64,000 nucleotides of DNA, from IMG/VR virus record IMGVR_UViG_3300045988_092126; one strand, 5' to 3'. The notes beneath the pieces were generated by a model. The model ran no database searches. It was not told where the DNA came from and saw nothing but the letters and a program-made list of their open reading frames with translations. This DNA comes from a virus. Positions 1 to 64,000 of the stretch are shown in pieces (positions within the stretch are counted from its first letter, which is position 1; each line of letters opens with the position of its first letter). Both the position numbers and the translations under genes were made by a program.

Positions 1-2
1 CA

Positions 3-482
3 ACAATAGAAAGCGGAGAAACGAAACGAGAATACATCCAGACTCAATTTTATGACAAATATCTGGATGTAATTGCTTCGTATATGCTTATAGATACATA
101 TATCAAGCAATATGCCACTGATATAACAAAGCAAATTATTGATATAACATTCGAAAGGCTTTCTTCTGAAGATAAAAGCATTACTGATGATTATTACCTG
201 TCAAATGACCGGGCAATGTTTATTTCAGAGTGCGAAGCTAATTCGATGCTGAACTACAGACAGTATTCGAAAGCTGTGAAATCAGGAAAGACCAAAAAGA
301 AATGGATTGACGTAGGAGACAAAAGAGAACGAAAAACACACCTCGAAGTCGGAGGAACCACGCTTCCGATTGGCGAACCGTTCTCAGTTGGAGATAGCTT
401 GCTACAATTTCCAAAAGATACCTCATTAGGAGCTTCGGCAGACGAGATTGTGAATTGCCGGTGCTCAATTCAATACAGTTAA
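3..482 (+). CDS. head morphogenesis / minor head protein (SPP1 gp7 - Mu F family), C-terminal part; 5' end outside window
   Basis: Frame is open from the window edge to TAA 480-482. C-terminal DKRERKTHLEVGG...IVNCRCS signature of gp7/MuF proteins. Directly precedes scaffold and capsid genes. Confidence 0.7.
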   Translation, partial: TIESGETKREYIQTQFYDKYLDVIASYMLIDTYIKQYATDITKQIIDITFERLSSEDKSITDDYYLSNDRAMFISECEANSMLNYRQYSKAVKSGKTKKKWIDVGDKRERKTHLEVGGTTLPIGEPFSVGDSLLQFPKDTSLGASADEIVNCRCSIQYS

Positions 483-606
483 TTTAGAGACGAGTAAAAT
501 CGTCTCTTTTTTATTAAAAAAATATGCACCCCGATAGCGTAATCATGGGAGACACCTTGAGCTGAGCGAACAGCGTAAAAAAGCGTATTGGTGACAGGAG
601 ATTTCA

Positions 607-1233
607 ATGACAAGAGAAGATGTTAAAAGGATTTTTCCAGATGCAACCGATGACCAGATTACTTCTTTTCTGAATCAGTCAAATTCTGATGTGGCTAAAG
701 AGAAAGCAAAAGCCCAGAAAGCAAAAGAACAGGCTGATAAAGCAGAAGCACTGGAAAAAGAACTGGAAGAATTAAAAAAACAGAACATGACTGAAGCTGA
801 GAAAGCAGAACTGGAACGTCAGAAAGAAAAAGCTGCAAACGAAAAAAGAATTTCTGACCTTGAATCTGCACTTGCAACTTCCCAGAAAGAAGCTCTGACA
901 GGCAAAATTACTTCTATTTTTGCTAATGCAGGAATGAAAGGAGATGCCTATGCAGGAGCAATCAAAGCGTTTTCCAACATGAACGCAGAGGATGCTCTCA
1001 AAGAAGCCCAGACATTTGTCGATGGAATTTCCGTAGAAAATAAAAACGCTCTTGATACCGCAAAAGCAGCTTGGGAGAAAGAAGCACTTGAAAATACACC
1101 TAATCCCGGTGGCGGTAAATCTGGTGGAGAACCAGAAAAGAAAAGCGAAGCATCTGAATACGCAAAAGCGTACTCAGCAAAAATGTGTCCAGAAAATAAA
1201 CCGGCAGACGATAATGCCCCAGTAAATATTTAA
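607..1233 (+). CDS. capsid scaffolding protein
   Basis: 208 aa, E/K/A-rich predicted coiled coil (KEKAKAQKAKEQADKAEALEKELEELKK). AGGAG RBS. Sits between the MuF-like and capsid genes. Confidence 0.65.
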   Translation: MTREDVKRIFPDATDDQITSFLNQSNSDVAKEKAKAQKAKEQADKAEALEKELEELKKQNMTEAEKAELERQKEKAANEKRISDLESALATSQKEALTGKITSIFANAGMKGDAYAGAIKAFSNMNAEDALKEAQTFVDGISVENKNALDTAKAAWEKEALENTPNPGGGKSGGEPEKKSEASEYAKAYSAKMCPENKPADDNAPVNI

Positions 1234-1251
1234 GAAAAGGAGATTTAGATT

Positions 1252-1596
1252 ATGGCTTTTATGAAAACAGAGCAATACGAATCCACACCTAATATCCTCG
1301 AATCTGAGGTAGGACTGGTACTTAAAACCTATACAGCAGAACAGACAAATGCTGAAACCGTTGGAACTAAGAAGATTATCAAAGCAGGTTCTGTATATCC
1401 GACAAACGCAACTGGTGCTAAAGGCATCGTGTTTGAAGATGTTGATATGACAGACGATGCTAAGAGACCGATTTCCGTTATTGTTGCAGGACGTGTTCTT
1501 GAAAAAAGACTTCCGGTAACAGTAGAAACCACTGCAAAAACAGAGCTTGAAAAAGCAGGTATCGTTTTTGTGACTACTACAGACCCAGAATTTTAA
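1252..1596 (+). CDS. head decoration-like protein (assigned by size and synteny)
   Basis: 114-aa ORF with AAGGAG RBS immediately upstream of a gpE-type capsid gene, as for lambda gpD-type decoration proteins. No diagnostic motif seen. Confidence 0.4.
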   Translation: MAFMKTEQYESTPNILESEVGLVLKTYTAEQTNAETVGTKKIIKAGSVYPTNATGAKGIVFEDVDMTDDAKRPISVIVAGRVLEKRLPVTVETTAKTELEKAGIVFVTTTDPEF

Positions 1597-1609
1597 GGAG
1601 GTACAGCAG

Positions 1610-2647
1610 ATGCCATTTAATATTTTAGAATCAATCACACCGGAAGAAAGACTTAACTTTTCTCAGGATTTCAGCGTAAAAAGGCCGGGCATTCTTGACA
1701 CCATCTTCCCGGATGTCAAAACACAGTTTCTGAAAGCTGAATACTACAGACTTATGGCTGGACAGAGACTTCCAGAGGTAGCATTCGTTCATGCACTTGA
1801 TACTGAAGCAGAAATCGGAACAAGACCGGGCTTCGAAAAAGTCCTGACTGAAAAGCTCTTTATTAAGAGAAAAATCAATCAGTCTGAGAGATTACAGCAG
1901 GCAATTGAAAATGGTGTGCCGGATGATGAGAATTTAAAGAAATTTGTATTTGATGATGCAGCTAATCTGTTTGAAGGAGTTGTTGCTAGAGCAAATGTCA
2001 TGAAAGGCCAATTTCTTAGCACAGGTGTTGTAAAAATTAAAGAAAACAATGTGGATATGAGCATTGATTATGGCGTTCCGTCCGATGCAAAAGTAGAAAT
2101 GACAGACTGGTCTAAACCAGATGCAGATATCATGGGTGATATCCAGAAGATGGTCGCTATTGCAGAAGATAATGGATTTGTGGTAAACAAAGCCCTTACC
2201 TCTCTCAAAATGATTAACTATATGAGAAATAACACTGCAATGCAGACCGCAGTTTTAGGAGCAGCTAACAAACGTCTTCTGACCAAACAGGAACTCGCTA
2301 ATCTGCTTATGCAGGAATACGGAATCACAATTGATCGCTGCGACGAGAAATTCAAATTCAGAAAAGCGGATGGTTCTCTCAAAACAGGAAGATACTTCAA
2401 AGAAGATGTATTCACACTGTATGAAGCAGAGCCAAACGGTTCATTTGGTACTGGACTCTGGGGCGTAACACGAGAGGAACTTGAATACAGACAGTTTATA
2501 CAAGAAGAGAACCGTTCTTTCGTAACACTGTCTATGTGGGCCACTCCAGACCCTGTGGCAGTATGGACAAAAGCATCCGGTATGTTTGTTCCAGTAGCAG
2601 CAAAAGCTAATGGCGGTATCGTAATCGGTACCAAAGCGGGGGAATAA
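1610..2647 (+). CDS. major capsid protein (lambda gpE-like family)
   Basis: 345 aa with GGAGG RBS. Length and N-terminus (MPFNILESITPEERLNF...) fit the E-type capsid family. Position after scaffold/decoration genes. Confidence 0.8.
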   Translation: MPFNILESITPEERLNFSQDFSVKRPGILDTIFPDVKTQFLKAEYYRLMAGQRLPEVAFVHALDTEAEIGTRPGFEKVLTEKLFIKRKINQSERLQQAIENGVPDDENLKKFVFDDAANLFEGVVARANVMKGQFLSTGVVKIKENNVDMSIDYGVPSDAKVEMTDWSKPDADIMGDIQKMVAIAEDNGFVVNKALTSLKMINYMRNNTAMQTAVLGAANKRLLTKQELANLLMQEYGITIDRCDEKFKFRKADGSLKTGRYFKEDVFTLYEAEPNGSFGTGLWGVTREELEYRQFIQEENRSFVTLSMWATPDPVAVWTKASGMFVPVAAKANGGIVIGTKAGE

Positions 2648-2835
2648 ACGGGCATAGTCTCGACAAGAACAGCCAGTCACCATCTGTAGCAAGTGTTAAA
2701 CACAAGTATACAGAAAGCGAGCTGTCAAGCATGACAGTGGTTCAGTTGAAACAGCTCGCAAGTGACAATGGCTATGCCCTGACATCGACAAACAAGGCTG
2801 GTATTATCTCAGAAATTTTATCTCAGCAAGGGTAG
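2611..2835 (+). CDS. start-less ORF encoding a linker plus HeH/SAP-like motif; candidate -1 frameshift extension of the capsid protein (or a 34-aa peptide from ATG 2731)
   Basis: The -1 frame relative to the capsid gene is open for 74 codons from 2611 and overlaps the last 12 capsid codons. No ATG/GTG/TTG occurs before 2731. It ends ELSSMTVVQLKQLASDNGYALTSTNKAGIISEILSQQG. A G5 run at 2638-2642 sits just before the capsid stop. Confidence 0.4.
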   Translation, partial: WRYRNRYQSGGINGHSLDKNSQSPSVASVKHKYTESELSSMTVVQLKQLASDNGYALTSTNKAGIISEILSQQG

Positions 2836-2845
2836 GTGATCTTAA

Positions 2846-3172
2846 ATGGACGAACGGCTTGTAAATGATCTGAAAGAGTATCTATCCGATGATGCGGAAA
2901 CTGACGGTATGATTTCTTTGTCTGTGAAGCGTGCAATTCGTTCGTTCAAAAAGAAACGCAACTATCCGTCTGGATATACAGATGAAAAAATCAATACCGA
3001 TATGGAATACTGTTATGATTGCATATTTGATCTGGCTCTCTATTTCCTTGTGAAACAGGGGGCCGAGTTCCAAGAATCGCACTCTGAAAATTCAGTAAGT
3101 CGAAAATGGGAATCCGAAACGGAAATATATATCAATCATGGCGTTTTTCCGTTTGCAGGAAGTTTAATTTAA
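2846..3172 (+). CDS. head-tail connector protein (gp6-like)
   Basis: 108 aa. N-terminal LVNDLKEYL..DD.ETDGMI..SVKRAI pattern is typical of gp6-like connectors. Position after the capsid gene. Confidence 0.55.
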   Translation: MDERLVNDLKEYLSDDAETDGMISLSVKRAIRSFKKKRNYPSGYTDEKINTDMEYCYDCIFDLALYFLVKQGAEFQESHSENSVSRKWESETEIYINHGVFPFAGSLI

Positions 3173-3284
3173 TAAGATGGTTGGGTCACGTGGCACAGTA
3201 TTTTTGTCCTCCCGGAGTGCCGCTGGGTTGCTTATATTCAGTAGGGAAAAGCAAATGTTAAGGGAGTGAAGAAAGGAACTGGCG

Positions 3285-3596
3285 ATGGGATGTGAACATG
3301 AATGTTTTAATGAACACCGCATAGAAGAATTAGAGAATAGTCTTCGACAGATGCAAGAGAGACAATCCGACCGCCATAAAGAGTTTTATGAGCGTATCGG
3401 GGAACTGGAAAGAAAGACAGCATTAAGTGAGAATGACTTGAACCATATCAAGTCAACTGTGGATGAGATGAATAACAATATAAAGACTCTCATGGCAGTT
3501 CCAGGAAAGCGCTATGATACAATTATTGTATGTGTTATTACGGCAATTGTCGGCGCGGTTATCGGATTTATGTTAAACGGCATTCTTCCAGTTTGA
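3285..3596 (+). CDS. XhlA-like membrane protein
   Basis: 103 aa with an N-terminal heptad region (IEELENSLRQMQERQSDRHKEFYERIGELERK) and one C-terminal TM helix (TIIVCVITAIVGAVIGFMLNGIL). This is the architecture of PBSX XhlA. Confidence 0.5.
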   Translation: MGCEHECFNEHRIEELENSLRQMQERQSDRHKEFYERIGELERKTALSENDLNHIKSTVDEMNNNIKTLMAVPGKRYDTIIVCVITAIVGAVIGFMLNGILPV

Positions 3597-3625
3597 TTCC
3601 ACTTGTAAGGGAGGACGGTGGAAAT

Positions 3626-3880
3626 ATGAATTATACAGACTTTTCAGAAGATGAAAGAAAATTTTACTTAAAAGAAGCAGGATTCGATTCCAGAGAAGAA
3701 AAACTGTTTCGTTTACGGGTTTATGGCGAGAAAACACTATGGGAAGCAGCTGAACTTATGGGGTATAGTCCAAGAACCATAGACCGAATTAATAAAAGAA
3801 TAAAGAAGAAAATTTCTAAAGTTGCCCCGATGTACTGTCGGGGCTTTTCTTTGTATTGTGGCGAAAACGTGGCGAAATAG
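3626..3880 (+). CDS. sigma-70 region-4-like HTH regulator
   Basis: 84 aa from ATG 3626 (GGGAGGA RBS at 3609-3615). EEKLFRLRVYGEKTLWEAAELMGYSPRTIDRINKRIKKKI resembles a region 4.2 HTH. Confidence 0.5.
   Translation: MNYTDFSEDERKFYLKEAGFDSREEKLFRLRVYGEKTLWEAAELMGYSPRTIDRINKRIKKKISKVAPMYCRGFSLYCGENVAK
3824..3852 (+). terminator. intrinsic terminator
   Basis: GCCCCGA-tgtactg-TCGGGGC followed by TTTTCTTT. Lies inside the 3' end of the preceding ORF. Confidence 0.6.
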
Positions 3881-4035
3881 TGACGTTCAAAAACAGAGTT
3901 CCTTCCTATATAATATAATCATAGGAGAAAACACAATGATTATGTTAAGAAACCCTTACGAGGGTATATGGGAAAAGCATCGTTCTATAGATGATATGGA
4001 TATGATTCTTGAATCCCGGACAGGAGGAACAGATT

Positions 4036-4533
4036 ATGGCAGGTTATCCGTATTATCCGCAACAACCAATAATAAACAATCCATACGGACAGATACAGCC
4101 GTATCAGGACAGGCTGGCGCAATTGCAGAATAATTACCAACAGGCAATGCCTTATGGTCAAATACAGATGCAACAGTTACAGCCGGTTCCACAATCACCT
4201 ATGCTTCAAGGACAGATGGTGGATGGGATTGATACTGTAAAGGCTAAAGATGTGGATATGTCCGGCAATCCTGTTTACTATCCAAAAACAGACGGAACTG
4301 AAATTTACAGAAAACAGCTTCAATCCGATGGAAGGAGCAGAATTTTTGTTTACCGACTCGTAAATCCAGATGAACAGCAATCTAAGCAAGATGAAAAGCA
4401 GATTGATATTGAAGCAATGTTTAATCAGCTTCGGAATGATGTTTGTTCGGAGATTTCTGAAATAAAGAATATGTTTCCGACGCAGATGTCGGGGACATCG
4501 GAACCTAAGCAGAATGGAGGTAGGCAGAGATGA
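4036..4533 (+). CDS. Gln/Pro/Tyr-rich protein, unknown function
   Basis: Start chosen at ATG 4036 behind a GGAGGA RBS. N-terminus MAGYPYYPQQPIINNPYGQIQPYQDRLAQLQNNYQQAMPYGQIQMQQLQPVPQ, followed by an ordinary globular C-terminal half. Confidence 0.5.
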   Translation: MAGYPYYPQQPIINNPYGQIQPYQDRLAQLQNNYQQAMPYGQIQMQQLQPVPQSPMLQGQMVDGIDTVKAKDVDMSGNPVYYPKTDGTEIYRKQLQSDGRSRIFVYRLVNPDEQQSKQDEKQIDIEAMFNQLRNDVCSEISEIKNMFPTQMSGTSEPKQNGGRQR

Positions 4534-4775
4534 CATTCAATCCAAACGCCATGATGAAAAAGCAATTTGAGAAAATGATCTCTCAGAGGTTCGGAAGTGT
4601 TGACAACATGATGAACGATATGAGCAAATTTGCAGGTAACAATCCAACATTGAAAAATGCTTTGGATTTATATAAAAAAGGTGATACAGACCAGTTACAT
4701 CAAATACAGCAAAATGTATTTAATGAAAAGCACTTATCTCCAGATGGAATTATACAAAAATTCCTTGGATTATAA
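4530..4775 (+). CDS. hypothetical protein
   Basis: 81 aa with GGAGG RBS. ATGA start/stop overlap with the upstream gene. Confidence 0.45.
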   Translation: MTFNPNAMMKKQFEKMISQRFGSVDNMMNDMSKFAGNNPTLKNALDLYKKGDTDQLHQIQQNVFNEKHLSPDGIIQKFLGL

Positions 4776-4871
4776 CACTTCCCCACAATTGGGTGATTAA
4801 AAATCGCTACAATTCGGGACGACAGCCGCGGATGTCTCCTATTGTAAATAAAATTTAAGGAGACTAAAAAC

Positions 4872-5681
4872 ATGATGAATGGTTCAAATTATAGTCTTAG
4901 CGACATTGCTGCCGCTACAGGCTCTAATAATCGCGCCAATGATATGTGGGGCGGTGATGGCTTTTCACTTATCTGGCTCGTCCTGATCTTCGCAATCTTC
5001 GGCTGGGGAGGTTTTGGCGGCTGGGGCGGCGGCTTTGGCGGTAACGGTGGAAACGGTGCGAACGGTGCCGGTTTCCAAGGATGGGCTACCCGTTCAGATA
5101 TTAATGAGGAATTCGCCCTTAATGATATTCAGAATGGTATCAGAGGTATTCAGCAGGGTATCTGCGACAGCACGTATTCTCTTAACAATACCATGCAGAG
5201 TGGCTTTAATGGTATGAATGTCGGAATGCTTCAAGGCTTCAACGGCGTTCAGCAGGCAATCAATGCTGATACTGTAGCCGGTATGCAGAATACCAACGCA
5301 TTACAGTCTCAGTTAGCAAACTGTTGCTGTGAAACAAGAGAAGCTATACAGGGTATCAACTACAACCTTGCTACCAACACTTGTGCTCTCCAGAACACAA
5401 TGAACAACAACACCAGAGATCTTCTGGAAAACCAGAACAGCAACACAAGAGCAATCCTTGACTTCCTGACTAACGATAAGATTGCAACATTACAGGCAGA
5501 AAATACTGATCTGAAACGTGCTGCGTCTCAGGATCGTCAGTCTGCACTGCTTACAACTGCTATGGCTTCACAGACTCAGCAGTTAATCAATGCAATTAAT
5601 CCGGCGGCTATTCCGGCATATGTTGTTCCGAATCCGAATACCTATTACGGTGGATGCGGATGTAACAGCGGATGCTGCTAA
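4872..5681 (+). CDS. membrane-anchored Gly-, Asn/Gln- and Cys-rich protein, unknown function
   Basis: 269 aa with AAGGAG RBS. One TM helix flanked by Gly runs (GGDGFSLIWLVLIFAIFGWGGFGGWGGGFGGNGGNGANG), a long N/Q-rich helical region with CCC and C motifs, and a C-terminus YYGGCGCNSGCC. Confidence 0.6.
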   Translation: MMNGSNYSLSDIAAATGSNNRANDMWGGDGFSLIWLVLIFAIFGWGGFGGWGGGFGGNGGNGANGAGFQGWATRSDINEEFALNDIQNGIRGIQQGICDSTYSLNNTMQSGFNGMNVGMLQGFNGVQQAINADTVAGMQNTNALQSQLANCCCETREAIQGINYNLATNTCALQNTMNNNTRDLLENQNSNTRAILDFLTNDKIATLQAENTDLKRAASQDRQSALLTTAMASQTQQLINAINPAAIPAYVVPNPNTYYGGCGCNSGCC

Positions 5682-5711
5682 GTAACTCACCCTTAGAGGT
5701 TGACTAATTCT

Positions 5712-5743
5712 AAGAGGTGGGTTGCGGCTCACCTCTTATTTTG
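5712..5743 (+). terminator. intrinsic terminator
   Basis: AAGAGGTG-ggttgcggct-CACCTCTT followed by ATTTT. Confidence 0.6.
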
Positions 5744-5759
5744 ATTGAGAGGTAAAGAT

Positions 5760-6185
5760 ATGAGTTGTAAAAATGTTTGTAAGCTCTGCAACCATCTTGT
5801 AATCAGCCAAGCCGTTGCGTTTACAGGAGGCAATCTTGTAATCACACTTCCGGCAGGCAGTTACAACAATGGAGAGAAATATTGTATTGTTGTTGCGCAA
5901 AGCATACCGGAAGCCACTACAATTACTGCTCCGGTAATGATTCAGATAGGAACAGGAACAACTTTGTATCCGCTAGAGAATCGTTGCTGCGCACAGGTTA
6001 CGGCTTGCGGAATAAGAACCAGAACAAAGTACGCAACCAGAGTAGCTACAAGTGCAACCGGCGGAGTATTCAAGATGTTAGGAAATCCGGCTTGTAGTCC
6101 AAGTAACAATTTAACAGCAATTGATGGTACAGCCCCAACGACAGACACACCTGTTACACAGGCTGCCAGAAAGGGGGCAATGTAA
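5760..6185 (+). CDS. Cys-rich small protein, unknown function
   Basis: 141 aa from ATG 5760 (GAGAGG RBS). MSCKNVCKLCNH..., internal CC and four further Cys residues, and a Thr/Ala-rich, beta-like composition. Confidence 0.5.
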   Translation: MSCKNVCKLCNHLVISQAVAFTGGNLVITLPAGSYNNGEKYCIVVAQSIPEATTITAPVMIQIGTGTTLYPLENRCCAQVTACGIRTRTKYATRVATSATGGVFKMLGNPACSPSNNLTAIDGTAPTTDTPVTQAARKGAM

Positions 6186-6811
6186 TGCATAAAGTTGCAA
6201 TGGAAATGGGAAAATGGGCTATGGAAAAAGCCAAAGCACATGGATTTGACAATCTTAGTTCTCAGGACTGGGATGATCTGAAAGATTGCTTAGAAGCGGT
6301 AAAATGCGCAATCTGTGCAGATAAAGATTACAGAATCGTAGAAGCTATGGACGAATGTGAACAGGAAGAGAAGTATCTTGGACGCATGGGATATGACAAC
6401 TATCGTTACGCAAACGGCAGATTTGCACCAAAAGGCAGAGGAAGCCGAATGGGATATATGCCGTATCTCCATATGCAGGATGACGACTGGGTAAGTGAAT
6501 ATCCGAGCAATCCAGAGTTTGAACGTAATATGTACCGCATGGGCTATCATCCAGACCGTAGTGATATGAGAATGGACGGTATGAACAATAGGCAATCCAG
6601 ATATGGTGAAACCTACGACAGATACAGCGAGAATCGCAGACATTACCATGATTCCAAAGATGCTGAATCTAAGAGAAAAATGGACGATTCCATGAAAGAG
6701 TATACAGAAGATATCATCCGCAATATGAAAGAAATGTGGGATGATGCAGACGCATCAATCAGACAGCAGATGAAAACTGACTTAACACGTTTCATACAGC
6801 AGATGAATTGA
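6185..6811 (+). CDS. hypothetical protein with RMGY repeats
   Basis: 208 aa with TAATG overlap with the upstream gene. Has four (G)RMGY motifs, an Arg/Tyr/Asp/His-rich centre and a Cys cluster (CLEAVKCAIC) near the N-terminus. Confidence 0.5.
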   Translation: MHKVAMEMGKWAMEKAKAHGFDNLSSQDWDDLKDCLEAVKCAICADKDYRIVEAMDECEQEEKYLGRMGYDNYRYANGRFAPKGRGSRMGYMPYLHMQDDDWVSEYPSNPEFERNMYRMGYHPDRSDMRMDGMNNRQSRYGETYDRYSENRRHYHDSKDAESKRKMDDSMKEYTEDIIRNMKEMWDDADASIRQQMKTDLTRFIQQMN

Positions 6812-6827
6812 ATATGAAATGAATTTT

Positions 6828-6860
6828 GCCCTTGTTACAGGAATGTAGCAGGGGCTTTTT
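6828..6860 (+). terminator. intrinsic terminator
   Basis: GCCCTTG...CAGGGGC stem (one G-U pair) followed by TTTTT. Confidence 0.5.
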
Positions 6861-6886
6861 AGTTGAGAAAAGGATGGTGATAAGCC

Positions 6887-7273
6887 ATGCTAAGACAATT
6901 TTACATGAACGGCGACCTATGGAGGGTGCAGTTTGTATCTCCGCATGACAGCGTGTTAATTGACCGTACAGGCAATAGAACACTTGGAGTATCGGATTAT
7001 TCCACACATATTATTTCAATCGCAAATAACCTGTATGGAGAACTTCTGAACCGTGTATTTATTCATGAGCTAGGGCATTGCGTGATGTTCAGTTATGGTC
7101 TATTGCCAGAACTTCATCGTATGGTCAAGAAACGGTATTGGGTGGATGCAGAGGAATTTGTATGCAATATTCTGGCAGACTATGGACAGTTTGTTATTGG
7201 CACAGCCAGAGATATTTTAGGAAACCAGTTCACATATGTAGCTCCCATTGGGGCAGAAAGGATGATTGCATAG
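6887..7273 (+). CDS. putative zinc metallopeptidase (HExxH)
   Basis: 128 aa with FIHELGHCV (HExxH) at the centre. Size and layout resemble small SprT/ImmA-type phage peptidases. Confidence 0.5.
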   Translation: MLRQFYMNGDLWRVQFVSPHDSVLIDRTGNRTLGVSDYSTHIISIANNLYGELLNRVFIHELGHCVMFSYGLLPELHRMVKKRYWVDAEEFVCNILADYGQFVIGTARDILGNQFTYVAPIGAERMIA

Positions 7274-7516
7274 ATGGCAAAAGCAGAAAACACAATTATT
7301 TTTGATGGCATTCAGTACAATCCCGGTGATGAATTGCCGGATTTAGGCAGTTGGGTATGTACAGATGCAAGAGGTATGGTTCGTGATTACGAGGGACTTT
7401 CAAAAGACGTGTCAAAGCTCCCGCATTATGTACAGAGTGGTTCTTCGGCGTTGTGCCTTGATACTTCTGAATTATACGAATATCACAAACCTACTGATAC
7501 ATGGTACAAACTGTAA
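7274..7516 (+). CDS. hypothetical protein
   Basis: 80 aa. The ATG abuts the upstream stop. GAAAGGA RBS. Confidence 0.4.
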   Translation: MAKAENTIIFDGIQYNPGDELPDLGSWVCTDARGMVRDYEGLSKDVSKLPHYVQSGSSALCLDTSELYEYHKPTDTWYKL

Positions 7517-7529
7517 AGGAGAAGCGCAT

Positions 7530-9773
7530 ATGGCATTAACAGCAAAGAAAGTATATGCAATATTAAAACGCCAGATTTCCGATATGGAAGCAAAATTAAA
7601 TAGCCCTGTAAGATACAGAGGTACAGTTGCGACTGCTGATTTGCTTCCATTAAATCCAGACATTGGCGATATGTACAATATCGAGTCTAAATCTATTTAC
7701 GGCGAAGCAGGAATGAATGTGGCATGGAACGGCGTAGTATGGGACACTATGGGCGCCCCGATTGATATGTCACTTTACATTAAATCAAACGAATTAGCGG
7801 ATTGGGTAAAACAGCAGAACAAGCCGACATATACAGCTGAAGAAGTTGGAGCGTTGCCGGCTGATACAAAGATTCCAAGCAAAACCAGTGAATTGCAGAA
7901 TGACTCTGGATTCTTGACTAAAATTCCAGACAATTATCTTTTCGAAACAGACAAAACACTGAACGTATCTGGAAAAGCTGCTGACGCAAAGGCTACCGGA
8001 GATAAAATCACAGAATTGTCAGCTGATATATCAAATAAATTGAATAAGAACCAAGGTTCGGAAAACTCTGGCAAGATTGCCGGAATTAACGAATCTGGCG
8101 ATATCGTTCCGATGTTTCCAGTAAGCGTAGATTACAACGAAGAAACAAACTGCCTTGAGTTTGGGTCTGATCAAAAAATGGAGCTTAATAAAGGTATCAA
8201 CCTTGATAGCACTCTCACGAAGACTGGATATGCCGCTGATGCAGGCGCAGTTGGAGAAATAACTAATTCACTAAAGGAAGATTTGTATGTTAAAACTTAC
8301 AACATTTTTGATGTTAATTTTTTACCTCGAGCATTCATTCCTCTCACAGGCTCTCACGGCGGTGAACTGTTTCTTGATAATAATGATAATTATTCGGCAA
8401 CAAATGAAACTATTAATGTTCTTCCGAATACTCAATACACCTTTTCAAATGGTAGTGAATCTATCCCTTATGAGTTACAGTTAAGTGTTATTTTTTATGA
8501 CAAAGATATGAGGTTCTTAGGTTATGCAAGTAACACCATTAATAATTTTTCAAAATTTTTTAAATTTACAACTATTGAAAACACTAATCATCTAAGATTT
8601 CAACTTCGTTCCACAGGAAAAGGCTCGGATATTCCTAATATAAAAAAATGGCAGTTAAACGAGGGTAATCTATTACCTTATTTGGATAATTATGTGTTAA
8701 ATTGTTCAACGGATAATATTGGAAATGAATTAACCGATATAAACATTGATAATCCACAGGTCAGAGATTTTGTTGAAGATGTTGATTACACAAATCAAGA
8801 ATACACAATAACACAAGTTGGTACATATTCTGCACCATCTGTTTATTATAGAAAAGATTGTGGTTTTCCAATGGTTGTTAAATGGAAATTAAATAGAGAT
8901 ATAAAAAATCAAATATTATATATTTCTACAAACAAATTAATTCCTATTGCTGATACAGTTGCTGTGAAATCATATGATATTCCTTGTGGAATAAGTGATT
9001 TTGCTGTATATAATTTAATCCCAAATGCAACATATTACTATAAAGTTTGTGGTACTGATTTTGACAACAATTTAATTGTAATTAAAGAAGGGTGTTTTAC
9101 CACTATTGGACAAGTGCATATGTTAAAAATTGACGGATTAAAAAATGTTCGTGATTTAGGTGGTTGGCTTACGCCAAATGGTAAAATTAAATACGGATTA
9201 TTATTTAGAGGTTGCGAACTTGATGATACCGGAGTCGGTGTGGAATTAACACATGAAGGTAAAAAAGAACTTTTTGATAGAATAAGAATAAAAACTGACA
9301 TTGATTTAAGAACGGATGTTGGTAATACAAAATCGCCTATCGGTACTCTTGTTGATTATAATTGTTATCCTATTCAACCATATGATACAGGTTTGAAAGA
9401 CACTATAACAAAAGGATTAATAAAATCTATTTTTGAAAAAATTGAAGAAAAGTTATCAAAAAGTAATGCGATATATTTCCATTGCCAAGGTGGTAGAGAT
9501 AGAACTGGAACACTTGCTTTTTTGATTCTAGGTGTTTTAGGTGTGAGCGAATCCGATATAGCAAAAGATTATGAACTTACAGAATTTGCGTATGCAAGTT
9601 ATAAGGCTGATAATCCGAATACGTCTAGGAAGTTTGCTCAATATGTATCTATGGTAAGTTATATTAAAACTTTCAATGGGGCAACATTTAATGATAAGAT
9701 TATTAGTTATCTTTTGAGCATCGGAATTAGTCAAGCCACTATTAACAATATTAAGTCGTATATGGTTGCTTAA
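7530..9773 (+). CDS. fiber-like structural protein fused to a C-terminal protein-tyrosine-phosphatase (CX5R, Y_phosphatase3-like) domain
   Basis: Start at ATG 7530 (AAGGAG RBS). The N-terminus YRGTVATADLLP..GDMYN and the SGKAADAKATGDK / TGYAADAGAVGE motifs are typical of prophage fibers. The C-terminus has NVRDLGGW (about 9143) and the P-loop HCQGGRDRTG (9480-9509). Confidence 0.7.
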   Translation: MALTAKKVYAILKRQISDMEAKLNSPVRYRGTVATADLLPLNPDIGDMYNIESKSIYGEAGMNVAWNGVVWDTMGAPIDMSLYIKSNELADWVKQQNKPTYTAEEVGALPADTKIPSKTSELQNDSGFLTKIPDNYLFETDKTLNVSGKAADAKATGDKITELSADISNKLNKNQGSENSGKIAGINESGDIVPMFPVSVDYNEETNCLEFGSDQKMELNKGINLDSTLTKTGYAADAGAVGEITNSLKEDLYVKTYNIFDVNFLPRAFIPLTGSHGGELFLDNNDNYSATNETINVLPNTQYTFSNGSESIPYELQLSVIFYDKDMRFLGYASNTINNFSKFFKFTTIENTNHLRFQLRSTGKGSDIPNIKKWQLNEGNLLPYLDNYVLNCSTDNIGNELTDINIDNPQVRDFVEDVDYTNQEYTITQVGTYSAPSVYYRKDCGFPMVVKWKLNRDIKNQILYISTNKLIPIADTVAVKSYDIPCGISDFAVYNLIPNATYYYKVCGTDFDNNLIVIKEGCFTTIGQVHMLKIDGLKNVRDLGGWLTPNGKIKYGLLFRGCELDDTGVGVELTHEGKKELFDRIRIKTDIDLRTDVGNTKSPIGTLVDYNCYPIQPYDTGLKDTITKGLIKSIFEKIEEKLSKSNAIYFHCQGGRDRTGTLAFLILGVLGVSESDIAKDYELTEFAYASYKADNPNTSRKFAQYVSMVSYIKTFNGATFNDKIISYLLSIGISQATINNIKSYMVA

Positions 9774-9868
9774 CTAAAGAGGGCTTTAGTTAACTATTAA
9801 AACCACAGGCACAGCGCATTTAATCATTATAAACAGTTGACAATAAATAACAGATATGGAGGAATCAC

Positions 9869-11071
9869 ATGAAAACGCAGAAAACAAAAGGATTTTATGA
9901 CCGTGAAAATGATACGGTACATATTTTTATTCCGCCTGCTCCGACAGAATCGGAGAGAGGTGGAATTACTGCAAAAGAAAAAACAACGGAATCCCTCGAA
10001 GTTACTATTGATTCAGCTACGGGGAAAGCATATGTAGCACTCGACAAAACACTTTCAAAGACAGGCGAGGCGGCGGATGCAGCAGTTGTAGGCGAAAAAC
10101 TCACATCAATGGGTGTCGCAATTGAAAATGTAAAGGAAGATAAAGCCGATAAAACATCTCTTGCACAAACCGACAGAAAGCTTGATGCACTCTGGAAACT
10201 CAATCAGGGTATCAGCTATGAATTTCAGACAGATGAAGCAGAAGCATATCAGAAAACGGTTCCGAGTGGTGCAAAGATGGTAAGCATTAAAAGTATTGGC
10301 GGTAAGACGATTGTCTGGAATCAGTTAAATTTGAATAACGAAAATTCTGTTACGAAAAACGGTATTTCTTTTATAAACAATAAGGACGGTTCGTGGACAA
10401 TAACTGGAACTTGTAGTACATCTAATGGCGGCAGTGCTGACGTACTAATATACGGATTTGCAGTTAAATATGTATCAGGTCATAAATATTTAGTTAAAGC
10501 CGATAAATATTCTGATGGAAATTATGGTTTTGCAATTAACGGCAGGTCTTACCCACTAAAAAAAGCAATAATTATTAATTACGCTTTTAATCCAGTAATA
10601 TTTGTAAACGACAAGGCAACCGTGGATAACGTTACGATGCGAATGAATATTTTCGACCTCACCCAAATGTTCGGCGCAGGTAACGAACCATCCACCCCAG
10701 AGGAATTCGAAGCTATGTTTCCAGCAGACTATTATCCGTACAATGCAGGCGAGTTGATGAGCGCACCTGTGAATGAAGTTGTATATTTAGATACCAAAAA
10801 TCAAGAAACATCATATCCAATCCCACAAGCCATTCTTGACCTAGAGGGTTATGGAGAGAGTGGGAATTTTGTTGATTTTGTGGAAAAGAAATACCACAAA
10901 GGGGACAGGACGATTGATATATCAGACATTATGGGAGATACATTCCAACAACCTCTTGAAGTTGAAGTAGGCGGTACACTGACGTTCAAAAACAGCAACG
11001 GTAATGATTACAGAATCCCTGTACCAAGCTCAGAGGAATATGTAATATCTTTAGCGGAGGTAGCAAAATGA
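9869..11071 (+). CDS. fiber / receptor-binding-like protein
   Basis: 400 aa with GGAGGA RBS. Shares the LSKTGEAADAAVVGEK fiber motif with the preceding gene. AT-rich central part. Confidence 0.55.
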   Translation: MKTQKTKGFYDRENDTVHIFIPPAPTESERGGITAKEKTTESLEVTIDSATGKAYVALDKTLSKTGEAADAAVVGEKLTSMGVAIENVKEDKADKTSLAQTDRKLDALWKLNQGISYEFQTDEAEAYQKTVPSGAKMVSIKSIGGKTIVWNQLNLNNENSVTKNGISFINNKDGSWTITGTCSTSNGGSADVLIYGFAVKYVSGHKYLVKADKYSDGNYGFAINGRSYPLKKAIIINYAFNPVIFVNDKATVDNVTMRMNIFDLTQMFGAGNEPSTPEEFEAMFPADYYPYNAGELMSAPVNEVVYLDTKNQETSYPIPQAILDLEGYGESGNFVDFVEKKYHKGDRTIDISDIMGDTFQQPLEVEVGGTLTFKNSNGNDYRIPVPSSEEYVISLAEVAK

Positions 11072-11220
11072 CTGAAATGCAGAAGAAAATGATAGAGAAA
11101 CTTGGTCTGGCTGAATCAGACTTTGAGAAAAAAGAAACGGTGGTAAGCAATGAAGAACGTATCAATGACCTTGAGATTGCTGTCTGCGAACTGCTTGAAA
11201 CACTTGGGAATGCTGAATAA
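11068..11220 (+). CDS. small protein downstream of fiber genes (XkdW/X-position)
   Basis: 50-aa ORF (MTEMQKKMIEKLGLAESDFEKKE...) with ATGA overlap with the fiber gene. Below the ORF-track length cutoff. Confidence 0.35.
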   Translation: MTEMQKKMIEKLGLAESDFEKKETVVSNEERINDLEIAVCELLETLGNAE

Positions 11221-11236
11221 GAAAAGGAGAAATAAA

Positions 11237-11413
11237 ATGATGGCAAAAGTATATTTTAACAGATTGATCGTAGGAACTATTACATATGATGCAATTCCTG
11301 AGAAATATCAGGATAAAGTAAGAGAATATGGTATTGAGTATGTGAAAAAAGGAAAACTTCCTGTAGAAGAATATGAAATGCTGTATAAAGAGGAATATCC
11401 AGAGGGTAAGTAA
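11237..11413 (+). CDS. XkdX-like small phage protein
   Basis: 58 aa from ATG 11237 (AAGGAGA RBS). ...YVKKGKLPVEEYEMLYKEEYPE matches the V.KGKIT.EEY..ITG pattern of the XkdX family. Confidence 0.5.
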   Translation: MMAKVYFNRLIVGTITYDAIPEKYQDKVREYGIEYVKKGKLPVEEYEMLYKEEYPEGK

Positions 11414-11554
11414 TTAACACCAGTTTAAAAAATTGAACAAACAGGAGAAAATCAAAATGGAATTTAATATCAAGACCAGGCTTGCTCATGCTTGGAGGGC
11501 GTTAATTATTGACTATTGGACACCAATAATATATAATGATTATAAATTCATTAT

Positions 11555-11746
11555 ATGGAGGTGAGTTCGATAAAAGTAGAAAGAAATATCATGATTAACA
11601 AAGCTGGTGGAAACGCAGGAAAAGAATCTGTCAACTATAAAATATCACTTCCGTCAGAAGCAGTTCGGATGATAGGTGTTACCAAAGAAGACAGAAAAGT
11701 AATTCTCGAATATGATGAAGAGAAAATAACAATCAAAAAAGCATAA
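11555..11746 (+). CDS. AbrB/SpoVT-like (MazE-fold) DNA-binding protein
   Basis: 63 aa. ISLPSEAVRMIGVTKEDRKVILEYDEEKITIKK fits a swapped-hairpin AbrB-type domain. Start uncertain (11555 or 11591). Confidence 0.45.
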   Translation: MEVSSIKVERNIMINKAGGNAGKESVNYKISLPSEAVRMIGVTKEDRKVILEYDEEKITIKKA

Positions 11747-11867
11747 TAAAAAGGAGTTAGGTTCCCGACTACCAATCAAAAAAAACCTAACTCCAACACC
11801 ACAAAGGGTACAGTATTATTATAACATGGTACTCTCCCTTTGTGAACCCAAAAGGAGGGTATTTTTT

Positions 11868-12863
11868 ATGAGAGATAAATTCGTGAATGGGTTCATGACA
11901 AAACTGTATGGAGAAATTCCGGAAGAGTATCTGGAAACGATCAGAAACAAACTGGCGTTGTATGTAAATGATTTTGATATCAGTCAAAGAGAAACAGCAG
12001 TTGTAAAGTATACTGGATATTTGCCGGATTTTTACAAAACTTACATTGTAAGTAGAAAAATCGAGGGTTTGAGTAAAAAGACGCTCGAACTCTACAATCT
12101 TTATCTGAATGATTTCTTTTTCACATTCAATAAAAAAGCTGAAGATATTACCTCAAATGACATTCGTGTATATCTGTATAATGCTCAGGAAAGCAGAAGT
12201 CTAAGTAATCGAACACTTGATAGCCGCAGAACTGCCATTCATGCATTTTTCGAATGGGCTGCAAACGAGGGATATGTGGGCAAAAACCCATGCAGATCAA
12301 TCAAAAATATCAAATATGAGCGTATAGAAAAACAACCTCTGACAGATATGGAACTGGAAAGAATCAGGCAAGCTTGCGAAACCGTACGTGAAAAAGCACT
12401 GGTTGAATTTCTGTATAGTACCGGAGCCAGGGTTACAGAAGTGTGTGGTGTAAAGAAAACAGATATAGACATTTACAAAGGTGAAGTAGTTGTTTTGGGG
12501 AAAGGCAACAAGCATAGAACAACATACCTAAACGCTCGTTGTAAATTACTTTTAAAACAATACTTTGCAATTAGAGATGATGAATCGGAATATCTTTTTG
12601 TAAGTGAAAGGAAACCACATAAGGTACTCAAAAAAGAAGCAATTGAAAGAATTGTACGAATAATCGGTGAACGGGCAGAACTGGACAGACCTCTAACACC
12701 GCATCTATTTAGGCATACTCTTGCGACTCTTATGCTTCAAAGAGGTACGCCGATTACTGAGGTGCAGAAGATTCTTGGACATGTCAACATTAACACGACA
12801 ATGATCTATGCAAAGGTATCTGATGAAGATGTAAAAGTGTCTCATATGAAATATGCAATATAA
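11868..12863 (+). CDS. tyrosine recombinase, XerC/XerD-like
   Basis: 331 aa from ATG 11868 (AGGAGGG RBS). SAM-like N-domain, ARVTEV (Arg I), HLFRHT (H-x-x-R) and GHVNINTTMIYAKV (His plus catalytic Tyr). Confidence 0.85.
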   Translation: MRDKFVNGFMTKLYGEIPEEYLETIRNKLALYVNDFDISQRETAVVKYTGYLPDFYKTYIVSRKIEGLSKKTLELYNLYLNDFFFTFNKKAEDITSNDIRVYLYNAQESRSLSNRTLDSRRTAIHAFFEWAANEGYVGKNPCRSIKNIKYERIEKQPLTDMELERIRQACETVREKALVEFLYSTGARVTEVCGVKKTDIDIYKGEVVVLGKGNKHRTTYLNARCKLLLKQYFAIRDDESEYLFVSERKPHKVLKKEAIERIVRIIGERAELDRPLTPHLFRHTLATLMLQRGTPITEVQKILGHVNINTTMIYAKVSDEDVKVSHMKYAI

Positions 12864-12886
12864 GATTTTTGAAGGGAGAAATCGCT

Positions 12887-13285
12887 ATGAGAGGATTGAA
12901 ACGCCAAAAACAGGCAGTGTATTGGTCAAGGGTAACTGAAGACCTTGACGGGATAGACACAATCAAAACGTACCAAAAGCCAGAATTACATCACCTCTCC
13001 GTATCTGCGACTGCCGGAACGCCAGAGGAATTATCCGCCGGGTACGTCCCTGATTACGATAGGTACATCACGAATTTTGACCGTAGCTTCAAACCGCAAA
13101 TTGCAGATGTGTTCTGGATAGACTGCAAACCGGAATTGAACGAATCTGGAGAACTTATCTTAGGCGAAGGCGGGGAGCCTACAGTTCCGCCAGATTACCG
13201 TCTGAAAAAGATTCTCGATACCCAGAAAGGCAATGTGGCACGATACGGTATTAAGTACACAGGAGATGGCTCAGATGGCGAATAA
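12887..13285 (+). CDS. head-closure / head-tail adaptor-like protein (by position)
   Basis: 132 aa with GAAGGGAG RBS. First gene of the resumed head-tail joining series. No diagnostic motif. Confidence 0.35.
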   Translation: MRGLKRQKQAVYWSRVTEDLDGIDTIKTYQKPELHHLSVSATAGTPEELSAGYVPDYDRYITNFDRSFKPQIADVFWIDCKPELNESGELILGEGGEPTVPPDYRLKKILDTQKGNVARYGIKYTGDGSDGE

Positions 13286-13793
13286 GACTATCAAAATGGA
13301 ACTGTCGCATAAATCTATACAGGACACAATAAAACAGCTCAGGCAGTACCAAAACAGCCTTAAAAGTAAGAATGAATTATTTGTTCGTCGACTGTCTGAA
13401 CTTGGAATCCCTGTCATTGATCAGAATATTTCACTGTCGCAGGGCGATTCCGATAAAAATCACAGCACCTACATCAAAATCAATTCGTTCGGCGATTACT
13501 CACAAGCAACTTTAGTATGTGAGGGCGCAGGTCTGTTGTTCATAGAGTTTGGTGCCGGAATCCATTACAATACCCCGGCAGGCTCAAGCCCGCACCCGAA
13601 AGGGCAGGAACTTGGATATACAATCGGTTCTTACGGTCATGGTAAAGGAAAAAACGATTCTTGGACATACACGTCTGAAACTGGCGAATGGGTAAGATCA
13701 TATGGTACCGAAGCCACTATGCCGGTTTATAAAGCAAGCATGGAAATCATACAGAACATTCGGAAAATCGCAAAAGAGATATTTTCTACTTAA
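13275..13793 (+). CDS. HK97 gp10-like tail-component protein (tentative)
   Basis: 172 aa from ATG 13275 (AGGAG RBS 9 nt upstream). Overlaps the upstream gene. Size and position fit gp10-family neck proteins. Confidence 0.4.
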   Translation: MANKTIKMELSHKSIQDTIKQLRQYQNSLKSKNELFVRRLSELGIPVIDQNISLSQGDSDKNHSTYIKINSFGDYSQATLVCEGAGLLFIEFGAGIHYNTPAGSSPHPKGQELGYTIGSYGHGKGKNDSWTYTSETGEWVRSYGTEATMPVYKASMEIIQNIRKIAKEIFST

Positions 13794-13843
13794 ACTTCAT
13801 ACTGAAACATACTATTCAAAATGGTATACTATAACATATAAAA

Positions 13844-13871
13844 GCATCTGCAAACAAGCAGGTGCTTTTTT
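13844..13871 (+). terminator. intrinsic terminator
   Basis: GCATCTGC-aaacaa-GCAGGTGC followed by TTTTTT. Confidence 0.6.
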
Positions 13872-13903
13872 CATGCAAAAACATAGAAAAGGAGAATGTA
13901 AGC

Positions 13904-14542
13904 ATGTTAGTAGAAACAATGATTATCAGAAAAGTAGAAACGAGCATTGTCACAAGCCTAGATGTCGCGGAGACTTTTGGAAAAGAACATAAAAGAGTAT
14001 TGCAGGACATTAGAGAATTAGGATGCAGTGAAGAATTCGGACAGCACAATTTCGTGCCTTCCTCATATACAAGTATTCAGAATAAAAAGCAACCTATGTA
14101 CTGTATGACAAGAGATGGGTTCACACTTCTTGTTATGGGATACACTGGCGAAAAAGCCATGAAATTCAAAGAAGGATATATCCGCCAGTTCAATGCAATG
14201 GAAAAAGTTCTTTTAGGGAAAATAAGAGAACGAGACAAAGGCATTGCAGTGAGACAGGCGTTGACCAATGCACTTAAAGAATCTCAAGAAAATGAGAGAA
14301 TACATGGTCATGCGTATTCGACATATACAGATATGGTATATCGTACATTGTTTGGCAAAACTGCAAAACAACTTAGAGAAGAAAAGGGAATCTCTACCAA
14401 GGACAATCTGAGAGATTTCCTCACTGAAGAAGAATTAAAAGCAGTTCAATCAAAAGAAATGCTTGTTAGCGGATTGATTGACTGTGGATGGGGATATTCT
14501 CAAATAAGAGATTTCCTAAAGGACAGTCTCAAAATATGTTAG
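13904..14542 (+). CDS. Rha-family phage regulatory protein
   Basis: 212 aa from ATG 13904 (AAGGAGA RBS). VTSLDVAETFGKEHKRVLQDIREL... is the characteristic Rha N-terminal domain. Confidence 0.8.
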   Translation: MLVETMIIRKVETSIVTSLDVAETFGKEHKRVLQDIRELGCSEEFGQHNFVPSSYTSIQNKKQPMYCMTRDGFTLLVMGYTGEKAMKFKEGYIRQFNAMEKVLLGKIRERDKGIAVRQALTNALKESQENERIHGHAYSTYTDMVYRTLFGKTAKQLREEKGISTKDNLRDFLTEEELKAVQSKEMLVSGLIDCGWGYSQIRDFLKDSLKIC

Positions 14543-14560
14543 AACAGGCGAGGTGATTCT

Positions 14561-14968
14561 ATGCCAGACACGATCAATAACCCAGTATCAGAAGTATTTT
14601 CTAGGTGGAGTAAAGATATTCAACCAGCAGTCGGCAAAGGCAATTTTTCCATGGAGAAAAGCCAGACAATAGCATCTGGCAAAACGAAATACGCCAGATT
14701 GTTCATGATGGGGAATCCCACGCAGTCGACAAGTCTTGAAGGTCACGAATGTGCAACAATTCTTTCGTTTCAAGTGGAAAGTTACGCATCTGGAACGAAG
14801 GCTTTATCGACTGCATATGAAATCGACAGCAAGAGCCATCAGGCTATGGTTTCAATGGGATTTCGCCGGACATACGGGCCAGAAGAGGTTGCAAACTCTG
14901 AAAAGAGTTTTAAACGAATCATAAGCCGGTACAGCAGAATTTACACCGGGCAATTATTGGAAGCGTAA
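14561..14968 (+). CDS. tail completion / terminator-like protein (by position)
   Basis: 135 aa, placed between the gp10-like and major tail genes. No diagnostic motif. Confidence 0.3.
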   Translation: MPDTINNPVSEVFSRWSKDIQPAVGKGNFSMEKSQTIASGKTKYARLFMMGNPTQSTSLEGHECATILSFQVESYASGTKALSTAYEIDSKSHQAMVSMGFRRTYGPEEVANSEKSFKRIISRYSRIYTGQLLEA

Positions 14969-15009
14969 CAGCTTCTATTTTTTATACCAAAAAGAAAGGA
15001 GAGTGTCCT

Positions 15010-15222
15010 ATGAGTAAAGATAAATTACAATGGCTGAAAGCTGCGGGAATCAGAGCTGTTAAGACAATTGCTCAGACAGCAGTTGCAACAATCGGAACCG
15101 CGACAGTCCTTGGAAGCGTTGACTGGAAGATGGTCGTATCCGCGTCCGTTCTTTCCGGCGTTTTATCCTTGCTTACATCTGTAGCAGGGCTTCCAGAACT
15201 GAAAACAAGCGCAGATGAATAG
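15010..15222 (+). CDS. holin, r1t / LL-H-like family
   Basis: 70 aa. IRAVKTIAQTAVATIG....VDW......LSGVLSLLTSVAGLPE matches the r1t-type holin pattern (AIKTFAQ...VDW...LTS.A.G.P). Two hydrophobic helices. Confidence 0.65.
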   Translation: MSKDKLQWLKAAGIRAVKTIAQTAVATIGTATVLGSVDWKMVVSASVLSGVLSLLTSVAGLPELKTSADE

Positions 15223-15267
15223 AAAGGACGGTGATCCTTTTATCTCCCGGATGCAGGGTTACGCATC

Positions 15268-15288
15268 AGAGCCACATGGCTCTTTTTT
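15268..15288 (+). terminator. intrinsic terminator
   Basis: GAGCC-acat-GGCTC followed by TTTTTT. A weaker hairpin lies at 15223-15240. Confidence 0.55.
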
Positions 15289-15327
15289 ATTGTGATTTTA
15301 TAGCTGAAAAGCAGAAAGGAGCCGAAT

Positions 15328-15822
15328 ATGGCAGATAAAGGAAATATAGCAGGCGTAAGTACCGTTGGTTCGCTTACCGGATATGCAGTTGAAACAACAG
15401 CAGGTACTAAACCGACAGCTTTTAAACTTCTTCACAGAATCAATGCTTCTGATGAAATTAAAATTGATGTAGAAACAATCGACGCTTCCGCACTTGAAGA
15501 TGAAGTTGAAAGAACTATTGCAGGACGTGGTTCTACAGGTGGCACATTCAACGTAACTGTGAACGTAACTGATGAAACTATCACTGAATGGGAAACCTTA
15601 ATCAGCGAATACAAAACAGCAAAAACAGATGGAAAATCTATGTGGTATGAAGAGTACTTCCCGTCTCTTAAGAAAGCGTTCTTCACAAAAATCGAGCCAC
15701 CGACAATCATTCCTAAACCGGCAAGAGATCAGAACGGTCTGTTAACCGTCGAAATGTCTCTTACTATCAATGAGTACGTCGGACCGGGCGACGCAATAGT
15801 TCCAACTGACAGCGGCATTTAA
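15328..15822 (+). CDS. major tail protein
   Basis: 164 aa with AAGGAG RBS. Immediately upstream of the chaperone pair and tape measure. Composition is typical of siphovirus tube proteins. Confidence 0.65.
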   Translation: MADKGNIAGVSTVGSLTGYAVETTAGTKPTAFKLLHRINASDEIKIDVETIDASALEDEVERTIAGRGSTGGTFNVTVNVTDETITEWETLISEYKTAKTDGKSMWYEEYFPSLKKAFFTKIEPPTIIPKPARDQNGLLTVEMSLTINEYVGPGDAIVPTDSGI

Positions 15823-15845
15823 ACATATTTGGGAGGACAAATAAT

Positions 15846-16331
15846 ATGTATAAAGTTTTAAAAATCGGCGGCAAAGACTACAAACTTGAATATGGGATTG
15901 AAGCATCACTGTTTGATGATTGCGTGAAATCTGTGATGAATATGTTAGTTTCCGCAAGCGGCGGAACGGACAAAAGTCTCAGGGAGATGGTTTCTGGAAT
16001 GAGTAGCATCCCGAATACTGCACTCAATGCGTTTTATGCCGGATTACTTCAATATCATGGCAATCATCCTGATGGTGATGGTACTGTCCCGGATTTAGAT
16101 ACTGCCAAAAAACTTGCAGCGCAGTATATGTCTGAGCATAAAGATGATGAGCAGGGCAACTTCTACGGTATCTTTTCTATGTGCATCGAACAAATGGAGG
16201 AAGACGGTTTTTTCAAGTTAACAGGTCTGGAAACGTTCATGGACAACTTGAATGCGGCGATGGACTCTGTGAAAGCGAAGAAAACACCGAAGAAGCCGAC
16301 AGATCATTTGAAAAAAGCTACAGCGAAATAA
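15846..16331 (+). CDS. tail assembly chaperone (G-like)
   Basis: 161 aa between the major tail and tape measure genes. The downstream -1 frame ORF overlaps it. Confidence 0.7.
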   Translation: MYKVLKIGGKDYKLEYGIEASLFDDCVKSVMNMLVSASGGTDKSLREMVSGMSSIPNTALNAFYAGLLQYHGNHPDGDGTVPDLDTAKKLAAQYMSEHKDDEQGNFYGIFSMCIEQMEEDGFFKLTGLETFMDNLNAAMDSVKAKKTPKKPTDHLKKATAK

Positions 16332-16732
16332 TCTGGGATGAATTATATCCAATGGCTGTGCGCATTGGAATGTCAAAAAAAGAATTTCTCAGGAGCACTC
16401 TTAAGGACTTGAGAATCCGTATAGAACAATACGGAATCTCAAAAAATGAAGAAATTCAGTCGCAGTTAATAAACATGGACTATCAGGCATGGCTGACCGG
16501 ATTGTATGTCAAGACGAGTATTTCGTGCGCATTATTTCCGAGAAAGGTTAGTTATCCGAGCAAACCAATTACGCAGGAAAAACAAAATAATTGGGTCAAA
16601 CACAATCCAAATACGCCAAAGAAATCAGAAGCAGAACTAAGACAAGAAGAACGTTACTACGAACTTCTTATCAGGCAGGCAAATGCAAATATATCTGAAA
16701 TAGGCAATAAAGAGGGCAAGCAGGATGAATAG
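15846..16732 (+). CDS. tail assembly chaperone G-T fusion made by -1 programmed frameshift near 16310-16317
   Basis: The ORF in frame -1 (track 16181..16732) overlaps the 3' end of the G gene. An A-run, TTG AAA AAA GCT (16308-16319), sits 4 codons before the G stop. After the slip the sequence reads ...KSYSEIIWDELYPM... Confidence 0.55.
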
Positions 16733-16758
16733 TAGTCTTGCTTGCCCTTTATTTTTTT
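16714..16758 (+). terminator. intrinsic terminator / attenuator before the tape measure gene
   Basis: GGGCAAGCA...TGCTTGCCC followed by TTTATTTTTTT. Confidence 0.6.
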
Positions 16759-16778
16759 GAAATAAAGGAGGTGCTTAT

Positions 16779-19700
16779 ATGCCTGACAACACAATAGATA
16801 GCCTTGCGATAGAGGTCAGCAGTAACGTATCAAATGCAAGTAAATCCATTGATGATTTATGCAATAAACTGAATCGTCTGAGTAGCCGTATGTCTGAGAG
16901 TATCAAGCATCTTAGAGACTTTTCAGCTTCCGTAGGTACGGTCAATTCTGCTGTTCAAGCACTTAAATTAGACAGGCTTGATTTATCAACGATAAACAGT
17001 CAATTGCAACAGTTTGTTCAGTCTATGAGTGCGCTCGGTAGCCTGAACTTGAGAAACAACGGATTAAACTCATTCGTAAATGCAATCCGCAGACTGAACG
17101 AAACATTAAACTCCACAGGTGATGTGTCTGGAAAGATTCAGAACATGATTTCCGAATTATCTGGTCTTAGCAGTATTCCAGACGTATCAAACAACGTGAA
17201 CCGGTTTGTTTCTTCATTGGCAAGATTGGCGAATGCAGGTGGCTCTATTGATGCAGTTACATCAAAACTTCCAAATCTTGGTGAAGAACTCAGAAAAATC
17301 ATAGTTTCGTTCTCTGGAATAGGTAATATCTCTCAACCAATTAATACATTTGTTCAGTCAATTTCACAGTTGGCAAATGCAGGAGATAAAACTGGAAAGA
17401 CTGCAACTCAGCTTAATGATTTGGCTAATAGCTTAAAATTATTCTTTCAGACAATGAGTACTGCTCCAAGAATTAGTAACAGCACAATTCAAATGACACA
17501 GGCTATTGCTCAATTGGCAAACTCTGGGGCAAATGCTGGTAGGGCGGCAAGGTTTACTGCGAGTGCTTTTTCCAGACTGGGACAGGGTGCGGCTGCTTCG
17601 ACGGGAAAAGTTAGAAGACTCGGTAATGCCGTTGGAAATGTAGGAAGTAAAGCTAAAAAAAGCTTACCTAGCATTATGTCCTTGGTTGCGAAGTTCTGGA
17701 CGTTGAAATTTGTTGTTGGAAAATTCGGTAGCGCAATTGAAAGTTCCATGAACTTCCTCGAAGATTATAACTACTTTCAAGCGGCGTTCCGTCAGGTAGC
17801 AGATAAAGCAGGAAAAACTTGGTCGGAAGCAGGGTATGACTCCGCAGAAGCATACGCAGATTCATTCAGCCAGAGAGCCAGAGAACTTACATCTAAAATG
17901 TCTGGATTTGATGTTTCTGACAATGCGATTCTGACCTCAAATAAAACCGGTAAGTCACTTGGTATGGACCCGTCCATGCTTTTAAATTATCAAGGCCAGT
18001 TTGCACAGTTATCATCATCTATGGGAACGACTTCTGAACAGGCTTTAAAGCTGTCGAATGCGTTAACTATGATCGGCGCAGACCTTGCATCTGTTAAAAA
18101 TCTTGATTTTAAAACAGTTTACGAAAACTTATCCTCTGGATTAGTAGGAATGAGCCGTGCTGTAGATAAATATGGCGCGAATATTCGTGTGGCAAACTTA
18201 CAGCAATACGCTTCGAATCTCGGACTGCAAACAGCTGTATCAAAGATGGACCAGGCAAGCAAAGCAATGCTGAGGACAATAGTGATACTGGATTCTACAC
18301 GGTACGCATGGGCGGATATGGCAAATACGATAAATATGCCAGCCAACCAGTTACGTATACTTCGTGCAAATTTAGTATCCTGCGCCAGAGCATTAGGGAA
18401 CATCTTTATGCCTGTAGTTGCGGCAGTGCTTCCATACATCAATGGTCTCGTAATCGCATTTCAAAGACTTTTGACATACATTGGTTCACTTCTTGGAGTT
18501 GATACCAAAATTGGAAATATGTTCGGTTCTATCGGTAGCGGAAGTGAAAATCTCTCAAACGCACTTGATACTATAGACGATTCTAGTCTTTCAGATGTTG
18601 ATGATACTACAAAAGATACCAGTGACAATCTGAAAAATGCGACTAAAAACGCAAAGAAGCTCAAACAGTTCCTTGCATCCTATGATGAATTAGAGGTTAT
18701 GAGCAAAGACGACAGTTCTCTGTCAAACCTTGCAAATTCTAAGATTAAAACGCCTGCTCTTGACACATCTGCCCTTGACGCAGGAATGCTCAATGATGCG
18801 TTGGATAAGCTTCTGAATGAATACCAGAAGAAATGGGATGCCGCCTACAACTCAATGGAAAATAAGGCCATGGCGTTCGCGAATAAGGTTACAGACACAT
18901 TTAAGAAACTTGCAAAAGCCGCAGAGCCTACTACAAAAGCTTTGAAAAATCTCTGGAATAACGGATTGAAACAGCTCAGAGACTTCACATGGACAGCATT
19001 AAAAGATTTCTGGGAACATTTTCTAAAACCACTTGGGAAATGGACATTAGGAGAAAAAGGATTACCACGATTAATCAATGCTTTTAACGATTTTCTTGTA
19101 AAAATTAACTGGGATAAAATCAATGCTTCCCTTGTGCAATTATGGGATGTATTAGAGCCATTCGCTGAGAATGTCGGAACAGGATTGCTTGATTTCTTTG
19201 ACGATTTCTTTGACAAGGCGGCAGACGGAGTGAACAAACTCCCTGATCTGATTGACAAGTTTAAAGAGTTTATCGCGGGATTCTCACCAAAGCAAGCACA
19301 ATCTATCGGTTATTTCCTCGGACAGCTTCTGACTGCATTTATGGCGTTCAAAGGACTTACATGGTTCGGGGGCATTTTCGGTAAAGATGGAGTGATAGGC
19401 AAAGGCATTACCATGTTAGCGGCACATCCATACGCTTCGATAGCGGCAGGGCTGGGACTTACCGTCGCCGCGCTTGATAAGTTTGGAGTGATTGATGTTG
19501 ATTGGGACGGATTATGGACAAGAATTGGAAATCTCAAAGACGTAATTGTGAATTTCATCAAAAATATTGATTGGGATTCATTGGTAAAAACAATCGGTGA
19601 TGTATGGGATGTATTTCAGCCGTTTGCTGAGGGATTCGCAGACGCATTTATAAATTTCTTTGACATAATGCTCAATGACATTGGAGCACCACTAATTAAT

Positions 19701-21755
19701 ACATTAGTAAAAGTACTGGATGCATTTGCAAAAGTGTTAGGAAAACTTTCTCCTGAGTCAATATCTGCAATAGGAAATGCGCTTGGAATTTTCTTCGCAG
19801 TAAAAGGAACTATTAAATTTTCGAAAAATATATGGAGTGTGGTTAGTTCAATTAGTGGACTACGAACGATATTCAACGGTCTTGGCTCTGTATTATCTAC
19901 AGCTAGTGGTGCGTTACAGACATTTTTTGGTTCTGGACTCGGTTCTACACTTGCGGCAGGATTCGCAGACAGTATGGTTGTCTTAGGCACTGCAATGGCG
20001 GGATTCAACCTTGGGAAATGGATAAGCGTTAATCTGTTCGGCGGCGAAGATAAAACCTTCGGGGAATTTTTGGAAGATAATGTATTCGGTTATCAAAAAG
20101 GGGATTTTACCGGAGCTATCAACGAATGGATGAAAGATATATTCGGAGTTGGAAATAAGCTTACAGAGGACGACTTAAAAGTATTCCAGGAATATGAAGA
20201 TGCCATTCTTAGTCTGGTTCACGCAAGCCAGATTTCGGGTGAACAAGCATATCCTTTATTAACATTCCTTTCTGAATTAAAAGACAATGGATATAGCACA
20301 GAACAGGCATTGCATGAACTTGAACTTAAACTCAATAATCTAGGGGTTTCATCAGAAGATTTTGAGAATGCGATAGCAGGAGTAAATAAACCGGTCAAAG
20401 ACCTTGGAGACACAGCGGAAGCATCCTCTAATCAGTTTTCAAATATGGCTGACCGGATTAACAATGTTTCATTTGAGGATATCTCAGAACAGCTTACGGG
20501 ATTCCAGACACTTATCCAGACCGTTGACTTTGCGACTCTGGTAACAGATACAGCAAATGCAATTGATGAAATGGGCGGCATCTGGGAAAACGGAAAACAG
20601 ATTCTCGGCGAAAAAGCATTGCAGATTTATCAAGAAATCGCAAAGGGATTAGAGCCAGACGACAACGGTTACTATACTTTAGCAAACGGTCAGATGGTGC
20701 AGTTCGGGAAAGGTATTTCTGACTATGAAAGCACTCTACAAAGTACAATGGATTCAACTCTGCAAGGAGCAATCAACGGTGTTCTGGACAACAACTCCGG
20801 GTTTGAATTACTTGCAGAACTTGGAAAAAATCAAATTGTGGCATGTGGTGATGGAATTACTCAGAATGGTGGTCAGCTTACCAGCAAGCTAAACGAAACC
20901 ATTACAACCGCAAGTTTAGAAGCAGGAAGTACAGCAAAAACCAGTGGAAAAGAAATAGGTGAAAATTCTGTAAAGGGAGTTATGCTGGGATACGAAAGTC
21001 AAAAAGATGCACTTGGTGTTGCAACTCAAAGCTTGTTTGATGATTATGTCAAGAAGAAAGCGCAAGAGTCTCTTGAATCTCATTCTCCGTCCAGATGGTT
21101 CAAGCAGCTTGCAGAATATTGCGGTCAAGGATTCCAAAACGGATTAGAGCCGGGCTTTTCCTCGTCATTTACATGGTTTGGAAGAATCCGAACCAGAATC
21201 AGCAGTTCTATTGGAAACTTATATAATATCGGCTGGAACTCTATTATCGGTTTGAATAACGGAATCGTAGGCGCGGCACAACAGCTTTATGCGAATGTGC
21301 AAAAAATCGCTCAAAACATATCAAATACGTTCCGCAGAGTCCTTAAGATTCACAGTCCATCACAGGTAATGATGGAACTCGGTGGATTCACCGTTGAGGG
21401 ATTCCAGCTCGGTATGCAAAATATGCTTCCAAAAGTCGAATCAACCATCAATGACATAAGCGCAGAAGTGCAAAAGATTAACACGCCATCCGCAGACATT
21501 ATTACAAAGAGTACATCCTATCAGGAAGTAAAAAGCAGAATGTCTGTTGATACAGATGATTTTGTGGACGACATTCGGAAAGAAGTCATGGCAATCAGCA
21601 GTAACACGTTTGACAATAACCAGATGATCGGGCAGGCGGTCAAAAACGCTCTGAACGGCATGGCAATCTATGCAGACGGACATCTGATTGGATATCTGAA
21701 AGAAGAAAATCAGCAGTTCAGAAATCGTAATGGATACGGAATATTTGAAGGGTAG
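16779..21755 (+). CDS. tail tape measure protein
   Basis: 1658 aa with Ala/Ser/Leu/Asn-rich helical repeats and internal hydrophobic Gly-rich segments. Position after the chaperone pair. Confidence 0.9.
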   Translation: MPDNTIDSLAIEVSSNVSNASKSIDDLCNKLNRLSSRMSESIKHLRDFSASVGTVNSAVQALKLDRLDLSTINSQLQQFVQSMSALGSLNLRNNGLNSFVNAIRRLNETLNSTGDVSGKIQNMISELSGLSSIPDVSNNVNRFVSSLARLANAGGSIDAVTSKLPNLGEELRKIIVSFSGIGNISQPINTFVQSISQLANAGDKTGKTATQLNDLANSLKLFFQTMSTAPRISNSTIQMTQAIAQLANSGANAGRAARFTASAFSRLGQGAAASTGKVRRLGNAVGNVGSKAKKSLPSIMSLVAKFWTLKFVVGKFGSAIESSMNFLEDYNYFQAAFRQVADKAGKTWSEAGYDSAEAYADSFSQRARELTSKMSGFDVSDNAILTSNKTGKSLGMDPSMLLNYQGQFAQLSSSMGTTSEQALKLSNALTMIGADLASVKNLDFKTVYENLSSGLVGMSRAVDKYGANIRVANLQQYASNLGLQTAVSKMDQASKAMLRTIVILDSTRYAWADMANTINMPANQLRILRANLVSCARALGNIFMPVVAAVLPYINGLVIAFQRLLTYIGSLLGVDTKIGNMFGSIGSGSENLSNALDTIDDSSLSDVDDTTKDTSDNLKNATKNAKKLKQFLASYDELEVMSKDDSSLSNLANSKIKTPALDTSALDAGMLNDALDKLLNEYQKKWDAAYNSMENKAMAFANKVTDTFKKLAKAAEPTTKALKNLWNNGLKQLRDFTWTALKDFWEHFLKPLGKWTLGEKGLPRLINAFNDFLVKINWDKINASLVQLWDVLEPFAENVGTGLLDFFDDFFDKAADGVNKLPDLIDKFKEFIAGFSPKQAQSIGYFLGQLLTAFMAFKGLTWFGGIFGKDGVIGKGITMLAAHPYASIAAGLGLTVAALDKFGVIDVDWDGLWTRIGNLKDVIVNFIKNIDWDSLVKTIGDVWDVFQPFAEGFADAFINFFDIMLNDIGAPLINTLVKVLDAFAKVLGKLSPESISAIGNALGIFFAVKGTIKFSKNIWSVVSSISGLRTIFNGLGSVLSTASGALQTFFGSGLGSTLAAGFADSMVVLGTAMAGFNLGKWISVNLFGGEDKTFGEFLEDNVFGYQKGDFTGAINEWMKDIFGVGNKLTEDDLKVFQEYEDAILSLVHASQISGEQAYPLLTFLSELKDNGYSTEQALHELELKLNNLGVSSEDFENAIAGVNKPVKDLGDTAEASSNQFSNMADRINNVSFEDISEQLTGFQTLIQTVDFATLVTDTANAIDEMGGIWENGKQILGEKALQIYQEIAKGLEPDDNGYYTLANGQMVQFGKGISDYESTLQSTMDSTLQGAINGVLDNNSGFELLAELGKNQIVACGDGITQNGGQLTSKLNETITTASLEAGSTAKTSGKEIGENSVKGVMLGYESQKDALGVATQSLFDDYVKKKAQESLESHSPSRWFKQLAEYCGQGFQNGLEPGFSSSFTWFGRIRTRISSSIGNLYNIGWNSIIGLNNGIVGAAQQLYANVQKIAQNISNTFRRVLKIHSPSQVMMELGGFTVEGFQLGMQNMLPKVESTINDISAEVQKINTPSADIITKSTSYQEVKSRMSVDTDDFVDDIRKEVMAISSNTFDNNQMIGQAVKNALNGMAIYADGHLIGYLKEENQQFRNRNGYGIFEG

Positions 21756-21763
21756 GTGATAGA

Positions 21764-22189
21764 ATGAGCGACTTTATTGCAGGAAGTAGTTTCCAAGGTT
21801 ATTTTTTAAAGTTCGGGGGAAGCGTTCTCCCGAACAAATTCTTAGCCTACGATGATTATTCCGCAACTCCAAACCAGAGAACAGAGATAGAAGCATACAG
21901 GGACTTGAACAATCTCTTGCATAGGGACACAAGCCCGAATTTTAAGACAAAAATAGACTTCAACACGCGCCCTATGTGGTTGCCAGATAAAATTAAAATG
22001 CAGTCTATTTTTAAATCAGGCTTAGTCAATAAGGCGCAGCGGAAGTACAAGGTCACATACTGGGACGACGAAGAAAACACCTACAAAACAGGTGTTTTTT
22101 ATATGCCTGATGTTGAGTATAAACCTATCAGAGTTGTAGGAAATAACATTTTATATAACAAAATCAGAATCGCACTGATCGAATACTAG
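21764..22189 (+). CDS. distal tail protein-like (small)
   Basis: 141 aa immediately after the tape measure gene. Assigned by position only. Confidence 0.4.
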   Translation: MSDFIAGSSFQGYFLKFGGSVLPNKFLAYDDYSATPNQRTEIEAYRDLNNLLHRDTSPNFKTKIDFNTRPMWLPDKIKMQSIFKSGLVNKAQRKYKVTYWDDEENTYKTGVFYMPDVEYKPIRVVGNNILYNKIRIALIEY

Positions 22190-22251
22190 CAACCAGAGTG
22201 CATGGGTGCCACAGCTCATGTGCTCTTTATTTTATATATGGGAGGACAGAT

Positions 22252-25200
22252 ATGGCAACATACACGTTTGAATCATTACTAAATAAAGCGGATGGGATGA
22301 CTAAAGTCAATGAATATGTTGTGCAGGAAAAGACTTTGGAAATAGAAGGAGCGTCTTGGTATCATTACGCCGGAAATGCTGTGAATAAACTTTATATAAA
22401 CGGTAAAGGATATATTGGATTCGGGGCAGATGTGGAACACTTAAAGATGTTCTGGGCTAAAGCGGCGAACAACATAAATGACGTATATAGGCAAGAAGGA
22501 GTTCTTGACACAGGAGCTAAATTCCTGAAATTGAAGTTAAAAGGAATATATAATCATTATTATGACAAATACGCATATGAATACGAAGTTTTTCTATTTG
22601 ATGACGGGAATATATTTGTATATATAATTAAAAGTGCGAAGAATGAATACAATACGCTATTTGGAGATTGTGAAGTCACAAATGGAAAGACCACAGATAT
22701 TGTGTTAGCAGAATACCATAGCGATTTTAAAAAATATCCTATCAGTAGACTTATTAGCAATGCTGGAATAAAGCCAAAAGTAATCCGCTCGAAATACACA
22801 CCGATAAAAGAAGCAGGGGTAAGAATTAAGACAAACCCTGCAGCAGTATACGTCCCAAACGCATTAGATTGGTCGGAATTGTCGGTAGAATCCTATGACT
22901 CATCAGGAAACACGAATGCAGTAAGTAATTTTACATTTCCCGATGTTGATGTATCTACAGTTGGAACAAAAACTGTAAAATTATCATATAAAACTTATAG
23001 CGTGCCTGTTGAAATCACTGTAAAAGAGGATACAGTCTTAGAACTTACAAAGTTCAATCTTCGCGATCATTATCTTCTAAATGAAACACTAGAGATATAT
23101 TCCGTAACGGCAGTATGGGATAGTGGAAAGAATGAAACATTGACTTCTGGATTTGATGTTTCTGGATTTGACAGCGCTACTCCCGGCACAAAGGAACTGA
23201 CGATTTCATATAAAGGAGCAGCCACAACAAAAAGTATATATGTCGCAGCTACCGCTGCGTTAACCATTGATGGTGCCAAGACCGAATACTATATAGGTGA
23301 TGATTTTGAAAGTGCTAACGGCATTATTACATACGATGATGGAGAAGAAGAGAGTGTTTATGAATTAATATATTCTGGATTTGATAACACGATTGCCGGA
23401 GAACAGGTTATCACAGCGACTGTAAGAGGATTAAGCACCACATACACAGTACACGTATCCGATACGGTTACTGCAAATATTGGGGCAAATGTAGAAACAG
23501 ATGCCATAGCTTCGCTTAACCTGATTACTGGTCTATTAACGGTTTCGGGAACGGGCGATACAAAAGATATAGACACCCCAAGTTATTTTGGCGGTGGAAT
23601 TTTTGACGGAAAAGGAGATCACTCTAGTCAAGTCAAAAAAATCGTAGTCCAAGAAGGTATTACTGGATTAATTGGAGCTTGCTTTTATGGCATGTCAAAT
23701 GTTACAGAAGTGTCACTTCCATCTACATTAAAGACAATAGGGCAAAGCTGCTTTTCCGGTTGCTCACTAATTACAACATTATTACTTCCAGAGGGACTGG
23801 AAACATTGCAAGATGGATGCTTCTATAACTGTAGCGGATTGACAGAATTAACATTGCCATCGTCATTGAAAGAAATAACAGGAACCATAATCGACAATAA
23901 AAACGCAGTATTAACCATTCTGAGCAGAACTGTTCTGATTGGCGAATACTCGATTTATGTAAAGACAATTCGCGGATATATTGGTTCAACAGCAGAGACT
24001 TATGCAAATAGCAACAATATCCCATTTGAAGCAATTAATAATATTTTAAAGATTGAAATAGTCAACTATCCATCAAAAACTTATCATGTCGGAGAAACGA
24101 TCTCCAAAGCAGATTTAACTGTACAGATGACCCTTGAAGATGGAACTGTACAGGAAACAGATTTATATGAATTAAGCTATGATTTCAGTTCGACCGGGAC
24201 AAAAACTGTAACGGTATTTATAGGAGATAAAAGTGATACGTTCAACGTTGATGTAACAACGTATAAACTTTCTGAGGTCGTTAATACTTTAACCGGGATG
24301 CAACTAATAGAGAATTCCGGACGGGATGAAGGAACAGACATACTGGATGGCGTTAGCTGGTTTAGATTCAACAATGTAATCACAGATAAACTCTATGTTA
24401 ATGGAAACAACTGGATTGGATTTGGGGTATCTTCAGAGCAATTGAAAATTTGTAACCGCGATGGAGCTACGCATAATATTTACAGGATGGAAACTGAATT
24501 AGACGGAGGTATAAAACTTCTTAAAATCCGAGTAGAAGGATATACATATTTTGCAGCCTCTGAAGCGCACGAAAGTCAGATAAAATATGAATTATTCTTA
24601 TTTGACAATGGTGATATGTACCTGAACGTAATTCAGTCTCCTATAGATACAAGCATCTATGCCGGAATATCCAGCTTGACTAGCAATGGCAAGACTACAA
24701 ATTTGTCCTTGAATGGAGCTACGCCGGAAAGCCCAGTACAGGTGTCATTCATACACCAGGACGAATCTGGACTTGATTGGAATATTTCTTATAGGCCATA
24801 TAGTCTTGCAACACTTGTCGGAATCAAAGTAGCACAGTTGCCCGATAAAACTAGGTATATGGTTAATGAAACGTTTAAGTCTTCTGGGCTTATCGTTAAT
24901 GTTGTCTATGATGATGGTAGCTCAGGAGTAATCAAAAAATATGCCTTGTCATCCCCAGATATGACATCGTACGGTAGCAAAAGTATAACGGTGACATTTG
25001 AGAGTTTCACGACCACATTCGACATTATGGTTGTAGATGTAACTGGAATTGAAATAACAAGTCTACCAACAAAAACGCGATATTACGAAGATGACGAATT
25101 TTTAGCCAGTGGAATAATTGTGTCTCAGGTATATACGGATGGGATTAAAGAAGAAATTACGGGCTATTCTCTTTCGAGCCCAGATATGTCATCTGGTGGA

Positions 25201-27264
25201 GAGAAGACAATAACAGTAACTTACAATAAGTTTACGACAACATTTACAATCTCGGTAATTGGTATATCTGGGATAGAAGTCTCCAAAATGCCAACAAAGA
25301 CAGAATATTACACAGGTGACAGTCTCGATACGTCCGGTCTCGAAGTAATATCCAAATATACAGATGGAGCATCGAGGAAGTTGACAGATTATAGCGTATC
25401 AAAACTTGATAGTTCTTCTGCTGGCGAGAAAGAAATTTCCGTAACGTATAAAAATCATACATCCACATTCAAAGTGACTGTGTATGAACTAAAAGGAATC
25501 CGAATTTCACATTATCCAAACAAGATTTATTATAAAATCGGAGAAACGTTCGACCCATCAGGGTTAACTGTTGTGGAAGTAAGGCAGGACGGAACCGAGA
25601 AAGAAATTACAGATTATGATATTTCAGGCTTCGATAGTTTCACCGCAGGTTCTAAGACCATCACAGTTTCTTATAATGTCACAGACAACGGAGCTTCCAA
25701 ATTTGTTGGTTCTGACAGTTTTCAAATCAAAGTCACAAACGACGGGAAAAACCCATTTGATGATAGTTCAAGTGGCGGTTCTGGCGGCGGCTCTGGCGAA
25801 GTTGAAGAAGAAAAAACTGAACCAATCAATGTTACAGTACACTGGATTAATGGCGAATTTGCTGACCTTACAAATGAAAATATCGACCAGAATACGCTTA
25901 CTTTGCAGGAGTCTATTTGCTCTGAACAGTATTTCATTTTTGGCGGTTGTGTCTGCAATCAGATAACGTTTCAGGCTCACCACGACCAGTTTAACGGTAC
26001 CTCGGAAGAGTTTTATCCCTCTGGCAAAATCGAAGTTTACATCGAGAGAAAAGGAACAAAAATTAAAATTTTCACAGGTGAAATCGACAGTGCAGAGCGA
26101 AAAGCAAACTCCCTGACACGTAATTTTATCGCGTATGATTATCTGTATAAATTACGAAATACTGACATTGCTCGATGGTATAAAAACCAGACGACTGATA
26201 AGAAGAAAAAGCTGACTCAAAAGCAATTTAGAGATAAATTATTTGAGTTTTTGGGACTCGAACAAGTTAGTACAAAACTGCATTGGGACGACACTTATGT
26301 GCCCGATACGAATAACTCAAATGAGATGAACGTAGTGAATATTCTGAAAGATTTATGCTTGCAAAATGACCGCTTTGGATGGATGAATAGGGATGGTAAA
26401 TTTGAGTATTTGAAGCTTCGCCAGAACAGCTATAAATACGGGCAGACCACCGGTAATCAGAACATTTATAAATACTACAACAATGAGGAAGTGCATCTTG
26501 ATACATTCAAAAGTTTTACCGCAAAAGAGGGTAGAATTTGGTTCCCGAATGTTATATTTTGTGACCCCGACCCGAATAGAGCCTTTGGATTTATACAAGG
26601 TGACTACACAGCGCAGGAAGCATATGATAACAATGTTTATTACAACAGAAATAGTTTCTTTGTCGGGAATGAAGATTGGCTGAATTACGTTTGGGATGCC
26701 AACGAATACGGCGGTATTTCAAGAGCTGAGCCGATTATGAAAATTTGCTATGGCGTGTTCGTAAATCAAGATTTGCGGAAATATTATCGTGCGCAGGGAT
26801 ATACCGCCGAGGTTCAGGGAAACCCACTGAACATGGTTGGACAGGCAGTCGAACTTTACTATAAAAAGCAGATTCAGCACGACGATCAGGAGCCTACAGA
26901 ACTGCAATGGTACGTCCATTCATACATCATGAGCAGGACGCTCAAAATCGGCGCTACAGACATGATTGACACCTATTCTGCCAACAATGCACCGTTTAAT
27001 AGTAATAGTCAGCAGTTAGGAAAATACACTCCTGAGATATCCGCAACCGTAAACCGCACCCGATCAGAAATGCCAGTAGTGAGCTATGGATTCTCAGACG
27101 GTACGAGCGATTTTACCCCGGCTGCTGTTTCTACTTCTGGAGGCACTATAAAAAAGACGGCATTACGTTGCATGAAGCGCATCAAAAAAGACGATTACGA
27201 TAACCTTCCCGCAGCAGCTCGTACTAGGGGCGATACTATTTTCATGACATATAAGGAGAACTAA
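22252..27264 (+). CDS. giant tail-tip protein: duplicated N-terminal domain, 8 Big_3-type Ig-like repeats, BspA-type LRRs, Gly linker, Tal-like C-terminal region
   Basis: Start at ATG 22252 (GGGAGGA RBS). Ig-like repeats follow the pattern P.KT.Y..GE.....GL.V...Y.DG....IT.Y......S.G.K.ITV.Y; four tandem copies lie at about 24820-25735. LRRs at about 23630-23900 (VSLPSTLKTIGQSCFSGCSLITTLLLPEGLETLQDGCFYNCSGLTELTLPSSLKEI). Linker SSSGGSGGGSG at about 25765-25800. Confidence 0.75.
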   Translation: MATYTFESLLNKADGMTKVNEYVVQEKTLEIEGASWYHYAGNAVNKLYINGKGYIGFGADVEHLKMFWAKAANNINDVYRQEGVLDTGAKFLKLKLKGIYNHYYDKYAYEYEVFLFDDGNIFVYIIKSAKNEYNTLFGDCEVTNGKTTDIVLAEYHSDFKKYPISRLISNAGIKPKVIRSKYTPIKEAGVRIKTNPAAVYVPNALDWSELSVESYDSSGNTNAVSNFTFPDVDVSTVGTKTVKLSYKTYSVPVEITVKEDTVLELTKFNLRDHYLLNETLEIYSVTAVWDSGKNETLTSGFDVSGFDSATPGTKELTISYKGAATTKSIYVAATAALTIDGAKTEYYIGDDFESANGIITYDDGEEESVYELIYSGFDNTIAGEQVITATVRGLSTTYTVHVSDTVTANIGANVETDAIASLNLITGLLTVSGTGDTKDIDTPSYFGGGIFDGKGDHSSQVKKIVVQEGITGLIGACFYGMSNVTEVSLPSTLKTIGQSCFSGCSLITTLLLPEGLETLQDGCFYNCSGLTELTLPSSLKEITGTIIDNKNAVLTILSRTVLIGEYSIYVKTIRGYIGSTAETYANSNNIPFEAINNILKIEIVNYPSKTYHVGETISKADLTVQMTLEDGTVQETDLYELSYDFSSTGTKTVTVFIGDKSDTFNVDVTTYKLSEVVNTLTGMQLIENSGRDEGTDILDGVSWFRFNNVITDKLYVNGNNWIGFGVSSEQLKICNRDGATHNIYRMETELDGGIKLLKIRVEGYTYFAASEAHESQIKYELFLFDNGDMYLNVIQSPIDTSIYAGISSLTSNGKTTNLSLNGATPESPVQVSFIHQDESGLDWNISYRPYSLATLVGIKVAQLPDKTRYMVNETFKSSGLIVNVVYDDGSSGVIKKYALSSPDMTSYGSKSITVTFESFTTTFDIMVVDVTGIEITSLPTKTRYYEDDEFLASGIIVSQVYTDGIKEEITGYSLSSPDMSSGGEKTITVTYNKFTTTFTISVIGISGIEVSKMPTKTEYYTGDSLDTSGLEVISKYTDGASRKLTDYSVSKLDSSSAGEKEISVTYKNHTSTFKVTVYELKGIRISHYPNKIYYKIGETFDPSGLTVVEVRQDGTEKEITDYDISGFDSFTAGSKTITVSYNVTDNGASKFVGSDSFQIKVTNDGKNPFDDSSSGGSGGGSGEVEEEKTEPINVTVHWINGEFADLTNENIDQNTLTLQESICSEQYFIFGGCVCNQITFQAHHDQFNGTSEEFYPSGKIEVYIERKGTKIKIFTGEIDSAERKANSLTRNFIAYDYLYKLRNTDIARWYKNQTTDKKKKLTQKQFRDKLFEFLGLEQVSTKLHWDDTYVPDTNNSNEMNVVNILKDLCLQNDRFGWMNRDGKFEYLKLRQNSYKYGQTTGNQNIYKYYNNEEVHLDTFKSFTAKEGRIWFPNVIFCDPDPNRAFGFIQGDYTAQEAYDNNVYYNRNSFFVGNEDWLNYVWDANEYGGISRAEPIMKICYGVFVNQDLRKYYRAQGYTAEVQGNPLNMVGQAVELYYKKQIQHDDQEPTELQWYVHSYIMSRTLKIGATDMIDTYSANNAPFNSNSQQLGKYTPEISATVNRTRSEMPVVSYGFSDGTSDFTPAAVSTSGGTIKKTALRCMKRIKKDDYDNLPAAARTRGDTIFMTYKEN

Positions 27265-27969
27265 ATGGCAATAGAGTATAAAGCTTTTTCCGGCGGAAAA
27301 GAAATAGATGGTTTCTATTCCGGTGGAAAAGAGATACAGGAAATATGGGGCGGCGACACACTTTTGTGGAGAAAGAAAGAAGAGGTAGTTGAAGAAGATC
27401 AGTGGTGGGGAGAATATGACCTGTACGCCCGATTTAAAAACCCTGCACCGTACAAGAGAGCAGAAGTTTGTTTCTCGGTACAATCTAAATATGGAGTTCA
27501 ATATGCTAATTTAGCATATGGATTTTGTGTGCGGGTGGTAAACGGAATATATATGGTTACAGCGGCGGCTGTGGACAATTCCAAGCTGGAAGGGAGATAT
27601 TACAATGGTGATACATCAATGGTTCCAACATGGAGACTTACAACAGATACTGGCGATACGGAATTCGCGTATTCTGATTCTGCAAATTGGGATGACATCT
27701 TAAAAAAATACAGCCTTTATAATACCAATCCGGAAAACGTACCGTTTTACTCATGGGGCGGGGCATTTGAAGAGAAACCGTTTTGGTTTAAGGATAGTGA
27801 CAAACAGGCAGGGGTGCTTGATGTAACTCCTCCTAAAATAGCGGGCAGTGATGAACCAGAAGGTAAATATTATTATTATCCATCCAGACTTTTCAGCAGC
27901 GTGGGTGCTATGAAAAGATGGCTACTTGACATGTATAATAATCCGGATAAATGGTGGACAGACAAATAG
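27265..27969 (+). CDS. hypothetical tail-associated protein
   Basis: 234 aa. The ATG abuts the stop of the giant tail gene. Trp/Tyr-rich. Confidence 0.4.
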   Translation: MAIEYKAFSGGKEIDGFYSGGKEIQEIWGGDTLLWRKKEEVVEEDQWWGEYDLYARFKNPAPYKRAEVCFSVQSKYGVQYANLAYGFCVRVVNGIYMVTAAAVDNSKLEGRYYNGDTSMVPTWRLTTDTGDTEFAYSDSANWDDILKKYSLYNTNPENVPFYSWGGAFEEKPFWFKDSDKQAGVLDVTPPKIAGSDEPEGKYYYYPSRLFSSVGAMKRWLLDMYNNPDKWWTDK

Positions 27970-28050
27970 TTATGTATAAGGAGGAGGATAAATATGATGA
28001 ATTCGAGTAGAACCATAATAGGCTCTTTTTGCTTATTTCAACATTAATTT

Positions 28051-28140
28051 CGCCAAATAAGAACCCCAAAAACCGCAAATAAGAGCGCATTTTCCATAAA
28101 AACCGAAATAAGTCCTTATTTTCCCAAAAACCATCAAAAT
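28051..28140. repeat. three to four copies of AAAAACC(G)-AAATAAG-like motif at about 30-bp spacing
   Basis: cgccaaataag (28051), aaaaaccgcaaataag (28068), aaaaaccgaaataag (28098), aaaaaccatcaaaat (28126). Confidence 0.5.
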
Positions 28141-28307
28141 CCAAGCCCTGACCGTACTAAAATGTAACTATATTAAAAATAAAAAATGAATAATTTGTAA
28201 ACGTAAATTTTGCTTGTTTTCAGAATAAATCAATTATCTAAGAAAATAATAAAATCCAGAAATAAATATTCTGTCAATGGGCAATTTTCGTTTACATAAT
28301 ATCTCAA

Positions 28308-28380
28308 TGTAACGTTACAATAACGTTACCAGTAACGCAATGTAACGCAATAGAATAAGAATAAGAAATAGAATAAGAAT
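28308..28380. repeat. phased 10-11 bp repeat array
   Basis: TGTAACGTTACA palindrome (28308-28319). AACGTTAC at 28311 and 28322. GTAACGCAA at 28332 and 28342. Then agaataaga / ataagaaat / agaataaga. Confidence 0.6.
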
Positions 28381-28384
28381 ATAA

Positions 28385-28434
28385 TTAATATATATACGAG
28401 ATATATATTAATCGTCAAATAAGCTTTATTTGAC
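28385..28434. repeat. two adjacent inverted repeats
   Basis: TTAATATATAT-acgag-ATATATATTAA (28385-28411) and GTCAAATAA-gct-TTATTTGAC (28414-28434). Confidence 0.7.
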
Positions 28435-28613
28435 CCTGATATTCTTAATTCATTTCAGCCCAAAATGAACCATTTTTATTAACGACCTCGTATTTGACTC
28501 ATATGACGATTTTACTTGTAATTCGATAAAATCCTCGAATGATATATAAAAATTGATTCTAGGAGCAGATACGGAGCCTACAAGGTATATTTAACAGAAA
28601 GGAGCAACGCGAT

Positions 28614-30005
28614 ATGACAAACGAACAGAAAACAGTTCTCAGGAAGATTATTTACGCAGTCGAAACCGGCGGACAGGTTTACGGACAGCAGGATTATTCG
28701 GACTTCACGGAAGCCTACACTAATTCTTCTGAAGAACACGCAATTACAATCGGTGCCGGACAGTGGTACGCAGGAGAAGCAAAAGAACTGTTATACCGGA
28801 TTCAGAGAGCAAACCCGAAGCTATTCAAAGACATGGATAATGCAGGTATGGAAAAAGACCTGCTGATGAAGAGCTGGGATACATACGCCGTAACAGCGGA
28901 ATCTGCGAAAGGACAGTGCATTGTAAGTATCATCAGCACTGACCTCGGGAAGAAATGCCAGGACGAGTATATGGAAGACCAGATACGAACATACACCCCG
29001 ACTATCGAAAAAGCCTACGGAACCATGCCAGACACCGCAATGATGGAATGCATCAATATTCTACATCAGGGTGGTTTTGATGCACTGAAGAGGATCTTGT
29101 CTAAAACTCCGGAACCATATACCGCAGATAAGATTTACACAACACTGCGTCAGGATCCTGCAGACCCGACACCGAACCAGGTTGGTGACTATGAAGGCAG
29201 ACAGAAAGCGGTAATCAACATGATTCGGAAGTATGCTGTGACTGCGGAAAGAAAGGAAGATACGACAATGACAAAAACAGAAAAAGCAATCAAACAAATG
29301 GAATCATGGGCACAGGACAGCTCTCATGGGTACGATCAGGATTATCGCTGGGGAGAAAAAGGAGATTTTGACTGTTCTTCAGCGGTGATTCAGGCGTGGC
29401 AGAACGCCGGAGTTCCGGTCAAAGCAAAAGGAGCCACCTATACTGGTGATATGAGAACTGTATTTCTTTCATGCGGGTTCAAAGACGTGACCAGCAAAGT
29501 TAATCGTTCAACTGGTTCTGGACTTTTAAGAGGAGATGTGCTACTTAATGAAACACACCATGTCGCAATGTACTGTGGAAATGGAAAAGAAGTAGAAGCC
29601 AGTATCAACGAAAAAGGTACTGCTCATGGCGGACAGCCGGGAGACCAGACAGGAAAAGAGTTCCTGATTAGAAGCTACAGAAATTACCCGTGGGATTGCG
29701 TTTTGCGATATTCCGAAAGCAGCGCAGCAGACAATGCAGTTGTCAAAAAACAGAACACCAGAGCCTACATTGCACAGATTAAAAAAGACACAAAATGTTA
29801 TACAAAATCAAACAAAAATAGCCCATCTAAACTGTTTCCAAAGCTGAAAAAAGGCGCAGTTGTAGAGGTGATGAAGTACACAGAAACAGACGATTCCGGG
29901 CTGAAATGGTACTTCATTCGCATCCCTTATCCGAATGACGACGGGTTCGTTTTTGAATTTATTCCAAAAGGAACATTCACCAGAATTACAAAAATGGCCA
30001 AATGA
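28614..30005 (+). CDS. endolysin: N-terminal domain of unclear type, NlpC/P60-like cysteine peptidase, C-terminal SH3-like binding domain
   Basis: 463 aa with AAGGAG RBS. Central GDFDCSSAVIQAWQNAG...THHVAMYCGNGKEVEASINEKG..GGQPGDQTGKE is the conserved phage NlpC/P60-type motif set. C-terminus VVEVMKYTETDDSGLKWYFIRIP. Confidence 0.8.
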   Translation: MTNEQKTVLRKIIYAVETGGQVYGQQDYSDFTEAYTNSSEEHAITIGAGQWYAGEAKELLYRIQRANPKLFKDMDNAGMEKDLLMKSWDTYAVTAESAKGQCIVSIISTDLGKKCQDEYMEDQIRTYTPTIEKAYGTMPDTAMMECINILHQGGFDALKRILSKTPEPYTADKIYTTLRQDPADPTPNQVGDYEGRQKAVINMIRKYAVTAERKEDTTMTKTEKAIKQMESWAQDSSHGYDQDYRWGEKGDFDCSSAVIQAWQNAGVPVKAKGATYTGDMRTVFLSCGFKDVTSKVNRSTGSGLLRGDVLLNETHHVAMYCGNGKEVEASINEKGTAHGGQPGDQTGKEFLIRSYRNYPWDCVLRYSESSAADNAVVKKQNTRAYIAQIKKDTKCYTKSNKNSPSKLFPKLKKGAVVEVMKYTETDDSGLKWYFIRIPYPNDDGFVFEFIPKGTFTRITKMAK

Positions 30006-30073
30006 CACTTGTAGCATATCGTGTAGAGTGCTATAATAAATACGTTCCATACATTATTCACCTTTAGCATACA

Positions 30074-30115
30074 AAAACCGCCAGATCGTTAATCCCCTGT
30101 GGGTCTGGCGGTTTT
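30074..30115. terminator. bidirectional intrinsic terminator between the convergent endolysin and response-regulator genes
   Basis: AAAACCGCCAGA...TCTGGCGGTTTT, a 12-bp stem with A/T tracts on both sides. Confidence 0.75.
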
Positions 30116-30117
30116 GC

Positions 30118-30819
30118 TTATCTCATTATGTAATTTTCATATTTTTCTTTGATTTCCTTTGCTCCATTTTGCCTTATTCGAACAATGTCCCCGGAATCCA
30201 TGACGAAATTATCACCCGCCGACTGAATGTGATCCATGTTTACCAGATAGCTCTGATGGCAGCGCAAGAATCGCTTATCAGACAGCTTTTCTTCCAGATC
30301 GTTCAGCTTGCAAGCGGTCACGAAACATCGGTTATTTATAGCGAAAATGTGGCAGACTCTCGCCTGACTCTCGACGTACTCGATTTCATCGTATTTGAGC
30401 CGGTTAATCTGTCCGCGGAATTTGAACGTCAATGTTTCATCCTTCATCTGTGACAGAATCTCGTCAATAGCCCGGTATATTCTGCCGTATTCCTTGCCCT
30501 TGACTACATACTGCATAGCGCCGACATCGAATGCCTCTTGTAGATGAGAATCGTCGGCTGTCCAGAATATAATCTTTCCATCATATCCAATATCCCGGAG
30601 CTGGTTTGCAATTTCCAGACCGTTCTCCTTTTCCAGAACCATATCCAGTACAATTACATCGTACCATTTACCCTCTTTCACATCTTCAACAAGCGGATAG
30701 CCCGCCGAATATTCGCTAATTTCATACCGGTAATCTCCTTTGCGCCGCAAGAATCCCGATATGTGCTCTTTGAACAAGTCAACTTCAAGCTGATTATCGT
30801 CACATATGGCTATTCTCAT
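30118..30819 (-). CDS. LytTR/AgrA-family response regulator (orphan)
   Basis: Start at the ATG on the minus strand at 30819 (AAGGAGG RBS). Receiver domain MRIAICDDN...VIVLDMVLEKENGLE. C-terminal LytTR domain ...IEYVESQARVCHIFAINN...FLRCHQSYLVNMDHI. No kinase gene nearby. Confidence 0.85.
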   Translation of the reverse strand: MRIAICDDNQLEVDLFKEHISGFLRRKGDYRYEISEYSAGYPLVEDVKEGKWYDVIVLDMVLEKENGLEIANQLRDIGYDGKIIFWTADDSHLQEAFDVGAMQYVVKGKEYGRIYRAIDEILSQMKDETLTFKFRGQINRLKYDEIEYVESQARVCHIFAINNRCFVTACKLNDLEEKLSDKRFLRCHQSYLVNMDHIQSAGDNFVMDSGDIVRIRQNGAKEIKEKYENYIMR

Positions 30820-31040
30820 ATGCGCGCCCTCCTTTCGTAGTCTCAATTTTGTCAAAATACGCAATGATTTTGACAGTACACACATTTTTCTTCCTGTTTG
30901 TGGTATTATTGTCCCACAAACAAAGTGTAGCACTTAAAATTGTTAGTGTAAAGCATTAAAGTTTGACAAAATTCGCAAAATATGGTTTCTGTGTCCGAAA
31001 GGATGTGTGAATAAAGAAACTGCCTGTAAGAACGACAGGC

Positions 31041-31068
31041 AAAGAGAAAGAGGGGCAACCGCCCCTCT
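31041..31068 (-). terminator. intrinsic terminator of the secreted-protein gene
   Basis: AGAGGGGC-ggtt-GCCCCTCT followed by TTCTCTTT when read on the minus strand. Confidence 0.6.
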
Positions 31069-31071
31069 TGT

Positions 31072-31875
31072 TTATTTCGCTAAATACAAAACTGAAACAG
31101 TATCTATTTTTACGCACATTCCATTCTCTAACGGTAGATTACCAATTTCACTGGAATATAAAGAATTAATGCTTTCTAAGTCAGAACCAAGACTTTCTTT
31201 ATATTTTTTTGAAGCGACATGGTATTCTTCTGAATGTTCGTAATCATCATTCTTATAATCATCGTAGCTGTCATATACGCTGATAATTCCTGCTCCGTCG
31301 GTTATTGAAAAGGTGTACTTTCCGGCAGGAATATCTTCGCCAATAATATAAACACCTGGATTTAGCCTGCCGACATCATCAAGAGAATCGCTTGATTTAG
31401 AATCAGATTCGCTGCTTTCCTGAATATCTTCCAAAACACCTTTTTTTAATATTTGACCATCGGAAATTCTGTCTTCATAGATGGCAGTACCCCATGCAGC
31501 CCATGAACGAGAATCATTTGTTAAATCGTTAATGGACGTGGCAATAACTCCGTTATATCCGACTTTTAAGGCATCCTCAATCACATAATCATAATCGTAC
31601 CAATTCTGACTAGGAAAACTATTGAGTATGTTCGAGACGTTATCGCAAAAAGTGCTGGTATCTCCATTGCCCTCGTTTTCGTTTTGAACAACCATTAAGT
31701 GTAAAACCTTAGAAGTTTCATCCAAGACGCATTCAGAAGCTTCGACGTGCCCGCCATTGCCATTGATCGGAGCAAATGCGGCGTTTACATCATCTATACT
31801 GCCTGCACTCACACTGACAGGAAAGGCGCTCAAAGTAACAGCACAAGTTAAAAGTAAACAAATTATATTTTTCAT
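31072..31875 (-). CDS. secreted protein, unknown function
   Basis: 267 aa with an N-terminal signal peptide MKNIICLLLTCAVTLSAFPVSVSA/GS. Acidic, Ser/Asp-rich linker. Confidence 0.6.
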   Translation of the reverse strand: MKNIICLLLTCAVTLSAFPVSVSAGSIDDVNAAFAPINGNGGHVEASECVLDETSKVLHLMVVQNENEGNGDTSTFCDNVSNILNSFPSQNWYDYDYVIEDALKVGYNGVIATSINDLTNDSRSWAAWGTAIYEDRISDGQILKKGVLEDIQESSESDSKSSDSLDDVGRLNPGVYIIGEDIPAGKYTFSITDGAGIISVYDSYDDYKNDDYEHSEEYHVASKKYKESLGSDLESINSLYSSEIGNLPLENGMCVKIDTVSVLYLAK

Positions 31876-31888
31876 AGCAACCTCTTTT

Positions 31889-32140
31889 CTAAGAAATAAA
31901 ACTCATATACTGTGTGGTAATAAAAATCACCTCAATGATTCCTACTATAACACCAAACCATGCCCCTAAATGCCTGTATTCTTTTTTCTTTGTACCAATA
32001 TCAACAAGTCCTACGATTGCCCCTGCCAAAGCTAACGGAAACGACAAGATGATTGGCAACGGAAGAATGAACGCTACGCCTGCCAGAATGCAAGAAATCA
32101 CACTTAGGGTAGAATCCTTTTTCTTTTCTCTATTGCCCAT
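31889..32140 (-). CDS. small integral membrane protein
   Basis: 83 aa with two or three hydrophobic helices (VISCILAGVAFILPLPIILSFPLALAGAIVGLV; WFGVIVGIIEVIFI). Co-oriented with the secreted-protein gene. Confidence 0.5.
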   Translation of the reverse strand: MGNREKKKDSTLSVISCILAGVAFILPLPIILSFPLALAGAIVGLVDIGTKKKEYRHLGAWFGVIVGIIEVIFITTQYMSFIS

Positions 32141-32321
32141 ACTATTTCCCTCCCTTGTAAAAGTTTTACAATATTATACCACCTCATACAAAGTGTGCAT
32201 AGTAAAATATCAAAAAAGTAGATTATTTTTGCAGAAAAACTCCATGATTTTGCACTTACCAGAAAAACTACACAAATTCGTGCTATAATGTGTGATATAT
32301 TTTTAGAAAGAGTTGGTAATA

Positions 32322-32648
32322 ATGGAGAAGAATAACAAATATAGGATAGTCGTACTCATCCTGATATTATGCGAAATATTCTGTGCGGTGCATATACCGT
32401 CACATGATATGGCAGAGTACCACCGCAGAGATGCGCAGATCACAAAAGAAGATGCGAAACAAATTTGGCCCGTCCAGATGCAGGAGCTGAGCGAAATCAA
32501 GGAAGTTTGCAATGTCGCATGTTATATTCGCGAAAGCACAAGTTTCTTCGAGATTGCGAAGTTTTCCTACGAAATAGCAAAAGTCCATGTGTATATTTGG
32601 CAGTTGCCACGGGGAAATATCGGTGGTATAATGATTAAAACGAACTGA
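32322..32648 (+). CDS. small N-terminally anchored protein, unknown function
   Basis: 108 aa from ATG 32322. TM segment IVVLILILCEIFCAV. Extended -10 TGCTATAAT about 35 nt upstream. Confidence 0.4.
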   Translation: MEKNNKYRIVVLILILCEIFCAVHIPSHDMAEYHRRDAQITKEDAKQIWPVQMQELSEIKEVCNVACYIRESTSFFEIAKFSYEIAKVHVYIWQLPRGNIGGIMIKTN

Positions 32649-32718
32649 TGTTCGGTTCTATTTCCCACAAGCCGGACATATACTGTTATCAGGAGACCAC
32701 TGATCGGAGGTATGCTTT

Positions 32719-32829
32719 ATGGATTATAAGAAGGAAATTATTGAGATGATACAGAAGATAGATAGCGAAAAATTTATGAAATTCTTATACAATATGATTA
32801 TTTCGTTCAAGAGCCAATGGGGATATTAG
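32719..32829 (+). CDS. small helical protein (36 aa)
   Basis: MDYKKEIIEMIQKIDSEKFMKFLYNMIISFKSQWGY with a GGAGG RBS at 32706-32710. Ends at a bidirectional terminator. Below the ORF-track cutoff. Confidence 0.3.
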   Translation: MDYKKEIIEMIQKIDSEKFMKFLYNMIISFKSQWGY

Positions 32830-32860
32830 AAAAAGCAGGGAATTAATCCCTGCCTTTTTT
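32830..32860. terminator. bidirectional intrinsic terminator
   Basis: AAAAA-GCAGGGA-attaa-TCCCTGC-CTTTTTT. Overlaps the stop of the repressor gene. Confidence 0.7.
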
Positions 32861-33196
32861 GTGAAGAAATTCAATCATGTCGAAAACGCTTTTCTTATCA
32901 GATTCGCTTAATTCAATTAGCAACTTAACATGTTCAACGACATTTGAATTTGACATCAATTTTGGAATAAAATCTGTGTCTGTTTCTAAATTTTCCTCCC
33001 ATCCCATTAAACAAGCGGGTGTCGTACTAAGTGCTTTTGCTAATACATTCATATATTCGGCAGGAACTTTATCAATATCGCCTTTTTCATATCTGAATAT
33101 AGTAGACCTTGACACTCCCAATTTTTCTGCCAACTCATCAGCGCTCATATTAAGTTGTTTTCTTCTTTCTTTTATTCGTTCGCCAGTTTCCGACAT
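32843..33196 (-). CDS. CI-like repressor (XRE-family HTH)
   Basis: 117 aa. IKERRKQLNMSADELAEKLGVSRSTIFRYEKGD is a canonical XRE HTH. Divergent from a Cro-like gene. Confidence 0.8.
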   Translation of the reverse strand: MSETGERIKERRKQLNMSADELAEKLGVSRSTIFRYEKGDIDKVPAEYMNVLAKALSTTPACLMGWEENLETDTDFIPKLMSNSNVVEHVKLLIELSESDKKSVFDMIEFLHKKGRD

Positions 33197-33236
33197 TTTT
33201 CACACCTCCTTTCTGAATACATAATAACACTAATGA

Positions 33237-33334
33237 TGCAAAAATGCAACAAAAATAATTGCAAAAATGCGATTTTATATGTTGACACATGCGACACTTT
33301 GGTGTAATATATAATCACAAAGTTGCATTAATGC
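33237..33334. promoter_or_regulatory. immunity switch: three TGCA(A/T)(A/T)AATGC operators and a rightward promoter
   Basis: Operators TGCAAAAATGCA (33237-48), TGCAAAAATGCG (33260-71) and TGCATTAATGC (33324-34). TTGACA (33282-87), 17 nt, TG-T-TAATAT (33303-10). Confidence 0.6.
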
Positions 33335-33355
33335 TACTGGAAAGGAGGAACGCGA

Positions 33356-33568
33356 ATGGTTGTTAATATAGCTAGACTTAAAGGAAAAATCGTTGAACGT
33401 GGAAACACTCAGGAAGCTGTTGCAAATGCAATTGGAATGGACAGAAGCACATTCTACAGAAAACTAAAAGATGGCGGAGAGAAATTTACAATCGGAGAAA
33501 TCCACGGAATCGTAAATGCAGTTCCTTTAAGCAAGGAGGAAGCTATAGATATTTTTTTTACATCATAG
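33356..33568 (+). CDS. Cro-like HTH regulator
   Basis: 70 aa. QEAVANAIGMDRSTFYRKLKDG is an HTH. First gene of the rightward early operon. Confidence 0.7.
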   Translation: MVVNIARLKGKIVERGNTQEAVANAIGMDRSTFYRKLKDGGEKFTIGEIHGIVNAVPLSKEEAIDIFFTS

Positions 33569-33610
33569 TCGCAATAATGCGACTTAAATATATTACACGA
33601 AAGGAGATAA

Positions 33611-34327
33611 ATGAACAGCTTACAAATTTTTAACTCAGAAGAGTTCGGAGAAATCCGAACAATAGAAATTGACGGGAAACCGTATTTTGTTGGAACAGAT
33701 GTTGCGAAAGCACTTGGATACAGCAATCCGAGAAAAGCCATTCTTGACCATTGCAAGGGAGTAACGAAACGTGACACCCCTACATCTAGTGGCGTTCAGT
33801 CAATGTCATACATAAATGAGGGAGATTTGTACCGCCTGATTATGAAATCAAAACTTCCGTCAGCGGAGAAATTCGAGTCATGGGTTATGGACGAAGTTCT
33901 CCCGGCAATCCGCAAGACGGGTTCATACCAGAAACCGATGACCTTGGAAGAACAACTTCAAATCGTCGCAAAAGGAACGCTCGAAGTAAAGGAAGAAATC
34001 CGAAAGGTCAACGAAGATTTACAGGAATTCAAAAAAGATATGCCACTTCTGGCACTGGAATGTCAGAAAATCACAAAGGCGAAGAATCAGAAAGTTGTCC
34101 CGCTACTGGGCGGCAAGGATTCTCCGGCATACAAGGATAATTCCATCCGTCAGCAGGTTTACAGCGACATTGATGCGCAGCTTCGAAGAGAATTTGGCGT
34201 GAACACTTACAAGGCAATCAAGAGAAACCAGTGCGATCTGGCGGTGAAAATCATCAATGAATATGAATTGCCAATGTATCTGAAAGACCAGATTGACAGT
34301 TCTAATGCGCAGGAAAGTTTCTTATAA
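33611..34327 (+). CDS. antirepressor (Bro-N domain plus C-terminal ORF6C-like region)
   Basis: LQIFNSEEFGEIRTIEIDGKPYFVGTDVAKALGYSNPRKAI..H...... is a Bro-N/AntA-type N-terminal domain. Confidence 0.8.
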   Translation: MNSLQIFNSEEFGEIRTIEIDGKPYFVGTDVAKALGYSNPRKAILDHCKGVTKRDTPTSSGVQSMSYINEGDLYRLIMKSKLPSAEKFESWVMDEVLPAIRKTGSYQKPMTLEEQLQIVAKGTLEVKEEIRKVNEDLQEFKKDMPLLALECQKITKAKNQKVVPLLGGKDSPAYKDNSIRQQVYSDIDAQLRREFGVNTYKAIKRNQCDLAVKIINEYELPMYLKDQIDSSNAQESFL

Positions 34328-34344
34328 GAAAGAGAGGTGAAAAA

Positions 34345-34593
34345 GTGACAGAATTAAAAGTTGTCAGAAATCTCGAATCAGGAAAACTGATGCGTGGAGA
34401 TAATGAACTCGGAAACGCAAAGTATTTCTTGCGGAAAGAAAACGGCGAAGAAGTGTATTTGGAAGATATAATCGCAAGCCTGGCATTCAGCCTTGGAGAA
34501 CAGGTGGAAGAAAATATTAAAAAGGGCATAGATGAACCATATCTTGCCTATGCCCTTGATGTTTTGTCTAATGCACGCAGATTAGGCATTTGA
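34345..34593 (+). CDS. hypothetical protein
   Basis: 82 aa with a GTG start behind a GAGAGGTGA RBS. Confidence 0.35.
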   Translation: MTELKVVRNLESGKLMRGDNELGNAKYFLRKENGEEVYLEDIIASLAFSLGEQVEENIKKGIDEPYLAYALDVLSNARRLGI

Positions 34594-34610
34594 AACACTG
34601 GATGAACATT

Positions 34611-34787
34611 TTATTTCTTTCCCAAATTTAAGAAAAAGTGTTCATCGTGTGTTTCCAGAAGTTCAGAGAACTCTTTGCGAATTTGAAAATACTTTTGGCA
34701 AATATGACCATCGTCAAAATAAGCATGTTCCAATTCGCGACTTAACTTCAAAATAGCTAAATCATGAGCAATTTGTAACTTGTCCAT
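34611..34787 (-). CDS. hypothetical small protein (opposite strand)
   Basis: 58 aa from MDKLQIAHDL... with an AGGAGGTG RBS on the minus strand. The only leftward ORF in this block. Confidence 0.3.
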   Translation of the reverse strand: MDKLQIAHDLAILKLSRELEHAYFDDGHICQKYFQIRKEFSELLETHDEHFFLNLGKK

Positions 34788-35015
34788 AAAAACACCTCCT
34801 TTCATAAGGAGAGTATATCACATAAAAAATCGGAGGGACATAAAAACGGTAAAAGCATTAATCCTGTCAGCTTTGATCGGCGGTATGTCACCGTACCTGC
34901 CGTTCTGGAGATTTGACAGAGCATCACAGCCGGTTGCAGTAGCAATCATAATGTTTATCTTATCATTCGTGGTTATTTACCCGGATGAAGCAAAGAAAAT
35001 AGGAGGAAAAGAAAG

Positions 35016-35288
35016 ATGATTAATACAAGATTAGGAGAACTTACACTCAAAGGCAGTAAAAAAGAATTAATAGCTGACTTAGCTGTTATCGTTCGGGGAA
35101 TCAAAGAATCTATTATGGAAGGCGAAAAAGAAACAGAGGAATCTGCAAAACAGGAGATTGACGAAGCAGTCAAAATCGGGTTAATGAATGAAGAAGAATT
35201 TCGAACTTTTCAAAAAGAAAAAATCAAAGAAGCTGCATCAGCGTTTATTGATGGTTTGCTTGGAGGGATTTTCAATGAAGATAAATGA
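35016..35288 (+). CDS. hypothetical protein
   Basis: 90 aa, Glu/Lys-rich and helical. AGGAGGA RBS. Confidence 0.4.
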   Translation: MINTRLGELTLKGSKKELIADLAVIVRGIKESIMEGEKETEESAKQEIDEAVKIGLMNEEEFRTFQKEKIKEAASAFIDGLLGGIFNEDK

Positions 35289-35571
35289 TTTTGATAAGAC
35301 TGTAGATGAACTGTACCAGTTATGCAGACGGGTTCAGAAAGAAACCGGTAGAACGGTAGCATTTCATTTCGCAAACTACAAGATCGGATGCAGCCTGCAC
35401 ATCAATATATATAAGAAAGAATCATTAAGAGAGTTTGATATGTATAGCATTACAGAGGGCGGTTATCAGCAGGAAGAAAATGTGAAGAAAGCAACTGACC
35501 ATTTAAACAAAATTTTGATGGACAACAAATGTCCGTATTGTGAGGAGGATTGTGATGGAGAAAGAAAATAA
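35275..35571 (+). CDS. hypothetical protein with C-terminal CxxCxxxC
   Basis: 98 aa from ATG 35275. Overlaps the upstream gene. Ends ...KCPYCEEDCDGERK. Confidence 0.4.
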   Translation: MKINDFDKTVDELYQLCRRVQKETGRTVAFHFANYKIGCSLHINIYKKESLREFDMYSITEGGYQQEENVKKATDHLNKILMDNKCPYCEEDCDGERK

Positions 35572-35719
35572 GATGGATTTCAGAGCAGAGACCGTAGCCG
35601 AGGAATACGCCGAATTAGTTGGCAGACTAAAGGCATTCAAAGCATACCTCGATTCTAGCGAGAGCGTAATCATTGACAAGAAAATTTGTATCGCTATGTT
35701 AGGTCTCGACTCAGATTAA
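35555..35719 (+). CDS. hypothetical small protein (54 aa)
   Basis: MEKENKMDFRAETVAEEYAELVGRLKAFKAYLDS... with a GAGGAGGA RBS. Below the ORF-track cutoff. Confidence 0.3.
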   Translation: MEKENKMDFRAETVAEEYAELVGRLKAFKAYLDSSESVIIDKKICIAMLGLDSD

Positions 35720-35724
35720 AAGTT

Positions 35725-35820
35725 GGCTCCATGGGTACCGGAAATACCACACGGAGCCGCGTATCTAACTTAATTGGCTAAGTTAAATACAGGACAAGTA
35801 TAACACACCTTCCTGTATTT
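35725..35820 (+). other. three consecutive stem-loops in an intergenic gap (candidate sRNA or attenuator)
   Basis: GGCTCC...GGAGCC (35725-58, inner GGTA/TACC). TAACTTA-attggc-TAAGTTA (35766-85). AAATACAGGA-15 nt-TCCTGTATTT (35786-820). Confidence 0.35.
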
Positions 35821-35850
35821 ATCAAATAAATAATTAGGAGGGCATTTTTT

Positions 35851-36036
35851 ATGTCAAAAACACACATCCAGAACGCAGAAACATCAACACTTGCAAGCGA
35901 GATCATTTCCGACCTTGAGAAAGAAAGAAAGAAACTTAAAGTCGAAAACAAGAATCTCAGAGAAACAGTAGTAACACTCGGCTTAATGCTGACAAAAATT
36001 TTGAAAGAGGGCGATTCGGAAAATGAAAATGCGTAG
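35851..36036 (+). CDS. hypothetical coiled-coil protein
   Basis: 61 aa with AGGAGGG RBS. LEKERKKLKVENKNLRETV. Confidence 0.35.
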   Translation: MSKTHIQNAETSTLASEIISDLEKERKKLKVENKNLRETVVTLGLMLTKILKEGDSENENA

Positions 36037-36643
36037 CGAAAACCAGGTTCTTTTGTCCGGAGATATTCCGCAGGGATTTATCCAGACACATGAAAACCAT
36101 AATGGCAGGAAGATGTATACCGGAGAAATGCACATTTTCCGAGACAACTGTATTTACGACGTTATTCCTGTAATTACCACAGAAGAAATGGTGAAAAGAG
36201 GAACTGATTTTACCGTTTCCGTGTATGGAGAAATGAGAAGCCGGAAGGACCATAAACTTACAGTAGATTATGTCACGGCGTTGGGAATAGATTATCTTGA
36301 CAGACCGGAAGAAAAGGATGCAAACGAAGTATACCTGATCGGAGATGTGATTAATATTATCCCGCTGAAAGTAGTAAAAGAAGAGGGAGAAGAAAAAGTA
36401 AACTGGATTCTCGCCAGAGTTCTGTTAAGCGTTAAGAGAGCTAAGAGACGTAACGGGCACCAGAAATCAGACTGTATTTCATGCCTTGTCTGGGACGAGA
36501 ACGCTGAGACCGTTAGAAACCTTGAAAAAGGACAGAAGCTAAAGGTATTCGGAAGATTCCAGAGCCGAGAAAGATGGTGTTCAGAGAAACAGGAGAGAAT
36601 CACGGAACTGGATGTATCGGTAAAGAGATTGGAGATTTTGTAA
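36023..36643 (+). CDS. OB-fold ssDNA-binding-like protein (tentative)
   Basis: 206 aa upstream of the ATPase and RecT genes. ...GQKLKVFGRFQSRERW resembles SSB beta-strand motifs. No acidic tail. Confidence 0.35.
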   Translation: MKMRSENQVLLSGDIPQGFIQTHENHNGRKMYTGEMHIFRDNCIYDVIPVITTEEMVKRGTDFTVSVYGEMRSRKDHKLTVDYVTALGIDYLDRPEEKDANEVYLIGDVINIIPLKVVKEEGEEKVNWILARVLLSVKRAKRRNGHQKSDCISCLVWDENAETVRNLEKGQKLKVFGRFQSRERWCSEKQERITELDVSVKRLEIL

Positions 36644-36644
36644 T

Positions 36645-38672
36645 ATGAAAAAAATCGAAGTAAGAGAGATTAGATTGACCGACTTTAAAGGTCAGTCGGA
36701 AAAGAAAATAGAGTTTGGACACAGAACAGTCGTTTCCGGGAAGAACGGATGCGGGAAAACCACACTGGCAGATGCGTTTATGTGGGTATTCTGCGACAAG
36801 GATTACAGTTTAAAGAGCAACCCGGATATCAGACCTGATGATGGTAGAGAATGTCTACCAAGAGTCGATATTGACCTTGTAATTGATGGAAAGTCAGTAA
36901 GCGTAGCGAAATTCCAGAAGCGCACAGAAAGTAAAACAAAGGACGGGAAGCCGGGCAAGGTTGCATTATCCAACAAATACGAAATCAACGGTGTTCCGAA
37001 AGCTGAAAGAGATTTTAAAGTTGATTTAAAAGAGCGAGGATTTGACTTTGATAATTTTCTTATGCTGTCGCATATGGAAATCTTCACAGACTTAAAAGAT
37101 GCAGATGCCAGAAAAATTCTGTTTTCCATGTCAGACGGTGCCGGAAAATCAGATTTAGAGATTGCCAAGACAGTTTCAGATTGTGCCGAGTTGGTACCGC
37201 TTCTGGAAACCTACAAGGCAGACGAAATCAAAGCCATGAACAGCGCGACACTGAAAAAAGCAGAGGAACAGTTGAAAGCTATTCCAAACCAGATTATCGG
37301 CATGGAAAATTCAAAAGTTGATGCTGATGTTGCGGAACTGGAATTGCAGAAGAACGCCTTGCAGGAACAGATTTCTGACCTTGAAAAGCAGATTGCACAG
37401 GCAGGAAACGAGCGAATCAGAAAGCTCAGAGCGGAACTTTCGGACTTAGGCGTTCGGAAATATTCTTTCGAGTCAAAAGCATATGAAGAAGTCTCAACGA
37501 GAAAAACTGCAATTCAAATTAAAATCAATGAGTTGCAGTCAGAAAGGAATCTGAAAACAGCCGAATTAAACAGAAAGACTTCTGCTTTGGAGAGTTTGAG
37601 ATCGCAGAAGAAAGAGTTGCTCGAAAAATTACAGAACGCTAGAACACAATATCCCAAAATCAAGGATGCAGAATGGGACAACACAGTTCTGGAAAATATT
37701 GAATCTGAGACATTCAAGGATGCAGAGACTATTTGCCCGACTTGCGGTCAGAATCTTCCATCAGAGCAGATTGAGCAGTTAAAGAGCAGATTCGAGCAGA
37801 AGAAGCAGGAAAGAATCAATCAGCAGTTAAAAGCTAAGGAAGAATGGGAACAGGACAAGAAGCGTAAACTTGATGAAGTTATTCAGGCTGGTAATAAAGC
37901 GTCTGCCGGAATGAAAGAAGCGCATAAGCAGGAAGAAGCTCTCACATCTGAAATTTCTAAACTAACAGATGAATTAGAGCAGATCAAAACTTCGTTGGAT
38001 GCAGAAAACAAGAATATGGAAGCTATACCAGAAAAGCCAGACTTCTCAGGGAATGCCGAATATCAGCAGATTCTTACATCAATCAAAGAGAAAGAGCAGG
38101 AGATTAATTCTCTGGACGATGGCGAAGAAGCAAAGAAGCAGCTTTCAGAACAGTTATCCGGCAAGAAACAGGAATTGGCAGCAGTTAATCAGAGAATCGG
38201 AGAAGCCAACAACAACGTCCGAATTGACGAACAGATCGAGAAGCTTCAGGAAAGCCAGAAACAGTACGCGCAGAGCAAGGCTGACGCACAGATGATTCTG
38301 GACGAACTGAAATCCCTGAGCATGGCGAAGAATACAGCCATTGAAGATGCAGTAAACCAGTATTTTAACGGAGTTAAAGTGAAGCTGTTTGATACACAGA
38401 AGAACGGCGAAGTCGTAGATGCTTGCATCTGGTACGTACAGGACAAGTACGGTAACTGGAAGAAATTAATTGGAAACGCCAATACAGCCCTTATGATGAA
38501 AGGAAAAATTGCCATCATGGACGGCTTACAGAAATTTTACGGCGTGAGTTATCCGATATTCGTAGACTGCGCAACAGAACTGGACAACAGCAGTCTGGCA
38601 AGTATTAAGGCAGACGCGCAGTTGATATTCTTGAAAGTTGCCGAGGGGGATATGACAGTAACGGAAGTTTAA
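36645..38672 (+). CDS. SMC/Rad50/SbcC-like ATPase with long coiled coil and CxxC hook
   Basis: 675 aa. Walker A VSGKNGCGKTT at the N-terminus, about 350 aa of heptad repeats with a central ICPTCGQ, and a C-terminal Walker-B-like PIFVDCATELD. Confidence 0.75.
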   Translation: MKKIEVREIRLTDFKGQSEKKIEFGHRTVVSGKNGCGKTTLADAFMWVFCDKDYSLKSNPDIRPDDGRECLPRVDIDLVIDGKSVSVAKFQKRTESKTKDGKPGKVALSNKYEINGVPKAERDFKVDLKERGFDFDNFLMLSHMEIFTDLKDADARKILFSMSDGAGKSDLEIAKTVSDCAELVPLLETYKADEIKAMNSATLKKAEEQLKAIPNQIIGMENSKVDADVAELELQKNALQEQISDLEKQIAQAGNERIRKLRAELSDLGVRKYSFESKAYEEVSTRKTAIQIKINELQSERNLKTAELNRKTSALESLRSQKKELLEKLQNARTQYPKIKDAEWDNTVLENIESETFKDAETICPTCGQNLPSEQIEQLKSRFEQKKQERINQQLKAKEEWEQDKKRKLDEVIQAGNKASAGMKEAHKQEEALTSEISKLTDELEQIKTSLDAENKNMEAIPEKPDFSGNAEYQQILTSIKEKEQEINSLDDGEEAKKQLSEQLSGKKQELAAVNQRIGEANNNVRIDEQIEKLQESQKQYAQSKADAQMILDELKSLSMAKNTAIEDAVNQYFNGVKVKLFDTQKNGEVVDACIWYVQDKYGNWKKLIGNANTALMMKGKIAIMDGLQKFYGVSYPIFVDCATELDNSSLASIKADAQLIFLKVAEGDMTVTEV

Positions 38673-38697
38673 TAATTAATAGAAAAGGAGAATTGTT

Positions 38698-39645
38698 ATG
38701 GCAAGCAAAACACAGTTAGCAACAGCAGGAGAACAACAGGCAGCAGTCGTAATCAATAATTCATTCATTGATGGTCTGACTAAACAACTTGAAGAAAAAT
38801 GCAAATATGGTCTTTCTTTTCCAAAAGACTATAATCTCAGCAATGCACTTATGGGAGCATATCTGGTTTTGAAAGAAACAAAAGATAGAAACAATAAACC
38901 AGTTTTGGAATCTTGCACATCTACTAGCATAGCAAACAGTCTTATGAATATGGCAACCCTTGGTTTGTCAGTTCAGAAAAAACAGGGTTATTTTATCGCT
39001 TACGGCGGTCAATGCCAGTTCCAGAGGTCGTATTTCGGAAATATCACAATCGCCAGAAGGTATGGAATGAAAGATATCCATGCCGAGATCATCTATGATG
39101 GTGACAAGTTCAAGTACCACATTGAAGATGGGGATAAAGTTCTTGATATTCACGAGCAGGACTTTATGAATATCGACAATGATAAAATTCTTGGGGCTTA
39201 TGCAGTCGTTCAGATGGAAGACGGAACGAAGCATCTGGAAGTAATGAATATCAAGCAGATTAAGCAGGCTTGGAAACAGGGATTCGGATTCAAAGAAGAC
39301 GGAAATGGAACACATCAGAAATTTACTGACCAGATGGCAAAGAAAACCGTTATCAATCGCGCATTGAAACAGATCATTAATAGCCACGGAGATATTTTTA
39401 CGCAGGAAGCCGAAGAATTTACAGAAGAAATCCAAAAACAGGACATCATCGAACATGAAGTTGCTTATGAAGTCGAGCAGAACGCCAATGCAGAAGAATT
39501 TATCCCAGACGAGCCAGTAGCAATCGAAGAACAGCCTAAACAGCCAACGGTCGCAGAAGTCGTAAAGACTTCCGAGAAAGAACCGGTTCCGGCAGCAGGA
39601 CAGGAATCAAGTATTCCAGATTTTATGAAGCAGGAGGAAATGTAG
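38698..39645 (+). CDS. recT: RecT-family single-strand annealing protein
   Basis: 315 aa. ...SIANSLMNMATLGLSVQKKQGYFIAYGGQCQFQRSYFG... and the KKTVINRALKQI motif are typical of RecT/Bet. Acidic C-terminal tail. Confidence 0.8.
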   Translation: MASKTQLATAGEQQAAVVINNSFIDGLTKQLEEKCKYGLSFPKDYNLSNALMGAYLVLKETKDRNNKPVLESCTSTSIANSLMNMATLGLSVQKKQGYFIAYGGQCQFQRSYFGNITIARRYGMKDIHAEIIYDGDKFKYHIEDGDKVLDIHEQDFMNIDNDKILGAYAVVQMEDGTKHLEVMNIKQIKQAWKQGFGFKEDGNGTHQKFTDQMAKKTVINRALKQIINSHGDIFTQEAEEFTEEIQKQDIIEHEVAYEVEQNANAEEFIPDEPVAIEEQPKQPTVAEVVKTSEKEPVPAAGQESSIPDFMKQEEM

Positions 39646-39663
39646 AAGGGAAGCTACATTAAT

Positions 39664-40062
39664 ATGGTAGGAACATTAGCAGAAGCGTTCAAAAATATGG
39701 AGAATGGTCTTTATGACTACACAGAGAATGGAAGATGTGTAGGGTGCGGTGCTTGCTGTTCTATCCTACTCCCGGTTTCTGGTAAAGAGATAAAAGAAAT
39801 CAGACGGTACATCAAAAAGAATCATATACAGGAACAGCAACACAATTATCCAGTCAAGAATCTTGGGCTTGACCTGACCTGTCCGTTTTTGAATGACTCA
39901 AAAAGGAATAATAAATGTGAGATTTATCCGGTCAGACCGGAGATATGCAGAAACTTCATGTGTAATGACCCACACGGGGCGAGACAGAATAAGAAGTTAT
40001 TGCATAAGAAATACGAACCGGTTGACATGAGAGAATTATTCTTCGGAGATGATCGAACATGA
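39664..40062 (+). CDS. YkgJ-family cysteine-cluster protein
   Basis: CVGCGACCS (CxxCxxCC) plus downstream CPF...C.IY..RP..CR.F.C, the YkgJ/UPF0153 signature. Confidence 0.7.
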   Translation: MVGTLAEAFKNMENGLYDYTENGRCVGCGACCSILLPVSGKEIKEIRRYIKKNHIQEQQHNYPVKNLGLDLTCPFLNDSKRNNKCEIYPVRPEICRNFMCNDPHGARQNKKLLHKKYEPVDMRELFFGDDRT

Positions 40063-40241
40063 TGTACTTTGACTGCATCAATTTTGATCGGTGCGATTCT
40101 GGAAAGTTCGGAAAATATATGGCTTGTATCGGGCGGTGTGAAAACTGCCCGTACTATGAGCCAGTAAAAGACTATTTCAAGAAACGGGGTGAGAACTATG
40201 AGGGTTATATCTCAGGATGGAACAGTCAATCTCCCATATGA
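40059..40241 (+). CDS. small Cys-rich protein
   Basis: 60 aa with ATGA overlap with the upstream gene. Five Cys residues in DCINFDRCDSG...ACIGRCENCPYY. Confidence 0.3.
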   Translation: MMYFDCINFDRCDSGKFGKYMACIGRCENCPYYEPVKDYFKKRGENYEGYISGWNSQSPI

Positions 40242-40554
40242 AATGACAACATTGATTGTTTTGGAAAATTACATACTGGCGGAATTTGCGGGTGGAACGA
40301 AGAAAATCCCGTATTTGATGGCAAGTTATTCTACAAAAAAGAATTGCGAAAAAGCTTTGAACATGCTTAATAACGCATACACAGGAGCATTCTATGGGCT
40401 GAATATAGATATTTCAAGTGAAAGTGTAGAAGAATTAGAAAAAATCGCTGCAACAAAAGGATTTGGAATTATCAAAGTTTATCAAGGTAATCAAGAAGTA
40501 AAGTTTGAACCTGCAAATATTATATTTAGATTTCCAGAGGATTACGAGGTATAG
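40198..40554 (+). CDS. hypothetical protein (paralog of 45659..45946)
   Basis: Start at ATG 40198 (GGGGTGAGAA RBS). MRVISQDGT...KALNMLNNAY...FRFPEDYEV parallels MLIRSQDKS...KALKVLDMIQEAY...FQMPEDSEVEV. Confidence 0.4.
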   Translation: MRVISQDGTVNLPYEMTTLIVLENYILAEFAGGTKKIPYLMASYSTKKNCEKALNMLNNAYTGAFYGLNIDISSESVEELEKIAATKGFGIIKVYQGNQEVKFEPANIIFRFPEDYEV

Positions 40555-40557
40555 AAA

Positions 40558-41178
40558 ATGAGCCATAGCAGTTTATATGGAATTGATAGGGATTACAAAG
40601 GAAAGGTTATTAAAGAGTTCAAAAATTTATGGCTGTTCGCACCTGCTATATGGGATGTTTTGACAGAAAAATATATTCCACTACGCAAATTGATAAGCCA
40701 TGGATTTAAGAGAAATATCATTTTTGATGCTTCTCTTTGGCACGAAATAAGCAATGAAATCAATAATTGCGACAATACAGCAGACAGGATTTGCTGGGAA
40801 ATTTCTGTCGGGCATGTTTTCTTCACAAAAGATAAGAGCTGTGTGGCAAATGCAATAAGAGACTTTATTAAGCAAAATAATAATTATTGCAGAGACATTG
40901 AGGATAATGTCGCGGTGTTGGAAAGGGAGCACATCATTGAAAGATTCGAAGAGATTGCTAGTGAAATAGAACTGTTATCGGAAGATACACCGTATTTTGT
41001 AATGAAGAACACTTCTGTTGATGACAGCGTAGAAAGATGGTTTGAAAAATACGATGATAAGCAAGATGAATATATAGAAACTGGTCTTAATCAGGTTGAT
41101 GAATTTGTTACAGAATTTGTAGTGATCGAAGATGGAAAAATCGTGAATTTCATAAATAATTTGGAATTTGAATATTGA
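40558..41178 (+). CDS. hypothetical protein
   Basis: 206 aa, same strand, tightly packed. Confidence 0.4.
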   Translation: MSHSSLYGIDRDYKGKVIKEFKNLWLFAPAIWDVLTEKYIPLRKLISHGFKRNIIFDASLWHEISNEINNCDNTADRICWEISVGHVFFTKDKSCVANAIRDFIKQNNNYCRDIEDNVAVLEREHIIERFEEIASEIELLSEDTPYFVMKNTSVDDSVERWFEKYDDKQDEYIETGLNQVDEFVTEFVVIEDGKIVNFINNLEFEY

Positions 41179-41195
41179 AAGTGAGGTGATGAAAA

Positions 41196-41943
41196 ATGTT
41201 CATGAGAGTGATAAACACAGGCAGTCAACCGGGAAACTGCTATGCGCTTAAATCCGAATCCGGCGAAATCTTACTTTTGGATTGCGGATGTAGATACTCG
41301 GAAATTCTAAAAGGAATTTCTTATAGGATATCGGACGTTTTGGGGTGTTTAATAAGTCATGAACATGGTTGATTAAGGTGACCATAAGAAGTCGTACAAA
41401 GAAATATTGAACGCAGGCATTCAAATTTACACTAACGACGAGACAGTTGAGAGTGTAAACACAATCTCTGGTGAGCTGATGAGTGGCTTACCAGAAAAGA
41501 AACCAAAGGACATAGGTTCGTTCCGTGTAACACCGTTTTACGTCCCGCACGACAAGACACCAAACTTCGCGTACCTGATATCTCATGAAGAATGTGGACG
41601 ACTGATATATGCGACAGACTTCTCATATTTGCCGTTCACATTCAAGAACATGAGAATAAATCACTTCCTTATAGAATGCAATCATCTGGACGAATCACCG
41701 GAACAGGATTCGTTTAAGTTTGAGCACTCCGTCCGGGGGCACAGCAGCTTATCTACTGTAAAAGAGATTATTCGAGTGAACAAGACCGCTTCGCTCAGAA
41801 CCATAACGCTGTGTCACCTGTCAGAGGGATGGGGAAATCCGGAAGTGATGCAGAATGAGATACAGGACGTTGCCGGGGATGATGTTCTGGTGCAGATCGC
41901 AAGACCGGGACTGAATGTTGATTTGAATTTATGCCCGTTTTGA
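41196..41943 (+). pseudogene. MBL-fold metallo-hydrolase interrupted by 10 nt inside the HxHxDH motif
   Basis: 41196-41369 encodes ...LLDCG...LISHEHG, then TGA. 41380-41943 (+1 frame) continues DHKKSYKEILNAGIQIY...VPHD...H. Deleting 41370-41379 (TGATTAAGGT) restores HEHGDH. Confidence 0.75.
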
Positions 41944-41954
41944 AAGGAGAAAAA

Positions 41955-42521
41955 ATGGAAATTGATAAATCAAAATTAAAGTTGGGAATTTGGTATGAGG
42001 ATGAAAACGGAAATTTAATTAAGCCAGAAGATGATTTGGCGTGTGAAGCACCAGAAGGAGCGAGAACGTACCATTCCTGCTTTCCGTTACAAATAACAGA
42101 ACACGTTTATGTAGTGCATGGCAAAGCTGAGAAAGAAGCGTGCAAGCACAAACGGAAATATTGGAAAAAGGATACAGGTCTGATAAGGGGATTAAAAGGC
42201 CATATATGCACTAATTGTGGGTGTAGCCAAACAAGAAAGTGGTGGCAGCCATGGGGAAGAAAATGGGATTACGGAACGGATACCACACCACTTATTGACT
42301 TTCATACAAGTATTGGAGGTGGAAATCAAGATGTCATAATGGCAATGGTAAACAGCGGAGATTATACATTACAGGAAGCACTTGTTGTTTTTTCTACGGC
42401 CTGCGAAAGATGTATGAATGTGCTTGCATACAAGTATTTGAACGGAGCAGATGGGTACGAAGAATATTCAGATGAGTGGAAAAAATGCAATACTGAATGC
42501 GATTTTTGCAAGAATAGTTAA
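41955..42521 (+). CDS. hypothetical Cys-rich protein
   Basis: 188 aa from ATG 41955 (AAGGAGA RBS). CTNCGCS and CERC...CNTECDFC clusters. Confidence 0.4.
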   Translation: MEIDKSKLKLGIWYEDENGNLIKPEDDLACEAPEGARTYHSCFPLQITEHVYVVHGKAEKEACKHKRKYWKKDTGLIRGLKGHICTNCGCSQTRKWWQPWGRKWDYGTDTTPLIDFHTSIGGGNQDVIMAMVNSGDYTLQEALVVFSTACERCMNVLAYKYLNGADGYEEYSDEWKKCNTECDFCKNS

Positions 42522-42556
42522 ATTGAGATTCACGAACCATACAGGGAGGAAACAAA

Positions 42557-42967
42557 ATGAAACAGTGGACAGAAGAAGAACTTATTAATGACGGAAACAG
42601 ATTAAGAAATGCTGAAATCACAAATGTATCATTAAATTTCAAAGATCACGGAGTACTTACCCTTGACCTCACTCTTTCTGGCGGTGGATGGGGAGTTGTA
42701 TTCGGAGGATATGTTTTAGGACATGGTTACCTTGGCTCGGAAAACTTTAAAGGTTCAAAGGCAGGGCTTGAAGTGATTATGAGAATCATGGACGTTGTTG
42801 GCGTAGATGACCTAATAGAAATGAAAGGAAAGCATGTCAGAGTTGCTATGAAAGGACTTGGACATTCAGTGAAAATTATCGGAAATTTCATTAAAGATGA
42901 ATGGTTTGATTATGAAAGCTTCTTCGAAGATGAGAAGCCACTTCCAGAACCATATAAGGGAAATTAA
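42557..42967 (+). CDS. hypothetical protein
   Basis: 136 aa with GGGAGGA RBS. The C-terminal ...PLPEPYKGN is shared at the DNA level with the gene ending at 46852. Confidence 0.4.
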   Translation: MKQWTEEELINDGNRLRNAEITNVSLNFKDHGVLTLDLTLSGGGWGVVFGGYVLGHGYLGSENFKGSKAGLEVIMRIMDVVGVDDLIEMKGKHVRVAMKGLGHSVKIIGNFIKDEWFDYESFFEDEKPLPEPYKGN

Positions 42968-42977
42968 AAAGCACCGA

Positions 42978-43130
42978 CTATTTATCGGCACTTTTTACAA
43001 AATCTTGGAGAATGGTAATAACCAGATTATTGAAACTTCTGTTCTCCTGCTTGGCAATCTGCTCAAGTTGTTCTTTAAGCTGTATCGGGAACGTGATATT
43101 AGTTCTGGTCTTATCAGAATTGCTAGCCAT
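42978..43130 (-). CDS. ribbon-helix-helix (CopG/Arc-like) regulator
   Basis: 50 aa from MASNSDKTRTNITFPIQLKEQLEQIAKQENRSFNNLVITILQDFV (beta-alpha-alpha pattern). GGGAGGG RBS. Confidence 0.6.
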   Translation of the reverse strand: MASNSDKTRTNITFPIQLKEQLEQIAKQENRSFNNLVITILQDFVKSADK

Positions 43131-43196
43131 ATGAAATCCCTCCCTTGTTTTTAGAACATTGTAGCATTTTTGTCTATCGGTGTCAATTAGATGCCA

Positions 43197-43277
43197 AAGT
43201 GATACCAAAGTGATACCATTTTATCTTGCAATATAGGTGTTGAAGTGGTATCATAGTGGTATCATAATGGTATCAAA
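43197..43277. repeat. five 11-bp GTGATACC/GGTATCAC-type repeats in a 2+3 inverted arrangement
   Basis: aaagtgatacc x2 (43197-43218), and gtggtatcata x2 plus atggtatcaaa (43245-43277), flanking a 26-bp AT-rich centre between divergent genes. Confidence 0.75.
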
Positions 43278-43290
43278 AATACACCAAAGA

Positions 43291-43917
43291 ATGAATCGAG
43301 GTGATAAGTTTTTGAATAACAACTATAAAAATTTTGTAAAAGCTAAGGCGATTGAAGCTGAGAATAAAAAAAGACTGTTGAAAATCAATCCGAGACTTGA
43401 CAATAAAAGCGGAATCTATTTTCTGACTAGAATTGATGAAAATGGAATCCAGTATTTTTATATCGGACAGGCAGTTCATATAATTCAGAGGATGTGCTCG
43501 CACCTCACAGGTTATCAACATATTGATCTGTCTATAAAAAAACGAGGTTTTTTCAGCATAGATAACCCGTATGGATGGATGATTAACTTTATACATTATC
43601 CAGCGGATAAGTTGGATGAAATGGAGCAGTTTTGGATTCTGGAATATACCAAAAAGGGGTATCAATGCAGGTACAACAAAACATCTGGTAGCCAAGGCGA
43701 AGGAAAGGAGAAGATAAATGAATTTAAGCCTGCTAAAGGCTATAGGGACGGCATACAGCAAGGCAAGAAAGCCCTCGCCAGAGAACTGTCGCATATCATA
43801 GATACGCACCTGCAAGTTTCTTTGAAGCCAGAGAAACAGAATAACAAAGTATCAATTCGGGCTTTTGAAAAATTCCAGAACTTGATTGATGAAAAAACAT
43901 ATGAAAAGGAATCGTGA
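43291..43917 (+). CDS. GIY-YIG nuclease-domain protein
   Basis: SGIYFLTRIDENGIQYFYIGQAVHIIQRMCSH (GIY...YIG...R) and E in WILEY. Start uncertain (ATG 43291 or TTG 43312). Confidence 0.6.
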   Translation: MNRGDKFLNNNYKNFVKAKAIEAENKKRLLKINPRLDNKSGIYFLTRIDENGIQYFYIGQAVHIIQRMCSHLTGYQHIDLSIKKRGFFSIDNPYGWMINFIHYPADKLDEMEQFWILEYTKKGYQCRYNKTSGSQGEGKEKINEFKPAKGYRDGIQQGKKALARELSHIIDTHLQVSLKPEKQNNKVSIRAFEKFQNLIDEKTYEKES

Positions 43918-44177
43918 ATATGGACGCATTAAGGCATCAAAAACACATGCAATGGATGCAGAACCGTAAGGATATTTATTATTTCATCCGTAAATACGCA
44001 ATGTCTCACAAAGGGACTCCAACAACCAAGAAGATATCTGAGGAACTAGATATCAGTAGGAGTGCAGTTCAAAGGCATCTAAGGCAGTTCGAGGACGATG
44101 GATTGATCGTATTTCACGGAACCAGTTCGCACAGGACATACGAACTGATAGGAGTAAAGAAACATGAAACTGTATGA
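43914..44177 (+). CDS. winged-helix DNA-binding protein
   Basis: 87 aa. TTKKISEELDISRSAVQRHLRQFEDDGLIVF is a MarR/LexA-N-like wHTH. Confidence 0.5.
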   Translation: MNMDALRHQKHMQWMQNRKDIYYFIRKYAMSHKGTPTTKKISEELDISRSAVQRHLRQFEDDGLIVFHGTSSHRTYELIGVKKHETV

Positions 44178-44421
44178 CGTATACGACGGTTCAAAGTATA
44201 TCGGGGAGCTAACGCTTGCTGAAATATCAGAATTGACAGGAAAGACAAGATGTCAGATATCGCAGGCAATCAGCGGGGCATATGACATTAACGGAAGATA
44301 TGCGGTCATATATGATGGGCAACAAACAATCGCATACTCAAACAAGAATGACCGCAGGATGTTAATGGAATTTGACATTCTGACTCAGAAGATAAGGAGG
44401 GCTGTCGGTTGGGAAAGTTAA
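44164..44421 (+). CDS. hypothetical protein
   Basis: 85 aa. Overlaps the upstream gene. Possible HTH LTLAEISELTGKTRCQISQAI. Confidence 0.35.
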   Translation: MKLYDVYDGSKYIGELTLAEISELTGKTRCQISQAISGAYDINGRYAVIYDGQQTIAYSNKNDRRMLMEFDILTQKIRRAVGWES

Positions 44422-44789
44422 AAATCAAGCAGAAAAAGAAAGCATTCATTCCGTATACGAATCAGCAGGCTCATATATTTGCGCAGTCTATCCAGAACTG
44501 CCAGAAAGAGCTTAAGGAAATGGAAAAGAAAGCCTATGAAGATGGTTTTACCGTTGGTGAAGATTGGAGCAATACGATCAACACCGTCACAACCATGATG
44601 GCCCTGAGACGTTTATATGGCTTTTCTACGAAGCGATTGCTTGATGTGATAAAGACTGCCAATGAGTATGTTGAAATGGCAAATGAGGGCAAAATGAGCG
44701 TTCTGAGCATGATACAAGACATTGAAGAGAACACAGATATAAGATTTGACGAGATGAATAAGAATCTGGTTAAGAAGATGGGAGTATAA
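44409..44789 (+). CDS. hypothetical protein
   Basis: 126 aa with a TTG start per the ORF track. Start uncertain. Confidence 0.3.
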   Translation: MGKLKIKQKKKAFIPYTNQQAHIFAQSIQNCQKELKEMEKKAYEDGFTVGEDWSNTINTVTTMMALRRLYGFSTKRLLDVIKTANEYVEMANEGKMSVLSMIQDIEENTDIRFDEMNKNLVKKMGV

Positions 44790-44850
44790 AATCATGGAGG
44801 ACTGCACAATAGCATGTCAGTTGCTTACATGGGGAAAGTGAGGATGAAAA

Positions 44851-45138
44851 ATGAAATTTAAAAGTAACGCCAAGTATGACGAAGAACCTAAAACTGGAAG
44901 TATTTTTGCCTTGAAATACAATTCTTTAAGAATCGTTATTCACAAATACGTCGGCTGTGGAGATACGCTGTTTCTCAACTGTAGTACATTGGGTATTTAC
45001 AACTACGATCTCAGAACAGAGGATTTTGAGGAAGCTGTCAGTAAAGCAAAAGAAATTATCATGCGTGAAGTTAAGAAAATCAGAGAGGATTCATACATAT
45101 TCTATTCAGACAACAATATTGAATTTGACAGATATTAG
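44851..45138 (+). CDS. hypothetical protein
   Basis: 95 aa with GAGGATGA RBS. Confidence 0.35.
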   Translation: MKFKSNAKYDEEPKTGSIFALKYNSLRIVIHKYVGCGDTLFLNCSTLGIYNYDLRTEDFEEAVSKAKEIIMREVKKIREDSYIFYSDNNIEFDRY

Positions 45139-45147
45139 GAGGACGCA

Positions 45148-45504
45148 ATGACAGAGCAGGAAAAGAAAGAACTTCTGGATGAACTTGAAAAACGTATGGA
45201 TGAAAAATACAAAGGGTGTCTTACCAGAGAAGATGTCGGAACCACACTAAAAGCGCCGAGAGAAAAGTGGTTCAGAGACGAGAATGGAAATGGAAGATAT
45301 TCTCTGATGGCAGATGCTTTTGATTCCACCATTATTTCATGGCAGGTCTGGGAAACAATCAGAAAGTTGACTTGTGTTATCTGCGGTAAGCAGTATGTTA
45401 GACAGCTTGCAAATGTAGAGAATGCGGATGAGATTGCAGAGAAACTTTGCCAGTTTGTTTATGATTTGAAGATGGAATTTAAAAAGAAGGAGGACGTAAA
45501 ATGA
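45148..45504 (+). CDS. hypothetical protein
   Basis: 118 aa with AGGAGGA RBS. Confidence 0.4.
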   Translation: MTEQEKKELLDELEKRMDEKYKGCLTREDVGTTLKAPREKWFRDENGNGRYSLMADAFDSTIISWQVWETIRKLTCVICGKQYVRQLANVENADEIAEKLCQFVYDLKMEFKKKEDVK

Positions 45505-45665
45505 GCTACTGTGACGGAACCTGTAAGTATCTGAATGTAAGAAAACACAAATGCGAATTGACAGGAGAAAAACTCACATACATGAAACAGAGTTGTGGAA
45601 TCGAGTATTCAGTGCATGAACACATAGGATTCTGTGAGAAAGATAAGGAGGACGCAAAATGTTAA
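45501..45665 (+). CDS. small Cys-rich protein (54 aa)
   Basis: MSYCDGTCKYLNVRKHKCELTGEKL... with ATGA overlap and AAGGAGGA RBS. Below the ORF-track cutoff. Confidence 0.3.
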   Translation: MSYCDGTCKYLNVRKHKCELTGEKLTYMKQSCGIEYSVHEHIGFCEKDKEDAKC

Positions 45666-45946
45666 TCAGAAGTCAAGATAAAAGCCGATTAATAAATTTT
45701 AACAATATACGAGAACTGCGATTCTGGGAATGTGCACAAGGGTTTGATATAACGGATTGCGTGTGCCCAATTGGTCATTATTCCACCAGAGAAAAAGCCC
45801 TTAAAGTACTGGATATGATTCAGGAAGCTTATAGTGAATATCAAATCATGTTGAACTTCAGCGTAAGTTATCTTCACGAATTTAAAGAAAAAACAGATGG
45901 ATTTGCTATCTTTCAGATGCCAGAGGATAGCGAGGTGGAAGTATGA
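45659..45946 (+). CDS. hypothetical protein (paralog of 40198..40554)
   Basis: 95 aa with AAGGAGGA RBS. Shared N- and C-terminal motifs with 40198..40554. Confidence 0.4.
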   Translation: MLIRSQDKSRLINFNNIRELRFWECAQGFDITDCVCPIGHYSTREKALKVLDMIQEAYSEYQIMLNFSVSYLHEFKEKTDGFAIFQMPEDSEVEV

Positions 45947-46509
45947 AAAGATATGAAACAACAAAATTTCTTGGTCAATTGATGGAAAAAAGCTGTTTTT
46001 CCGGCCCAGGTAAATACTGGGCTAGAGAAGTAAGCCTTGATTATGGCTACGCAGCAGGAAAGCCAAGAAGAGTAAATTACATGCAGTTTATTCCGGAAAA
46101 CCAGTGTTCTATCTCATCAATCGAAAAAGGAATATTTACATGCTATGAAATCAAAAGCTGCAAAGAGGATATTTACAGCGGAAATGGATTAAATTTTATT
46201 GGCGAAAAAAACTATCTTGTAACAACAATGGAGTGCTACAAAGAGATTTTACCTGATTTAAAAAATGGAAAATTTGCCCAACACATACGTGAGAATTTTC
46301 CAGAATGTTACGCGGAAATAGGTAACATGGGAGTAATGGTTGCAGTTCCGTATCAGAGAGATGTTGCCGAAGAATTTGAAAACCCAACACCACTAGATGG
46401 AGATGTGGAAAAATGGAGATTATCAGTTATTTTGAAGTGTGGACACAATGGGTCAAGAAAAAGATCCATGACAGAACTGTTGTTTCACATGGTAAGAAGC
46501 TGGAATTGA
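45943..46509 (+). CDS. PD-(D/E)xK-like nuclease (tentative)
   Basis: 188 aa. ...FTCYEIKSCKEDIYSG contains an E-x-K element after a conserved acidic region. Weak call. Confidence 0.3.
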   Translation: MKRYETTKFLGQLMEKSCFSGPGKYWAREVSLDYGYAAGKPRRVNYMQFIPENQCSISSIEKGIFTCYEIKSCKEDIYSGNGLNFIGEKNYLVTTMECYKEILPDLKNGKFAQHIRENFPECYAEIGNMGVMVAVPYQRDVAEEFENPTPLDGDVEKWRLSVILKCGHNGSRKRSMTELLFHMVRSWN

Positions 46510-46525
46510 GAAAGGATGGAATAAT

Positions 46526-46852
46526 ATGAGCCATATCAAAGACAGATTATCGGATTATCATGATTTTGTGAAGAAACTTGCGGATGACCACCAGATGGTT
46601 TTAGCAAGCGATGTTATGGATATGATAGAACAGATTAAGGATGATCTGGAACAGGACGAGAAAGAAAATGGTTGGATTCCTGTCAGTGAGAGATTACCGG
46701 AAGACGGAACATATATCACTACTTTAGACGGAGAGCTTGTCGGACAGGAAGAACCATTCACGGGAATGTGCGGTATCGAAAATGGAAAATGGGATGATGA
46801 AGACTGTGTTATTGCCTGGATGCCACTTCCAGAACCATATAAGGAGGACTAA
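46526..46852 (+). CDS. DUF551-like protein
   Basis: GWIPVSERLPEDGTY...AWMPLPEPYK is the characteristic DUF551 pattern. Confidence 0.5.
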   Translation: MSHIKDRLSDYHDFVKKLADDHQMVLASDVMDMIEQIKDDLEQDEKENGWIPVSERLPEDGTYITTLDGELVGQEEPFTGMCGIENGKWDDEDCVIAWMPLPEPYKED

Positions 46853-46854
46853 AC

Positions 46855-46956
46855 ATGATTACATTCTTATTAGGATTCACTCTTGGAATCATAGTCGGAG
46901 TGGTTGGTATTATATGTATAGCGATCATGTACGACAAGCATCACCCAGACGATTAG
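46855..46956 (+). CDS. tiny single-TM protein (33 aa)
   Basis: MITFLLGFTLGIIVGVVGIICIAIMYDKHHPDD with an AAGGAGGA RBS at 46841-46848. Confidence 0.35.
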   Translation: MITFLLGFTLGIIVGVVGIICIAIMYDKHHPDD

Positions 46957-46969
46957 AAAGGAGAACGGT

Positions 46970-47284
46970 ATGCTGACAAGGAATAAAAAGCTGAAAGACT
47001 ACGGTATTCCGGCAGAAGACATAGAAAAACTGAATACGATGCTGAAAGACTTCCCGGCAGAGTACGGATACCTGCTTTCTAGTGCCGCCTTGTCAGCTTG
47101 CCCGAAAAACACGGTGATAGCGGATATGGTTATTGAGAATATCCTACACCGGAAAAGTTACAGGAAAATCAGCAAAGAAAGATATATCCCGATGAACCCG
47201 AAAGACTTCTACGGATACAGACGCAAGACCGTCGCTGTACTGTATGAGAGGATGAGGCTGTTGGGAATGTGGGAGGATGAATAA
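46970..47284 (+). CDS. hypothetical protein
   Basis: 104 aa with AAGGAGA RBS. Confidence 0.4.
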   Translation: MLTRNKKLKDYGIPAEDIEKLNTMLKDFPAEYGYLLSSAALSACPKNTVIADMVIENILHRKSYRKISKERYIPMNPKDFYGYRRKTVAVLYERMRLLGMWEDE

Positions 47285-47515
47285 ATGCGTTTAATTGATG
47301 CAGACAAAATAATTGACTCTCTTGGAAATTCGGATATGGATTTTGCAATAGGTGCGGTTATTGACGAACAGCCGACAGCTTTTGATGTGGATGAAGTTGT
47401 TCAACAGTTGGAAATGTTAATCGAAGATAAATGTTCAGAATCAGGTGACGATTGGTATACAGCCCAATGCTTGAATGAAGCAGTTGAAATTGTAAAAGGT
47501 GGTGGAGTTGAATGA
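47285..47515 (+). CDS. hypothetical protein
   Basis: 76 aa. The ATG abuts the upstream stop. Confidence 0.4.
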   Translation: MRLIDADKIIDSLGNSDMDFAIGAVIDEQPTAFDVDEVVQQLEMLIEDKCSESGDDWYTAQCLNEAVEIVKGGGVE

Positions 47516-47940
47516 GAGAAATTCTTTTTAAGGCAAAGCGGATTGATAATGGAGAATGGGTTGAGGGATGTTACGCGGAATGCAATGGCAAGACATTCAT
47601 TGGAATTGATATATCCATTGGCATTGATGATATATTTGAGGTTTTTTGTACTCATGTAATTAGGTGGCTTGAAGTCGATCCAGAAACCCTCTGCCAGTTC
47701 ACGGGGGAGACTGACAAGAACGGTAAGAGGATCTGGGAGAGCGATGTTGTTTGGCTTGTTTATGATGGTGAAGAACATATTTATCAGATAGTTTGGGATA
47801 ACTCTGAATTAGATTTTAAAGCGACCAATGGTGAAGAAAATTACGGATTGAATTTTGAATATTTACTATGTTGCGATGAAATTGAAGTTATTGGAAACAT
47901 TTTCGACAATCCAGAATTATTACAGGAGGAACACAAATGA
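47512..47940 (+). CDS. YopX-family protein
   Basis: MREILFKAKRIDNGEWVEG...CQFTGETDKNGKRIWESDVV...EVIGNIFDNPELL is a classic YopX pattern. Confidence 0.75.
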   Translation: MREILFKAKRIDNGEWVEGCYAECNGKTFIGIDISIGIDDIFEVFCTHVIRWLEVDPETLCQFTGETDKNGKRIWESDVVWLVYDGEEHIYQIVWDNSELDFKATNGEENYGLNFEYLLCCDEIEVIGNIFDNPELLQEEHK

Positions 47941-48179
47941 GTAGTGCAAGCGTAAGATTCGGAACAAAAGCGTATGTATGCGCAAGGTACTTCCTTAGAC
48001 CGGGAAAGTGCTTCAAATACATCGATCAGTGTGGCGAAGACGCCGCAGAACACGTCTATGAGGTCATGGCATTATATCCTTATTGCGTATTGTTAAGAGA
48101 TACCAGAAACGGAGTCAGAACTTGCCCGGGATATAATACTTTGAGCCTGATGCTGAGAGGAAGTGAAGTGAGTGATTAA
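47937..48179 (+). CDS. hypothetical protein
   Basis: 80 aa with ATGA overlap. Confidence 0.35.
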   Translation: MSSASVRFGTKAYVCARYFLRPGKCFKYIDQCGEDAAEHVYEVMALYPYCVLLRDTRNGVRTCPGYNTLSLMLRGSEVSD

Positions 48180-48323
48180 AGGAAAAGACATTTCGACTAT
48201 GTTTACAAGAGAAGAAAACAAAAAGAACGGAAGGCTTGGATATTGTCAGGCTACAAGAGAAAAAGACACTATCATTAGTCCTTCACAATATGGAGCATTC
48301 TTGCAGAAAAGAGGTAAGAGAAG

Positions 48324-48578
48324 ATGGGTAAATCAGTATTAATCATGAGCACACCAAAAGGATGTTTTGCTTGCCCATTTCATATGGCGGATTTCAATTT
48401 TAATTTATGCCTTGCAACAAGAAATGATTCAATCAGAACTATTTCTAAAGTAAGCCATGAAGGATTCAAAAAACTGGCCGGAAGACCCGAATGGTGTCCA
48501 CTGAAAGAATTGCCAGAAAAATTGGAAACAAGCACACGTGATAATGAAAGATGCGGTCAAGACGCGGCAAATAAGTGA
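48324..48578 (+). CDS. hypothetical protein
   Basis: 84 aa. Cys pairs CFACPF...C. Confidence 0.35.
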   Translation: MGKSVLIMSTPKGCFACPFHMADFNFNLCLATRNDSIRTISKVSHEGFKKLAGRPEWCPLKELPEKLETSTRDNERCGQDAANK

Positions 48579-48595
48579 TAAGGGAGGAAACGCGG

Positions 48596-49132
48596 ATGAT
48601 TGATTTAACGAATACATGTGTTCTGGTTAGAACAAAAGAAGAAAATGAAATGCTTCTCAAAGAAGCTGAGAAACAGGGATTTCATTGGTATAGAGAAGAC
48701 CATTGTGAGCCATTACAAGCACAATATTTTCCAGACATTTTAAAATTTTATGAACATGATATAACTTATGCGACAAGTGTCAAATCAGACTTTGCTTTCT
48801 ATGAGGCATCAGAACTCCTCGGGACAAAAGAAATGACAGCAAGAGAATTTGCTGAACGGATTGCAGATGTAAGCAATTGTTGCGAACGTGAATGTATAGA
48901 ATGTGTGTTGAATAAAAGAAATAATAAGTGTAACAATGATTTGTGCGATACCCGTAATTGGGGAAATAATATAGATAAACTTCTTGAAATTGTGAAAACA
49001 GGCATTCAATCCCGGAGTAAAGCAATTGACATTTTTGAAAAATTTATCGAGAATCCAGACCGCGCAGCATTAAATGATGAATTTGTTGAGTCTTTGAAGC
49101 TAGCGGTGGAGAAGCTGAAAGAGGTGGAATGA
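48596..49132 (+). CDS. hypothetical protein
   Basis: 178 aa from ATG 48596 (GGGAGGA RBS). Confidence 0.4.
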   Translation: MIDLTNTCVLVRTKEENEMLLKEAEKQGFHWYREDHCEPLQAQYFPDILKFYEHDITYATSVKSDFAFYEASELLGTKEMTAREFAERIADVSNCCERECIECVLNKRNNKCNNDLCDTRNWGNNIDKLLEIVKTGIQSRSKAIDIFEKFIENPDRAALNDEFVESLKLAVEKLKEVE

Positions 49133-49665
49133 TGGAAAAGATAATAATTGACGATATGATAAAAGCCCTTAAATGCGTTGCCAGCCAGGATACTATAGGT
49201 GATTGCTATGCAGGCCACGAAAACTTCATGCATAGGAATGATGAGCATAAACGCATTGTCTGTGGAACTGGCGAGGATTTAAGAGATTATATAAGCGGGA
49301 AGGAAGCGGTTGGATGCCCGTATTATCAAAATACTTATGGATGTTGTTTTGAAAATGGGGAATTATCTTGGTTGAAAGATGTTGCAGAGCTGTTGGAAGA
49401 ATTGAAGTCTTACAAAGACCTAGAAGAACAGGGATTACTTGTGAGATTGCCGTGTAAGGTTGGCGATTCTGTCTTCATCATTGTTGGTAAAGATGTTTCA
49501 AAACAGAAAATAATAAAGGTAGAAATTTCTGATAATGGAATTATCTTTAAAACGAATAGGCAGAAAAGAATATTTAGCATTGCCGGGCTTGGAGAAAACG
49601 TATTTCTCACCCTTGAAGAAGCTGAGAAGAAGCTGGAGGAGATGCAGAATGCTAAAAATGCCTAA
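49129..49665 (+). CDS. hypothetical protein
   Basis: 178 aa with ATGA overlap. Confidence 0.4.
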   Translation: MMEKIIIDDMIKALKCVASQDTIGDCYAGHENFMHRNDEHKRIVCGTGEDLRDYISGKEAVGCPYYQNTYGCCFENGELSWLKDVAELLEELKSYKDLEEQGLLVRLPCKVGDSVFIIVGKDVSKQKIIKVEISDNGIIFKTNRQKRIFSIAGLGENVFLTLEEAEKKLEEMQNAKNA

Positions 49666-49831
49666 GTCAATGAAATATAATAAGATTCCCGAAATGTGTG
49701 GAACATGTATTTATCGCAAATGGGTTCGTGAGTTTCTGGATTATGTGTGCACGAATCCGGACCCAGAATTACATGGAACAGCAGTTGATTTCGATGATTA
49801 TTGCGGAAAATGGAAGGAAAAACATGCATAG
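49649..49831 (+). CDS. small Cys-rich protein
   Basis: 60 aa from ATG 49649. MCGTCIYRKW...C...YCGKW. Confidence 0.3.
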   Translation: MLKMPKSMKYNKIPEMCGTCIYRKWVREFLDYVCTNPDPELHGTAVDFDDYCGKWKEKHA

Positions 49832-49949
49832 ACATCAATGGATTAAATACCATCATCACAGAAGAGGATGGGTGTACAGATGTAGATTTTGTGGAAAGCT
49901 TTGCAGATAGAAGAAAGTGAGTAAAAATATTTGGAATGGGAGGATTAAC

Positions 49950-50255
49950 ATGAAACCAGAAGAAGCAATTAAAATCTTACAGGAACGTATTGGCTTAACT
50001 AAAAAGGTCTGGTCGAATGTACCAGAAATTATTAAGTACCGTGAAGCATTAGAATTAGCAGTTAAAGCGTTAGAAAATCAGACCCCAATGAAACCAAATA
50101 ACATGAAAACTATTTTCGATTTTTCTGGCAGATATTATGCAACAAAAGGTAACTGCCCAGTTTGTAATAGTGAGGGACTTTATAAATCGGATTTTTATTG
50201 CAATAAGTGTGGACAGAGATTAGATTGGAGCGGAAAAGATGGCGTACAACATTGA
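49950..50255 (+). CDS. hypothetical protein with C-terminal zinc-ribbon-like CxxC...CxxC
   Basis: 101 aa from ATG 49950 (GGGAGGA RBS). CPVCNSEG...YCNKCGQ. Confidence 0.4.
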   Translation: MKPEEAIKILQERIGLTKKVWSNVPEIIKYREALELAVKALENQTPMKPNNMKTIFDFSGRYYATKGNCPVCNSEGLYKSDFYCNKCGQRLDWSGKDGVQH

Positions 50256-50517
50256 TGAAAGTATTATTGCCAAAAGCATCAAGCATTACGGAGCGGAAAT
50301 CCAGGGCACTGTCTGTATGGAAGAATGCGCAGAACTGATACAGGCGATCAGTAAAGCAAAGCGCGGAAAGTTTGATGAAAACAATATGACAGAAGAAATC
50401 GCAGACGTACTGATATGTATTGAGATATTAAAACAAATTTACAATATTCCGGATTACTCAATCAAAAACTGGATTGAACGAAAGCAGAAAAGAATACTTG
50501 ACAGAATGGAGAAATAG
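50239..50517 (+). CDS. MazG-like nucleotide pyrophosphohydrolase
   Basis: 92 aa. CMEECAELIQAISKAKRG......MTEEIADVLICIEIL is the EExxE...EExxD pattern of small phage MazG proteins. Confidence 0.6.
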   Translation: MAYNIDESIIAKSIKHYGAEIQGTVCMEECAELIQAISKAKRGKFDENNMTEEIADVLICIEILKQIYNIPDYSIKNWIERKQKRILDRMEK

Positions 50518-50519
50518 AT

Positions 50520-50675
50520 ATGGGAGACAAAATATGCAAAACTTGCATTGAAAACGATAACGGGCTGTGTGACCGCAAAGGCATCCTGATAGAGGAAGAT
50601 GATACCTGTGAAAAGCACACAGAAAATTGGATGGACTCTTTAATGGAGAAATTCATTCGAAAATCAATGTGGTAA
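50520..50675 (+). CDS. small Cys-rich protein (51 aa)
   Basis: MGDKICKTCIENDNGLCDRKGILIEEDDTCEKH... Below the ORF-track cutoff. Confidence 0.3.
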   Translation: MGDKICKTCIENDNGLCDRKGILIEEDDTCEKHTENWMDSLMEKFIRKSMW

Positions 50676-50712
50676 GGGTGGAAACGCCCTTACTAGACGG
50701 GAAGGTGGCTAA

Positions 50713-51522
50713 ATGACAAAAGTGAGTTGGATTCGATTAGAAATAGATATGTTCGACAACAAGAAAATCCGGCATATCAGAAAACTTCCAGAGGGAAACA
50801 ATATCGTGCTGATCTGGATGATGCTCCTGACAATGGCAGGGCGTTGTAATTCAAACGGAATTATTTTTCTGACAGAGAATATTCCATATACAAACAAGAT
50901 GCTGGCTGACGAGCTGGACTTTGACGAGAGCGTGATCGAACTTGCACTTACAATTCTTGAAAAGTTCGGCATGATAACCAGAGACGGAACAATGCTTTCA
51001 ATTCCCGGATGGGAAGAACACCAGAACATTGATGGACTTGAAAAAATCAGAGAGCAGACAAGAAAACGAGTTGCTGAGCATAGAAAGCGCCAGAAAGAAT
51101 TGTCGGAAGAAGAGATTCCAGAACAAATTTCTTGCGAAAAAGATTTAGTCAAGCCCGGTGATGTGCAGAAAGTAGTCGATGAATGGAATAAGCTTCAGCA
51201 GTTCGGTATTCAGCCGATTGCAAGAATGACAGCAAGAAGAACGCAGATGTTGAAAGCAAGAATCCGTGAATACGGCATGGACAAGGTAATGGAAGCGTTG
51301 AAAAATGTACAAAACAGTGACTTCCTCATGGGAAAGAAAACTGATTTTATAATAAGCTTTGAATGGTTCGTGAAACCGAACAACTTCTTAAAAATACTCG
51401 AAAATAAATACCATAACAGGGAGGATATGCGAAATGGAACTGGCACAGCTCAAAGAAATGTCGAACCAATCATCCCACTTGGAGAATGGAACGGAGAAGA
51501 ATCAGACACCCCGTTCGCTTGA
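50713..51522 (+). CDS. phage replisome organizer (DnaD-like)
   Basis: VSWIRLEIDMFDNKKIRHIRKLPEGNNIVLIWMMLLTMAGRCNSNG.IFL is the replisome-organizer N-terminal domain. Confidence 0.75.
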   Translation: MTKVSWIRLEIDMFDNKKIRHIRKLPEGNNIVLIWMMLLTMAGRCNSNGIIFLTENIPYTNKMLADELDFDESVIELALTILEKFGMITRDGTMLSIPGWEEHQNIDGLEKIREQTRKRVAEHRKRQKELSEEEIPEQISCEKDLVKPGDVQKVVDEWNKLQQFGIQPIARMTARRTQMLKARIREYGMDKVMEALKNVQNSDFLMGKKTDFIISFEWFVKPNNFLKILENKYHNREDMRNGTGTAQRNVEPIIPLGEWNGEESDTPFA

Positions 51523-52264
51523 ATGCCCTGAATGCGGGGACAGCGGGTGGAGATGGGTAAGAGATGCAAGTGGTATTCCTTATTGTGAGGAATGCCCTTG
51601 CGGAATCAGGAAGAAAACAATCCTTGAAAATCAATTGAAATTTGCAGAGCTTCCAAACGTGTTTAAAGACTCAAATTTTAACGATTTGAAGTCAAGTGTA
51701 TATTTGAACGCCGAGAGTCGAAAAGTATTTTCTCAGGCAGCTCAGGCGGTAAATTATTGGTTTAAAAACCTTCCTGATATGCAGAAGAAAGGAATAGGAT
51801 TATATCTTTTTTCAAATGCAAAAGGTTCTGGCAAAACCAAAACAGTATGCAGTTTGTCAAATGAGATCATGAAAAAATACCAGAAGCCTGTCAAATTCAC
51901 CACGTCTCTCAGAATCCTTGATGAAATCAAGAACACATGGGGAGCCAAAGAGAACGCAGAGGGAAAGTTAATAGAGGATTTGTCCAGAACAGAAGTCCTT
52001 ATCATTGACGACTTCGGTGCCGATTCTGGCAAGGACTGGATTAATGAAAGATTCTATAGCATTATTAATGGACGGTATGTCGATAGGAAAATTACTATAT
52101 TCACAAGTAACTGCCAGATATCAGAATTGAAATACGATGAGAGGATCACAAATAGGATTCTGGAACGGTCGCTTGAAATTCCATTTCCGGAAGAATCCGT
52201 CAGGGAGCACATCGCGGAACATTTGAGAATGAAGATGATTCAAGGAATGGGAGTAGCAAAATGA
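51434..52264 (+). CDS. DnaC/IstB-like helicase loader ATPase with N-terminal zinc finger
   Basis: CPECGDSGW...CEECPCG, then Walker A SNAKGSGKTK and Walker B VLIIDDFG. Overlaps the organizer gene. GGGAGGA RBS. Confidence 0.75.
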   Translation: MELAQLKEMSNQSSHLENGTEKNQTPRSLECPECGDSGWRWVRDASGIPYCEECPCGIRKKTILENQLKFAELPNVFKDSNFNDLKSSVYLNAESRKVFSQAAQAVNYWFKNLPDMQKKGIGLYLFSNAKGSGKTKTVCSLSNEIMKKYQKPVKFTTSLRILDEIKNTWGAKENAEGKLIEDLSRTEVLIIDDFGADSGKDWINERFYSIINGRYVDRKITIFTSNCQISELKYDERITNRILERSLEIPFPEESVREHIAEHLRMKMIQGMGVAK

Positions 52265-52446
52265 GAATAAAAAGATGGAAAGAAATGTCAGAGAGGGAAG
52301 TAGTTGAGCTGAAACGTAATCAATGCATGAAATGCGTATATCTTTCTAAAAGCAGTCCGTCATCTATATCGAATGCTACCTGTGATTATATTCTTATTGT
52401 TGGTCATTCAAGAGGCTGTCCGCCTACGGAATGCGTACAGAAATGA
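52261..52446 (+). CDS. hypothetical protein
   Basis: 61 aa with ATGA overlap. Confidence 0.35.
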   Translation: MRIKRWKEMSEREVVELKRNQCMKCVYLSKSSPSSISNATCDYILIVGHSRGCPPTECVQK

Positions 52447-52486
52447 ATTTTAAAGCGTGGTAAGAGAAAAGGTGGAGAGAGTGAAT

Positions 52487-52669
52487 ATGGATTATGACAT
52501 CACACCCGAAATGGTAGGAACGTGTGTAAACATCATCATGGATTACTGCAAAGCGACAGATAATAAATGTGAGAGCTGTGCGCTTCGAGTTACCTGCCAA
52601 CACAGCTTTAAAATCCCGCCGTTTGCATGGAAGAGGGAAGAACATGAGAACAATAAGCGAAATGTATAA
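52487..52669 (+). CDS. hypothetical protein
   Basis: 60 aa from ATG 52487 (GGTGGAGAG RBS). Confidence 0.35.
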   Translation: MDYDITPEMVGTCVNIIMDYCKATDNKCESCALRVTCQHSFKIPPFAWKREEHENNKRNV

Positions 52670-52856
52670 GCGTTCTGGAGGAACAGCATATCAGCATAAA
52701 TGCGCTGAATGCCGATTCTATAGGGACGGAAAGAGAGGAAAATGTCTGATGTACGGCGGTGATCGGGATTGGCATGGAAATTTCATTGCCTGTAAATTCT
52801 TTAATCTCGAAGATGATATGCCGGAAGGACAGATGAATATTTTTGATTATGTGTGA
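52644..52856 (+). CDS. hypothetical Cys-rich protein
   Basis: 70 aa from ATG 52644. HKCAECRFYRDGKRGKC. Confidence 0.4.
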   Translation: MRTISEMYKRSGGTAYQHKCAECRFYRDGKRGKCLMYGGDRDWHGNFIACKFFNLEDDMPEGQMNIFDYV

Positions 52857-52861
52857 AAGAA

Positions 52862-52919
52862 AGGAGGAACGAGGAACCGCTGGCCAGCGAAAGGATATCC
52901 CGGTTCCTCCTTATTTTTT
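52862..52919 (+). terminator. intrinsic terminator of the early operon
   Basis: AGGAGGAAC...GTTCCTCCT (alternative inner arm GAGGAACC) followed by TATTTTTT. Confidence 0.65.
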
Positions 52920-54149
52920 ATGAATAATGACGACTTGAAATATGCTATAGAGAATGGTATTATCGACTTATCTCACATACAAGAAAACATAGAGATGAGC
53001 AAAAGAAGGGACATATTGGAACAATATGAAGCTAGTATTTGGGAGGCTTCGGACGGATATTGGAAAATCCGTATTTATGATGATGAAACTAAGAAAAGAA
53101 GACTGATTAAGAGGAGAAACAGGGAAGACCTGGAAGATGAAATAGTCAGAATCTATAAGGAAAAGATTGAGAATCCTAAAATAAGTGAAATCTTTGATGA
53201 ATGGCTTGAACGCCGTCAGGAACTGGGCAAGATATCAATGTCCACAAAGCAGAGATACCAACAGGTTTTTGACCGCCATTTCAAAGAATTTGGTACTGAA
53301 AGAATACGAGATGTTGACTCGGAGGATTTTAGTAGTTTCCTTGAAGAGCAGACGGGGAAATACAATCTGACAGCAAAGGGATTCTCAAACCTCAAGACAA
53401 TAGCCAGAGGCACATTGAAATGGGCGAAGAGAAAGAAACTGATAGATTGGAACGTGGAAGAGCTTTTTTATGATCTGGACGTGAGCGACCGTGAATTTAA
53501 GAAGAATGTTAAGGAAGAATTAGAAGAGGTATTCAGCGACGCCGAAATGAAAAGAATCGTTGATTATCTCAAAGACAATCTTGATATGGTAAATCTTGGA
53601 ATTCTGCTTATGTTTGTGACTGGAATAAGAGTCGGCGAATTAAGTTCGCTAAAGTGGGAAGACTGGGTTTATAGCAGCAACGTGGAAAGTCCAAGCATAT
53701 TAAAGATACGCCGTACGGAGACACGGTACACTGTTGATCATAATTTAGTTTTCGATGTGAAGAACTTTCCGAAATCGGAAGCAGGTGTGAGAAATATAGT
53801 AATTCCACGTGGATGTGTCTGGATTCTGCAAAGACTAAGATGCATGTCAGCATTCTACGAGTACATATTTTTCATGGATGGTCACAGGCTTAATACATCT
53901 GTATTTAGACGGCGACTATACAAGGCTTGCAAAGAAACAGGATGTGTTCAGAAATCACCGCACAAAATCAGAAAAACTTACTGTTCAATTCTTCTCGATC
54001 ACAGTATTGACAACCAGATGGTAATATCTCAGATGGGACATTCAAATATAAAATGTTCCGAGAATTTCTACCACAGAGACAGAAAAACACTTGCAAAAAA
54101 GCAGGAAATCATGGATAATATTCAGGAATTTTCGGTTATAGCAAAATAA
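52920..54149 (+). CDS. int: tyrosine integrase
   Basis: 409 aa. GIRVGELSSLKWED (Arg I), HKIRKTY (H-x-x-R), MGHSNIKCSENFYHRD (His plus catalytic Tyr). Followed by an att-like site. Confidence 0.85.
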   Translation: MNNDDLKYAIENGIIDLSHIQENIEMSKRRDILEQYEASIWEASDGYWKIRIYDDETKKRRLIKRRNREDLEDEIVRIYKEKIENPKISEIFDEWLERRQELGKISMSTKQRYQQVFDRHFKEFGTERIRDVDSEDFSSFLEEQTGKYNLTAKGFSNLKTIARGTLKWAKRKKLIDWNVEELFYDLDVSDREFKKNVKEELEEVFSDAEMKRIVDYLKDNLDMVNLGILLMFVTGIRVGELSSLKWEDWVYSSNVESPSILKIRRTETRYTVDHNLVFDVKNFPKSEAGVRNIVIPRGCVWILQRLRCMSAFYEYIFFMDGHRLNTSVFRRRLYKACKETGCVQKSPHKIRKTYCSILLDHSIDNQMVISQMGHSNIKCSENFYHRDRKTLAKKQEIMDNIQEFSVIAK

Positions 54150-54185
54150 AAATCTGATCTAAAGTATGGTTGTTTTTTACTGACA

Positions 54186-54359
54186 GGGAACAGCTAGGGA
54201 ACAAAAGGGAACACCTTGAAAATCCCGAAAGCCCTTGATTTTACTGGAAAATAAGGGTTCTATAAACGGGTTCGATTCCCGTACTGGCTGCTAAGAAAAC
54301 CTTGATTTTATGCGGGTTTCGGGACTTCTGGAATCCGCAAGGGAACACCCTAGGGAACA
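54186..54359 (+). other. attP-like site: tRNA 3'-end mimic flanked by symmetric repeats and GGGAACA arm-type sites
   Basis: GGGAACA at 54186, 54197, 54207 | TCCCGAAA 54223 | CCTTGATTTTA 54233 | T-arm ACGGG-TTCGATT-CCCGT plus acceptor ACTGGCT-G (54266-54290) | CCTTGATTTTA 54300 | TTTCGGGA 54317 | GGGAACA at 54341, 54353. Confidence 0.6.
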
Positions 54360-54501
54360 CAAACAAATATTCGATAATAAGACATGGAGGAATCTTGTAT
54401 GCGAGATATAAGAAAACTTCAGATAAAATCGCTGAAAGGCGATTATTTTTTTGCACTTTTTTAATGAATACAGTATAATGTATTCAAAGGAGTGAGACAG
54501 T

Positions 54502-55254
54502 ATGATACATACCGCATACGATGTAATGAAAGAATATCTGATAACCGGCGCAGAGTTGGATGGTCCGTACCAGATACCGGTTATTCCGCCGATACAGCTG
54601 GTACCGAAGAAAAGCATAGACTTTGTTTCTTCAAAATCCAGATCATTAAAAGGGCACAAGGATTTGACGGTGAATTTTTATATTGACGACAAGAGTTTCT
54701 TACAGATATGGAATCAGCCAGACCAGTACATTGAGCATCTGAAATGCTTTCATTCAGTTTGCGGCCCAGATTTCACAATTGCTTCCGGGATGTCTACGGC
54801 ACTAAATATATACAACCTATACAGGAATCATGCTCTGGGCTTCTATTTTGCAATTTTAGGCGTTAATATCATACCGTCAGTAAATGTTATCAGCCCAAAG
54901 GAAATGCCTTGGATTTTCGATGGTACGCCGCACAGAAGCACTGTATCATGTTGCACTAATGGGAGAGTACGGTCTAAGTCTGCCAGAATGGAATTTTGCG
55001 AGAATTTTAAAGAAATGTTAGACGTAATAGAACCAACAAAGGTTGTGATCGTGGGTATCGTGCCGGACGAACTCAATGTGGATGTACCAATTATAAACCT
55101 CAATTCGCGTAGCCAGAACATGAAGGAGATGTTCAGAAAGGAAGGACCATGGGAACAGTCAGTAGCGGATCAGCAAAACGAAGAAATAAAGAAACCGGTC
55201 GGCAGAAGAAGCGCCGAAGCAGACTTTTCAGTATTGTGGGGCGAAGAAACATGA
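54502..55254 (+). CDS. DUF4417-like protein
   Basis: 250 aa. ...VNFYIDDKSFLQIWNQP......L......CGPDF.......N.YN.YRNHALGFYF...GVNIIPSV fits the DUF4417 pattern as I recall it. Confidence 0.5.
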   Translation: MIHTAYDVMKEYLITGAELDGPYQIPVIPPIQLVPKKSIDFVSSKSRSLKGHKDLTVNFYIDDKSFLQIWNQPDQYIEHLKCFHSVCGPDFTIASGMSTALNIYNLYRNHALGFYFAILGVNIIPSVNVISPKEMPWIFDGTPHRSTVSCCTNGRVRSKSARMEFCENFKEMLDVIEPTKVVIVGIVPDELNVDVPIINLNSRSQNMKEMFRKEGPWEQSVADQQNEEIKKPVGRRSAEADFSVLWGEET

Positions 55255-55351
55255 CTGGAAAAGATGAATTGAATGTGATGAAGTGAAAAATTTACATCAC
55301 GCCGAGCTACGTTATAGAAAATTATATACAGAATGCACAAAAATAAAAAAG

Positions 55352-55392
55352 TCGCAGGTCTAAATTAGTTTCAGATTTCTGCGATTTTTTTT
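55352..55392 (+). terminator. intrinsic terminator
   Basis: TCGCAG...CTGCGA with a long loop, followed by T9. Confidence 0.45.
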
Positions 55393-55699
55393 CAGATTTT
55401 CCTAGTTCAAACCGACCCGGTTTTGATGCTGCTTCTGACTTGTCGTGCATTCCCTTGGTGCCCTTATCCCACCTCAGGACGGTCCCGGCAACCGCCAGCC
55501 GATTAGCAACGGACCACTACAGGAACCCGTGAAAGCCCCACCACCCTGCACGATCTGGAATAGCACAACCCGCCGGGGATAACCCGGAAGCAGGCTGGGA
55601 GCATCTACGGAAGCGTAAAGCCAGCGCCAGACACCGCCAGAGCCAAAGCTAATTCTAGTGCAACGTTGTAAAATGCGTTTAAAAACGTTTTTGCGCAGT

Positions 55700-55729
55700 T
55701 GTGGTAAAATATACAGAAATCACATAAAA
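55700..55729 (+). repeat. copy 1 of an approximately 30-bp direct repeat containing an extended -10 (TGGTAAAAT)
   Basis: tgtggtaaaatatacagaaatcacataaaa. Compare with 55991-56021. Confidence 0.6.
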
Positions 55730-55990
55730 CGCGCTCAAAAATCCAAATACGGCGTTATATGAGTATTTAAGGCACAACCGTCCAAGCAAAACGCCTAAAA
55801 GCGTACAGAAATAAGACCGCCGGAGCGATCACAAACAAAGTCCGCATAGCTTCGCGCAGTCCGGATGTATAAAGACCAGACCGGGCGAAGTGTCCGCGCA
55901 ACTATACACAGTAATAATAACCCTGTTGCGTTCTGCCGTCAATCCCTGTTATCAATTTGTATTTGACGTTTTAAGGTGATTTTATATGAC

Positions 55991-56021
55991 TGTGATAAAA
56001 TATACCAGAATCACGATAAAA
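55991..56021 (+). repeat. copy 2 of an approximately 30-bp direct repeat containing an extended -10 (TGATAAAAT)
   Basis: tgtgataaaatataccagaatcacgataaaa. About 290 bp from copy 1. Confidence 0.6.
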
Positions 56022-56151
56022 GCTGTTAAAACGTCGAACAGAAGACAATACAGCTATATATAATTGTCAATGTGCATCAAACCAGGGCACAAGCCTCGGA
56101 GAAGTCCCACACAGGTCACGAACCACCGCCGCCCGAAGTGGATGCAGGATA

Positions 56152-56180
56152 CAAGAAAAAGAACAGCGTTTTACTGCTCT
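56152..56180 (-). terminator. intrinsic terminator of the leftward operon
   Basis: On the minus strand: GAGCAG-uaaaacg-CUGUUC (one G-U pair) followed by UUUUUCUUGU. Overlaps the stop of 56171..56554. Confidence 0.5.
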
Positions 56181-56554
56181 AAATAATTTATATTCGTGAT
56201 CTGCGGCAAGTCCCGGAAGAACTCAGGAAAACCGCCGTCAGTAATATTGTACTGGCGGTCAGATGTTGAAATCATGCGGCCATCTTTTATCTCCATGCAG
56301 GAAAGTTGTAAATATCCCGATTTTTTAGTAGATTTATGCAGCGCGTACCGCATAACAGACACCACTCCAGACTGACAGCGCACCGGTGGTAAGTCGTACC
56401 AGATCAGCGGGACAGCACCGGAAGCAACCGCATTAAACACTTGCGCAGCGTCCTTTTTTGCAGCTGCTCTGATTTTATCAACGGTGGAAAAATCCCCGCT
56501 CAAAACGGCGTCAACGGTCTGCTCTGACGTTGGTTTTATAATTCTATCTATCAT
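56171..56554 (-). CDS. hypothetical protein
   Basis: 127 aa. Last gene of a GC-richer leftward operon. Confidence 0.45.
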   Translation of the reverse strand: MIDRIIKPTSEQTVDAVLSGDFSTVDKIRAAAKKDAAQVFNAVASGAVPLIWYDLPPVRCQSGVVSVMRYALHKSTKKSGYLQLSCMEIKDGRMISTSDRQYNITDGGFPEFFRDLPQITNINYLEQ

Positions 56555-56611
56555 ATAAAAGCCCCTTTCTAATTGAAAAAAGCAGGCGGGAAAGCCCCGC
56601 CCGAAATTGGT

Positions 56612-56980
56612 TTATTTTCTTTCCACAAACTCGATTTCTGTATAATTTTTCCCGGTCACCTCGTTTATAAATGCCAAAATTCCGGTTCTTGTGAAATCGA
56701 AACGCGAAAAATCAAATCCCTTTTGCGCAAGCCTATATTCATAAGAGCGCCCGTAGCCCTCAGTGTCGTAATATGTGCCATCGACATGTAATGCGTTAGG
56801 CTGCACCACTGGGCACCCTTTTTTATTTGCGTCGCGTCTCTGGTAGCTTCCAAAATCCGCGATAACGTGCAGGCCATCCAGCGTATCAAATTCTGTTCGA
56901 ACTCTACAATTTGGAACGTCTGAGCCGTTTCTATAGCCTGTTCCCGTGCAACCGTATTCTACTAATGTTAATTTTTTCAT
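56612..56980 (-). CDS. hypothetical protein
   Basis: 122 aa with AGGAGGA RBS on the minus strand. Confidence 0.45.
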   Translation of the reverse strand: MKKLTLVEYGCTGTGYRNGSDVPNCRVRTEFDTLDGLHVIADFGSYQRRDANKKGCPVVQPNALHVDGTYYDTEGYGRSYEYRLAQKGFDFSRFDFTRTGILAFINEVTGKNYTEIEFVERK

Positions 56981-57050
56981 GGTTTAATCCTCCTGATTTT
57001 ATTTTAAAAGGCCGCCGGGGAAATGCTCCCCGGTACGCTTGCCGGCCTGA

Positions 57051-57260
57051 TTATACTTCTATTGTTCGACCGTGGTTGTCCATGAAGACCTCACCGGCAG
57101 GCCACTGACAAAGCTTCGCGCGACCTTCTTTTACAACGCGCTCGTTATATCGTCCGGCGTGCTGAATCACCTTGTATGTGATTGTTTTAGCGGTTTTGTT
57201 CGTGATTTCGAACGTTAAACCGCTTTCATAGTATCTTTTTCCGATTTCAAATTTTTTCAT
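57051..57260 (-). CDS. hypothetical protein
   Basis: 69 aa with AGAGG RBS. Confidence 0.4.
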   Translation of the reverse strand: MKKFEIGKRYYESGLTFEITNKTAKTITYKVIQHAGRYNERVVKEGRAKLCQWPAGEVFMDNHGRTIEV

Positions 57261-57334
57261 ATTTTTACCTCTTTTCTTATTTTTTGAAATCCGGCGGTCG
57301 CGTTGGGGCTACGGATTGACCGCCGCCGGAGGTG

Positions 57335-57544
57335 TTAATCAGTCATTAGCGAAAACCGTTTCTGGCGTCCGATTCTTCGAAGTGTCAAGAATTCGTTTTC
57401 TGTGATCTTCCCGGATACTCTCATTTCTTCTGCGACTGCCAAATAAAAGTCGCAGGTCTCGAATGAGGTAACAACCTCAAAGAAGTCTTTTAAATTTTTG
57501 AATCCGGTTGACTGTTGAACCGGGAAATTGATCACTTTTGCCAT
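57335..57544 (-). CDS. hypothetical protein
   Basis: 69 aa from the ATG at 57544 (GAGGGAGGAAAC RBS). First gene of the leftward operon. Confidence 0.45.
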   Translation of the reverse strand: MAKVINFPVQQSTGFKNLKDFFEVVTSFETCDFYLAVAEEMRVSGKITENEFLTLRRIGRQKRFSLMTD

Positions 57545-57576
57545 TTTGTTTCCTCCCTCGTTCTTTATGTGATTAT

Positions 57577-57749
57577 AATAACACGTTAGCGATACATTTG
57601 CAAGACGGAATAGTGCATAAAATAAAGACTTTTTGAAAATACAAATTTGTGCAATATATAACACGATAACGATATTACGATAACGTGTTATTCCGAAATA
57701 CTCTGAAATAAATGGATGTTGACACGATAACGATATTATGATAACGTGT
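57577..57749. promoter_or_regulatory. divergent control region with two 28-bp operators and one inverted half-site
   Basis: ACACGATAACGATATTACGATAACGTGT (57661-88) and the same with one mismatch (57722-49). The second overlaps TTGACA at 57719-24. Half-site AACACGTTA at about 57580. Confidence 0.6.
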
Positions 57750-57776
57750 TAATATAGAATGATGGGAGGGTATAAA

Positions 57777-58172
57777 ATGGCTACGACAAAAGCACACATG
57801 AAAGCAACTGCAAAATATGAGAAAAATAATTATTTCAAAACCTTAGTGCGATTTAAAAAAGAAGACGAGGAACGCATAAGAGCCGCCGCAGGCGACAGCT
57901 TAAACGGATTTATTGTTAATTGTGTATTAGATGTAATTAACAAGGCGGAAGAACGGCAGACCTCCACACAAGCCCCAGAAATGCCCGCAGAACTGTCCAA
58001 ACCTGCAAGTCGGGACTATTTACCGCTTACATCGGAAAATATCGAAAAAGTCGATTTAGACGCATTGTTGACCGGCGGCACAAAGTATCAAATAGATATT
58101 TTTGACTTGTACGGTCCTGACGGGTTCAATAAACTTTTAGAGATGGCGGAAGAAAAGCGAAGCCGGGGTTGA
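57777..58172 (+). CDS. ribbon-helix-helix regulator with extended C-terminal region
   Basis: 131 aa from ATG 57777 (GGGAGGG RBS). KTLVRFKKEDEERIRAAAGDSLNGFIVNCVLDVI is a CopG/Arc-like beta-alpha-alpha pattern. Confidence 0.55.
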   Translation: MATTKAHMKATAKYEKNNYFKTLVRFKKEDEERIRAAAGDSLNGFIVNCVLDVINKAEERQTSTQAPEMPAELSKPASRDYLPLTSENIEKVDLDALLTGGTKYQIDIFDLYGPDGFNKLLEMAEEKRSRG

Positions 58173-58187
58173 TTTCCTCGGCTTCGC
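58157..58187 (+). terminator. intrinsic terminator
   Basis: GCGAAGCCG...CGGCTTCGC followed by TTGTT. A second hairpin, AGCCCCAG...CTGGGGCT-TTTT, lies at 58248-58275. Confidence 0.5.
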
Positions 58188-58274
58188 TTGTTATAATTGT
58201 TTTACGGACGTTTATTAAAATATCAGCAAATATTTAATATCCGCAGGAGCCCCAGCGTTTTACTGGGGCTTTTT

Positions 58275-58433
58275 CTATGCAGCATACATTTTCGAGATAA
58301 TCAGAAACCGGAGGGCTTCATATTGCCTGCCGTTAATCCCGGCGAAGTCATCCGCAATCTGGTCTAATAGCTTCTCTAATTTCTTTCTGCCGCTGGTGAT
58401 CTCGACCAGCTGTAAATATTTCTCATATCTCAT
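58275..58433 (-). CDS. small helical protein (52 aa)
   Basis: MRYEKYLQLVEITSGRKKLEKLLDQIADDF... with ATGA overlap with the J-domain gene. Below the ORF-track cutoff. Confidence 0.3.
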   Translation of the reverse strand: MRYEKYLQLVEITSGRKKLEKLLDQIADDFAGINGRQYEALRFLIISKMYAA

Positions 58434-59458
58434 TTTTTAGCACCTCCCAAGGCCTCCGACGGGTCAAAACGGAAAATAAACCCATGTTTAAACTTGCTGT
58501 AATATCCGCCGCGGTCTTTCATATTCTTATTTTCTGCTATGTATTCGTCACGTGTCAAAGTCTCATTAATTCGGACAATCCACAGTGTGGAGCCGTCGCG
58601 GGTGTCATCTCCTTGCGTGATTTTGTATGTGTAGCCGGTTTTTTTCGCGATTGCTTCCGGTTCCGGTGCTGATTCTTTAGCAGTTTCCTTTTTCACAGCC
58701 GGCTTGCTTGATTTATTCTTAATTCTGGCAGTTTTCTGAACGATTTTGACATCCGCGCCGTTATTTCGGCAACATCCGAAATAATAGAAATCTACATCAA
58801 AATAGTCAATCATTCCGTCGCAATCGTGATAGTTATAAGATTTTACAAAAGTGTCCACGTCGTCAATAACTGACCGTGTTACTTCATTCAGAACGAATCT
58901 ATAACTATTATTAGATTCGTCAATTATTTTTGCTTTTTCTTCTTCCGGAAGGTCCAGAAAATCCATTCTTTTTTCACCGTCAAAAGGATATAACCGGCGG
59001 GAAATCTCAAGAAAGTCGTTGCTTGTAAGCTCTTCAAAAGGCTTATAAACTGCAATCGGGCTCTCCTTTAATTCAACGTGCAATTCCTGGCACATAGAAG
59101 CGTATGAGGTGCGTACACTGAATTTATATGTCGGGTATTTCTCTTTTACATATTTACGGACAATCTGCGCAACCTCTTTCAGTGAACGGCTCCAGTCGTG
59201 GTTGACTCCTTCCCAGCCGAAAGCAGTATAAAAATTACTTCTTGTGCTGCTGGCAGTCTCTGACTTTTCCTCTTCTGTCAGATCGTTGTTGACTTCTGCG
59301 CGGTCTTTCCATATTTTGAAAAACGCATCATATTCCACATTAATTTCCTTCATAGTTTCCAAATCGCCGCCGTTATCTGGATGATTCTCCTTCAGAAGCT
59401 TTTTATACTGGTTTTTTAAATCTTTGTAACTTTCTACGCTTTTAAAATATTTGCTCAT
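58430..59458 (-). CDS. J-domain (DnaJ-like) protein
   Basis: 342 aa. N-terminal YKDLKNQYKKLLKENHPDNGGDLETMKEINVEYDAF carries the HPD tripeptide and J-domain helices II/III. No Gly/Phe or zinc-finger region. Confidence 0.7.
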   Translation of the reverse strand: MSKYFKSVESYKDLKNQYKKLLKENHPDNGGDLETMKEINVEYDAFFKIWKDRAEVNNDLTEEEKSETASSTRSNFYTAFGWEGVNHDWSRSLKEVAQIVRKYVKEKYPTYKFSVRTSYASMCQELHVELKESPIAVYKPFEELTSNDFLEISRRLYPFDGEKRMDFLDLPEEEKAKIIDESNNSYRFVLNEVTRSVIDDVDTFVKSYNYHDCDGMIDYFDVDFYYFGCCRNNGADVKIVQKTARIKNKSSKPAVKKETAKESAPEPEAIAKKTGYTYKITQGDDTRDGSTLWIVRINETLTRDEYIAENKNMKDRGGYYSKFKHGFIFRFDPSEALGGAKK

Positions 59459-59700
59459 TTTTTAACCCTCCTTAAACTTAATACAGCATCATCTTTCATG
59501 TCGTATGTGCCGCGGCTGTCGAAAGTTATTACTACTTTCGTGCCGTTTTTTAATTTTGCGTCAAATCCCCATTCTTCGCCGCGAATGTCGGCTACTGTCT
59601 GGGTTCTTGCGTGATATACGCCCGGCATTGTGTAAACGTTGGAGTTCTGTGGAGCATGTGCTAAGGCTGCGATCATTGTCACAATTATTAATTTCTTCAT
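59455..59700 (-). CDS. small protein with N-terminal hydrophobic signal-like segment
   Basis: 81 aa. MKKLIIVTMIAALAHA... ATGA overlap with the J-domain gene. Confidence 0.4.
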   Translation of the reverse strand: MKKLIIVTMIAALAHAPQNSNVYTMPGVYHARTQTVADIRGEEWGFDAKLKNGTKVVITFDSRGTYDMKDDAVLSLRRVKK

Positions 59701-59715
59701 AATGGTTTTTTCTCC

Positions 59716-59871
59716 TTATTTGTTTTCTTCCATGATTGCCTGAATGTGTGGCGCGTAAAGTGTGCTCCACAATTCCTCTGCGGAAATACCACATTCTGCG
59801 GCACCCTGGATGTTTTCATCGTAGCTGTTTAATAACTCAATTACTCTTTTTATTCTTTCTTCTCTGCTCAT
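59716..59871 (-). CDS. small hypothetical protein
   Basis: 51 aa from the ATG at 59871 (AAGGAGAAAAAG RBS). MSREERIKRVIELLNSYDENIQG... Confidence 0.4.
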   Translation of the reverse strand: MSREERIKRVIELLNSYDENIQGAAECGISAEELWSTLYAPHIQAIMEENK

Positions 59872-59940
59872 GCTTTTTCTCCTTCTTTCTCCCGGCTTGA
59901 TGACCGGGTTGCTTGTTCTCTGTTGATGGTTATATATTAG

Positions 59941-60086
59941 CATAGTTTAATAATAATGTCAATAGCATAGTTTAATAAATGCATTATTTTTAAAATAGTG
60001 TTTTTTCTCCACATATAATAGGAAATAAAAAATATCGAAATAAAAACCCATAGCCGATTGACGCATAGTTTAATAAATGATATAAT
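59941..60086. promoter_or_regulatory. divergent control region with three CATAGTTTAATAA(A/T) boxes and a rightward promoter
   Basis: Boxes at 59941-58, 59965-82 and 60063-80. TTGACG (60058-63), 17 nt, TATAAT (60081-86), with box 3 filling the spacer. Confidence 0.65.
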
Positions 60087-60116
60087 CAAAGCAAACAATA
60101 ACAGGAGGGTTTAAAA

Positions 60117-60311
60117 ATGGCATTTAAAGAGAAAGAAAAGGAACTTTCATATATTGCACAATATCAAAAAGACAAGTACGACCGTATAACAGTAATGGCA
60201 CCAAAAGGAACCAAGGAAGACGTAAAAAGAGCAGCCGATCTAAAAGGCGTCAAGATGTCTGCATTCGTTCTGGAGTGTATACAGAAAGAATTGGAAAGAA
60301 TGAAAAAATAG
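60117..60311 (+). CDS. ribbon-helix-helix regulator
   Basis: 64 aa. DRITVMAPKGTKEDVKRAADLKGVKMSAFVLECIQKEL is a CopG-like pattern. GGAGGG RBS. Confidence 0.6.
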   Translation: MAFKEKEKELSYIAQYQKDKYDRITVMAPKGTKEDVKRAADLKGVKMSAFVLECIQKELERMKK

Positions 60312-60313
60312 CA

Positions 60314-60361
60314 GAATAGTTTAATAAATTACTTGACGCATAGTTTAATAAATGCTATACT
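60314..60361 (+). promoter_or_regulatory. second copy of the same promoter-operator cassette
   Basis: Box GAATAGTTTAATAAATTA (60314-31). TTGACG (60333-38) plus box GCATAGTTTAATAAATGC (60338-55) plus TATACT (60356-61). A 22-nt stretch is identical to 60058-60079. Confidence 0.65.
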
Positions 60362-60390
60362 GTAATCATAGAAAAGGAAGTGGTTACAGT

Positions 60391-60864
60391 ATGGCAAACT
60401 TAGAAAAATTTTATATTCCGCAATATGATAAGGCTGGAATATATGCAGTTGTCAACAGAACAAAAATGATGGCGTATGTTGGGCAAAGCACGAATATTAA
60501 AAAGAGAGCATTACAACATAAAACAGGGATTCAAAACGGCACTCATAACGTAAAAGAAATTAACGAAGACAAAGAAGACGAATTTACTTTTCTAGTACTT
60601 CATAAATTTTATAGCGAAGAAGTTGCAAAAAATAAATTGGATTTTTGCGAAAAAATTTATATGTTCACATTGGCAAAAGCTGGTTTTAAGTTATATAACA
60701 AAAATGATGTTGGATATTATAAAAATACTCTTGATATTGCAACATATATTTGCAATGATATAGCGTTCGAGCTTGGGACAGATGAGAATTTAAAAGACGC
60801 ATATTTTGAAAAATACGGAAAACATTATTGCTATGATATAAAAATAGCAAATAATTGCAAGTAA
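60391..60864 (+). CDS. GIY-YIG nuclease-domain protein
   Basis: 157 aa from ATG 60391. AGIYAVVNRTKMMAYVGQSTNIKKRALQH (GIY...YVG...R). Confidence 0.55.
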   Translation: MANLEKFYIPQYDKAGIYAVVNRTKMMAYVGQSTNIKKRALQHKTGIQNGTHNVKEINEDKEDEFTFLVLHKFYSEEVAKNKLDFCEKIYMFTLAKAGFKLYNKNDVGYYKNTLDIATYICNDIAFELGTDENLKDAYFEKYGKHYCYDIKIANNCK

Positions 60865-60953
60865 ACAAATAACCAGAGGGGCGAGAAATCGCCCCGATCA
60901 TGAATTAAGAAAACCAATTACACAGCCCCGGACAGGGGCGGACAGGGGGAAAG

Positions 60954-61241
60954 ATGAATATTAAAATTTATTGTAATTATGGTTGCTTATCAGCAGAAAA
61001 AAGAAACGTTTACACATACGGAATGCCACATCCCACAGCTACTTGCTGGGACGAAATGACAGTAGAAATCCCAGACGGCTGGGAAGTTTTCGAAAATTCC
61101 ATGGGAAGCTTAATGGTAACAGCTCCTTGGGGCTTTGTTTACGGGATAAATGAAGTACTTCAGGGCAACGAAAAACCATGCTTTTATGCATTAGATAAAA
61201 ACATGAACGGACACCGCCAGTATTTAAAAGTTTTGGATTGA
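60954..61241 (+). CDS. hypothetical protein
   Basis: 95 aa with GGGGGA RBS. Confidence 0.4.
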   Translation: MNIKIYCNYGCLSAEKRNVYTYGMPHPTATCWDEMTVEIPDGWEVFENSMGSLMVTAPWGFVYGINEVLQGNEKPCFYALDKNMNGHRQYLKVLD

Positions 61242-61256
61242 TAGGAGGAATAAAAA

Positions 61257-61490
61257 ATGATAAAATTAAACACATTATCTTACGTTTACGGACAGAACGA
61301 CACAATAGAGGTCGGAGAGGAATACTATTTCGGTCAGCTCTGGTACGGAGACGGGGACGGGGAAGAGCTGTTAGAGTCCGGAGCAATCGCCGTATATCAG
61401 GACGGCGAGGAGCTTATCGTTGACTTTGAAATCCTGGAGCCCACGGAGGATATTTTACAGACCCGAGTCAAAGTTATCGGGATTAACTAG
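61257..61490 (+). CDS. hypothetical acidic protein
   Basis: 77 aa with AGGAGGA RBS. Confidence 0.4.
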   Translation: MIKLNTLSYVYGQNDTIEVGEEYYFGQLWYGDGDGEELLESGAIAVYQDGEELIVDFEILEPTEDILQTRVKVIGIN

Positions 61491-61501
61491 GAGGCAGGAA
61501 A

Positions 61502-61717
61502 ATGAAGTATATAATTATGGATTATACAGACGGTGATTGTTTCACCGATGAATTTGACAACAAGGAAGAAGCCATTCTGGAAGCGGAGGGGAAATGGTCA
61601 AATCTGACAAGGTTTGAAAAGAAACACAGATCGGAGTTTTACGTGCTGGAAAGCATCAATCCAGATGAAGACGCGCCCAATCATTACGATGGGGACATCG
61701 TAAAACGTTGGAAATAA
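61502..61717 (+). CDS. hypothetical protein
   Basis: 71 aa with AGGAGG RBS. Followed by an AAGCCC...GGGCTT-TTATT hairpin. Confidence 0.4.
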   Translation: MKYIIMDYTDGDCFTDEFDNKEEAILEAEGKWSNLTRFEKKHRSEFYVLESINPDEDAPNHYDGDIVKRWK

Positions 61718-61803
61718 AAACAAGCCCTAGGAGATAATCCCGGGGCTTTTATTGTCTTATTTTGGCGGCGTAATATGAGGGGGAACAACCCCGCCGCCGA
61801 AGT

Positions 61804-62011
61804 TGTTAAAATACATTTAGCACAAAACCGTCGAAGTTGTCAAGCAAAATTTTTTTATTTTAAGGCTTGATTTTTAAAACTGATGTGGATAAAATAAAAT
61901 CAACGACAGGCGACGGAACTCAGGAGGGGAGCGATAGCCAGAACGCGAAAAGAATAAGAATTTAGCAGCCAGATCACGCCGGACAAGGTCCCGGAAGGGT
62001 CTGGCTTTTTG
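61804..62011 (+). ncRNA. candidate approximately 190-nt non-coding transcript
   Basis: Extended -10 TGTTAAAAT (61804-12), no ORF, and a strong terminator AGCCAGA...TCTGGCT-TTTT (61967-62011) with an inner CCGG/CCGG hairpin. Confidence 0.3.
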
Positions 62012-62119
62012 TGTTTAATAACCGGAAAATTACAGTATTACAAGGCGTATAAATATATAATAACTATATATAATCCCCTCCAAGATTCCAAAGCCCTAGA
62101 GTTTATTAATATATATATG

Positions 62120-62137
62120 CTATACAGTACTGTATAG
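62120..62137. repeat. perfect 18-bp palindrome in the AT-rich leader of the terminase gene
   Basis: CTATACAGTACTGTATAG, flanked by (AT)n runs. Confidence 0.8.
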
Positions 62138-62394
62138 ATATAATATATATAATTACTATGGGGAGTAATAAGAGAATAAAAGAAAATAAAATATGGTATT
62201 GACAAGGGTATATTATCTTTGCTATAACAGAGATACAGAGAAAAACAGAATAATTTATTATAACTTTTAATTATGCTACCGAGTCTGGCTTTACTATGAC
62301 TTTACTTTTACGATCACATAAGTGATATGTATGTTTGTATTGTCGTAGTAGGTCCAGGCTTTTTTATTTATATTAATTATCTGGAGGTGATACA

Positions 62395-63003
62395 GTGAAA
62401 AAGAGTAATACAACAGTAACAGAACAGGGAATAGAGGTATATGAGAATGATATATATAGACTCGTGGATGAATATATAAACACTGTGTTACAAGTAACTC
62501 CTGAGGAATTTGATACACAGAAAGAATATAAAGCTGTTGTTGCGGATAGTTTTGTAGATATGATCTTTTATATTCATGACAGAATACCTAAACCAAGTAA
62601 CGACGATATAGAGCTGCTTGATAAGATATTTAATATATTTGTCAGGATATGCAGTAAGTACAGTGTATTGCCAACGCTGGAGGTGTTTAGTTTTCTAGTT
62701 GGTATTAACCGTTCAACGTTTAGCGATTGGATGCGTGGAGACTATAGAGCAAGCTCATCGCATGGCACCACGGTTAAAAAATGGTTCGATATCTGCAAGA
62801 ATTGCACAGTTAACAGGCTTAACAATCAGCCCGGCACAAATGCCAACTTGATATTTATTGCCAAAGCAGCTTATGGAATGGCAGAGACGGCACCAGTGCA
62901 GACAGCGCAGCAAGACGGCATACCACACCAGACAGCACAGCAGATTGCGGACAAACACAGGGCAGCGCTTGAACTTCCAGAGATGGAAAAGCCGGAGTTG
63001 TAA
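62395..63003 (+). CDS. terminase small subunit (tentative)
   Basis: 202 aa with a GTG start behind a GGAGGTGA RBS. PTLEVFSFLVGINRSTFSDWMRG (HTH) and NANLIFIAKAAYGMAE fit the small-terminase pattern. Confidence 0.55.
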   Translation: MKKSNTTVTEQGIEVYENDIYRLVDEYINTVLQVTPEEFDTQKEYKAVVADSFVDMIFYIHDRIPKPSNDDIELLDKIFNIFVRICSKYSVLPTLEVFSFLVGINRSTFSDWMRGDYRASSSHGTTVKKWFDICKNCTVNRLNNQPGTNANLIFIAKAAYGMAETAPVQTAQQDGIPHQTAQQIADKHRAALELPEMEKPEL

Positions 63004-63179
63004 CACAATAAAACGTGGAAAACGTTCGTGAACTGCGGACAAAAGGGCATAAATTCAGATAAATAGTGCAAACTGTATATCATGCACAATTTATACAAGC
63101 GGTATTTGTACAATGTGTATGTCAATCTATATAAGAAACTAAAGTTTGTTGTATAGATACATATGTTCGTGTTAAATAG

Positions 63180-63350
63180 CGCCCCTACGTGCACTTCCTT
63201 GATCACTGCCGCAGGCCTTTCAGAGTCAGCGTTAAGCCAGGGAAGCGGGAACCCATGGGGCGGCGGGCTTCCCTGGTAGCGTCCGGCATGGATACCGGGG
63301 ACCCCCTCTATATAAGTATTAGAATGGGACGAGTGAGTACCCGAAACGCC
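63180..63350 (+). other. GC-rich structured element between the terminase small-subunit gene and the HNH/AP2-like gene
   Basis: 10-bp stem CCAGGGAAGC / GCTTCCCTGG (63238-47 / 63268-77). GTCCGG...CCGGGGAC hairpin (about 63283-63304). No credible ORF. Confidence 0.4.
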
Positions 63351-63390
63351 CGAAAAAACAAAAAAGGAGTTACGCAGAAAGGAACACTAA

Positions 63391-63945
63391 ATGGTATTTG
63401 GTAAAGGAAACAGTAATAACCATTCAAACCCCAAAGATCAATGTTTCTTAACTTGGAGAAATATGTTGAAAAGGTGTTATTCAAGCGAACAGAAATACAA
63501 AAATTACAAAAAACAAGAAATTGTAGTGTGCGATGAATGGCTGGACTTTTTAACATTTAAAAGTTGGTATGACAGAAACTTTTATCGAGTTGATAACGAA
63601 GAAATGAATCTTGACAAAGATATATTGTGCCATGGAAATAAAATGTATTGTCCGGAATACTGTATTTTTGTTCCAAAACGAATAAACACTTTGTTTGTTA
63701 GGTCCAGAAACAGAAGAGGAGATTTACCTATTGGAGTATACAGAGGAAAAGAGTGTTTTATTTCATCATGCAGCGTAAATGGAAAAAATGTTAAAGACAA
63801 ACACAAAGACCAAATATCAGCTTTCCTTAGATATAAGGAAATAAAGGAAAAACATGTAAAAGAAATTGCTAATCAATATAAAGGGAAAATTCCTCAAAGA
63901 CTTTATGAGGCAATGATAATGTTTGAGGTAAAAATAGATGATTAA
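63391..63945 (+). CDS. HNH-like / AP2-domain homing-endonuclease-like protein
   Basis: W.NMLKRCY......YKNY....I.VCDEW.DF..FKSW, then LDKD...GNK.YCPE.C.FV....N (degenerate His-Me finger), then an IGVYR...NGK...AFLRYKE AP2-like segment. Confidence 0.5.
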   Translation: MVFGKGNSNNHSNPKDQCFLTWRNMLKRCYSSEQKYKNYKKQEIVVCDEWLDFLTFKSWYDRNFYRVDNEEMNLDKDILCHGNKMYCPEYCIFVPKRINTLFVRSRNRRGDLPIGVYRGKECFISSCSVNGKNVKDKHKDQISAFLRYKEIKEKHVKEIANQYKGKIPQRLYEAMIMFEVKIDD

Positions 63946-64000
63946 TGGTTGCCTACAAACAAACCTGTGATTTAATTTTTTCCCAAAAAACAAAAAAAAG

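Follow-up and report, generated by a model that had tools for sequence, protein, structure and literature searches.

Introduction

Phage plasticity zones that carry morons, such as the b region of lambda, consist of mosaic genes that are dispensable and come with promoters and terminators of their own, and are found in or beside late operons. In lactococcal siphophages of the 936 and P335 groups, the neck passage structure (collar-whisker) proteins are large (500–900 aa), optional and non-essential, and are encoded among the head and neck genes (PMC6669499). Their first 130–180 residues are nearly identical, and their C-terminal parts fall into several unrelated groups, carrying carbohydrate-binding or esterase-like domains (PMC6669499). 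The Rin shufflon of Bifidobacterium prophages places a XerD-like recombinase, which is not the prophage integrase, beside the receptor-binding genes (PMC6109161).

The window analysed here is a 64,000-nt stretch of the virus record IMGVR_UViG_3300045988_092126, the phage being a widespread 75–80-kb human-gut siphovirus, probably with a host among the Clostridia. Within it, an adaptor-like gene (2846–3172) and a stopper gene (12887–13285) are separated by a 9.7-kb block (3173–12886). Besides three terminators and fibre-like genes, this block contains the gene for an intact tyrosine recombinase of XerA type (11868–12863). An earlier note on this DNA described the block as an accessory island with the layout of an integrative element. 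That observation is partly confirmed and its interpretation partly supported: the split and its recombinase are real, but the block is not one accessory unit, its three parts differing in anatomy, history and evolutionary behaviour. It is very probably a composite region of the phage backbone and not an integrative element. On balance, the explanation preferred as a whole has three layers, the 9.7 kb being an old, vertically inherited plastic zone in the late operon. Rather than a mobile island, the block would represent a long-standing patchwork in a very common human-gut phage: unusual conserved genes come first, then a fibre cassette whose contents are exchanged quickly, and last a Xer-type recombinase that is optional and has been lost from many relatives.

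The comparison set comprised about 100 related 75–80-kb gut-phage genomes, the metagenomic contigs being non-independent samples; 63 relatives span the site, and 92 distinct junctions were scored for recombinase status.

Organisation of the locus

The genes from 2846–3172 to 12887–13285 form a string on the + strand, as previously described, in which the block parts the adaptor-like gene from the stopper gene, ends on the right in an intact Xer-type recombinase, and holds genes that differ from the standard head–tail joining genes. The flanking genes are:

2846..3172, + strand: adaptor-like protein, left flank (108 aa; all-alpha AF2 model, pLDDT 83)
12887..13285, + strand: stopper/head-closure protein, right flank (132 aa; AF2 pLDDT 87, Foldseek)

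The major capsid gene (1610–2647, PF03864) lies immediately upstream of the adaptor-like gene, whose product had been called connector-like. Its model is all-alpha, and the best fold matches are the HK97 gp6 adaptor (3JVO; TM 0.46–0.51) and the NF5 neck, but they are weak (E 1.6). The head-closure identity of the right-hand product is upheld by its AF2 model, for which the best Foldseek match is the phage 812 stopper (8QGR, E 0.0099, prob 1.0), with SF1141, the neck proteins of 7-7-1, Milano and XM1, the T1 stopper and SPP1 gp16 also among the top matches. Beyond it, 14561–14968 weakly matches the tail-terminator family phrog_78 (E 2e-3), and 15328–15822 matches tail-protein families.

The conserved left part

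The left part of the block contains the following genes:

3285..3596, + strand: XhlA-type protein ('hemolysin' PHROG), coiled coil plus C-terminal membrane segment (103 aa; phrog_937 E 1e-12)
3626..3880, + strand: HTH protein, sigma-70 region-4-like (84 aa; PF04545 E 7e-4, sub-threshold; phrog_36 E 3e-6)
4036..4775, + strand: two conserved genes, for a 165-aa Q/P-rich protein (phrog_21718) and an 81-aa protein
4872..5738, + strand: protein with a membrane segment, Gly-rich stretch and Cys-rich C-terminus (269 aa; phrog_16490 E 8e-66)
5760..6855, + strand: Cys-rich 141-aa protein and charged 208-aa protein with RMGY repeats
6887..7516, + strand: HELGH-motif metallopeptidase-like 128-aa protein and 80-aa protein (phrog_1233 E 2e-10; phrog_13742 'peptidase' E 2e-4)

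Gene order across 3285–7777 is kept in 59–63 of the 63 relatives, and the genes at 3285..7273 are found in 59–63 of the 63 unique spans with a median identity of 91–98%; the XhlA-type and HTH genes occur in all 63, and the 269-aa gene in 60. In MT835477, an 85-kb relative, the left-part genes are collinear with those described here at 45–79% protein identity (HTH protein, 62%; 269-aa protein, 60%; 141-aa Cys-rich protein, 79%; 208-aa charged protein, 59%; HELGH protein, 57%; 80-aa protein, 77%). There they are followed directly by homologues of the stopper, tail-completion, terminator and tube genes, and the recombinase is absent.

The three intrinsic terminators reported earlier are recovered as terminator-like hairpins at 3824, 5711 and 6828. 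One lies inside the 3' end of the HTH gene (3824–3844), one after the 269-aa gene (5711–5738), and one after the RMGY-repeat gene (6828–6855), downstream of which relatives show an indel hot spot. The sigma region-4 assignment proposed for 3626–3880 does have a PF04545 match behind it, but one under the Pfam cutoff. The left part would consist of lineage-specific genes unlike canonical structural proteins, with predicted products that include a membrane protein of XhlA type, a small protein with an HTH, proteins rich in Gly, Cys or Gln, and a small peptidase carrying HExxH. Its terminators would divide these genes into several transcription units, and small gains and losses may occur at those terminators.

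The hypervariable fibre cassette

The 80-aa gene is always upstream of the fibre gene, and the fibre-like genes are arranged as follows:

7530..9773, + strand: fibre-like protein 1 (747 aa; PF13350 E 3e-27)
9869..11413, + strand: fibre-like protein 2 (400 aa), then two small genes (50 and 57 aa)

Positions 7778–11500 form a hypervariable cassette for one to three fibre-like proteins, each combining a constant N-terminus with a C-terminal domain that can be exchanged, and every cassette ORF is on the + strand. Fibre 1 starts at ATG 7530, and not at 7365. Its N-terminus is constant over 7530–7777 in nearly all relatives, and up to 8284 in a subset, and its exchangeable C-terminal half is low in GC (0.29–0.32) and ends in a tyrosine-phosphatase-like Y_phosphatase3 domain. 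The N-terminus of fibre 2 (9869–10142) is common to ~35 loci, the remainder being rare. Architecture and motifs fit the earlier description of two fibre genes, but a match to a fibre family is lacking: a search with the fibre N-terminus returned unnamed matches only, and fibre-like protein 2 and the two small genes gave no match in Pfam or PDB searches. The XkdX-type identity proposed for those small genes was not confirmed by family searches.

Between the 80-aa gene and the stopper gene lie 1.8 to 8.5 kb, with 127 ORF clusters in 77 unique versions, and the coverage profile finds positions 8300–9700 in only 5 loci, compared with 142 for 7500–7700. Genomes with an identical recombinase differ in their fibres, which carry Y_phosphatase3 domains, GDSL lipases or others, with one IS110 insertion. 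Homology breakpoints (7777, 8284 and 10142) fall within or just past the conserved N-terminal modules, and a breakpoint in fibre 1 comes immediately after a TLxKxGxAADAxxVG motif. The constant modules would dock these adhesin- or enzyme-like proteins on the virion, and the C-terminal domains would be swapped between co-infecting relatives through homologous recombination, with crossovers in the conserved N-terminal coding sequence, just past the linker motif, and in the conserved right flank.

The recombinase module

Positions 11501–12886 form a self-contained module, whose left edge lies at 11495–11501, where homology with relatives resumes in four independent comparisons. Its elements are:

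11509–11537, + strand: promoter-like site TTGACT-17-TATAAT (promoter scan)
11555 or 11591 to 11746, + strand: AbrB/MazE-like small gene (phrog_2329 E 7e-16)
11753..11867, + strand: structured leader of the recombinase gene (fold z-score -4.9)
11868..12863, + strand: XerA-type tyrosine recombinase (331 aa; catalytic residues intact)

The AbrB-like assignment made earlier agrees with the phrog_2329 match, but PF04014 reaches E 0.097 only. The leader forms a hairpin with compensatory changes in its stem (six pairs altered on both sides among 13 variants) and a conserved 20-nt loop; downstream of it lies CACAAAGGG...CCCTTTGTG, an anti-Shine-Dalgarno stretch with predicted pairing to the ribosome-binding site. 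The loop motif is restricted to the recombinase leader (79/79 occurrences), with a single leader element per genome, and both recombinase alleles are preceded by this same leader; the leader has no match in Rfam. The module appears to be optional and would be self-regulated through its own promoter-like site and an AbrB-like DNA-binding protein, and the leader RNA could mask the ribosome-binding site of the recombinase gene.

The recombinase starts at ATG 11868, and not at 11826, and its stop (12863) is 23 nt upstream of the stopper ATG (12887), as the earlier note had it. Its Xer-like nature is borne out by PF00589 (1e-39), by the NCBIfam XerA model NF040815 (235 bits; cutoff 220), and by alignment of the R, K, HxxR, H and Y residues with the nearest solved structure, P. 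abyssi XerA (4A8E, E 6e-37). Family and structure comparison recognised no arm-binding domain, and no dif- or lox-like palindrome was found near the gene.

Among the 92 junctions the module is intact in 51 (40 with allele A and 11 with allele B, which are 47% identical and both full-length), decayed in 12 and absent in 29. The decayed modules show at least seven different lesions, including gene remnants (3' ones of four lengths, one from the 5' end and one internal), a frameshift and a microhomology deletion. Where present, the module is 94–100% conserved across hundreds of samples. The exact protein occurs in 482 blocks of the collection, all on phage contigs of ~75 kb and none on contigs above 200 kb, and 185,579 species genomes yielded no close relative and no integrated copy.

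Homologues and possible role of the recombinase

Three phages or phage-plasmids of Clostridia, together with a contig from an uncultured gut phage, carry homologous recombinases in the same place, just past the fibre genes. These enzymes are 33–44% identical, co-oriented, and follow fibre, XkdX or the last large tail genes, before the lysis genes. The carriers are C. perfringens phiCp-D (with ParM), Terrisporobacter TPELB_ph1 (with a further integrase elsewhere), MT836842, and a circular 48.5-kb C. botulinum plasmid with XkdX, xerA, holin and ParM. Homologues annotated as xerA are common on Firmicutes plasmids. A further homologue, in MT835621 (37%), has the hsdM-int-hsdS-hsdR layout typical of invertases, which suggests that family membership alone leaves the reaction unfixed. 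The window also encodes a second recombinase (409 aa, 52920–54149) that is conserved across the lineage, 39% identical in MT835477, and ~25% related to the integrases of integrative Streptococcus satellites; any integration function therefore has a candidate other than the Xer-type enzyme. Among the window ORFs of ~180 aa or more that were scanned, none was a partition gene (ParA or ParM).

Because same-place homologues occur in other phages, we infer that the enzyme is an auxiliary recombinase whose substrate is the phage's own circular DNA. It would not move the block, but would resolve multimers, or help circularisation and maintenance of an extrachromosomal state; this Cre-like role, by analogy with P1, is put forward tentatively. 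An enzyme of this kind would therefore be dispensable for lytic growth and repeatedly lost. Of the roles raised earlier, that of a dimer-resolution Xer appears to fit best, given the homologues in ParM-bearing Clostridium phage-plasmids.

Alternative explanations

The material compared contains no att-like repeats, no empty site, no inversions and no integrated copy. An integrative element inserted between the connector and head-closure genes, and excised or moved by the Xer-like enzyme, would suit a recombinase at one edge, block genes that look non-structural and have their own regulators and terminators, and the uninterrupted head–tail genes of a Monoglobus prophage whose capsid protein is 45% identical, as well as the few shorter variants. 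It is nevertheless scarcely tenable, as none of the 63 spanning relatives has an empty site, every one carrying a block at the same place, an outcome that the earlier note had named as refuting this reading. The adaptor–stopper distance ranges from 1534 to 10074 bp, spans above ~10 kb being under-sampled because loci reach only +/-10 kb around the site, and the two genes are never adjacent. Convincing flanking direct repeats, which the earlier note could not find by eye, are likewise missing from a computed edge-repeat search (longest direct match 8 nt, longest inverted 9 nt; equal to shuffles). The near-universal left-hand cargo is inherited independently of the recombinase, its 4.5 kb being kept in MT835477 where the enzyme is absent. 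The rare shorter variants, some of which could be assembly artefacts, begin at four and stop at three different positions and show filler DNA or 9-bp microhomology, and site-specific excision was rejected as their origin on these features. A different proposal makes the enzyme the lysogeny integrase, with attP in or beside the leader (11753–11867), so that the prophage would open between fibre cassette and stopper gene and variable cargo would adjoin the attachment site, as in the lambda b region. Temperate hallmarks (a CI-like HTH at 32843–33196, Rha, Bro-N/ORF6C), the adjoining variable cargo, a 5' region strongly conserved across the two divergent alleles, and frequent decay, which would suit lineages becoming virulent, all speak for it. 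It is nonetheless unlikely, in view of the XerA-type enzyme without a recognised arm-binding domain, the exclusively phage context of all 482 blocks and the lack of integrated copies in the species genomes, the lineage-conserved, satellite-related second recombinase, and the same-place homologues in ParM phage-plasmids and in a phage having another integrase.

An invertase acting on the fibre cassette was also suggested by the earlier note; it would be of the Rin-shufflon or hsdS-switch type and would flip fibre C-terminal segments or a promoter, so changing host range. Rin itself, a XerD-like recombinase beside variable receptor-binding segments (PMC6109161), the MT835621 layout, the constant N-termini and variable C-termini of the fibres, and weak matches of the recombinase to NCBIfam invertase models lend it some credit. 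It is very unlikely, since the cassette ORFs all share one strand, inverted crossover repeats are absent, and the variation is by replacement and not permutation of a fixed set: across the 77 unique cassette versions a single inverted match occurs, 160 bp of intergenic DNA next to a truncated recombinase gene in one contig. The 9-bp inverted repeat of the leader encloses merely 27 bp. Rather doubtful, too, is the view that the module serves the phage in no way today and persists as a selfish passenger or a relic in decay; the many lesions and the 29 genomes without any trace of the module would accord with this, but where present the gene is strongly conserved with its catalytic residues intact, both divergent alleles are kept full-length, leader pairing is preserved through compensatory changes, and the module has its own promoter-like site and partner gene. 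The preferred reading remains that of an auxiliary enzyme acting on the phage's own circular DNA, within a three-layered plastic zone.

Comparison with known systems

Like the collar-whisker proteins, the fibres have a constant N-terminus and a swappable C-terminus (phosphatase-like or GDSL esterase), sit between adaptor and stopper genes, and are dispensable in rare variants. They have no sequence match to those proteins, however, occur as up to three genes in tandem, and can bear an unusual tyrosine-phosphatase-like tip. The block resembles moron plasticity zones in varying between close relatives next to a recombinase gene, but differs in its position between adaptor and stopper genes and in a left part that is near-invariant across the lineage, not sporadic. 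As in the Rin shufflon, receptor-binding or fibre genes with constant N-terminal and variable C-terminal parts adjoin a recombinase; oppositely oriented variable segments, short inverted crossover sites and inversion polymorphism are lacking here.

The closest positional parallels are phiCp-D, the 48.5-kb C. botulinum plasmid and TPELB_ph1, whose enzymes are of the same size and 33–38% identical; their genes run in the direction of the late operon and immediately follow the last fibre, deacetylase or XkdX gene. In those replicons this is the end of the tail module, followed by holin and lysin, whereas the cassette of the present phage is placed between the head genes and the tail genes, with the stopper gene next; two of them carry ParM, and none was found here. 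Lox- or dif-like sites, as in P1 Cre/loxP, were not found beside the gene. Like P1 Cre, however, this would be a tyrosine recombinase without a recognised arm-binding domain, serving an extrachromosomal circular replicon and dispensable for lytic growth, and the xerA-annotated plasmid homologues recall Xer-type multimer resolution. The resemblance to P1 Cre/loxP and plasmid Xer systems concerns the likely working mode, not membership.

The block at 3173-12886, lying between an adaptor-like and a stopper (head-closure) gene, is made up of a conserved left part (3285-7777), a fibre cassette (7778-11500) and a recombinase module (11501-12886). It is most probably a composite region of the phage backbone rather than an integrative element, the main reading of an earlier note, in which cargo genes were paired with a recombinase at one edge. 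The features referred to here are as follows.

84-482, + strand: MuF-like gene, then a scaffold-like gene and a small head protein gene
1610-2647, + strand: major capsid protein (PF03864)
2846-3172: adaptor-like gene, left flank of the block
7530-9773, + strand: fibre 1
from 9869, + strand: fibre 2
11753-11867: leader of the recombinase gene
11868-12863, + strand: Xer-type recombinase (331 aa)
12887-13285: stopper gene, right flank of the block
16779-21755, + strand: tape-measure gene
downstream of the tape measure, + strand: genes for a DUF6711 protein and a 1688-aa LRR/Big_3 protein
28614-30005, + strand: endolysin
30118-30933, - strand: LytTR-type response regulator (receiver and LytTR domains), adjoining the endolysin gene
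32843-33196, - strand: CI-like HTH repressor, near the LytTR regulator gene
after the LytTR and CI-like HTH genes: early genes for Bro/ORF6C, SSB, RecT, a replisome organiser and a DnaC-like protein
52920-54149, + strand: second tyrosine recombinase (409 aa)

The window makes up the greater part of a tailed-phage genome of 75-80 kb. In human-gut metagenomes this lineage is very common: relatives in IMG/VR number 423 by capsid and 170 by stopper, mostly on 70-80-kb contigs with differing start points. Its close GenBank phage matches are unannotated faecal contigs only. LoVEphage was considered as a member of the lineage and rejected, being a Bacteroides phage that encodes tRNAs and a reverse transcriptase. 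The presence of a response regulator in a phage, with no obvious kinase, is unusual.

Interruption of the head-tail series

The 132-aa stopper gene product has no sequence match in Pfam, PHROG or PDB. An AF2 model, built on a profile from 49 distant homologues (pLDDT 87), gave as top Foldseek matches 8QGR, 2KZ4, 9RKS, 8FWE, 9L0E, 7KJK and 7Z4W (SPP1 gp16), all of them phage stopper or neck proteins, including the phage 812 and T1 stoppers and SPP1 gp16 in the connector complex; the head-closure label given earlier to the right flank is thereby upheld. The left-flank protein (108 aa) is all-helical, with the HK97 gp6 adaptor as its best, non-significant, fold match (E 1.6, TM 0.46-0.51). Past the stopper gene, 14561-14968 shows a weak match to tail terminators, and 15328-15822 has one to tail proteins. 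Given a stopper fold on the right, an adaptor-like protein on the left and these downstream matches, the head-tail joining series is very probably interrupted at the block. The same series runs without interruption in a Monoglobus prophage whose capsid protein is 45% identical.

Two further genes stand among those for tail completion, terminator and tube, and so mark more insertion slots in the late operon. One encodes a Rha antirepressor (13904-14542, PF09669 1e-32) and is found in just 27 of 63 relatives; the other encodes an r1t-type holin-like protein (15010-15222, PF16945 3e-13).

A conserved left part

The proteins and DNA of the window were compared with 170 loci fetched from relatives, among which 63 non-identical sequences span both flanks. 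Each gene from 3285 to 7273 occurs in 59-63 of these spans, at 91-98% identity. The 85-kb distant relative MT835477 (45-79% protein identity) keeps the same order, with the HTH gene followed by genes for 165-, 81-, 269-, 141-, 208-, 128- and 80-aa proteins and the fibre N-terminus, directly after which come homologues of the stopper, tail-completion, terminator and tube genes; no recombinase was detected at its block. Conservation across the spans and retention of order in MT835477 make the left 4.5 kb as old as the lineage itself.

The proteins encoded here include an XhlA-type membrane coiled-coil, a small peptidase and several proteins rich in Gln/Pro, Gly or Cys. Within 4872-7273, one protein has a membrane segment and a stretch rich in Gly, with CGCNSGCC at its C-terminus, and others are a Cys-rich 141-aa protein, an RMGY-repeat protein and a 128-aa protein with the HELGH zinc-peptidase motif. 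The impression that these genes stand outside the head-tail series was thus a fair one, the proteins being unusual, but they are backbone and not recent cargo. Of the regulators assigned to the block, the HTH gene is present, but both the 'sigma-r4' and the 'AbrB-like' assignments are sub-threshold. Promoters are predicted at 2779, 3886, 5745 and 11509. Three terminators lie in the block, as had been described, and an XkdX-type identity for its small genes found no support.

A variable fibre cassette

The interval from the 80-aa gene to the stopper gene measures 1.8 to 8.5 kb in relatives and comes in 77 distinct versions comprising 127 ORF clusters, the usual plan being one to three large proteins, often with small ORFs after each. 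The first 82 codons of fibre 1 (7530-7777) occur in 126-142 loci, what follows as far as 8284 in 30-60, 8300-9700 in five, and the start of fibre 2 (9869-10142) in about 35. The breakpoints at 8284 and 10142 fall just 3' of a common peptide motif, TLxKxGxAADAxxVG, whose three copies in the window differ in DNA sequence. In the C-terminal half of fibre 1 the GC content drops to 0.29-0.32. Genomes encoding an identical recombinase protein differ in their C-terminal fibre domains, which include Y_phosphatase3 (here, on fibre 1), GDSL lipases (as in L244) and others. A constant N-terminal module is therefore joined to an exchangeable C-terminal domain, one of the traits expected of a neck passage structure-like fibre. 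The pattern is that of putative modular receptor-binding or adhesion proteins, with exchange predicted to proceed by homologous recombination in the conserved N-terminal sequence.

Homologue searches with the fibre N-terminus returned unnamed proteins of the phage's own clade only, and the phosphatase domain was the sole match in PDB sequence searches with the fibres. Individual loci show further variation. One fibre C-terminal segment resembles the phage's own endolysin (L007), and an IS110 transposase was seen once, inserted in the cassette (L246). In six loci (L100, L124, L130, L139, L141 and L143) the first fibre gene is split at one shared point into an N-terminal ORF of 174-222 aa and a C-terminal ORF of 503 aa, which could reflect a fixed frameshift, a programmed frameshift or a genuine two-part fibre.

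An optional recombinase module

Homology to several relatives restarts at 11495-11501, just upstream of a strong promoter-like site (TTGACT-17-TATAAT) and the AbrB-like gene. The recombinase gene, which begins at ATG 11868 behind a good ribosome-binding site, was correctly placed at the edge of the block, its stop lying 23 nt from the stopper gene. Its identification as a Xer-like tyrosine recombinase is also secure. The protein contains catalytic (PF00589, 1e-39) and SAM-like core-binding (PF13495, 4e-8) domains, scores 235 bits against the NCBIfam XerA model NF040815 (cutoff 220), and matches the XerA structure 4A8E (E 6e-37), with which the catalytic R, K, HxxR, H and Y all align (TGARV, GKGNKHR, HLFRH, LGH and IY). 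Of 92 distinct junctions, 51 carry the gene intact (40 with one allele, 11 with the other), 12 have it in decayed form and 29 lack it. Among the decayed forms are 3' remnants starting at residues 218-221, 251, 281 and 285; the others keep a 5' half or an internal piece, or have suffered a frameshift or a microhomology deletion. These counts point to an enzyme that is predicted to be functional where present, yet dispensable and repeatedly lost.

The 115-nt leader (11753-11867) folds far better than shuffled sequences (z -4.9). In its first hairpin, pairing is kept by compensatory changes at six positions and the 20-nt loop is conserved; its second part has two alternative pairings, CACAAAGGG/CCCTTTGTG or with the Shine-Dalgarno sequence, and in one relative the ribosome-binding site and its leader partner have both changed. 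Both recombinase alleles, just 47% identical to each other, share this leader. The motif was found nowhere else in the loci, all 79 of 79 occurrences being upstream of the recombinase, and an Rfam search with the leader matched no family. A 16-nt near-copy of its left arm, ACCACAAAGGGGACAG, lies in direct orientation inside fibre 2 (10893-10908), 905 bp upstream. It is the sole candidate for a second site, with about 0.02 such matches expected in the window, and recombination between it and the leader arm would have fibre 2 truncation as its only effect; the near-copy is probably due to chance.

Mobility of the block

A recombinase gene at one edge of the block is what an integrative element would show, but the other tests of that reading came out against it. 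Between the edges (3100-3300 versus 11740-12900) no shared word exceeds 8 nt in direct or 9 nt in inverted orientation, lengths that shuffles reach as well, and a repeat search over 2500-14000 yielded nothing above chance; the failure to find convincing flanking repeats by eye has now been borne out by computation. The adaptor-to-stopper distance in the 63 spans is 1534-10074 bp (median 8490). An empty site, with the flanking genes adjacent, occurs in none of the 63, and MT835477 keeps the block too. Rare short genomes join 3803 to 11986, 4553 to 12887, 4918 to 11501 and 5743 to 11501, through filler DNA or 9-bp microhomology. Nor are cargo and recombinase gained or lost together, the left cargo being present in 59-63 of 63 spans and the recombinase intact at 51 of 92 junctions. 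The lack of att-like repeats and of an empty site, together with this separate inheritance, argues against an integrative element. An integrated copy of the phage was looked for as well, with a negative outcome. Searched twice, with the stopper protein and the recombinase as queries, 185,579 species genomes yielded no close relative (best 34%, in Fusobacterium); the exact recombinase protein occurs in 482 collection blocks, always in phage context and never on a contig >200 kb; and look-ups of the exact proteins of both recombinases returned phage contigs only. A 125-kb IMG/VR contig, seen with 10-kb flanks, may be a concatemer or a host junction.

The earlier note had also considered an invertase acting on the fibres. 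The tandem fibre genes next to a recombinase resemble such a system, but every cassette ORF is on the + strand and no inverted crossover sites of the shufflon or Rin type were found. BLAST on the minus strand, run with the window cassette against every locus and with the cassettes all against all, recovered one 160-bp inverted piece, in one contig, among the 77 versions. An invertase is therefore very unlikely, and a shufflon is rejected. An integron was also rejected, with the IntI-type integrase model TIGR02249 giving 99 bits against a cutoff of 265, the leader motif confined to its position upstream of the recombinase, and no attC-like sites in the cassette intergenic regions.

Role of the recombinase

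The nearest annotated homologues of the recombinase (33-38%) are in Terrisporobacter phage TPELB_ph1, C. perfringens phage phiCp-D and a circular 48.5-kb C. botulinum plasmid. In all three the enzyme is encoded on the same strand, after the last fibre, deacetylase or XkdX gene, and is followed by holin and lysin. The unannotated faecal contig MT836842 encodes a 44% homologue, which comes after large unidentified proteins and before an amidase. Two of these four carry ParM and one a separate integrase, and xerA-annotated homologues are frequent on Firmicutes plasmids. This recurring fibre-then-Xer order, the ParM replicons, the separate integrase and the plasmid homologues favour, tentatively and with appreciable doubt, an auxiliary, Cre-like enzyme that would act on the phage's own circular DNA. 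The 75-79-kb contigs of relatives have varied start points. Caveats are that neither a site nor partition genes were found, and that one homologue has the layout of a type I R-M switch. No dif- or lox-like site (11-13-bp inverted arms, 6-8-bp spacer) lies near the recombinase, within 11.4-13 kb, and no ParA or ParM was found among the window ORFs scanned, ~11 kb of the genome being outside the window. The homologue in question, 37% identical, lies between hsdM and hsdS on the phage-like contig L264 (MT835621, 4002-13033), the classic layout of a phase-variable specificity switch. Very improbable is a broader role, in which the module (AbrB-like protein, leader and XerA/IntI-related enzyme) would be a fibre-associated device of many Firmicutes phages, always at the cassette 3' end, that drives site-specific capture or exchange, or flips a phase-variable host locus, through folded or non-canonical sites beyond the reach of repeat searches.

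A few palindromes occur elsewhere in the window; two of lox/dif-like geometry, with 11-12-bp arms and 6-8-bp spacers, are at 28383-28413 (perfect, AT-rich, between the tail genes and the endolysin) and 35761-35790, and neither could be tied to a recombinase. The second tyrosine recombinase (PF00589, 9e-17), directly 3' of the replisome-organiser and DnaC-like genes, is 39% identical in MT835477, was never seen on contigs >200 kb, and is distant kin of integrases from integrative Streptococcus satellites. It is a candidate for the primary integrase or resolvase of the lineage, and its site, or an origin, may lie in the adjacent non-coding gaps (54150-54501 and 55255-56170).

Significance and comparison with known systems

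'Cargo plus integrase' in a phage operon does not necessarily denote a mobile island, a point of relevance to annotation, and by comparing relatives one can separate backbone genes that are conserved from a cassette that swaps and a recombinase that is optional. A very common gut lineage keeps fast-evolving, enzyme-tipped fibres, which likely determine host adsorption and strain specificity, in an unusual place, the adaptor-stopper gap. Fibre genes followed by a Xer-type recombinase recur in Clostridia phages and phage-plasmids, and the covarying leader offers a handle on how Xer-type enzymes are held in check.

None of the ingredients is new, whether plastic regions of late operons, modular fibres or episome-borne Xer-type enzymes. 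The unusual points are that the cassette sits in the adaptor-stopper gap, that enzyme-tipped fibres occur in tandem, one with a tyrosine-phosphatase-like tip, that a Xer gene recurrently follows fibre genes, and that the leader covaries. The likeness to the Rin shufflon (PMC6109161) is one of layout only, given the co-oriented genes, the lack of crossover sites and the single inverted fragment. Lactococcal neck passage structure proteins, which are optional and combine a constant ~180-residue N-terminus with seven unrelated C-terminal groups (PMC6669499), are closely paralleled by the putative fibres described here.

What the first reader, a model, noticed from the sequence alone, without database searches (positions are those of the whole stretch)
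4036..6811. Five-gene cluster of low-complexity Gln/Pro-, Gly- and Cys-rich proteins with no recognisable phage role
The genes run consecutively on the same strand and are compositionally extreme:
- 4036-4533 has a YPYYPQQP...QIQPYQ...QIQMQQLQPVPQ head.
- 4872-5681 has one TM helix embedded in Gly runs (GGDGFSLIWLVLIFAIFGWGGFGGWGGGFGGNGGNG), a long Asn/Gln-rich helical rod with CCC, and a YYGGCGCNSGCC tail.
- 5760-6185 starts MSCKNVCKLCNH and carries further Cys pairs.
- 6185-6811 has four RMGY motifs in an Arg/Tyr/Asp/His-rich segment.

Interpretation:
- The Gly-flanked TM resembles, from memory only, the tiny YjcZ-type sporulation membrane peptides of Firmicutes.
- Cys-rich cross-linkable proteins are typical of spore coat and exosporium layers.
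- The cluster could therefore be a lysogenic-conversion module that decorates the spore or cell surface.
- It could equally be a disulfide-cross-linked virion appendage, or a bacteriocin-like or exclusion system.
- I recognise none of these proteins as a described phage function.
Basis: inference. Interest (0 to 1): 0.65.

Follow-up and report, generated by a model that had tools for sequence, protein, structure and literature searches.

The report
Orphan membrane-fibre gene module of gut viruses
The five odd-composition genes are real and form the core of a mobile gene cassette of unknown function, shared by viruses of gut Clostridia, Bacteroides and apparently methanogenic archaea; it is not tied to spores and most likely builds a membrane-anchored, cysteine-linked fibre-like complex late in infection.

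Summary
The five genes exist as described. They are the core of a larger cassette, 3285-7273.

**Conservation.**
- In 24 divergent loci the order g1-g2-g3-(slot 4)-g5 holds. Slot 4 follows g3 in 23 loci and g1 precedes it in 22.
- The cassette sits at different places in unrelated phage backbones.

**Hallmark protein g3.**
- It has one Gly/Trp/Phe-flanked TM helix, a roughly 165-residue 11-residue-repeat helical rod with a near-invariant CCC, and a Cys/Gly tail.
- The family holds 2,519 clusters at 50% identity.
- It also occurs in crAss-like phages, a cultured Bacteroides phage, a lytic Butyrivibrio phage and viruses assigned to Methanomassiliicoccales.
- A spore-specific role is therefore not supported, and YjcZ, CotZ and BclA_C membership tests fail for the window proteins.

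**Slot 4.**
- g4 models as a Cys-rich eight-strand β-sandwich resembling distal domains of phage fibres.
- Other phages carry a BclA_C-like protein in the same slot.

**Other evidence.**
- No Pfam, PDB, PADLOC or literature match gives a function.
- The cassette often lies next to holin or endolysin genes.

**Best guess (about 0.35).** A membrane-anchored, thiol-linked fibrous assembly acting at the late or lysis stage. Exclusion, virion-ejection and post-lysis matrix readings remain open.

The parts
3285..3596 (+). 103-aa coiled-coil protein with a C-terminal TM anchor. It is often found just upstream of the module.
   Evidence: It matches phrog_937 and phrog_1193, both labelled 'hemolysin' (E 1.3e-12 and 9.5e-9). 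My reading of that label as XhlA-type is from my own knowledge; the Pfam XhlA model did not hit. A local HMM finds it in 76 of 118 loci and in 5 of 24 representative loci.
3623..3880 (+). 85-aa sigma-70 region-4 / LuxR-type HTH, the putative regulator of the cassette.
   Evidence: Pfam Sigma70_r4 E 3.5e-4 and NCBIfam TIGR02937 E 5e-8, both below the curated cut-offs. It lies upstream of g1 in 11 of 24 representative loci. Sigma70_r4 and GerE are the commonest Pfam hits among upstream neighbours.
3824..3914 (+). Terminator-like hairpin (3824-3844) followed by a sigma-70-like promoter match (3886-3914, TTCAAA-17-TATAAT) ahead of g1.
   Evidence: Consensus scan and sequence. The sequence is nearly identical in relative L006. 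These are consensus matches only; function is not shown.
4036..4533 (+). g1: Gln/Pro/Tyr-rich head, then a roughly 55-residue beta-rich segment, an amphipathic helix and a basic tail.
   Evidence: phrog_21718 E 1.8e-20. It precedes g3 in 22 of 24 representative loci. Family alignment A5. No PDB relative.
4530..4775 (+). g2: 81-aa protein rich in Met, Asn, Gln and Lys, with no TM or signal peptide. A helical fold is my inference from the sequence; no structure was predicted.
   Evidence: This exact sequence is seen on at least 1000 contigs. A second sequence type (phrog_22984) fills the same slot in other phages.
4872..5681 (+). g3, the hallmark protein. It has a conserved acidic N-terminal peptide (SL.DIAA.TG) and one TM helix flanked by Gly/Trp/Phe. 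A hendecad helical rod carries the CCC. A Pro-rich linker and a Cys/Gly tail follow.
   Evidence: phrog_16490 E 8e-66. More than 7,900 homologues and 2,519 clusters at 50% identity. Hydrophobic period 3.65. CCC in 215 of 222 homologues and a C-terminal Cys cluster in 200 of 222. Invariant columns in A3.
5711..5738 (+). 12-bp hairpin plus T-run between g3 and g4, 22 nt before the g4 start codon.
   Evidence: There is no room for a promoter after it, so g4-g5 would be read by read-through (inference).
5760..6185 (+). g4: Cys-rich eight-strand beta-sandwich with a flexible N-terminal CX3CX2C peptide.
   Evidence: 5,855 homologues. AlphaFold2 model with mean pLDDT 74.5 and pTM 0.68. No significant PDB fold match. 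BFVD matches are small phage proteins, then C-terminal parts of tail-fibre, RBP and collagen-repeat proteins. g4 is mutually exclusive with a BclA_C-like protein in the same slot.
6185..6811 (+). g5: termini that I read as helical from the sequence, around an Arg/Tyr/Asp/Met/Gly-rich low-complexity segment with three RMGY motifs.
   Evidence: Weak phrog_28802 hit (E 0.029) for the window protein and 2.4e-56 for the Dulem virus 35 counterpart. It lies downstream of slot 4 in 14 of 24 representative loci, and shorter Arg/Tyr-rich variants occur in others.
6828..6855 (+). 12-bp hairpin plus T-run after g5, immediately before the g6 ribosome-binding site.
6887..7273 (+). g6: 128-aa HExxH (FIHELGHC) metallopeptidase-like protein.
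   Evidence: phrog_1233 E 2.3e-10 and phrog_13742 'peptidase' E 2.4e-4. Present in 11 of 24 representative loci. In Bacteroides phage C3_41T2LP a gene annotated 'PolyVal metallopeptidase' lies five genes downstream of the g3-like gene.

Best explanation
**What it is.** The five genes are the core of a self-contained, horizontally mobile accessory cassette. The cassette comprises a small sigma-r4/LuxR-type regulator, a tail-anchored coiled-coil membrane protein, g1-g5 and a small metallopeptidase. It is exchanged among viruses of strictly anaerobic gut microbes.

**How it most likely works.**
1. g3 is anchored in the cytoplasmic membrane by its single Gly/Trp/Phe-flanked helix.
2. Its short acidic N-terminus most likely faces out. 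Its roughly 165-residue hendecad rod and Cys/Gly tail most likely lie in the cytoplasm.
3. The signal-less partners are in the cytoplasm too: g4 (a fibre-tip-like Cys-rich beta-sandwich), g1 (Q/P/Y-rich), g2 (Met/Gln/Asn-rich) and g5 (Arg/Tyr/Asp/Met-rich).
4. Together they assemble into a fibrous scaffold on the membrane. It is held by cysteines, either as metal-thiolate clusters in the reducing cell or as disulfides once oxidised.
5. The scaffold works at the late or lysis stage of infection. It could control where or when the membrane is breached, or it could organise egress.

**Shown versus inferred.**
- Shown: the protein architectures, the conserved synteny, the mobility, the host range, and the frequent adjacency to lysis genes.
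- Inferred: the topology, the physical interaction between the proteins, the chemistry of the thiols, the timing of expression, and the lysis-stage role.
For: **Conserved module.**
- Slot 4 follows g3 in 23 of 24 representative loci (g3 below 75% identical), and g1 precedes it in 22.

**Mobility: the same cassette sits in different places.**
- Between the head-tail connector and tail genes (window type).
- Between the MuF-like minor capsid gene and the scaffold/major capsid genes (Dulem virus 35, L078).
- Next to the integrase and att site, or at a prophage end.
- After the endolysin.

**Lysis neighbourhood.**
- crAss-like cr109_1, cr52_1 and cr1_1 read holin / LysB-like / DUF7841 protein / g3.
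- cr116_1 and cr272_1 carry g3 within a few kb of a holin plus L,D-carboxypeptidase, or of an endolysin.
- Firmicutes loci L100, L103, L114 and Ceridwen have holin or amidase genes just upstream.
- The window has a tail-anchored membrane protein of the PHROG 'hemolysin' families upstream.

**Architecture.**
- g3 has a hendecad period of 3.65 and conserved Cys.
- Only g3 has a TM segment; none of the others has a signal peptide or hydrophobic stretch.
- The flank before the TM helix is acidic (K+R 0.69, D+E 2.9). The flank after it has K+R 1.0 and D+E 1.6. This is a weak signal for N-out/C-in.
- g4 resembles distal domains of phage fibres. A BclA_C-like protein fills the same slot elsewhere.

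**Lytic-cycle use.** The module is present in Crassvirales and in Ceridwen, which was seen only in the lytic cycle (PMC7372960). That Crassvirales are not known to lysogenise is my own knowledge. This argues for a role in the lytic cycle.
Against: - There are no expression, localisation or interaction data.
- Adjacency to lysis genes is not universal. Only about 5 of 24 Firmicutes representatives have clear lysis genes upstream.
- The region after the lysis cassette, or at a prophage end, is also the classical slot for unrelated morons (my own knowledge).
- The cassette has its own promoter-like site, hairpins and regulator. That would fit expression independent of late genes.
- In Bacteroides phage C3_41T2LP it lies among recombination genes.
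- The topology signal is weak. With the opposite topology the rod would be outside the cell and the partners could not reach it.
- Nothing explains why a lysis function would need a fibre-tip-like domain and three low-complexity proteins.
- The partner proteins of the crAss-like and Firmicutes versions show no detectable sequence homology.
Confidence: 0.35

Rival explanations
1. Membrane-level superinfection exclusion or immunity moron. The cassette is expressed from its own promoter, also in lysogens. g3 and its partners alter the membrane so that incoming viral DNA cannot cross it.
For: - The positions are typical of morons: at a prophage end, next to the integrase and att site, or after the lysin.
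- It has its own sigma-70-like promoter, flanking hairpins and an HTH regulator.
- It is mobile across backbones.
- A membrane anchor is host-independent, which fits the wide host range.
Against: - No PADLOC family matches.
- It is present in Crassvirales and in Ceridwen, which was seen only in the lytic cycle (PMC7372960). Protecting a lysogen is not an option there (that Crassvirales do not lysogenise is my own knowledge).
- As far as I know, known exclusion proteins are single small proteins, not five- or six-protein sets of structural-looking composition.
Confidence: 0.2
2. Virion-borne accessory set. g3 is a fibre or ejection protein whose Gly-rich hydrophobic segment inserts into the target membrane at infection, in the way a fusion peptide does. 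g4 is its distal knob. Met-rich g2 shields the hydrophobic segment before assembly.
For: - g4 resembles tail-fibre and RBP C-terminal domains.
- In two lineages the cassette sits inside head or structural gene blocks.
- crAss-like records label g3 'viral fiber' or 'spike protein/glycoprotein'. These are depositor labels, not experiments.
- All partners lack signal peptides, as virion proteins do.
- g2 is 9% Met.
Against: - The same cassette occurs in siphoviruses (the window has a 1,658-aa tape-measure protein), in crAss-like phages and in archaeal viruses. A virion attachment site common to all of these is unlikely.
- Its distribution within phage lineages is patchy.
- It carries its own regulator, and in some phages it lies in early or lysogeny regions.
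- No virion proteome was found.
Confidence: 0.15
3. Material released at lysis. The signal-less proteins rich in Cys, Tyr, Gln, Gly and Met are set free when the cell bursts. On meeting oxygen they cross-link into a matrix around virions or membrane debris. Alternatively, the Cys/Met clusters act as a redox switch that couples lysis to oxygen exposure.
For: - The composition resembles cross-linked biomaterials.
- There are no secretion signals.
- All hosts and sources found are gut or rumen. That these hosts are strict anaerobes is my own knowledge.
- Near-invariant Cys motifs: CCC, the C-terminal CxC..CC, and CX3CX2C in g4.
- It is a neighbour of lysis genes.
Against: This is inference from composition and ecology only. 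No homology to any matrix, coat or redox-sensor protein was found. The membrane anchor of g3 is not needed for a released matrix.
Confidence: 0.1
4. One reading: a lysogenic-conversion module whose products are laid onto the spore coat or exosporium of a sporulating lysogen.
For: - The composition recalls coat proteins.
- The signal-less proteins would fit deposition from the mother cell (inference).
- A BclA_C-like protein fills slot 4 in other phages (Pfam E 4.4e-7, below the cut-off).
- Some carriers are prophages in Clostridia. One (L107) is flanked by a gene that I read as SpoIID-like from its sequence; this was not confirmed by any search.
Against: - The module or its g3 family occurs in phages of hosts that do not sporulate: Butyrivibrio and Bacteroides/crAss-like. 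It also occurs in viruses recorded as infecting Methanomassiliicoccales. That these hosts do not sporulate is my own knowledge.
- It is absent from Bacillus, Clostridium and Clostridioides phages among 50,697 phage records, and from the species-representative genome scan.
- No YjcZ, CotZ or BclA_C match for the window proteins.
Confidence: 0.03

Closest known systems
i-spanins (lambda Rz, P2 LysB) of phage lysis cassettes
   Same: An N-terminal membrane anchor is followed by a long alpha-helical rod with conserved cysteines. The gene lies next to holin and endolysin genes. In crAss-like genomes g3 lies two genes after a protein annotated LysB-like.
   Different: g3 also occurs in phages of single-membrane Clostridia and in archaeal viruses. 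No outer-membrane lipoprotein partner was seen. The rod is much longer, built of hendecads, and rich in Asn and Gln. There are four or five extra partners. The likely topology is the opposite one. No sequence similarity was found.
BclA and the exosporium nap; Cys-linked endospore appendages (Ena, DUF3992)
   Same: The design is a stalk plus a small beta-sandwich knob with many cysteines. The alternative slot-4 protein of other phages hits Pfam BclA_C (E 4.4e-7). g4 has a flexible Cys-bearing N-terminal peptide on a beta-sandwich. That resembles the design of Ena subunits as I recall it (my own knowledge).
   Different: There are no collagen repeats. The window's g4 matches neither BclA_C nor any Pfam model. 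The BclA_C hit is below the gathering score. No PDB fold match reached significance. The hosts include non-sporulating bacteria and archaea.
YjcZ-type tiny sporulation membrane peptides
   Same: A short hydrophobic helix is embedded in Gly-rich runs.
   Different: No NCBIfam model matched whole g3, or its N-terminal segment from four phages, even at E up to 10. g3 is about ten times longer and has a rod and a Cys tail.
Distal (C-terminal) domains of phage tail fibres and receptor-binding proteins
   Same: The g4 model aligns with C-terminal parts of proteins named tail fibre, RBP, collagen-repeat or hyaluronidase fibre in BFVD (E 1e-5 to 1e-3, TMq 0.4-0.5, about 100 columns).
   Different: g4 is a free-standing 141-aa protein with no stalk. 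The TM-scores are moderate. No solved structure matched. Its gene neighbours are not tail genes.
DUF7841 proteins (Pfam PF25223, function unknown)
   Same: DUF7841 proteins lie next to g3 in crAss-like and Bacteroides phages (E 1.7e-43 to 5e-16). One fills the g5 slot in an Oscillospiraceae phage, fused to an Arg/Met/Tyr-rich segment (2.2e-27).
   Different: The window has no DUF7841. Its g5 shares only the Arg/Tyr-rich low-complexity character. hhalign finds no homology.
phi29 p16.7 (membrane-anchored organiser of phage DNA replication)
   Same: An N-terminal TM helix is followed by a coiled coil facing the cytoplasm, encoded by a phage (my own knowledge).
   Different: No sequence relation was tested or seen. 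g3 has no DNA-binding domain, is Cys-rich and comes with a different set of partners.

Membership tests
YjcZ family sporulation peptide (NCBIfam) | Match to the curated NCBIfam model | tested here: not met
   Whole g3 gave no such hit at E up to 1. N-terminal Gly/TM segments of g3 from four phages gave no hit at E up to 10. HMMER's composition filters may hide very weak matches.
YjcZ family sporulation peptide (NCBIfam) | Tiny protein of a few dozen residues in sporulating Firmicutes | tested here: not met
   g3 is 269 aa. Homologues occur in viruses of Bacteroidota, and in viruses whose records name Methanomassiliicoccales as host.
BclA C-terminal domain (Pfam PF18573) | Pfam match at or above the gathering score (38 bits) | tested here: not met
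   The window's g4 has no hit at E up to 1. The slot-4 protein of Dulem virus 35 scores 30.3 bits (E 4.4e-7), below the cut-off. Two other b4 proteins gave no hit. hhalign of g4 against b4 gave probability 0.3%.
Cys-rich spore coat / exosporium proteins (CotY/CotZ/ExsY, Pfam Spore_coat_CotZ) | Sequence match to the family model | tested here: not met
   No such Pfam or NCBIfam hit for g3, g4 or g5 at E up to 1.
Spanin (two-component, i-spanin plus o-spanin) | Bitopic membrane protein with an N-terminal TM helix and a coiled-coil domain, encoded beside holin and endolysin | tested here: inconclusive
   The TM-plus-rod architecture is met. Adjacency to lysis genes is seen in crAss-like and several Firmicutes loci, but not in all.
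Spanin (two-component, i-spanin plus o-spanin) | Host with an outer membrane, and a partner outer-membrane lipoprotein gene | tested here: not met
   Most carriers are phages of Lachnospiraceae and Oscillospiraceae, which I take to have a single membrane (my own knowledge). None of g1, g2, g4, g5 has a signal peptide or hydrophobic N-terminus. I did not scan overlapping frames for a lipobox.
Known anti-phage defence systems (PADLOC-DB 2.0) | Match of any module protein to a defence-system model | tested here: not met
   Only noise: the best hits are E 0.002-0.016 to coiled-coil or TM parts of CorA-like, ZorA and PD-T4-6 models.
DUF7841 (Pfam PF25223) | Pfam match above the gathering score in a module protein | tested here: not met
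   None in the window. It is met in the partners of g3 in cr109_1, cr1_1, cr272_1, C3_41T2LP and L100.
Virion structural protein | Detected in purified particles | not testable with these tools
   No proteome of a module-carrying phage was found. The Ceridwen paper reports genome analysis only. No paper was found for C3_41T2LP.

The most novel reading that the evidence does not exclude
Viruses of strictly anaerobic gut microbes, across bacterial phyla and into archaea, share a cassette that makes a spore-coat-like material rich in cysteine, methionine and tyrosine, anchored to the membrane. Its thiols stay reduced or metal-bound inside the anaerobic cell and cross-link on oxygen exposure or lysis. 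The result is either a protective matrix around progeny, a bacterial analogue of viral occlusion bodies, or an oxygen-sensing switch for lysis.
Probability: 0.1. Interest if true: 0.9.

Novelty: categorically new. Interest (0 to 1): 0.72.

Why it matters
- **Abundance.** The hallmark protein has 2,519 clusters at 50% identity. The window's exact proteins are seen on hundreds to at least 1,000 contigs.
- **Mobility.** The cassette has moved between siphoviruses of Clostridia, crAss-like phages of Bacteroidota and tailed viruses recorded as infecting methanogens. Few accessory modules are known to do this (my own knowledge).
- **Unknown function.** No component has a known function.
- **If it acts in lysis or egress.** It would add a new class of component to the holin-endolysin-spanin scheme, in the poorly understood lysis systems of gut anaerobes and crAss-like phages.
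- **If it is an exclusion system or a cross-linking matrix.** It would be a new kind of phage-encoded material.
- **Testability.** Two cultured systems carry it: Ceridwen on Butyrivibrio fibrisolvens DSM 3071, and C3_41T2LP on Bacteroides uniformis.

Tried and rejected
**Searches that gave no function.**
- Pfam, NCBIfam and PADLOC scans of all module proteins gave only noise.
- PHROGs matched only 'unknown function' families.
- Profile searches of the g1, g3 and g4 families against PDB sequences found nothing significant.
- The g4 model found nothing significant in the PDB by Foldseek (best E 0.19).

**Structure prediction.**
- The first g4 model, from 23 close homologues, failed (pLDDT 46.5).
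- A second model from 41 more diverse sequences reached pLDDT 74.5.

**Homology tests that failed.**
- hhalign of g4 against the BclA_C-like slot-4 family found no homology.
- hhalign of the Firmicutes partners (g1, g2, g4/b4, g5) against the crAss-like partners and DUF7841 found none. The partner correspondence across phyla therefore rests on gene order, composition and one structural hit.
- A DUF7841 search of the six-frame window found nothing.

**Ideas dropped.**
- I considered a double-glycine bacteriocin leader in the g3 N-terminus, cut by the neighbouring roughly 130-aa Cys-peptidase-like protein. The spacing of conserved residues does not fit by eye, and that protein has no Pfam match.
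- I considered the Ena (DUF3992) family for g4. There was no Pfam hit and no 7A02-type hit among the top Foldseek matches.

**Literature.** Searches for the PHROG numbers, DUF7841, the C3_41T2LP host strain, crAss-like lysis and phage-encoded BclA found no description of the module.

Full report
**1. The observation**

The + strand of window 1-16000 reads as a phage structural region:
- a MuF-like minor head protein, 84-482;
- a putative scaffold, 607-1233;
- a head decoration-like gene, 1252-1596;
- a Phage_cap_E-type major capsid protein, 1610-2647.

Five tightly packed genes follow at the stated coordinates: g1 4036-4533, g2 4530-4775, g3 4872-5681, g4 5760-6185 and g5 6185-6811.

The composition claims hold:
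- The g1 head is 53% Gln+Pro+Tyr.
- g3 residues 27-70 are 43% Gly around FSLIWLVLIFAIFGW.
- The g3 rod is 26% Asn+Gln, with a CCC and a YYGGCGCNSGCC end.
- g4 is 5.7% Cys. + strand ORFs of at least 100 aa in the window average 1.56%.
- The g5 core is rich in Arg, Tyr, Asp and Met.

One detail is wrong. There are three RMGY motifs plus one RMDGM, not four RMGY. The window phage is a siphovirus, because 16779-21755 is a 1,658-aa tape-measure protein.

**2. A conserved, larger cassette**

I fetched 117 related loci:
- Dulem virus 35 and Butyrivibrio phage Ceridwen;
- contigs that encode g3 homologues;
- 80 viral contigs;
- 29 species-representative genomes.

I called + strand ORFs and built iterated local HMMs from the window proteins. 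Twenty-four representative loci have g3 proteins less than 75% identical to one another. In these:
- A slot-4 protein follows g3 in 23.
- g1 precedes g3 in 22.
- The misses are at contig ends.
- g2, g5 and g6 are detected in 14, 14 and 11. Divergent variants fill the same places in the other loci.

Slot 4 holds one of two proteins, never both:
- the window's g4 family, or
- a roughly 140-aa family that hits Pfam BclA_C below the cut-off (E 4.4e-7).

hhalign sees no homology between these two families.

Frequent extra members:
- a sigma-r4/LuxR-type HTH (window 3623-3880);
- a roughly 100-aa TM-plus-coiled-coil protein (window 3285-3596, PHROG 'hemolysin' families);
- a small HExxH protein (window 6887-7273) or, in another subtype, a roughly 130-aa Cys-peptidase-like protein.

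Regulatory signals in the window are consensus matches only:
- A hairpin and a TTCAAA-17-TATAAT match precede g1.
- Strong hairpins with T-runs follow g3 and g5, each just before the next ribosome-binding site.

**3. The cassette is mobile**

The same block lies in different places:
- between the head-tail connector and tail genes (window type);
- between the MuF-like gene and the scaffold/capsid genes (Dulem virus 35, L078-L088);
- beside the integrase and att site, or at a prophage end next to host genes (L003-5, L077, L091, L094);
- directly after holin and endolysin genes (Ceridwen, L100, L103, L114).

An aggregated Pfam scan covered 104 upstream neighbours in the 24 representative loci. 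It gave:
- sigma-r4/GerE HTH;
- capsid and MuF;
- integrase;
- Amidase_2, PG_binding, Glucosaminidase and holin;
- host housekeeping genes.

**4. Distribution refutes a spore-specific role**

- The g3 family is very large. More than 7,900 proteins matched in the first search, and it forms 2,519 clusters at 50% identity.
- The window's exact proteins are on 144 to at least 1,000 contigs, all unnamed.
- Named bacterial carriers are Lachnospiraceae (Lachnospira, Blautia, Faecalimonas) and Oscillospiraceae. A few bins are labelled Bacteroidaceae, Muribaculaceae or Phocaeicola.
- Ceridwen carries g1, g2, g3, the BclA_C-like protein and a short g5. It has no integrase and was seen only in the lytic cycle (PMC7372960). 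Its host B. fibrisolvens does not sporulate (my own knowledge).
- A weak tblastn hit led to crAss-like phage cr109_1. Its gp64 has every g3 hallmark: a Gly/Trp-flanked TM, a CCC and a Cys tail.
- Searching with gp64 found g3 in 18 records named 'uncultured phage cr*', which cover 15 distinct crAss-like phages. The four I opened belong to three Crassvirales families. It also found g3 in cultured Bacteroides phage C3_41T2LP, and in two viruses whose records give Methanomassiliicoccales as host.
- All seven sequences I tested match the Firmicutes-derived g3 HMM (E 1e-15 to 9e-36).
- The depositors of the archaeal virus also labelled its gene phrog_16490.
- No Bacillus, Clostridium or Clostridioides phage appears among the hits in 50,697 phage records.

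**5. Neighbours in crAss-like genomes**

- cr109_1, cr52_1 and cr1_1 read holin (or a hypothetical protein) / LysB-like / DUF7841 protein with an Arg/Tyr/Asp-rich tail / g3 / a roughly 140-aa beta-rich protein / a roughly 188-aa protein with a beta domain and coiled coil.
- cr116_1 and cr272_1 carry g3 within a few kb of a holin plus L,D-carboxypeptidase, or of an endolysin.
- DUF7841 is confirmed in four of these partners (E 1.7e-43 to 5e-16). It also fills the g5 slot of Oscillospiraceae locus L100, fused to an Arg/Met/Tyr-rich segment.
- The window has no DUF7841.
- Apart from g3 and DUF7841, the partners in the two phyla show no detectable sequence homology. The correspondence rests on order, size, composition and the structural hit described in section 6.

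**6. What the proteins look like**

g3:
- The hydrophobic period of the rod is 3.65, meaning 11-residue repeats over about 15 repeats.
- CCC is present in 215 of 222 homologues and a C-terminal Cys cluster in 200 of 222.
- The N-terminal SL.DIAA.TG peptide is invariant among close relatives.
- The flank before the TM helix is acidic and poor in Lys and Arg compared with the flank after it. This is a weak signal for N-out/C-in.

g4:
- The second AlphaFold2 model (pLDDT 74.5) is an eight-strand beta-sandwich with a disordered N-terminal CX3CX2C peptide.
- It has no significant PDB match.
- In BFVD it matches small uncharacterised phage proteins first. One is a 114-aa protein of cr271_1, the same length as the gene right after g3 in that genome.
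- It then matches C-terminal parts of tail-fibre, RBP and collagen-repeat proteins (E 1e-5 to 1e-3, TMq 0.4-0.5).

Partners:
- Only g3 has a TM segment. g1, g2, g4 and g5 have no signal peptide.

**7. Interpretation**

Shown:
- a widespread, mobile cassette of five to seven genes;
- a hallmark membrane-anchored hendecad rod with conserved cysteines;
- a fibre-tip-like beta-sandwich partner;
- low-complexity partners without signal peptides;
- a host range that includes non-sporulating bacteria and, by record annotation, archaea;
- frequent but not universal adjacency to lysis genes.

Inferred:
- The proteins interact.
- They meet on the cytoplasmic face of the membrane.
- The cysteines bridge subunits through metals or disulfides.
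- The assembly acts late, with the lysis machinery.

I put about 0.35 on that reading. The rivals are exclusion (0.2), a virion or ejection set (0.15), a post-lysis or redox material (0.1) and spore decoration (0.03).

**8. Comparison with known systems**

- No defining feature of the YjcZ, CotZ/ExsY, BclA_C, spanin or PADLOC families is met by the window proteins.
- The resemblances to i-spanins, BclA/Ena-type appendages and fibre tips are architectural.
- Full-text searches found no paper on these families.
- I therefore rate it as lying outside known kinds of system. The caveat is that its function is unknown and it may prove to be an elaborate variant of a lysis accessory or an exclusion system.

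Noticed in passing
window 7530-9773 (+); the longest ORF starts at 7365: A 747-aa protein lies just downstream of the module. Its N-terminal part matches only one PHROG of unknown function (phrog_25468, E 6.5e-6). Its C-terminal part is a Y_phosphatase3 tyrosine-phosphatase domain (Pfam E 2.7e-27). My reading of it as fibre-like comes from the sequence only. A phosphatase at the end of a fibre-like phage protein is unusual.
   Followed up: partly
window 11826-12863 and 13862-14542 (+): A XerC-like tyrosine recombinase (Phage_integrase E 1.2e-39) and a Rha/antirepressor-type regulator (phrog_2657 E 1.4e-67) sit inside the structural operon, between head and tail genes. Close relatives L006-L008 lack this stretch. 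This suggests a cargo island next to the module.
   Followed up: partly
upstream of the first module gene in L004, L077, L078, L090, L093, L116; variants in L001 and L094: A hairpin plus T-run followed by TATGC(A/C)AAAAT is conserved across unrelated phage backbones, 20-30 nt before the ribosome-binding site. It could be a terminator followed by an extended -10 promoter, or an antitermination site.
   Followed up: no
L004 9109-9270 and equivalents in L077, L090, L092, L093, L094, L116: A conserved small ORF of about 55 aa (MFS(D/E)E(I/V)LEKI...IHAI(E/Q)EVL) precedes g1 in one module subtype. It may be a further module member.
   Followed up: no
L002 7665-8042; L078 4372-4752; L105 3757-4140; L107 5171-5572; L114 5722-6135: A roughly 130-aa protein has a conserved GDC(A/T)VRA motif and C-terminal H...D..WDS residues, which looks like a papain-like Cys peptidase. 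It accompanies one module subtype, in which no g6 was detected. It has no Pfam match.
   Followed up: partly
L118 (crAss-like phage cr109_1), several genes: In-frame stop codons appear inside annotated genes, including the g3 homologue. This is consistent with stop-codon reassignment in this crAss-like lineage. I replaced them with Gln for the searches.
   Followed up: no
L120 4650-5573 (virus vir335, host recorded as Methanomassiliicoccales): The archaeal-virus g3 homologue has two CCC motifs and no C-terminal Cys tail. It is followed by unrelated genes, one of them a 541-aa protein with a C-terminal TM. The host assignment comes from the record and was not checked.
   Followed up: partly
L112 6287-8477 (Oscillospiraceae MAG, 120-kb contig): This looks like a decayed copy of the module in a bacterial chromosome, about 3.4 kb from a XerC-like recombinase gene. 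g3 lacks its N-terminus, the slot-4 gene is frame-shifted and only a short g5-like gene remains.
   Followed up: no
window 22198-27264 (+): A 1,688-aa protein lies downstream of the tape-measure gene, separated from it by the small ORF 21764-22189. It has only weak PHROG matches of unknown function. It is probably the distal tail or host-recognition protein.
   Followed up: no

Follow-up and report, generated by a model that had tools for sequence, protein, structure and literature searches.

A gene for a modular fibre-type protein that ends in a cysteine phosphatase domain was identified in the window, a stretch of 64,000 nucleotides from the IMG/VR virus record IMGVR_UViG_3300045988_092126. 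The protein (747 amino acids plus stop, 7530..9773 on the plus strand, from the list of open reading frames) combines a constant N-terminal anchor with a C-terminal part that is replaced by other enzyme-like tips in related variants. With modest confidence, we favour the explanation that it is a modular virion fibre whose swappable tip is a receptor-modifying cysteine phosphatase removing phosphomonoesters from surface glycans. A tip of this kind would bring a so far undescribed enzyme class to phage attachment proteins. Its incorporation into the virion, its position there, its catalytic activity and its substrate are what we infer from the evidence below.

The gene lies within an open reading frame listed at 7365..9773 (plus strand). 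The ATG at 7530 is almost certainly its true start, because the stop codon of the upstream gene (7514-7516) is followed by a Shine-Dalgarno sequence, AGGAG (7517..7521, plus strand), read off the sequence 8 nt before this ATG. Identical proteins of 747 amino acids were called on many metagenome contigs of 72-80 kb. The conserved N-domain motif YRGTVATADLLP...GDMYN (7614..7679, plus strand) consists of YRGTVATADLLP at residues 29-40 (7614-7649) and GDMYN at residues 46-50 (7665-7679), and is also present in Enterocloster phage proteins with 44-53% identity. The collar motif occurs twice in the fibre-phosphatase, around residue 150 (..NVSGKAADAKATGDKITEL..) and ending at residue 252 (..TKTGYAADAGAVGEITNSLKEDL), and once in the downstream gene, at about residue 68 (..SKTGEAADAAVVGEKLTSM..). 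The N-domain motif and the repeated collar motifs shared with the next gene, as described in the first-pass annotation, were thereby located in the sequence. That next gene (9869..11071, plus strand) is a second variable fibre-like gene; its product has 400 amino acids here and 520 in the related locus L003, with a breakpoint at 10779-10806, and it had no match in Pfam, PHROG or NCBIfam.

Residues 1-252 (7530..8285, plus strand) form the constant anchor and shaft, ending in ...GYAADAGAVGEITNSLKEDL. Among the top matches this anchor was 96-100% identical and bore unrelated C-termini; the tips carried on the same 252 residues in other variants were an SGNH esterase, an M14 peptidase, a BNR sialidase, a pectate lyase and a DUF6273 domain. 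The view of a fibre-type protein with a conserved anchor and exchangeable enzyme-like tips is borne out by this distribution. The only PHROG match of the anchor was phrog_25468, of unknown function (residues 43-111), a search against PDB sequences gave no match even at E<=10, and neither the fibre nor the neighbouring genes matched NCBIfam. The anchor has no detectable likeness to any characterised fibre in PHROG, PDB or NCBIfam, which counts against the favoured explanation. Neither of the earlier designations, 'typical prophage fibre' and 'tail', is proven, given that the N-terminus matched only the PHROG of unknown function and that the gene is situated between the head and tail modules.

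The exchange of the tip is evident from the viral locus L002, which has a near-identical backbone. Window positions 1-8284 were 100% identical to L002 and positions 9770-19776 were 99.7% identical, and only 8285-9769 differed, being swapped for 1238 bp of unrelated sequence; both breakpoints in the DNA, 8284/8285 and 9769/9770, are clean. The exchangeable phosphatase cassette thus delimited (8286..9770, plus strand) encodes residues 253-747. The GC content of 8292-9773 was 30.0%, compared with 40.3% in the N-terminal part and 39.5% in the window. An AT-rich, swapped-in segment had been proposed for 8280-9100; its low GC content and its exchange hold, but the limits were too small, and the swapped unit comprises the beta-domain, the FN3-like domain and the phosphatase jointly, not the middle beta-rich part only. 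All variants diverge directly after KEDL in the junction or collar motif (8214..8285, plus strand), the putative site of cassette exchange, and other anchors join the phosphatase cassette after the similar motif G(A/K)AAD(S/A)K..G..I..LK.DL. These shared junctions suggest that the tips are exchanged by recombination at the collar motif. A shufflon or invertible cassette was considered on account of a tyrosine recombinase encoded a short way downstream (11826-12863) and rejected; no convincing inverted repeats were found in 4500-15500, and the variation is between genomes.

The first domain of the cassette is a beta-sandwich (8286..8720, plus strand), all-beta in both AlphaFold2 models with a core pLDDT of 65-89; modelled separately, this first beta-domain had a pLDDT of 56. 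Foldseek returned weak matches only (CBM4, CBM29 and Asp3, all E>=5e-3), and our guess from the model is that it may be a carbohydrate-binding module. That no firm match to such a module was obtained counts against the favoured explanation. The FN3-like domain that follows (8871..9107, plus strand; model pLDDT about 85-97) matched fibronectin type III domains in Foldseek, for example 2h41 with TM 0.67 and rmsd 2.4. It is always N-terminal to the phosphatase in this clade, and PF00041 is annotated in some relatives.

The Y_phosphatase3 domain (9126..9770, plus strand, residues 533-747) was recognised by Pfam, by Foldseek and by a profile search against PDB. Pfam PF13350 matched residues 533-705 with E=2.7e-27 and 96.7 bits, relative to a cut-off of 22.2, and the profile search against PDB matched 8dhi (E=1.3e-17). 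The AlphaFold2 model had an overall pLDDT of 81, rising above 90 in the phosphatase domain, and in Foldseek it matched PtpB (2oz5/1ywf) and a C. difficile PTP (8dhi/8dhj) with E~4e-9 to 4e-8, prob 1.0 and target TM of 0.53-0.61. Structure prediction had been put forward earlier as a check of the C-terminal domain, and the PtpB-like fold of the model, together with the Pfam match, identifies a bona fide CX5R phosphatase domain at the C-terminus. The dual-specificity family DSPc (PF00782) reached 17.1 bits, below its cut-off of 33.5, and neither CBM20 nor CBM48 was matched in Pfam. The parallel that had been drawn with PTP-like phytases does not hold at the family level, PF14566 not being among the Pfam matches of the fibre-phosphatase.

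Both hallmark motifs named in the first-pass annotation are present, the P-loop exactly at the coordinates given there. NVRDLGGW (9144..9167, plus strand, residues 539-546) marks the start of the phosphatase domain, and its N, R, D and first G were invariant in 96/96 aligned relatives. The catalytic P-loop HCQGGRDRTG (9480..9509, plus strand, residues 651-660) was likewise invariant in H, C, G, D and R in 96/96, so that the patterns H-C-x2-G-x-D-R-T-G and N-x-R-D-x-G are kept throughout, phage relatives included. The catalytic set of the predicted enzyme is complete, with Cys652 as nucleophile, Arg658 and the P-loop Asp657. The latter is the equivalent of MptpB Asp165, inside the P-loop, and was also invariant (96/96); the P-loop Asp is essential in MptpB, and its role was described for MptpB, Lmo1800 and LM1 (PMC3091653). 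A general-acid Asp outside the P-loop, in the region of MptpB Asp82, was discarded because the alignment column was gappy and unconserved, and the P-loop Asp was relied on instead.

Invariance of all catalytic residues in 96 relatives would be unexpected if the phosphatase fold acted purely as a binding module, recognising phosphorylated glycans as a lectin does and turning over little or no substrate. Binding alone suffices for receptor-binding tips, and a second P-loop Cys (HCQGGCDRTG) present in many phage fusions could, through an extracellular disulfide, inactivate the enzyme; all the same, we hold a pure lectin to be unlikely. Less probable still is an MptpB-like effector that, after delivery into the cell, would dephosphorylate phosphotyrosine proteins of the host, such as capsule BY-kinases, or lipids. 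PtpB and the C. difficile PTP are the nearest solved structures, and the family bears the name 'tyrosine phosphatase'. The signature of the MptpB-like atypical lipid phosphatases, however, is HCXXGKDR[TA]G with a strictly conserved Lys (PMC3091653), and this diagnostic residue is absent from the present clade: Arg656 takes its place here, and the column contained A in 54, R in 26, C in 15 and K in 1 of the 96 sequences. Membership in that group was rejected on this replacement. The cellular relatives are moreover exported and glycan-associated, the domain sits farthest out on a fibre tip that is exchangeable with esterases and sialidases, and no ejection-protein features were seen. The earlier suggestion that phosphotyrosine on capsule kinases is cleaved after entry thus fits poorly with a distal fibre tip and with extracytoplasmic relatives.

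Relatives of the FN3-like and phosphatase module were among the matches of a genome scan with a trimmed alignment; a scan of genome contigs with the full fibre-phosphatase protein gave no match. Nearly all cellular relatives of the pair carried signal peptides or lipoboxes, and they were located in a Bacteroidales capsule locus and beside O-acyltransferases. A NAGPA 'phosphodiester glycosidase' was fused to the module in 22 of the 72 loci examined, and further fusion partners were GH127, GH18, CBM_4_9, F5/8-type-C and dockerin domains. Because the related phosphatases are exported by bacteria and fused to sugar-degrading enzymes, the phage tip would, on our favoured explanation, strip phosphate from host surface sugars. 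These fusion and neighbourhood clues come from relatives only 30-48% identical, which counts against that explanation. A NAGPA-type enzyme yields exactly a glycan phosphomonoester, as is established for the lysosomal uncovering enzyme (described in PMC13474241). The lack of a NAGPA-like gene in the window is a further point against; the sole tblastn match among 84 viral loci, in L085, was weak (29% over 66 aa, E=0.003) and was rejected. Nor are phosphate monoesters known as common constituents of Gram-positive wall polymers, which weighs against it as well.

Phosphate-bearing surface polymers had been suggested as the substrate from the outset, and this fits with exported relatives, CAZy-type domain fusions and capsule loci. 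As for the teichoic acids named in the suggestion, a PTP-fold monoesterase is, from established knowledge of the fold, chemically unlikely to cleave their phosphodiesters directly. The phosphatase fold would be a true depolymerase if it directly cut phosphodiester-linked polymers of the wall, whether teichoic-acid-like or made of sugar-1-phosphate repeats. Phosphodiesters abound in the wall polymers of Gram-positive bacteria, and the sister cassettes hold depolymerase-type folds (pectate lyase, sialidase). The characterised CX5R enzymes are known to act on monoesters or phosphoanhydrides and not on diesters; furthermore, bacteria fuse the phosphatase module to a separate phosphodiester glycosidase, and therefore the phosphatase would handle the monoester step only. 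We consider direct depolymerisation improbable.

Fusions of this kind are widespread. Relatives were encoded at 203 IMG/VR loci, and an exhaustive search returned 8529 cluster representatives. Among the best 139 new clusters of these 8529, 44 were long, without signal peptide and with the phosphatase at the extreme C-terminus, and their N-termini were phage-fibre-like or made of collagen repeats. The phosphatase cassette was found behind at least five unrelated fibre-type N-termini, at 58-94% identity, and it adjoins tail-fibre-like genes in other phages. A match to 'Enterococcus phage Efs 1-1-1' was set aside, being an UNVERIFIED record of bacterial-looking DNA with a 250-aa ALP-type phosphatase (HCFAGKDRTG) and no fibre. 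Whether the fusion is already common in annotated families thus has a divided answer: it is widespread in metagenomic phages, yet machine-annotated only. The statement that a cysteine phosphatase on a phage fibre is undescribed stands, no paper describing one having been found; the literature searches on phage-fibre phosphatases, PF13350 in phages, 8DHI and glycan phosphatases in Bacteroides returned nothing relevant.

The distribution of anchors and tips also bears on whether the protein belongs to the virion. It might be a non-virion soluble enzyme freed at lysis, altering neighbouring cells or debris against unproductive adsorption or superinfection, and the holin and lysogeny genes that neighbour the gene are in line with this. 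An anchor conserved at 96-100% in the top matches over dozens of tip variants points instead to a conserved site of protein-protein docking, and the cassette also follows classic tail-fibre N-termini and collagen-like shafts; a soluble enzyme therefore seems to us a poor prospect.

The gene follows the head genes, with the major capsid at 1610-2647, and precedes the tail genes, with the tape measure at 16779-21755. It has an integrase and an antirepressor as neighbours and is some 12 kb ahead of the distal tail genes, a setting that counts against the favoured explanation. A neck (collar-whisker) fibre at the head-tail junction, serving as an accessory adhesin or enzyme, is a serious if tentative candidate; it would have the same architecture at another position in the virion and would leave the chemistry unaffected. 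The gene order speaks for it, with the gene after the head-completion genes and ahead of the major tail and tape-measure genes, as do the lactococcal NPS proteins of 500-900 aa, nearly identical in their first ~180 aa and variable in their C-termini (PMC6669499). On the other side, a BppU-like N-domain was not among the Pfam or PHROG matches, the integrase and antirepressor island in the same interval means that the gene order is perhaps scrambled, and in the Enterocloster phage PMBT24 the gene with the homologous N-domain closes the baseplate module, after the lysin. The PMBT24 paper contains no virion proteomics. As to its position, a neck or collar fibre and a tail fibre are equally possible. 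When 24 kb were compared with isolated phages by megablast, only two unannotated faecal fragments were retrieved. The carrier is an uncultivated, probably temperate siphovirus of the human gut, and its host is likely a Gram-positive member of the Clostridia.

The action of the fibre-phosphatase under the favoured explanation may be depicted as follows: Residues 1-252 would serve as the constant anchor and shaft, closing in the collar motif, and residues 253-747 as one exchangeable tip of beta-sandwich, FN3-like domain and Y_phosphatase3. At the cell surface the tip would bind a phosphate-bearing polysaccharide of the capsule or the wall and hydrolyse its phosphate monoesters via a phospho-cysteine intermediate. 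It would thereby act as a receptor-modifying (receptor-destroying) enzyme, as the deacetylase and sialidase tips of the sister variants may do. More broadly, and tentatively, the FN3-like domain with HCxxG(A/R/C)DRTG may define a so far unrecognised family of glycan phosphomonoesterases that gut and rumen bacteria deploy outside the cell, captured by many unrelated phages as a fibre tip that erases phosphates from capsule or wall polysaccharide receptors. In such a family the bacterial module, often paired with a phosphodiester glycosidase, would be engaged in dismantling phosphodiester-bridged or phosphorylated glycans.

Host range is determined mainly by phage receptor-binding proteins with enzymatic tips, which also supply biotechnology with depolymerases, and the tips described so far are, to our knowledge, all glycosidases, lyases, esterases or peptidases. 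If the broader proposal of a captured enzyme family is true, the phosphatase tip would be a chemically new type of receptor-modifying enzyme in phages and a new host-range determinant in the gut virome. A cysteine phosphatase tip would also mark glycan phosphates as a determinant of recognition and resistance in gut Firmicutes and Bacteroidales. The surface chemistry of these bacteria is poorly known. A testable function is also suggested for the exported 'tyrosine phosphatases' of bacteria, which number in the thousands (8529 clusters), namely clearing the phosphate left by the phosphodiester glycosidase. Near-identical natural phages differing in this cassette alone offer a ready-made host-range experiment.

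Several known systems resemble the fibre-phosphatase in part. The PTP-like phytases (such as Selenomonas PhyA) share CX5R chemistry on a non-protein phosphomonoester; they belong to another Pfam family, and nothing ties the phage module to inositol phosphates. The MptpB-type enzymes (PtpB 1YWF/2OZ5, Listeria Lmo1800, C. difficile PTP 8DHI) are of the same Pfam family and fold, and have in common with it the HC-x2-G-x-DR-TG P-loop with its internal catalytic Asp, the N-x-RD-x-GG motif and the absence of a WPD loop. They differ in the P-loop Lys, which is Arg here and Ala, Arg or Cys across the clade, and in that an FN3-like domain always precedes the phosphatase in the present clade. They are furthermore cytoplasmic or host-directed effectors, whereas the relatives of the present clade are exported and glycan-associated and the domain is here on a phage fibre.

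With the enzymatic-tip receptor-binding proteins (SGNH/acetyl-esterase tailspikes, sialidase and lyase depolymerases) the protein shares a conserved anchor and an exchangeable C-terminal enzyme. In those the enzyme is a glycosidase, lyase, esterase or peptidase, whereas here it is a predicted cysteine phosphomonoesterase, for which no published example was found, and the gene lies away from the distal tail and baseplate genes, not at the position by which receptor-binding proteins are recognised. The NPS proteins of the lactococcal 936 and P335 phages are alike in length, in joining a constant N-terminus to a C-terminus that varies and is CBM- or enzyme-like, and in being encoded away from the distal tail genes (PMC6669499). 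No BppU-like N-domain was among the Pfam or PHROG matches of the fibre-phosphatase, and no sequence similarity to the NPS proteins was detectable. NPS tips are CBMs, beta-helices or esterase-like folds and not phosphatases, and these collar fibres are non-essential (PMC6669499).

The FN3-like and phosphatase module has homologues in the secreted NAGPA-LRR-Y_phosphatase3 proteins of rumen and gut Bacteroidaceae, themselves uncharacterised, with 40-48% identity over the phosphatase core. These are cellular proteins of about 1080-1470 aa with a phosphodiester glycosidase of their own, whereas the phage protein is without one. Laforin, SEX4 and LSF2 combine a CX5R phosphatase with a carbohydrate-binding module and take phosphate monoesters off polysaccharide. 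They are eukaryotic, intracellular enzymes of another PTP branch, with CBM20/CBM48 modules that are absent here, so that the likeness is functional only and lies in the principle proposed for the phage fibre tip.

The window is the genome of an uncultivated human-gut siphovirus-like phage, and megablast of 24 kb against isolated phages found no close isolate. ORF 7365..9773 (+) proved real in the ORF list and likely starts at the 7530 ATG; the stop codon of the preceding gene occupies 7514-7516, and an AGGAG is located at 7517-7521, 8 nt 5′ of this ATG. The 747-aa protein has been called with identical sequence on many 72-80 kb metagenome contigs. All motifs reported in the first-pass annotation were read in the sequence where it had placed them: YRGTVATADLLP (7614-7649), GDMYN (7665-7679), NVRDLGGW (9144-9167) and HCQGGRDRTG (9480-9509). 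The collar motif (..G.AADA..G..), described there as shared with the next gene, occurred twice in the fibre protein and once in that gene. The CX5R phosphatase recognised at the C-terminus is a member of Y_phosphatase3 (Pfam, aa 533-705, E=2.7e-27; score 96.7 bits, cut-off 22.2). The low-GC stretch was real but wider than claimed, encompassing the whole C-terminal two thirds (30.0% GC in 8292-9773 versus 40.3% in the N-terminal part).

Structure prediction, proposed earlier for the phosphatase region, gave a PtpB-like fold. The AlphaFold2 model of aa 255-747 (pLDDT 81) displayed a beta-sandwich, only moderately well modelled, an FN3-like domain and the PtpB-like phosphatase domain, and Foldseek matched it to M. 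tuberculosis PtpB and a C. difficile PTP (E 4e-9 to 4e-8) as well as to FN3 domains. Modelled separately, the beta-sandwich yielded a poor model with weak CBM-like matches only; a carbohydrate-binding role is at most possible.

These domains form an exchangeable cassette (aa 253-747, 8286-9770). In contig L002, window 1-8284 was 100% and 9770-19776 99.7% identical, and 8285-9769 alone differed, 1238 unrelated bases standing in its place; this amounts to a clean exchange of the cassette between backbones that are otherwise almost the same. The constant N-terminal anchor (aa 1-252, 7530-8285) recurred in the protein search with unrelated C-termini, most top matches being 96-100% identical over the anchor. 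Precomputed Pfam annotations of these C-termini included SGNH/GDSL esterases, M14 peptidase with DUF2817, BNR sialidase, pectate lyase 3 and DUF6273, and all variants diverged directly after ...GYAADAGAVGEITNSLKEDL. The same cassette (58-94% identical) was found on at least five unrelated N-termini (HylP/Mtd-like types, 'YVGNGSTRTFPF' types and short coiled coils), each time after a similar collar motif. No inverted repeats suggesting an invertible system were seen. The anchor resembled no characterised fibre in PHROG, PDB sequence and NCBIfam searches, which weakens the fibre-tip reading. Its high conservation disfavours a soluble enzyme outside the virion, and we infer that the fibre-phosphatase is a virion component.

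Both the fibre gene and another fibre-like gene (9869-11071, 400 aa) are placed after the genes for head completion and before those of the tail, with the major capsid at 1610-2647 and the tape measure at 16779-21755. This gene order, together with the constant-N/variable-C architecture, matches the neck passage structure of lactococcal siphophages (PMC6669499), and a fibre at the neck rather than at the tail is a possibility to which we give somewhat less than an even chance; against it, the baseplate module of the Enterocloster phage PMBT24 closes with the homologous N-domain gene. The second fibre-like gene carries the same collar motif and had no Pfam, PHROG or NCBIfam match; its C-terminal part is likewise exchanged in a sister phage, where the protein has 520 aa (breakpoint 10779-10806). 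The interval separating the head module from the tail module also contains genes for a tyrosine recombinase (11826-12863), a Rha-type antirepressor (13862-14542) and an r1t-type holin (15010-15222), an arrangement uncommon among siphoviruses. Directly 3′ of the tape measure, a 1688-aa protein (22198-27264) combining BspA-type LRR_5 repeats with seven Big_3 domains probably serves as the distal-tail or adhesion protein, and no match to a classical Dit/Tal turned up. A 269-aa protein (4872-5681; phrog_16490, function unknown) is encoded shortly 5′ of the fibre genes; it has a hydrophobic N-terminus rich in Gly and Trp, a central part rich in Q and N, and an end rich in Cys (..YYGGCGCNSGCC). A 128-aa HExxH protein (FIHELGHC; 6887-7273), encoded two genes ahead of the fibre and kept in sister phages, matches a PHROG annotated as peptidase. 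Further downstream are an NlpC/P60 endolysin (28614-30005), a LytTR-type response regulator on the opposite strand (30118-30933 (-); receiver and LytTR DNA-binding domain) adjoining an unknown 267-aa gene (31072-31875), and a second integrase-family gene (52920-54149).

A pattern scan located relatives of the FN3-like plus phosphatase pair at 203 IMG/VR loci. ORF reconstruction gave a large family with a shared N-terminus, collagen-repeat fusions and one 1129-aa fusion. An exhaustive phmmer search with aa 440-747 against 1.84 billion cluster representatives returned 8529 matches at E<=1e-3 and 416 at E<=1e-30. Among the 139 best new representatives, 44 were at least 480 aa long, without signal peptide and with the phosphatase at the extreme C-terminus, preceded by phage-fibre-like N-termini or collagen repeats. 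The fusion is thus widespread, though only machine-annotated; in BFVD, three phage proteins matching the model are named only 'tyrosine phosphatase family protein'. The first-pass annotation had doubted its own novelty should the fusion be common in annotated fibre families: it is common in metagenomic phages, but known there from machine annotation only, and literature searches found no published description, in agreement with its view that a cysteine phosphatase on a fibre was undescribed. About 30 IMG/VR loci besides L020, L035 and L050 encode 600-670-aa phage proteins sharing a ~50-aa N-terminus (MKKLYEE..VQDIA.AIR.KNG), followed by the FN3-like domain, the phosphatase, a pair of Ig-like repeats and a beta-domain at the C-terminus; here the phosphatase is therefore mid-protein, not a tip. 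Tail-fibre-like genes lie around the phosphatase gene in L035 and in a prophage of Lachnospiraceae. In a ~43 kb phage (L004/L005, 1265-9886) the phosphatase fibre comes after a giant 2873-3265-aa protein, whose L005 version includes an LPD23 polyvalent-protein domain. The UNVERIFIED record OR846620.1 ('Enterococcus phage Efs 1-1-1') resembles bacterial chromosomal DNA more than a phage, with genes for a signal peptidase, a Mga-like regulator, a YhgE/Pip-like membrane protein and an ALP-type phosphatase.

The closest non-phage relatives (30-48% identical) belong to gut and rumen Bacteroidales and Clostridia, as 330-400-aa FN3-like plus phosphatase proteins or much larger multi-domain proteins, nearly all with a signal peptide or lipobox. 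Three gene neighbourhoods were inspected: one relative lies within a Bacteroidales-type capsule locus with NusG/UpxY-like, rml, NeuB, CMP-sugar synthetase and O-acyltransferase genes, one adjoins two Acyl_transf_3 genes, and a tandem pair is near NDP-sugar genes. Domain fusions are more telling on the substrate. In 22 of the 72 genome loci examined (L103:4437-8792; L104, L107-L110, L113-L117, L119, L120, L128, L133, L134, L136, L140, L143, L149, L151, L165), secreted Bacteroidaceae/Prevotellaceae proteins of ~1080-1470 aa start with a NAGPA 'phosphodiester glycosidase' and end with the phosphatase; they also have LRR_5 repeats, and the Y_phosphatase3 domain comes together with its FN3-like domain. 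Other fusions involved GH127 with F5/8-type-C, CBM_4_9 with Big_2, GH18, and dockerin. A phosphodiester glycosidase takes the sugar off a sugar-1-phosphate diester and leaves a phosphomonoester, as established for the lysosomal uncovering enzyme (PMC13474241), which makes a phosphatase the logical next step. The NAGPA fusion, which is conserved and seems to be undescribed, suggests a two-step removal of sugar-1-phosphate decorations. No phosphodiester glycosidase gene was found in the window, a weak point of the reading proposed below. That the phage phosphatase cleaves phosphodiesters directly is unlikely for a PTP-type fold and hard to reconcile with the extra domain that bacteria attach for uncovering diesters.

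The Lys of the HCXXGKDR signature defines the MptpB-type lipid phosphatases (PMC3091653). In this P-loop column, 96 sequences displayed A (54), R (26), C (15) and K (1), the query having Arg; the domain is therefore outside that subgroup. With this Lys missing, the relatives exported and the domain at the tip, an MptpB-like intracellular effector is disfavoured. So is a pure binding module, as the catalytic residues are invariant, the P-loop Asp being kept in 96/96. Most phage fibre-phosphatase fusions (proteins P0245-P0304) have a second P-loop Cys (HCQGGCDRTG or HCSGGCDRTG) at the position of Arg in the window protein, which might allow redox control via a disulfide with the catalytic Cys.

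We lean towards the cassette being a receptor-modifying tip, which would attach to a phosphorylated glycan of the cell surface and, using Cys652, take off phosphate monoesters, much as sister variants with deacetylase and sialidase tips would act on their own substrates. Such a phosphatase tip would surprise phage receptor specialists, is widespread and is directly testable.

The domain is neither a DSP-type glucan phosphatase nor a PTP-like phytase. Laforin and SEX4 are CX5R phosphatases tethered to glycan-binding domains, and the phage tip would share this working principle. In architecture, the fibre-phosphatase is like enzymatic phage receptor-binding proteins or like collar fibres of the neck passage structure; enzymatic fibre tips are known, and what is new, as far as we infer at present, is the chemical class of the tip enzyme.
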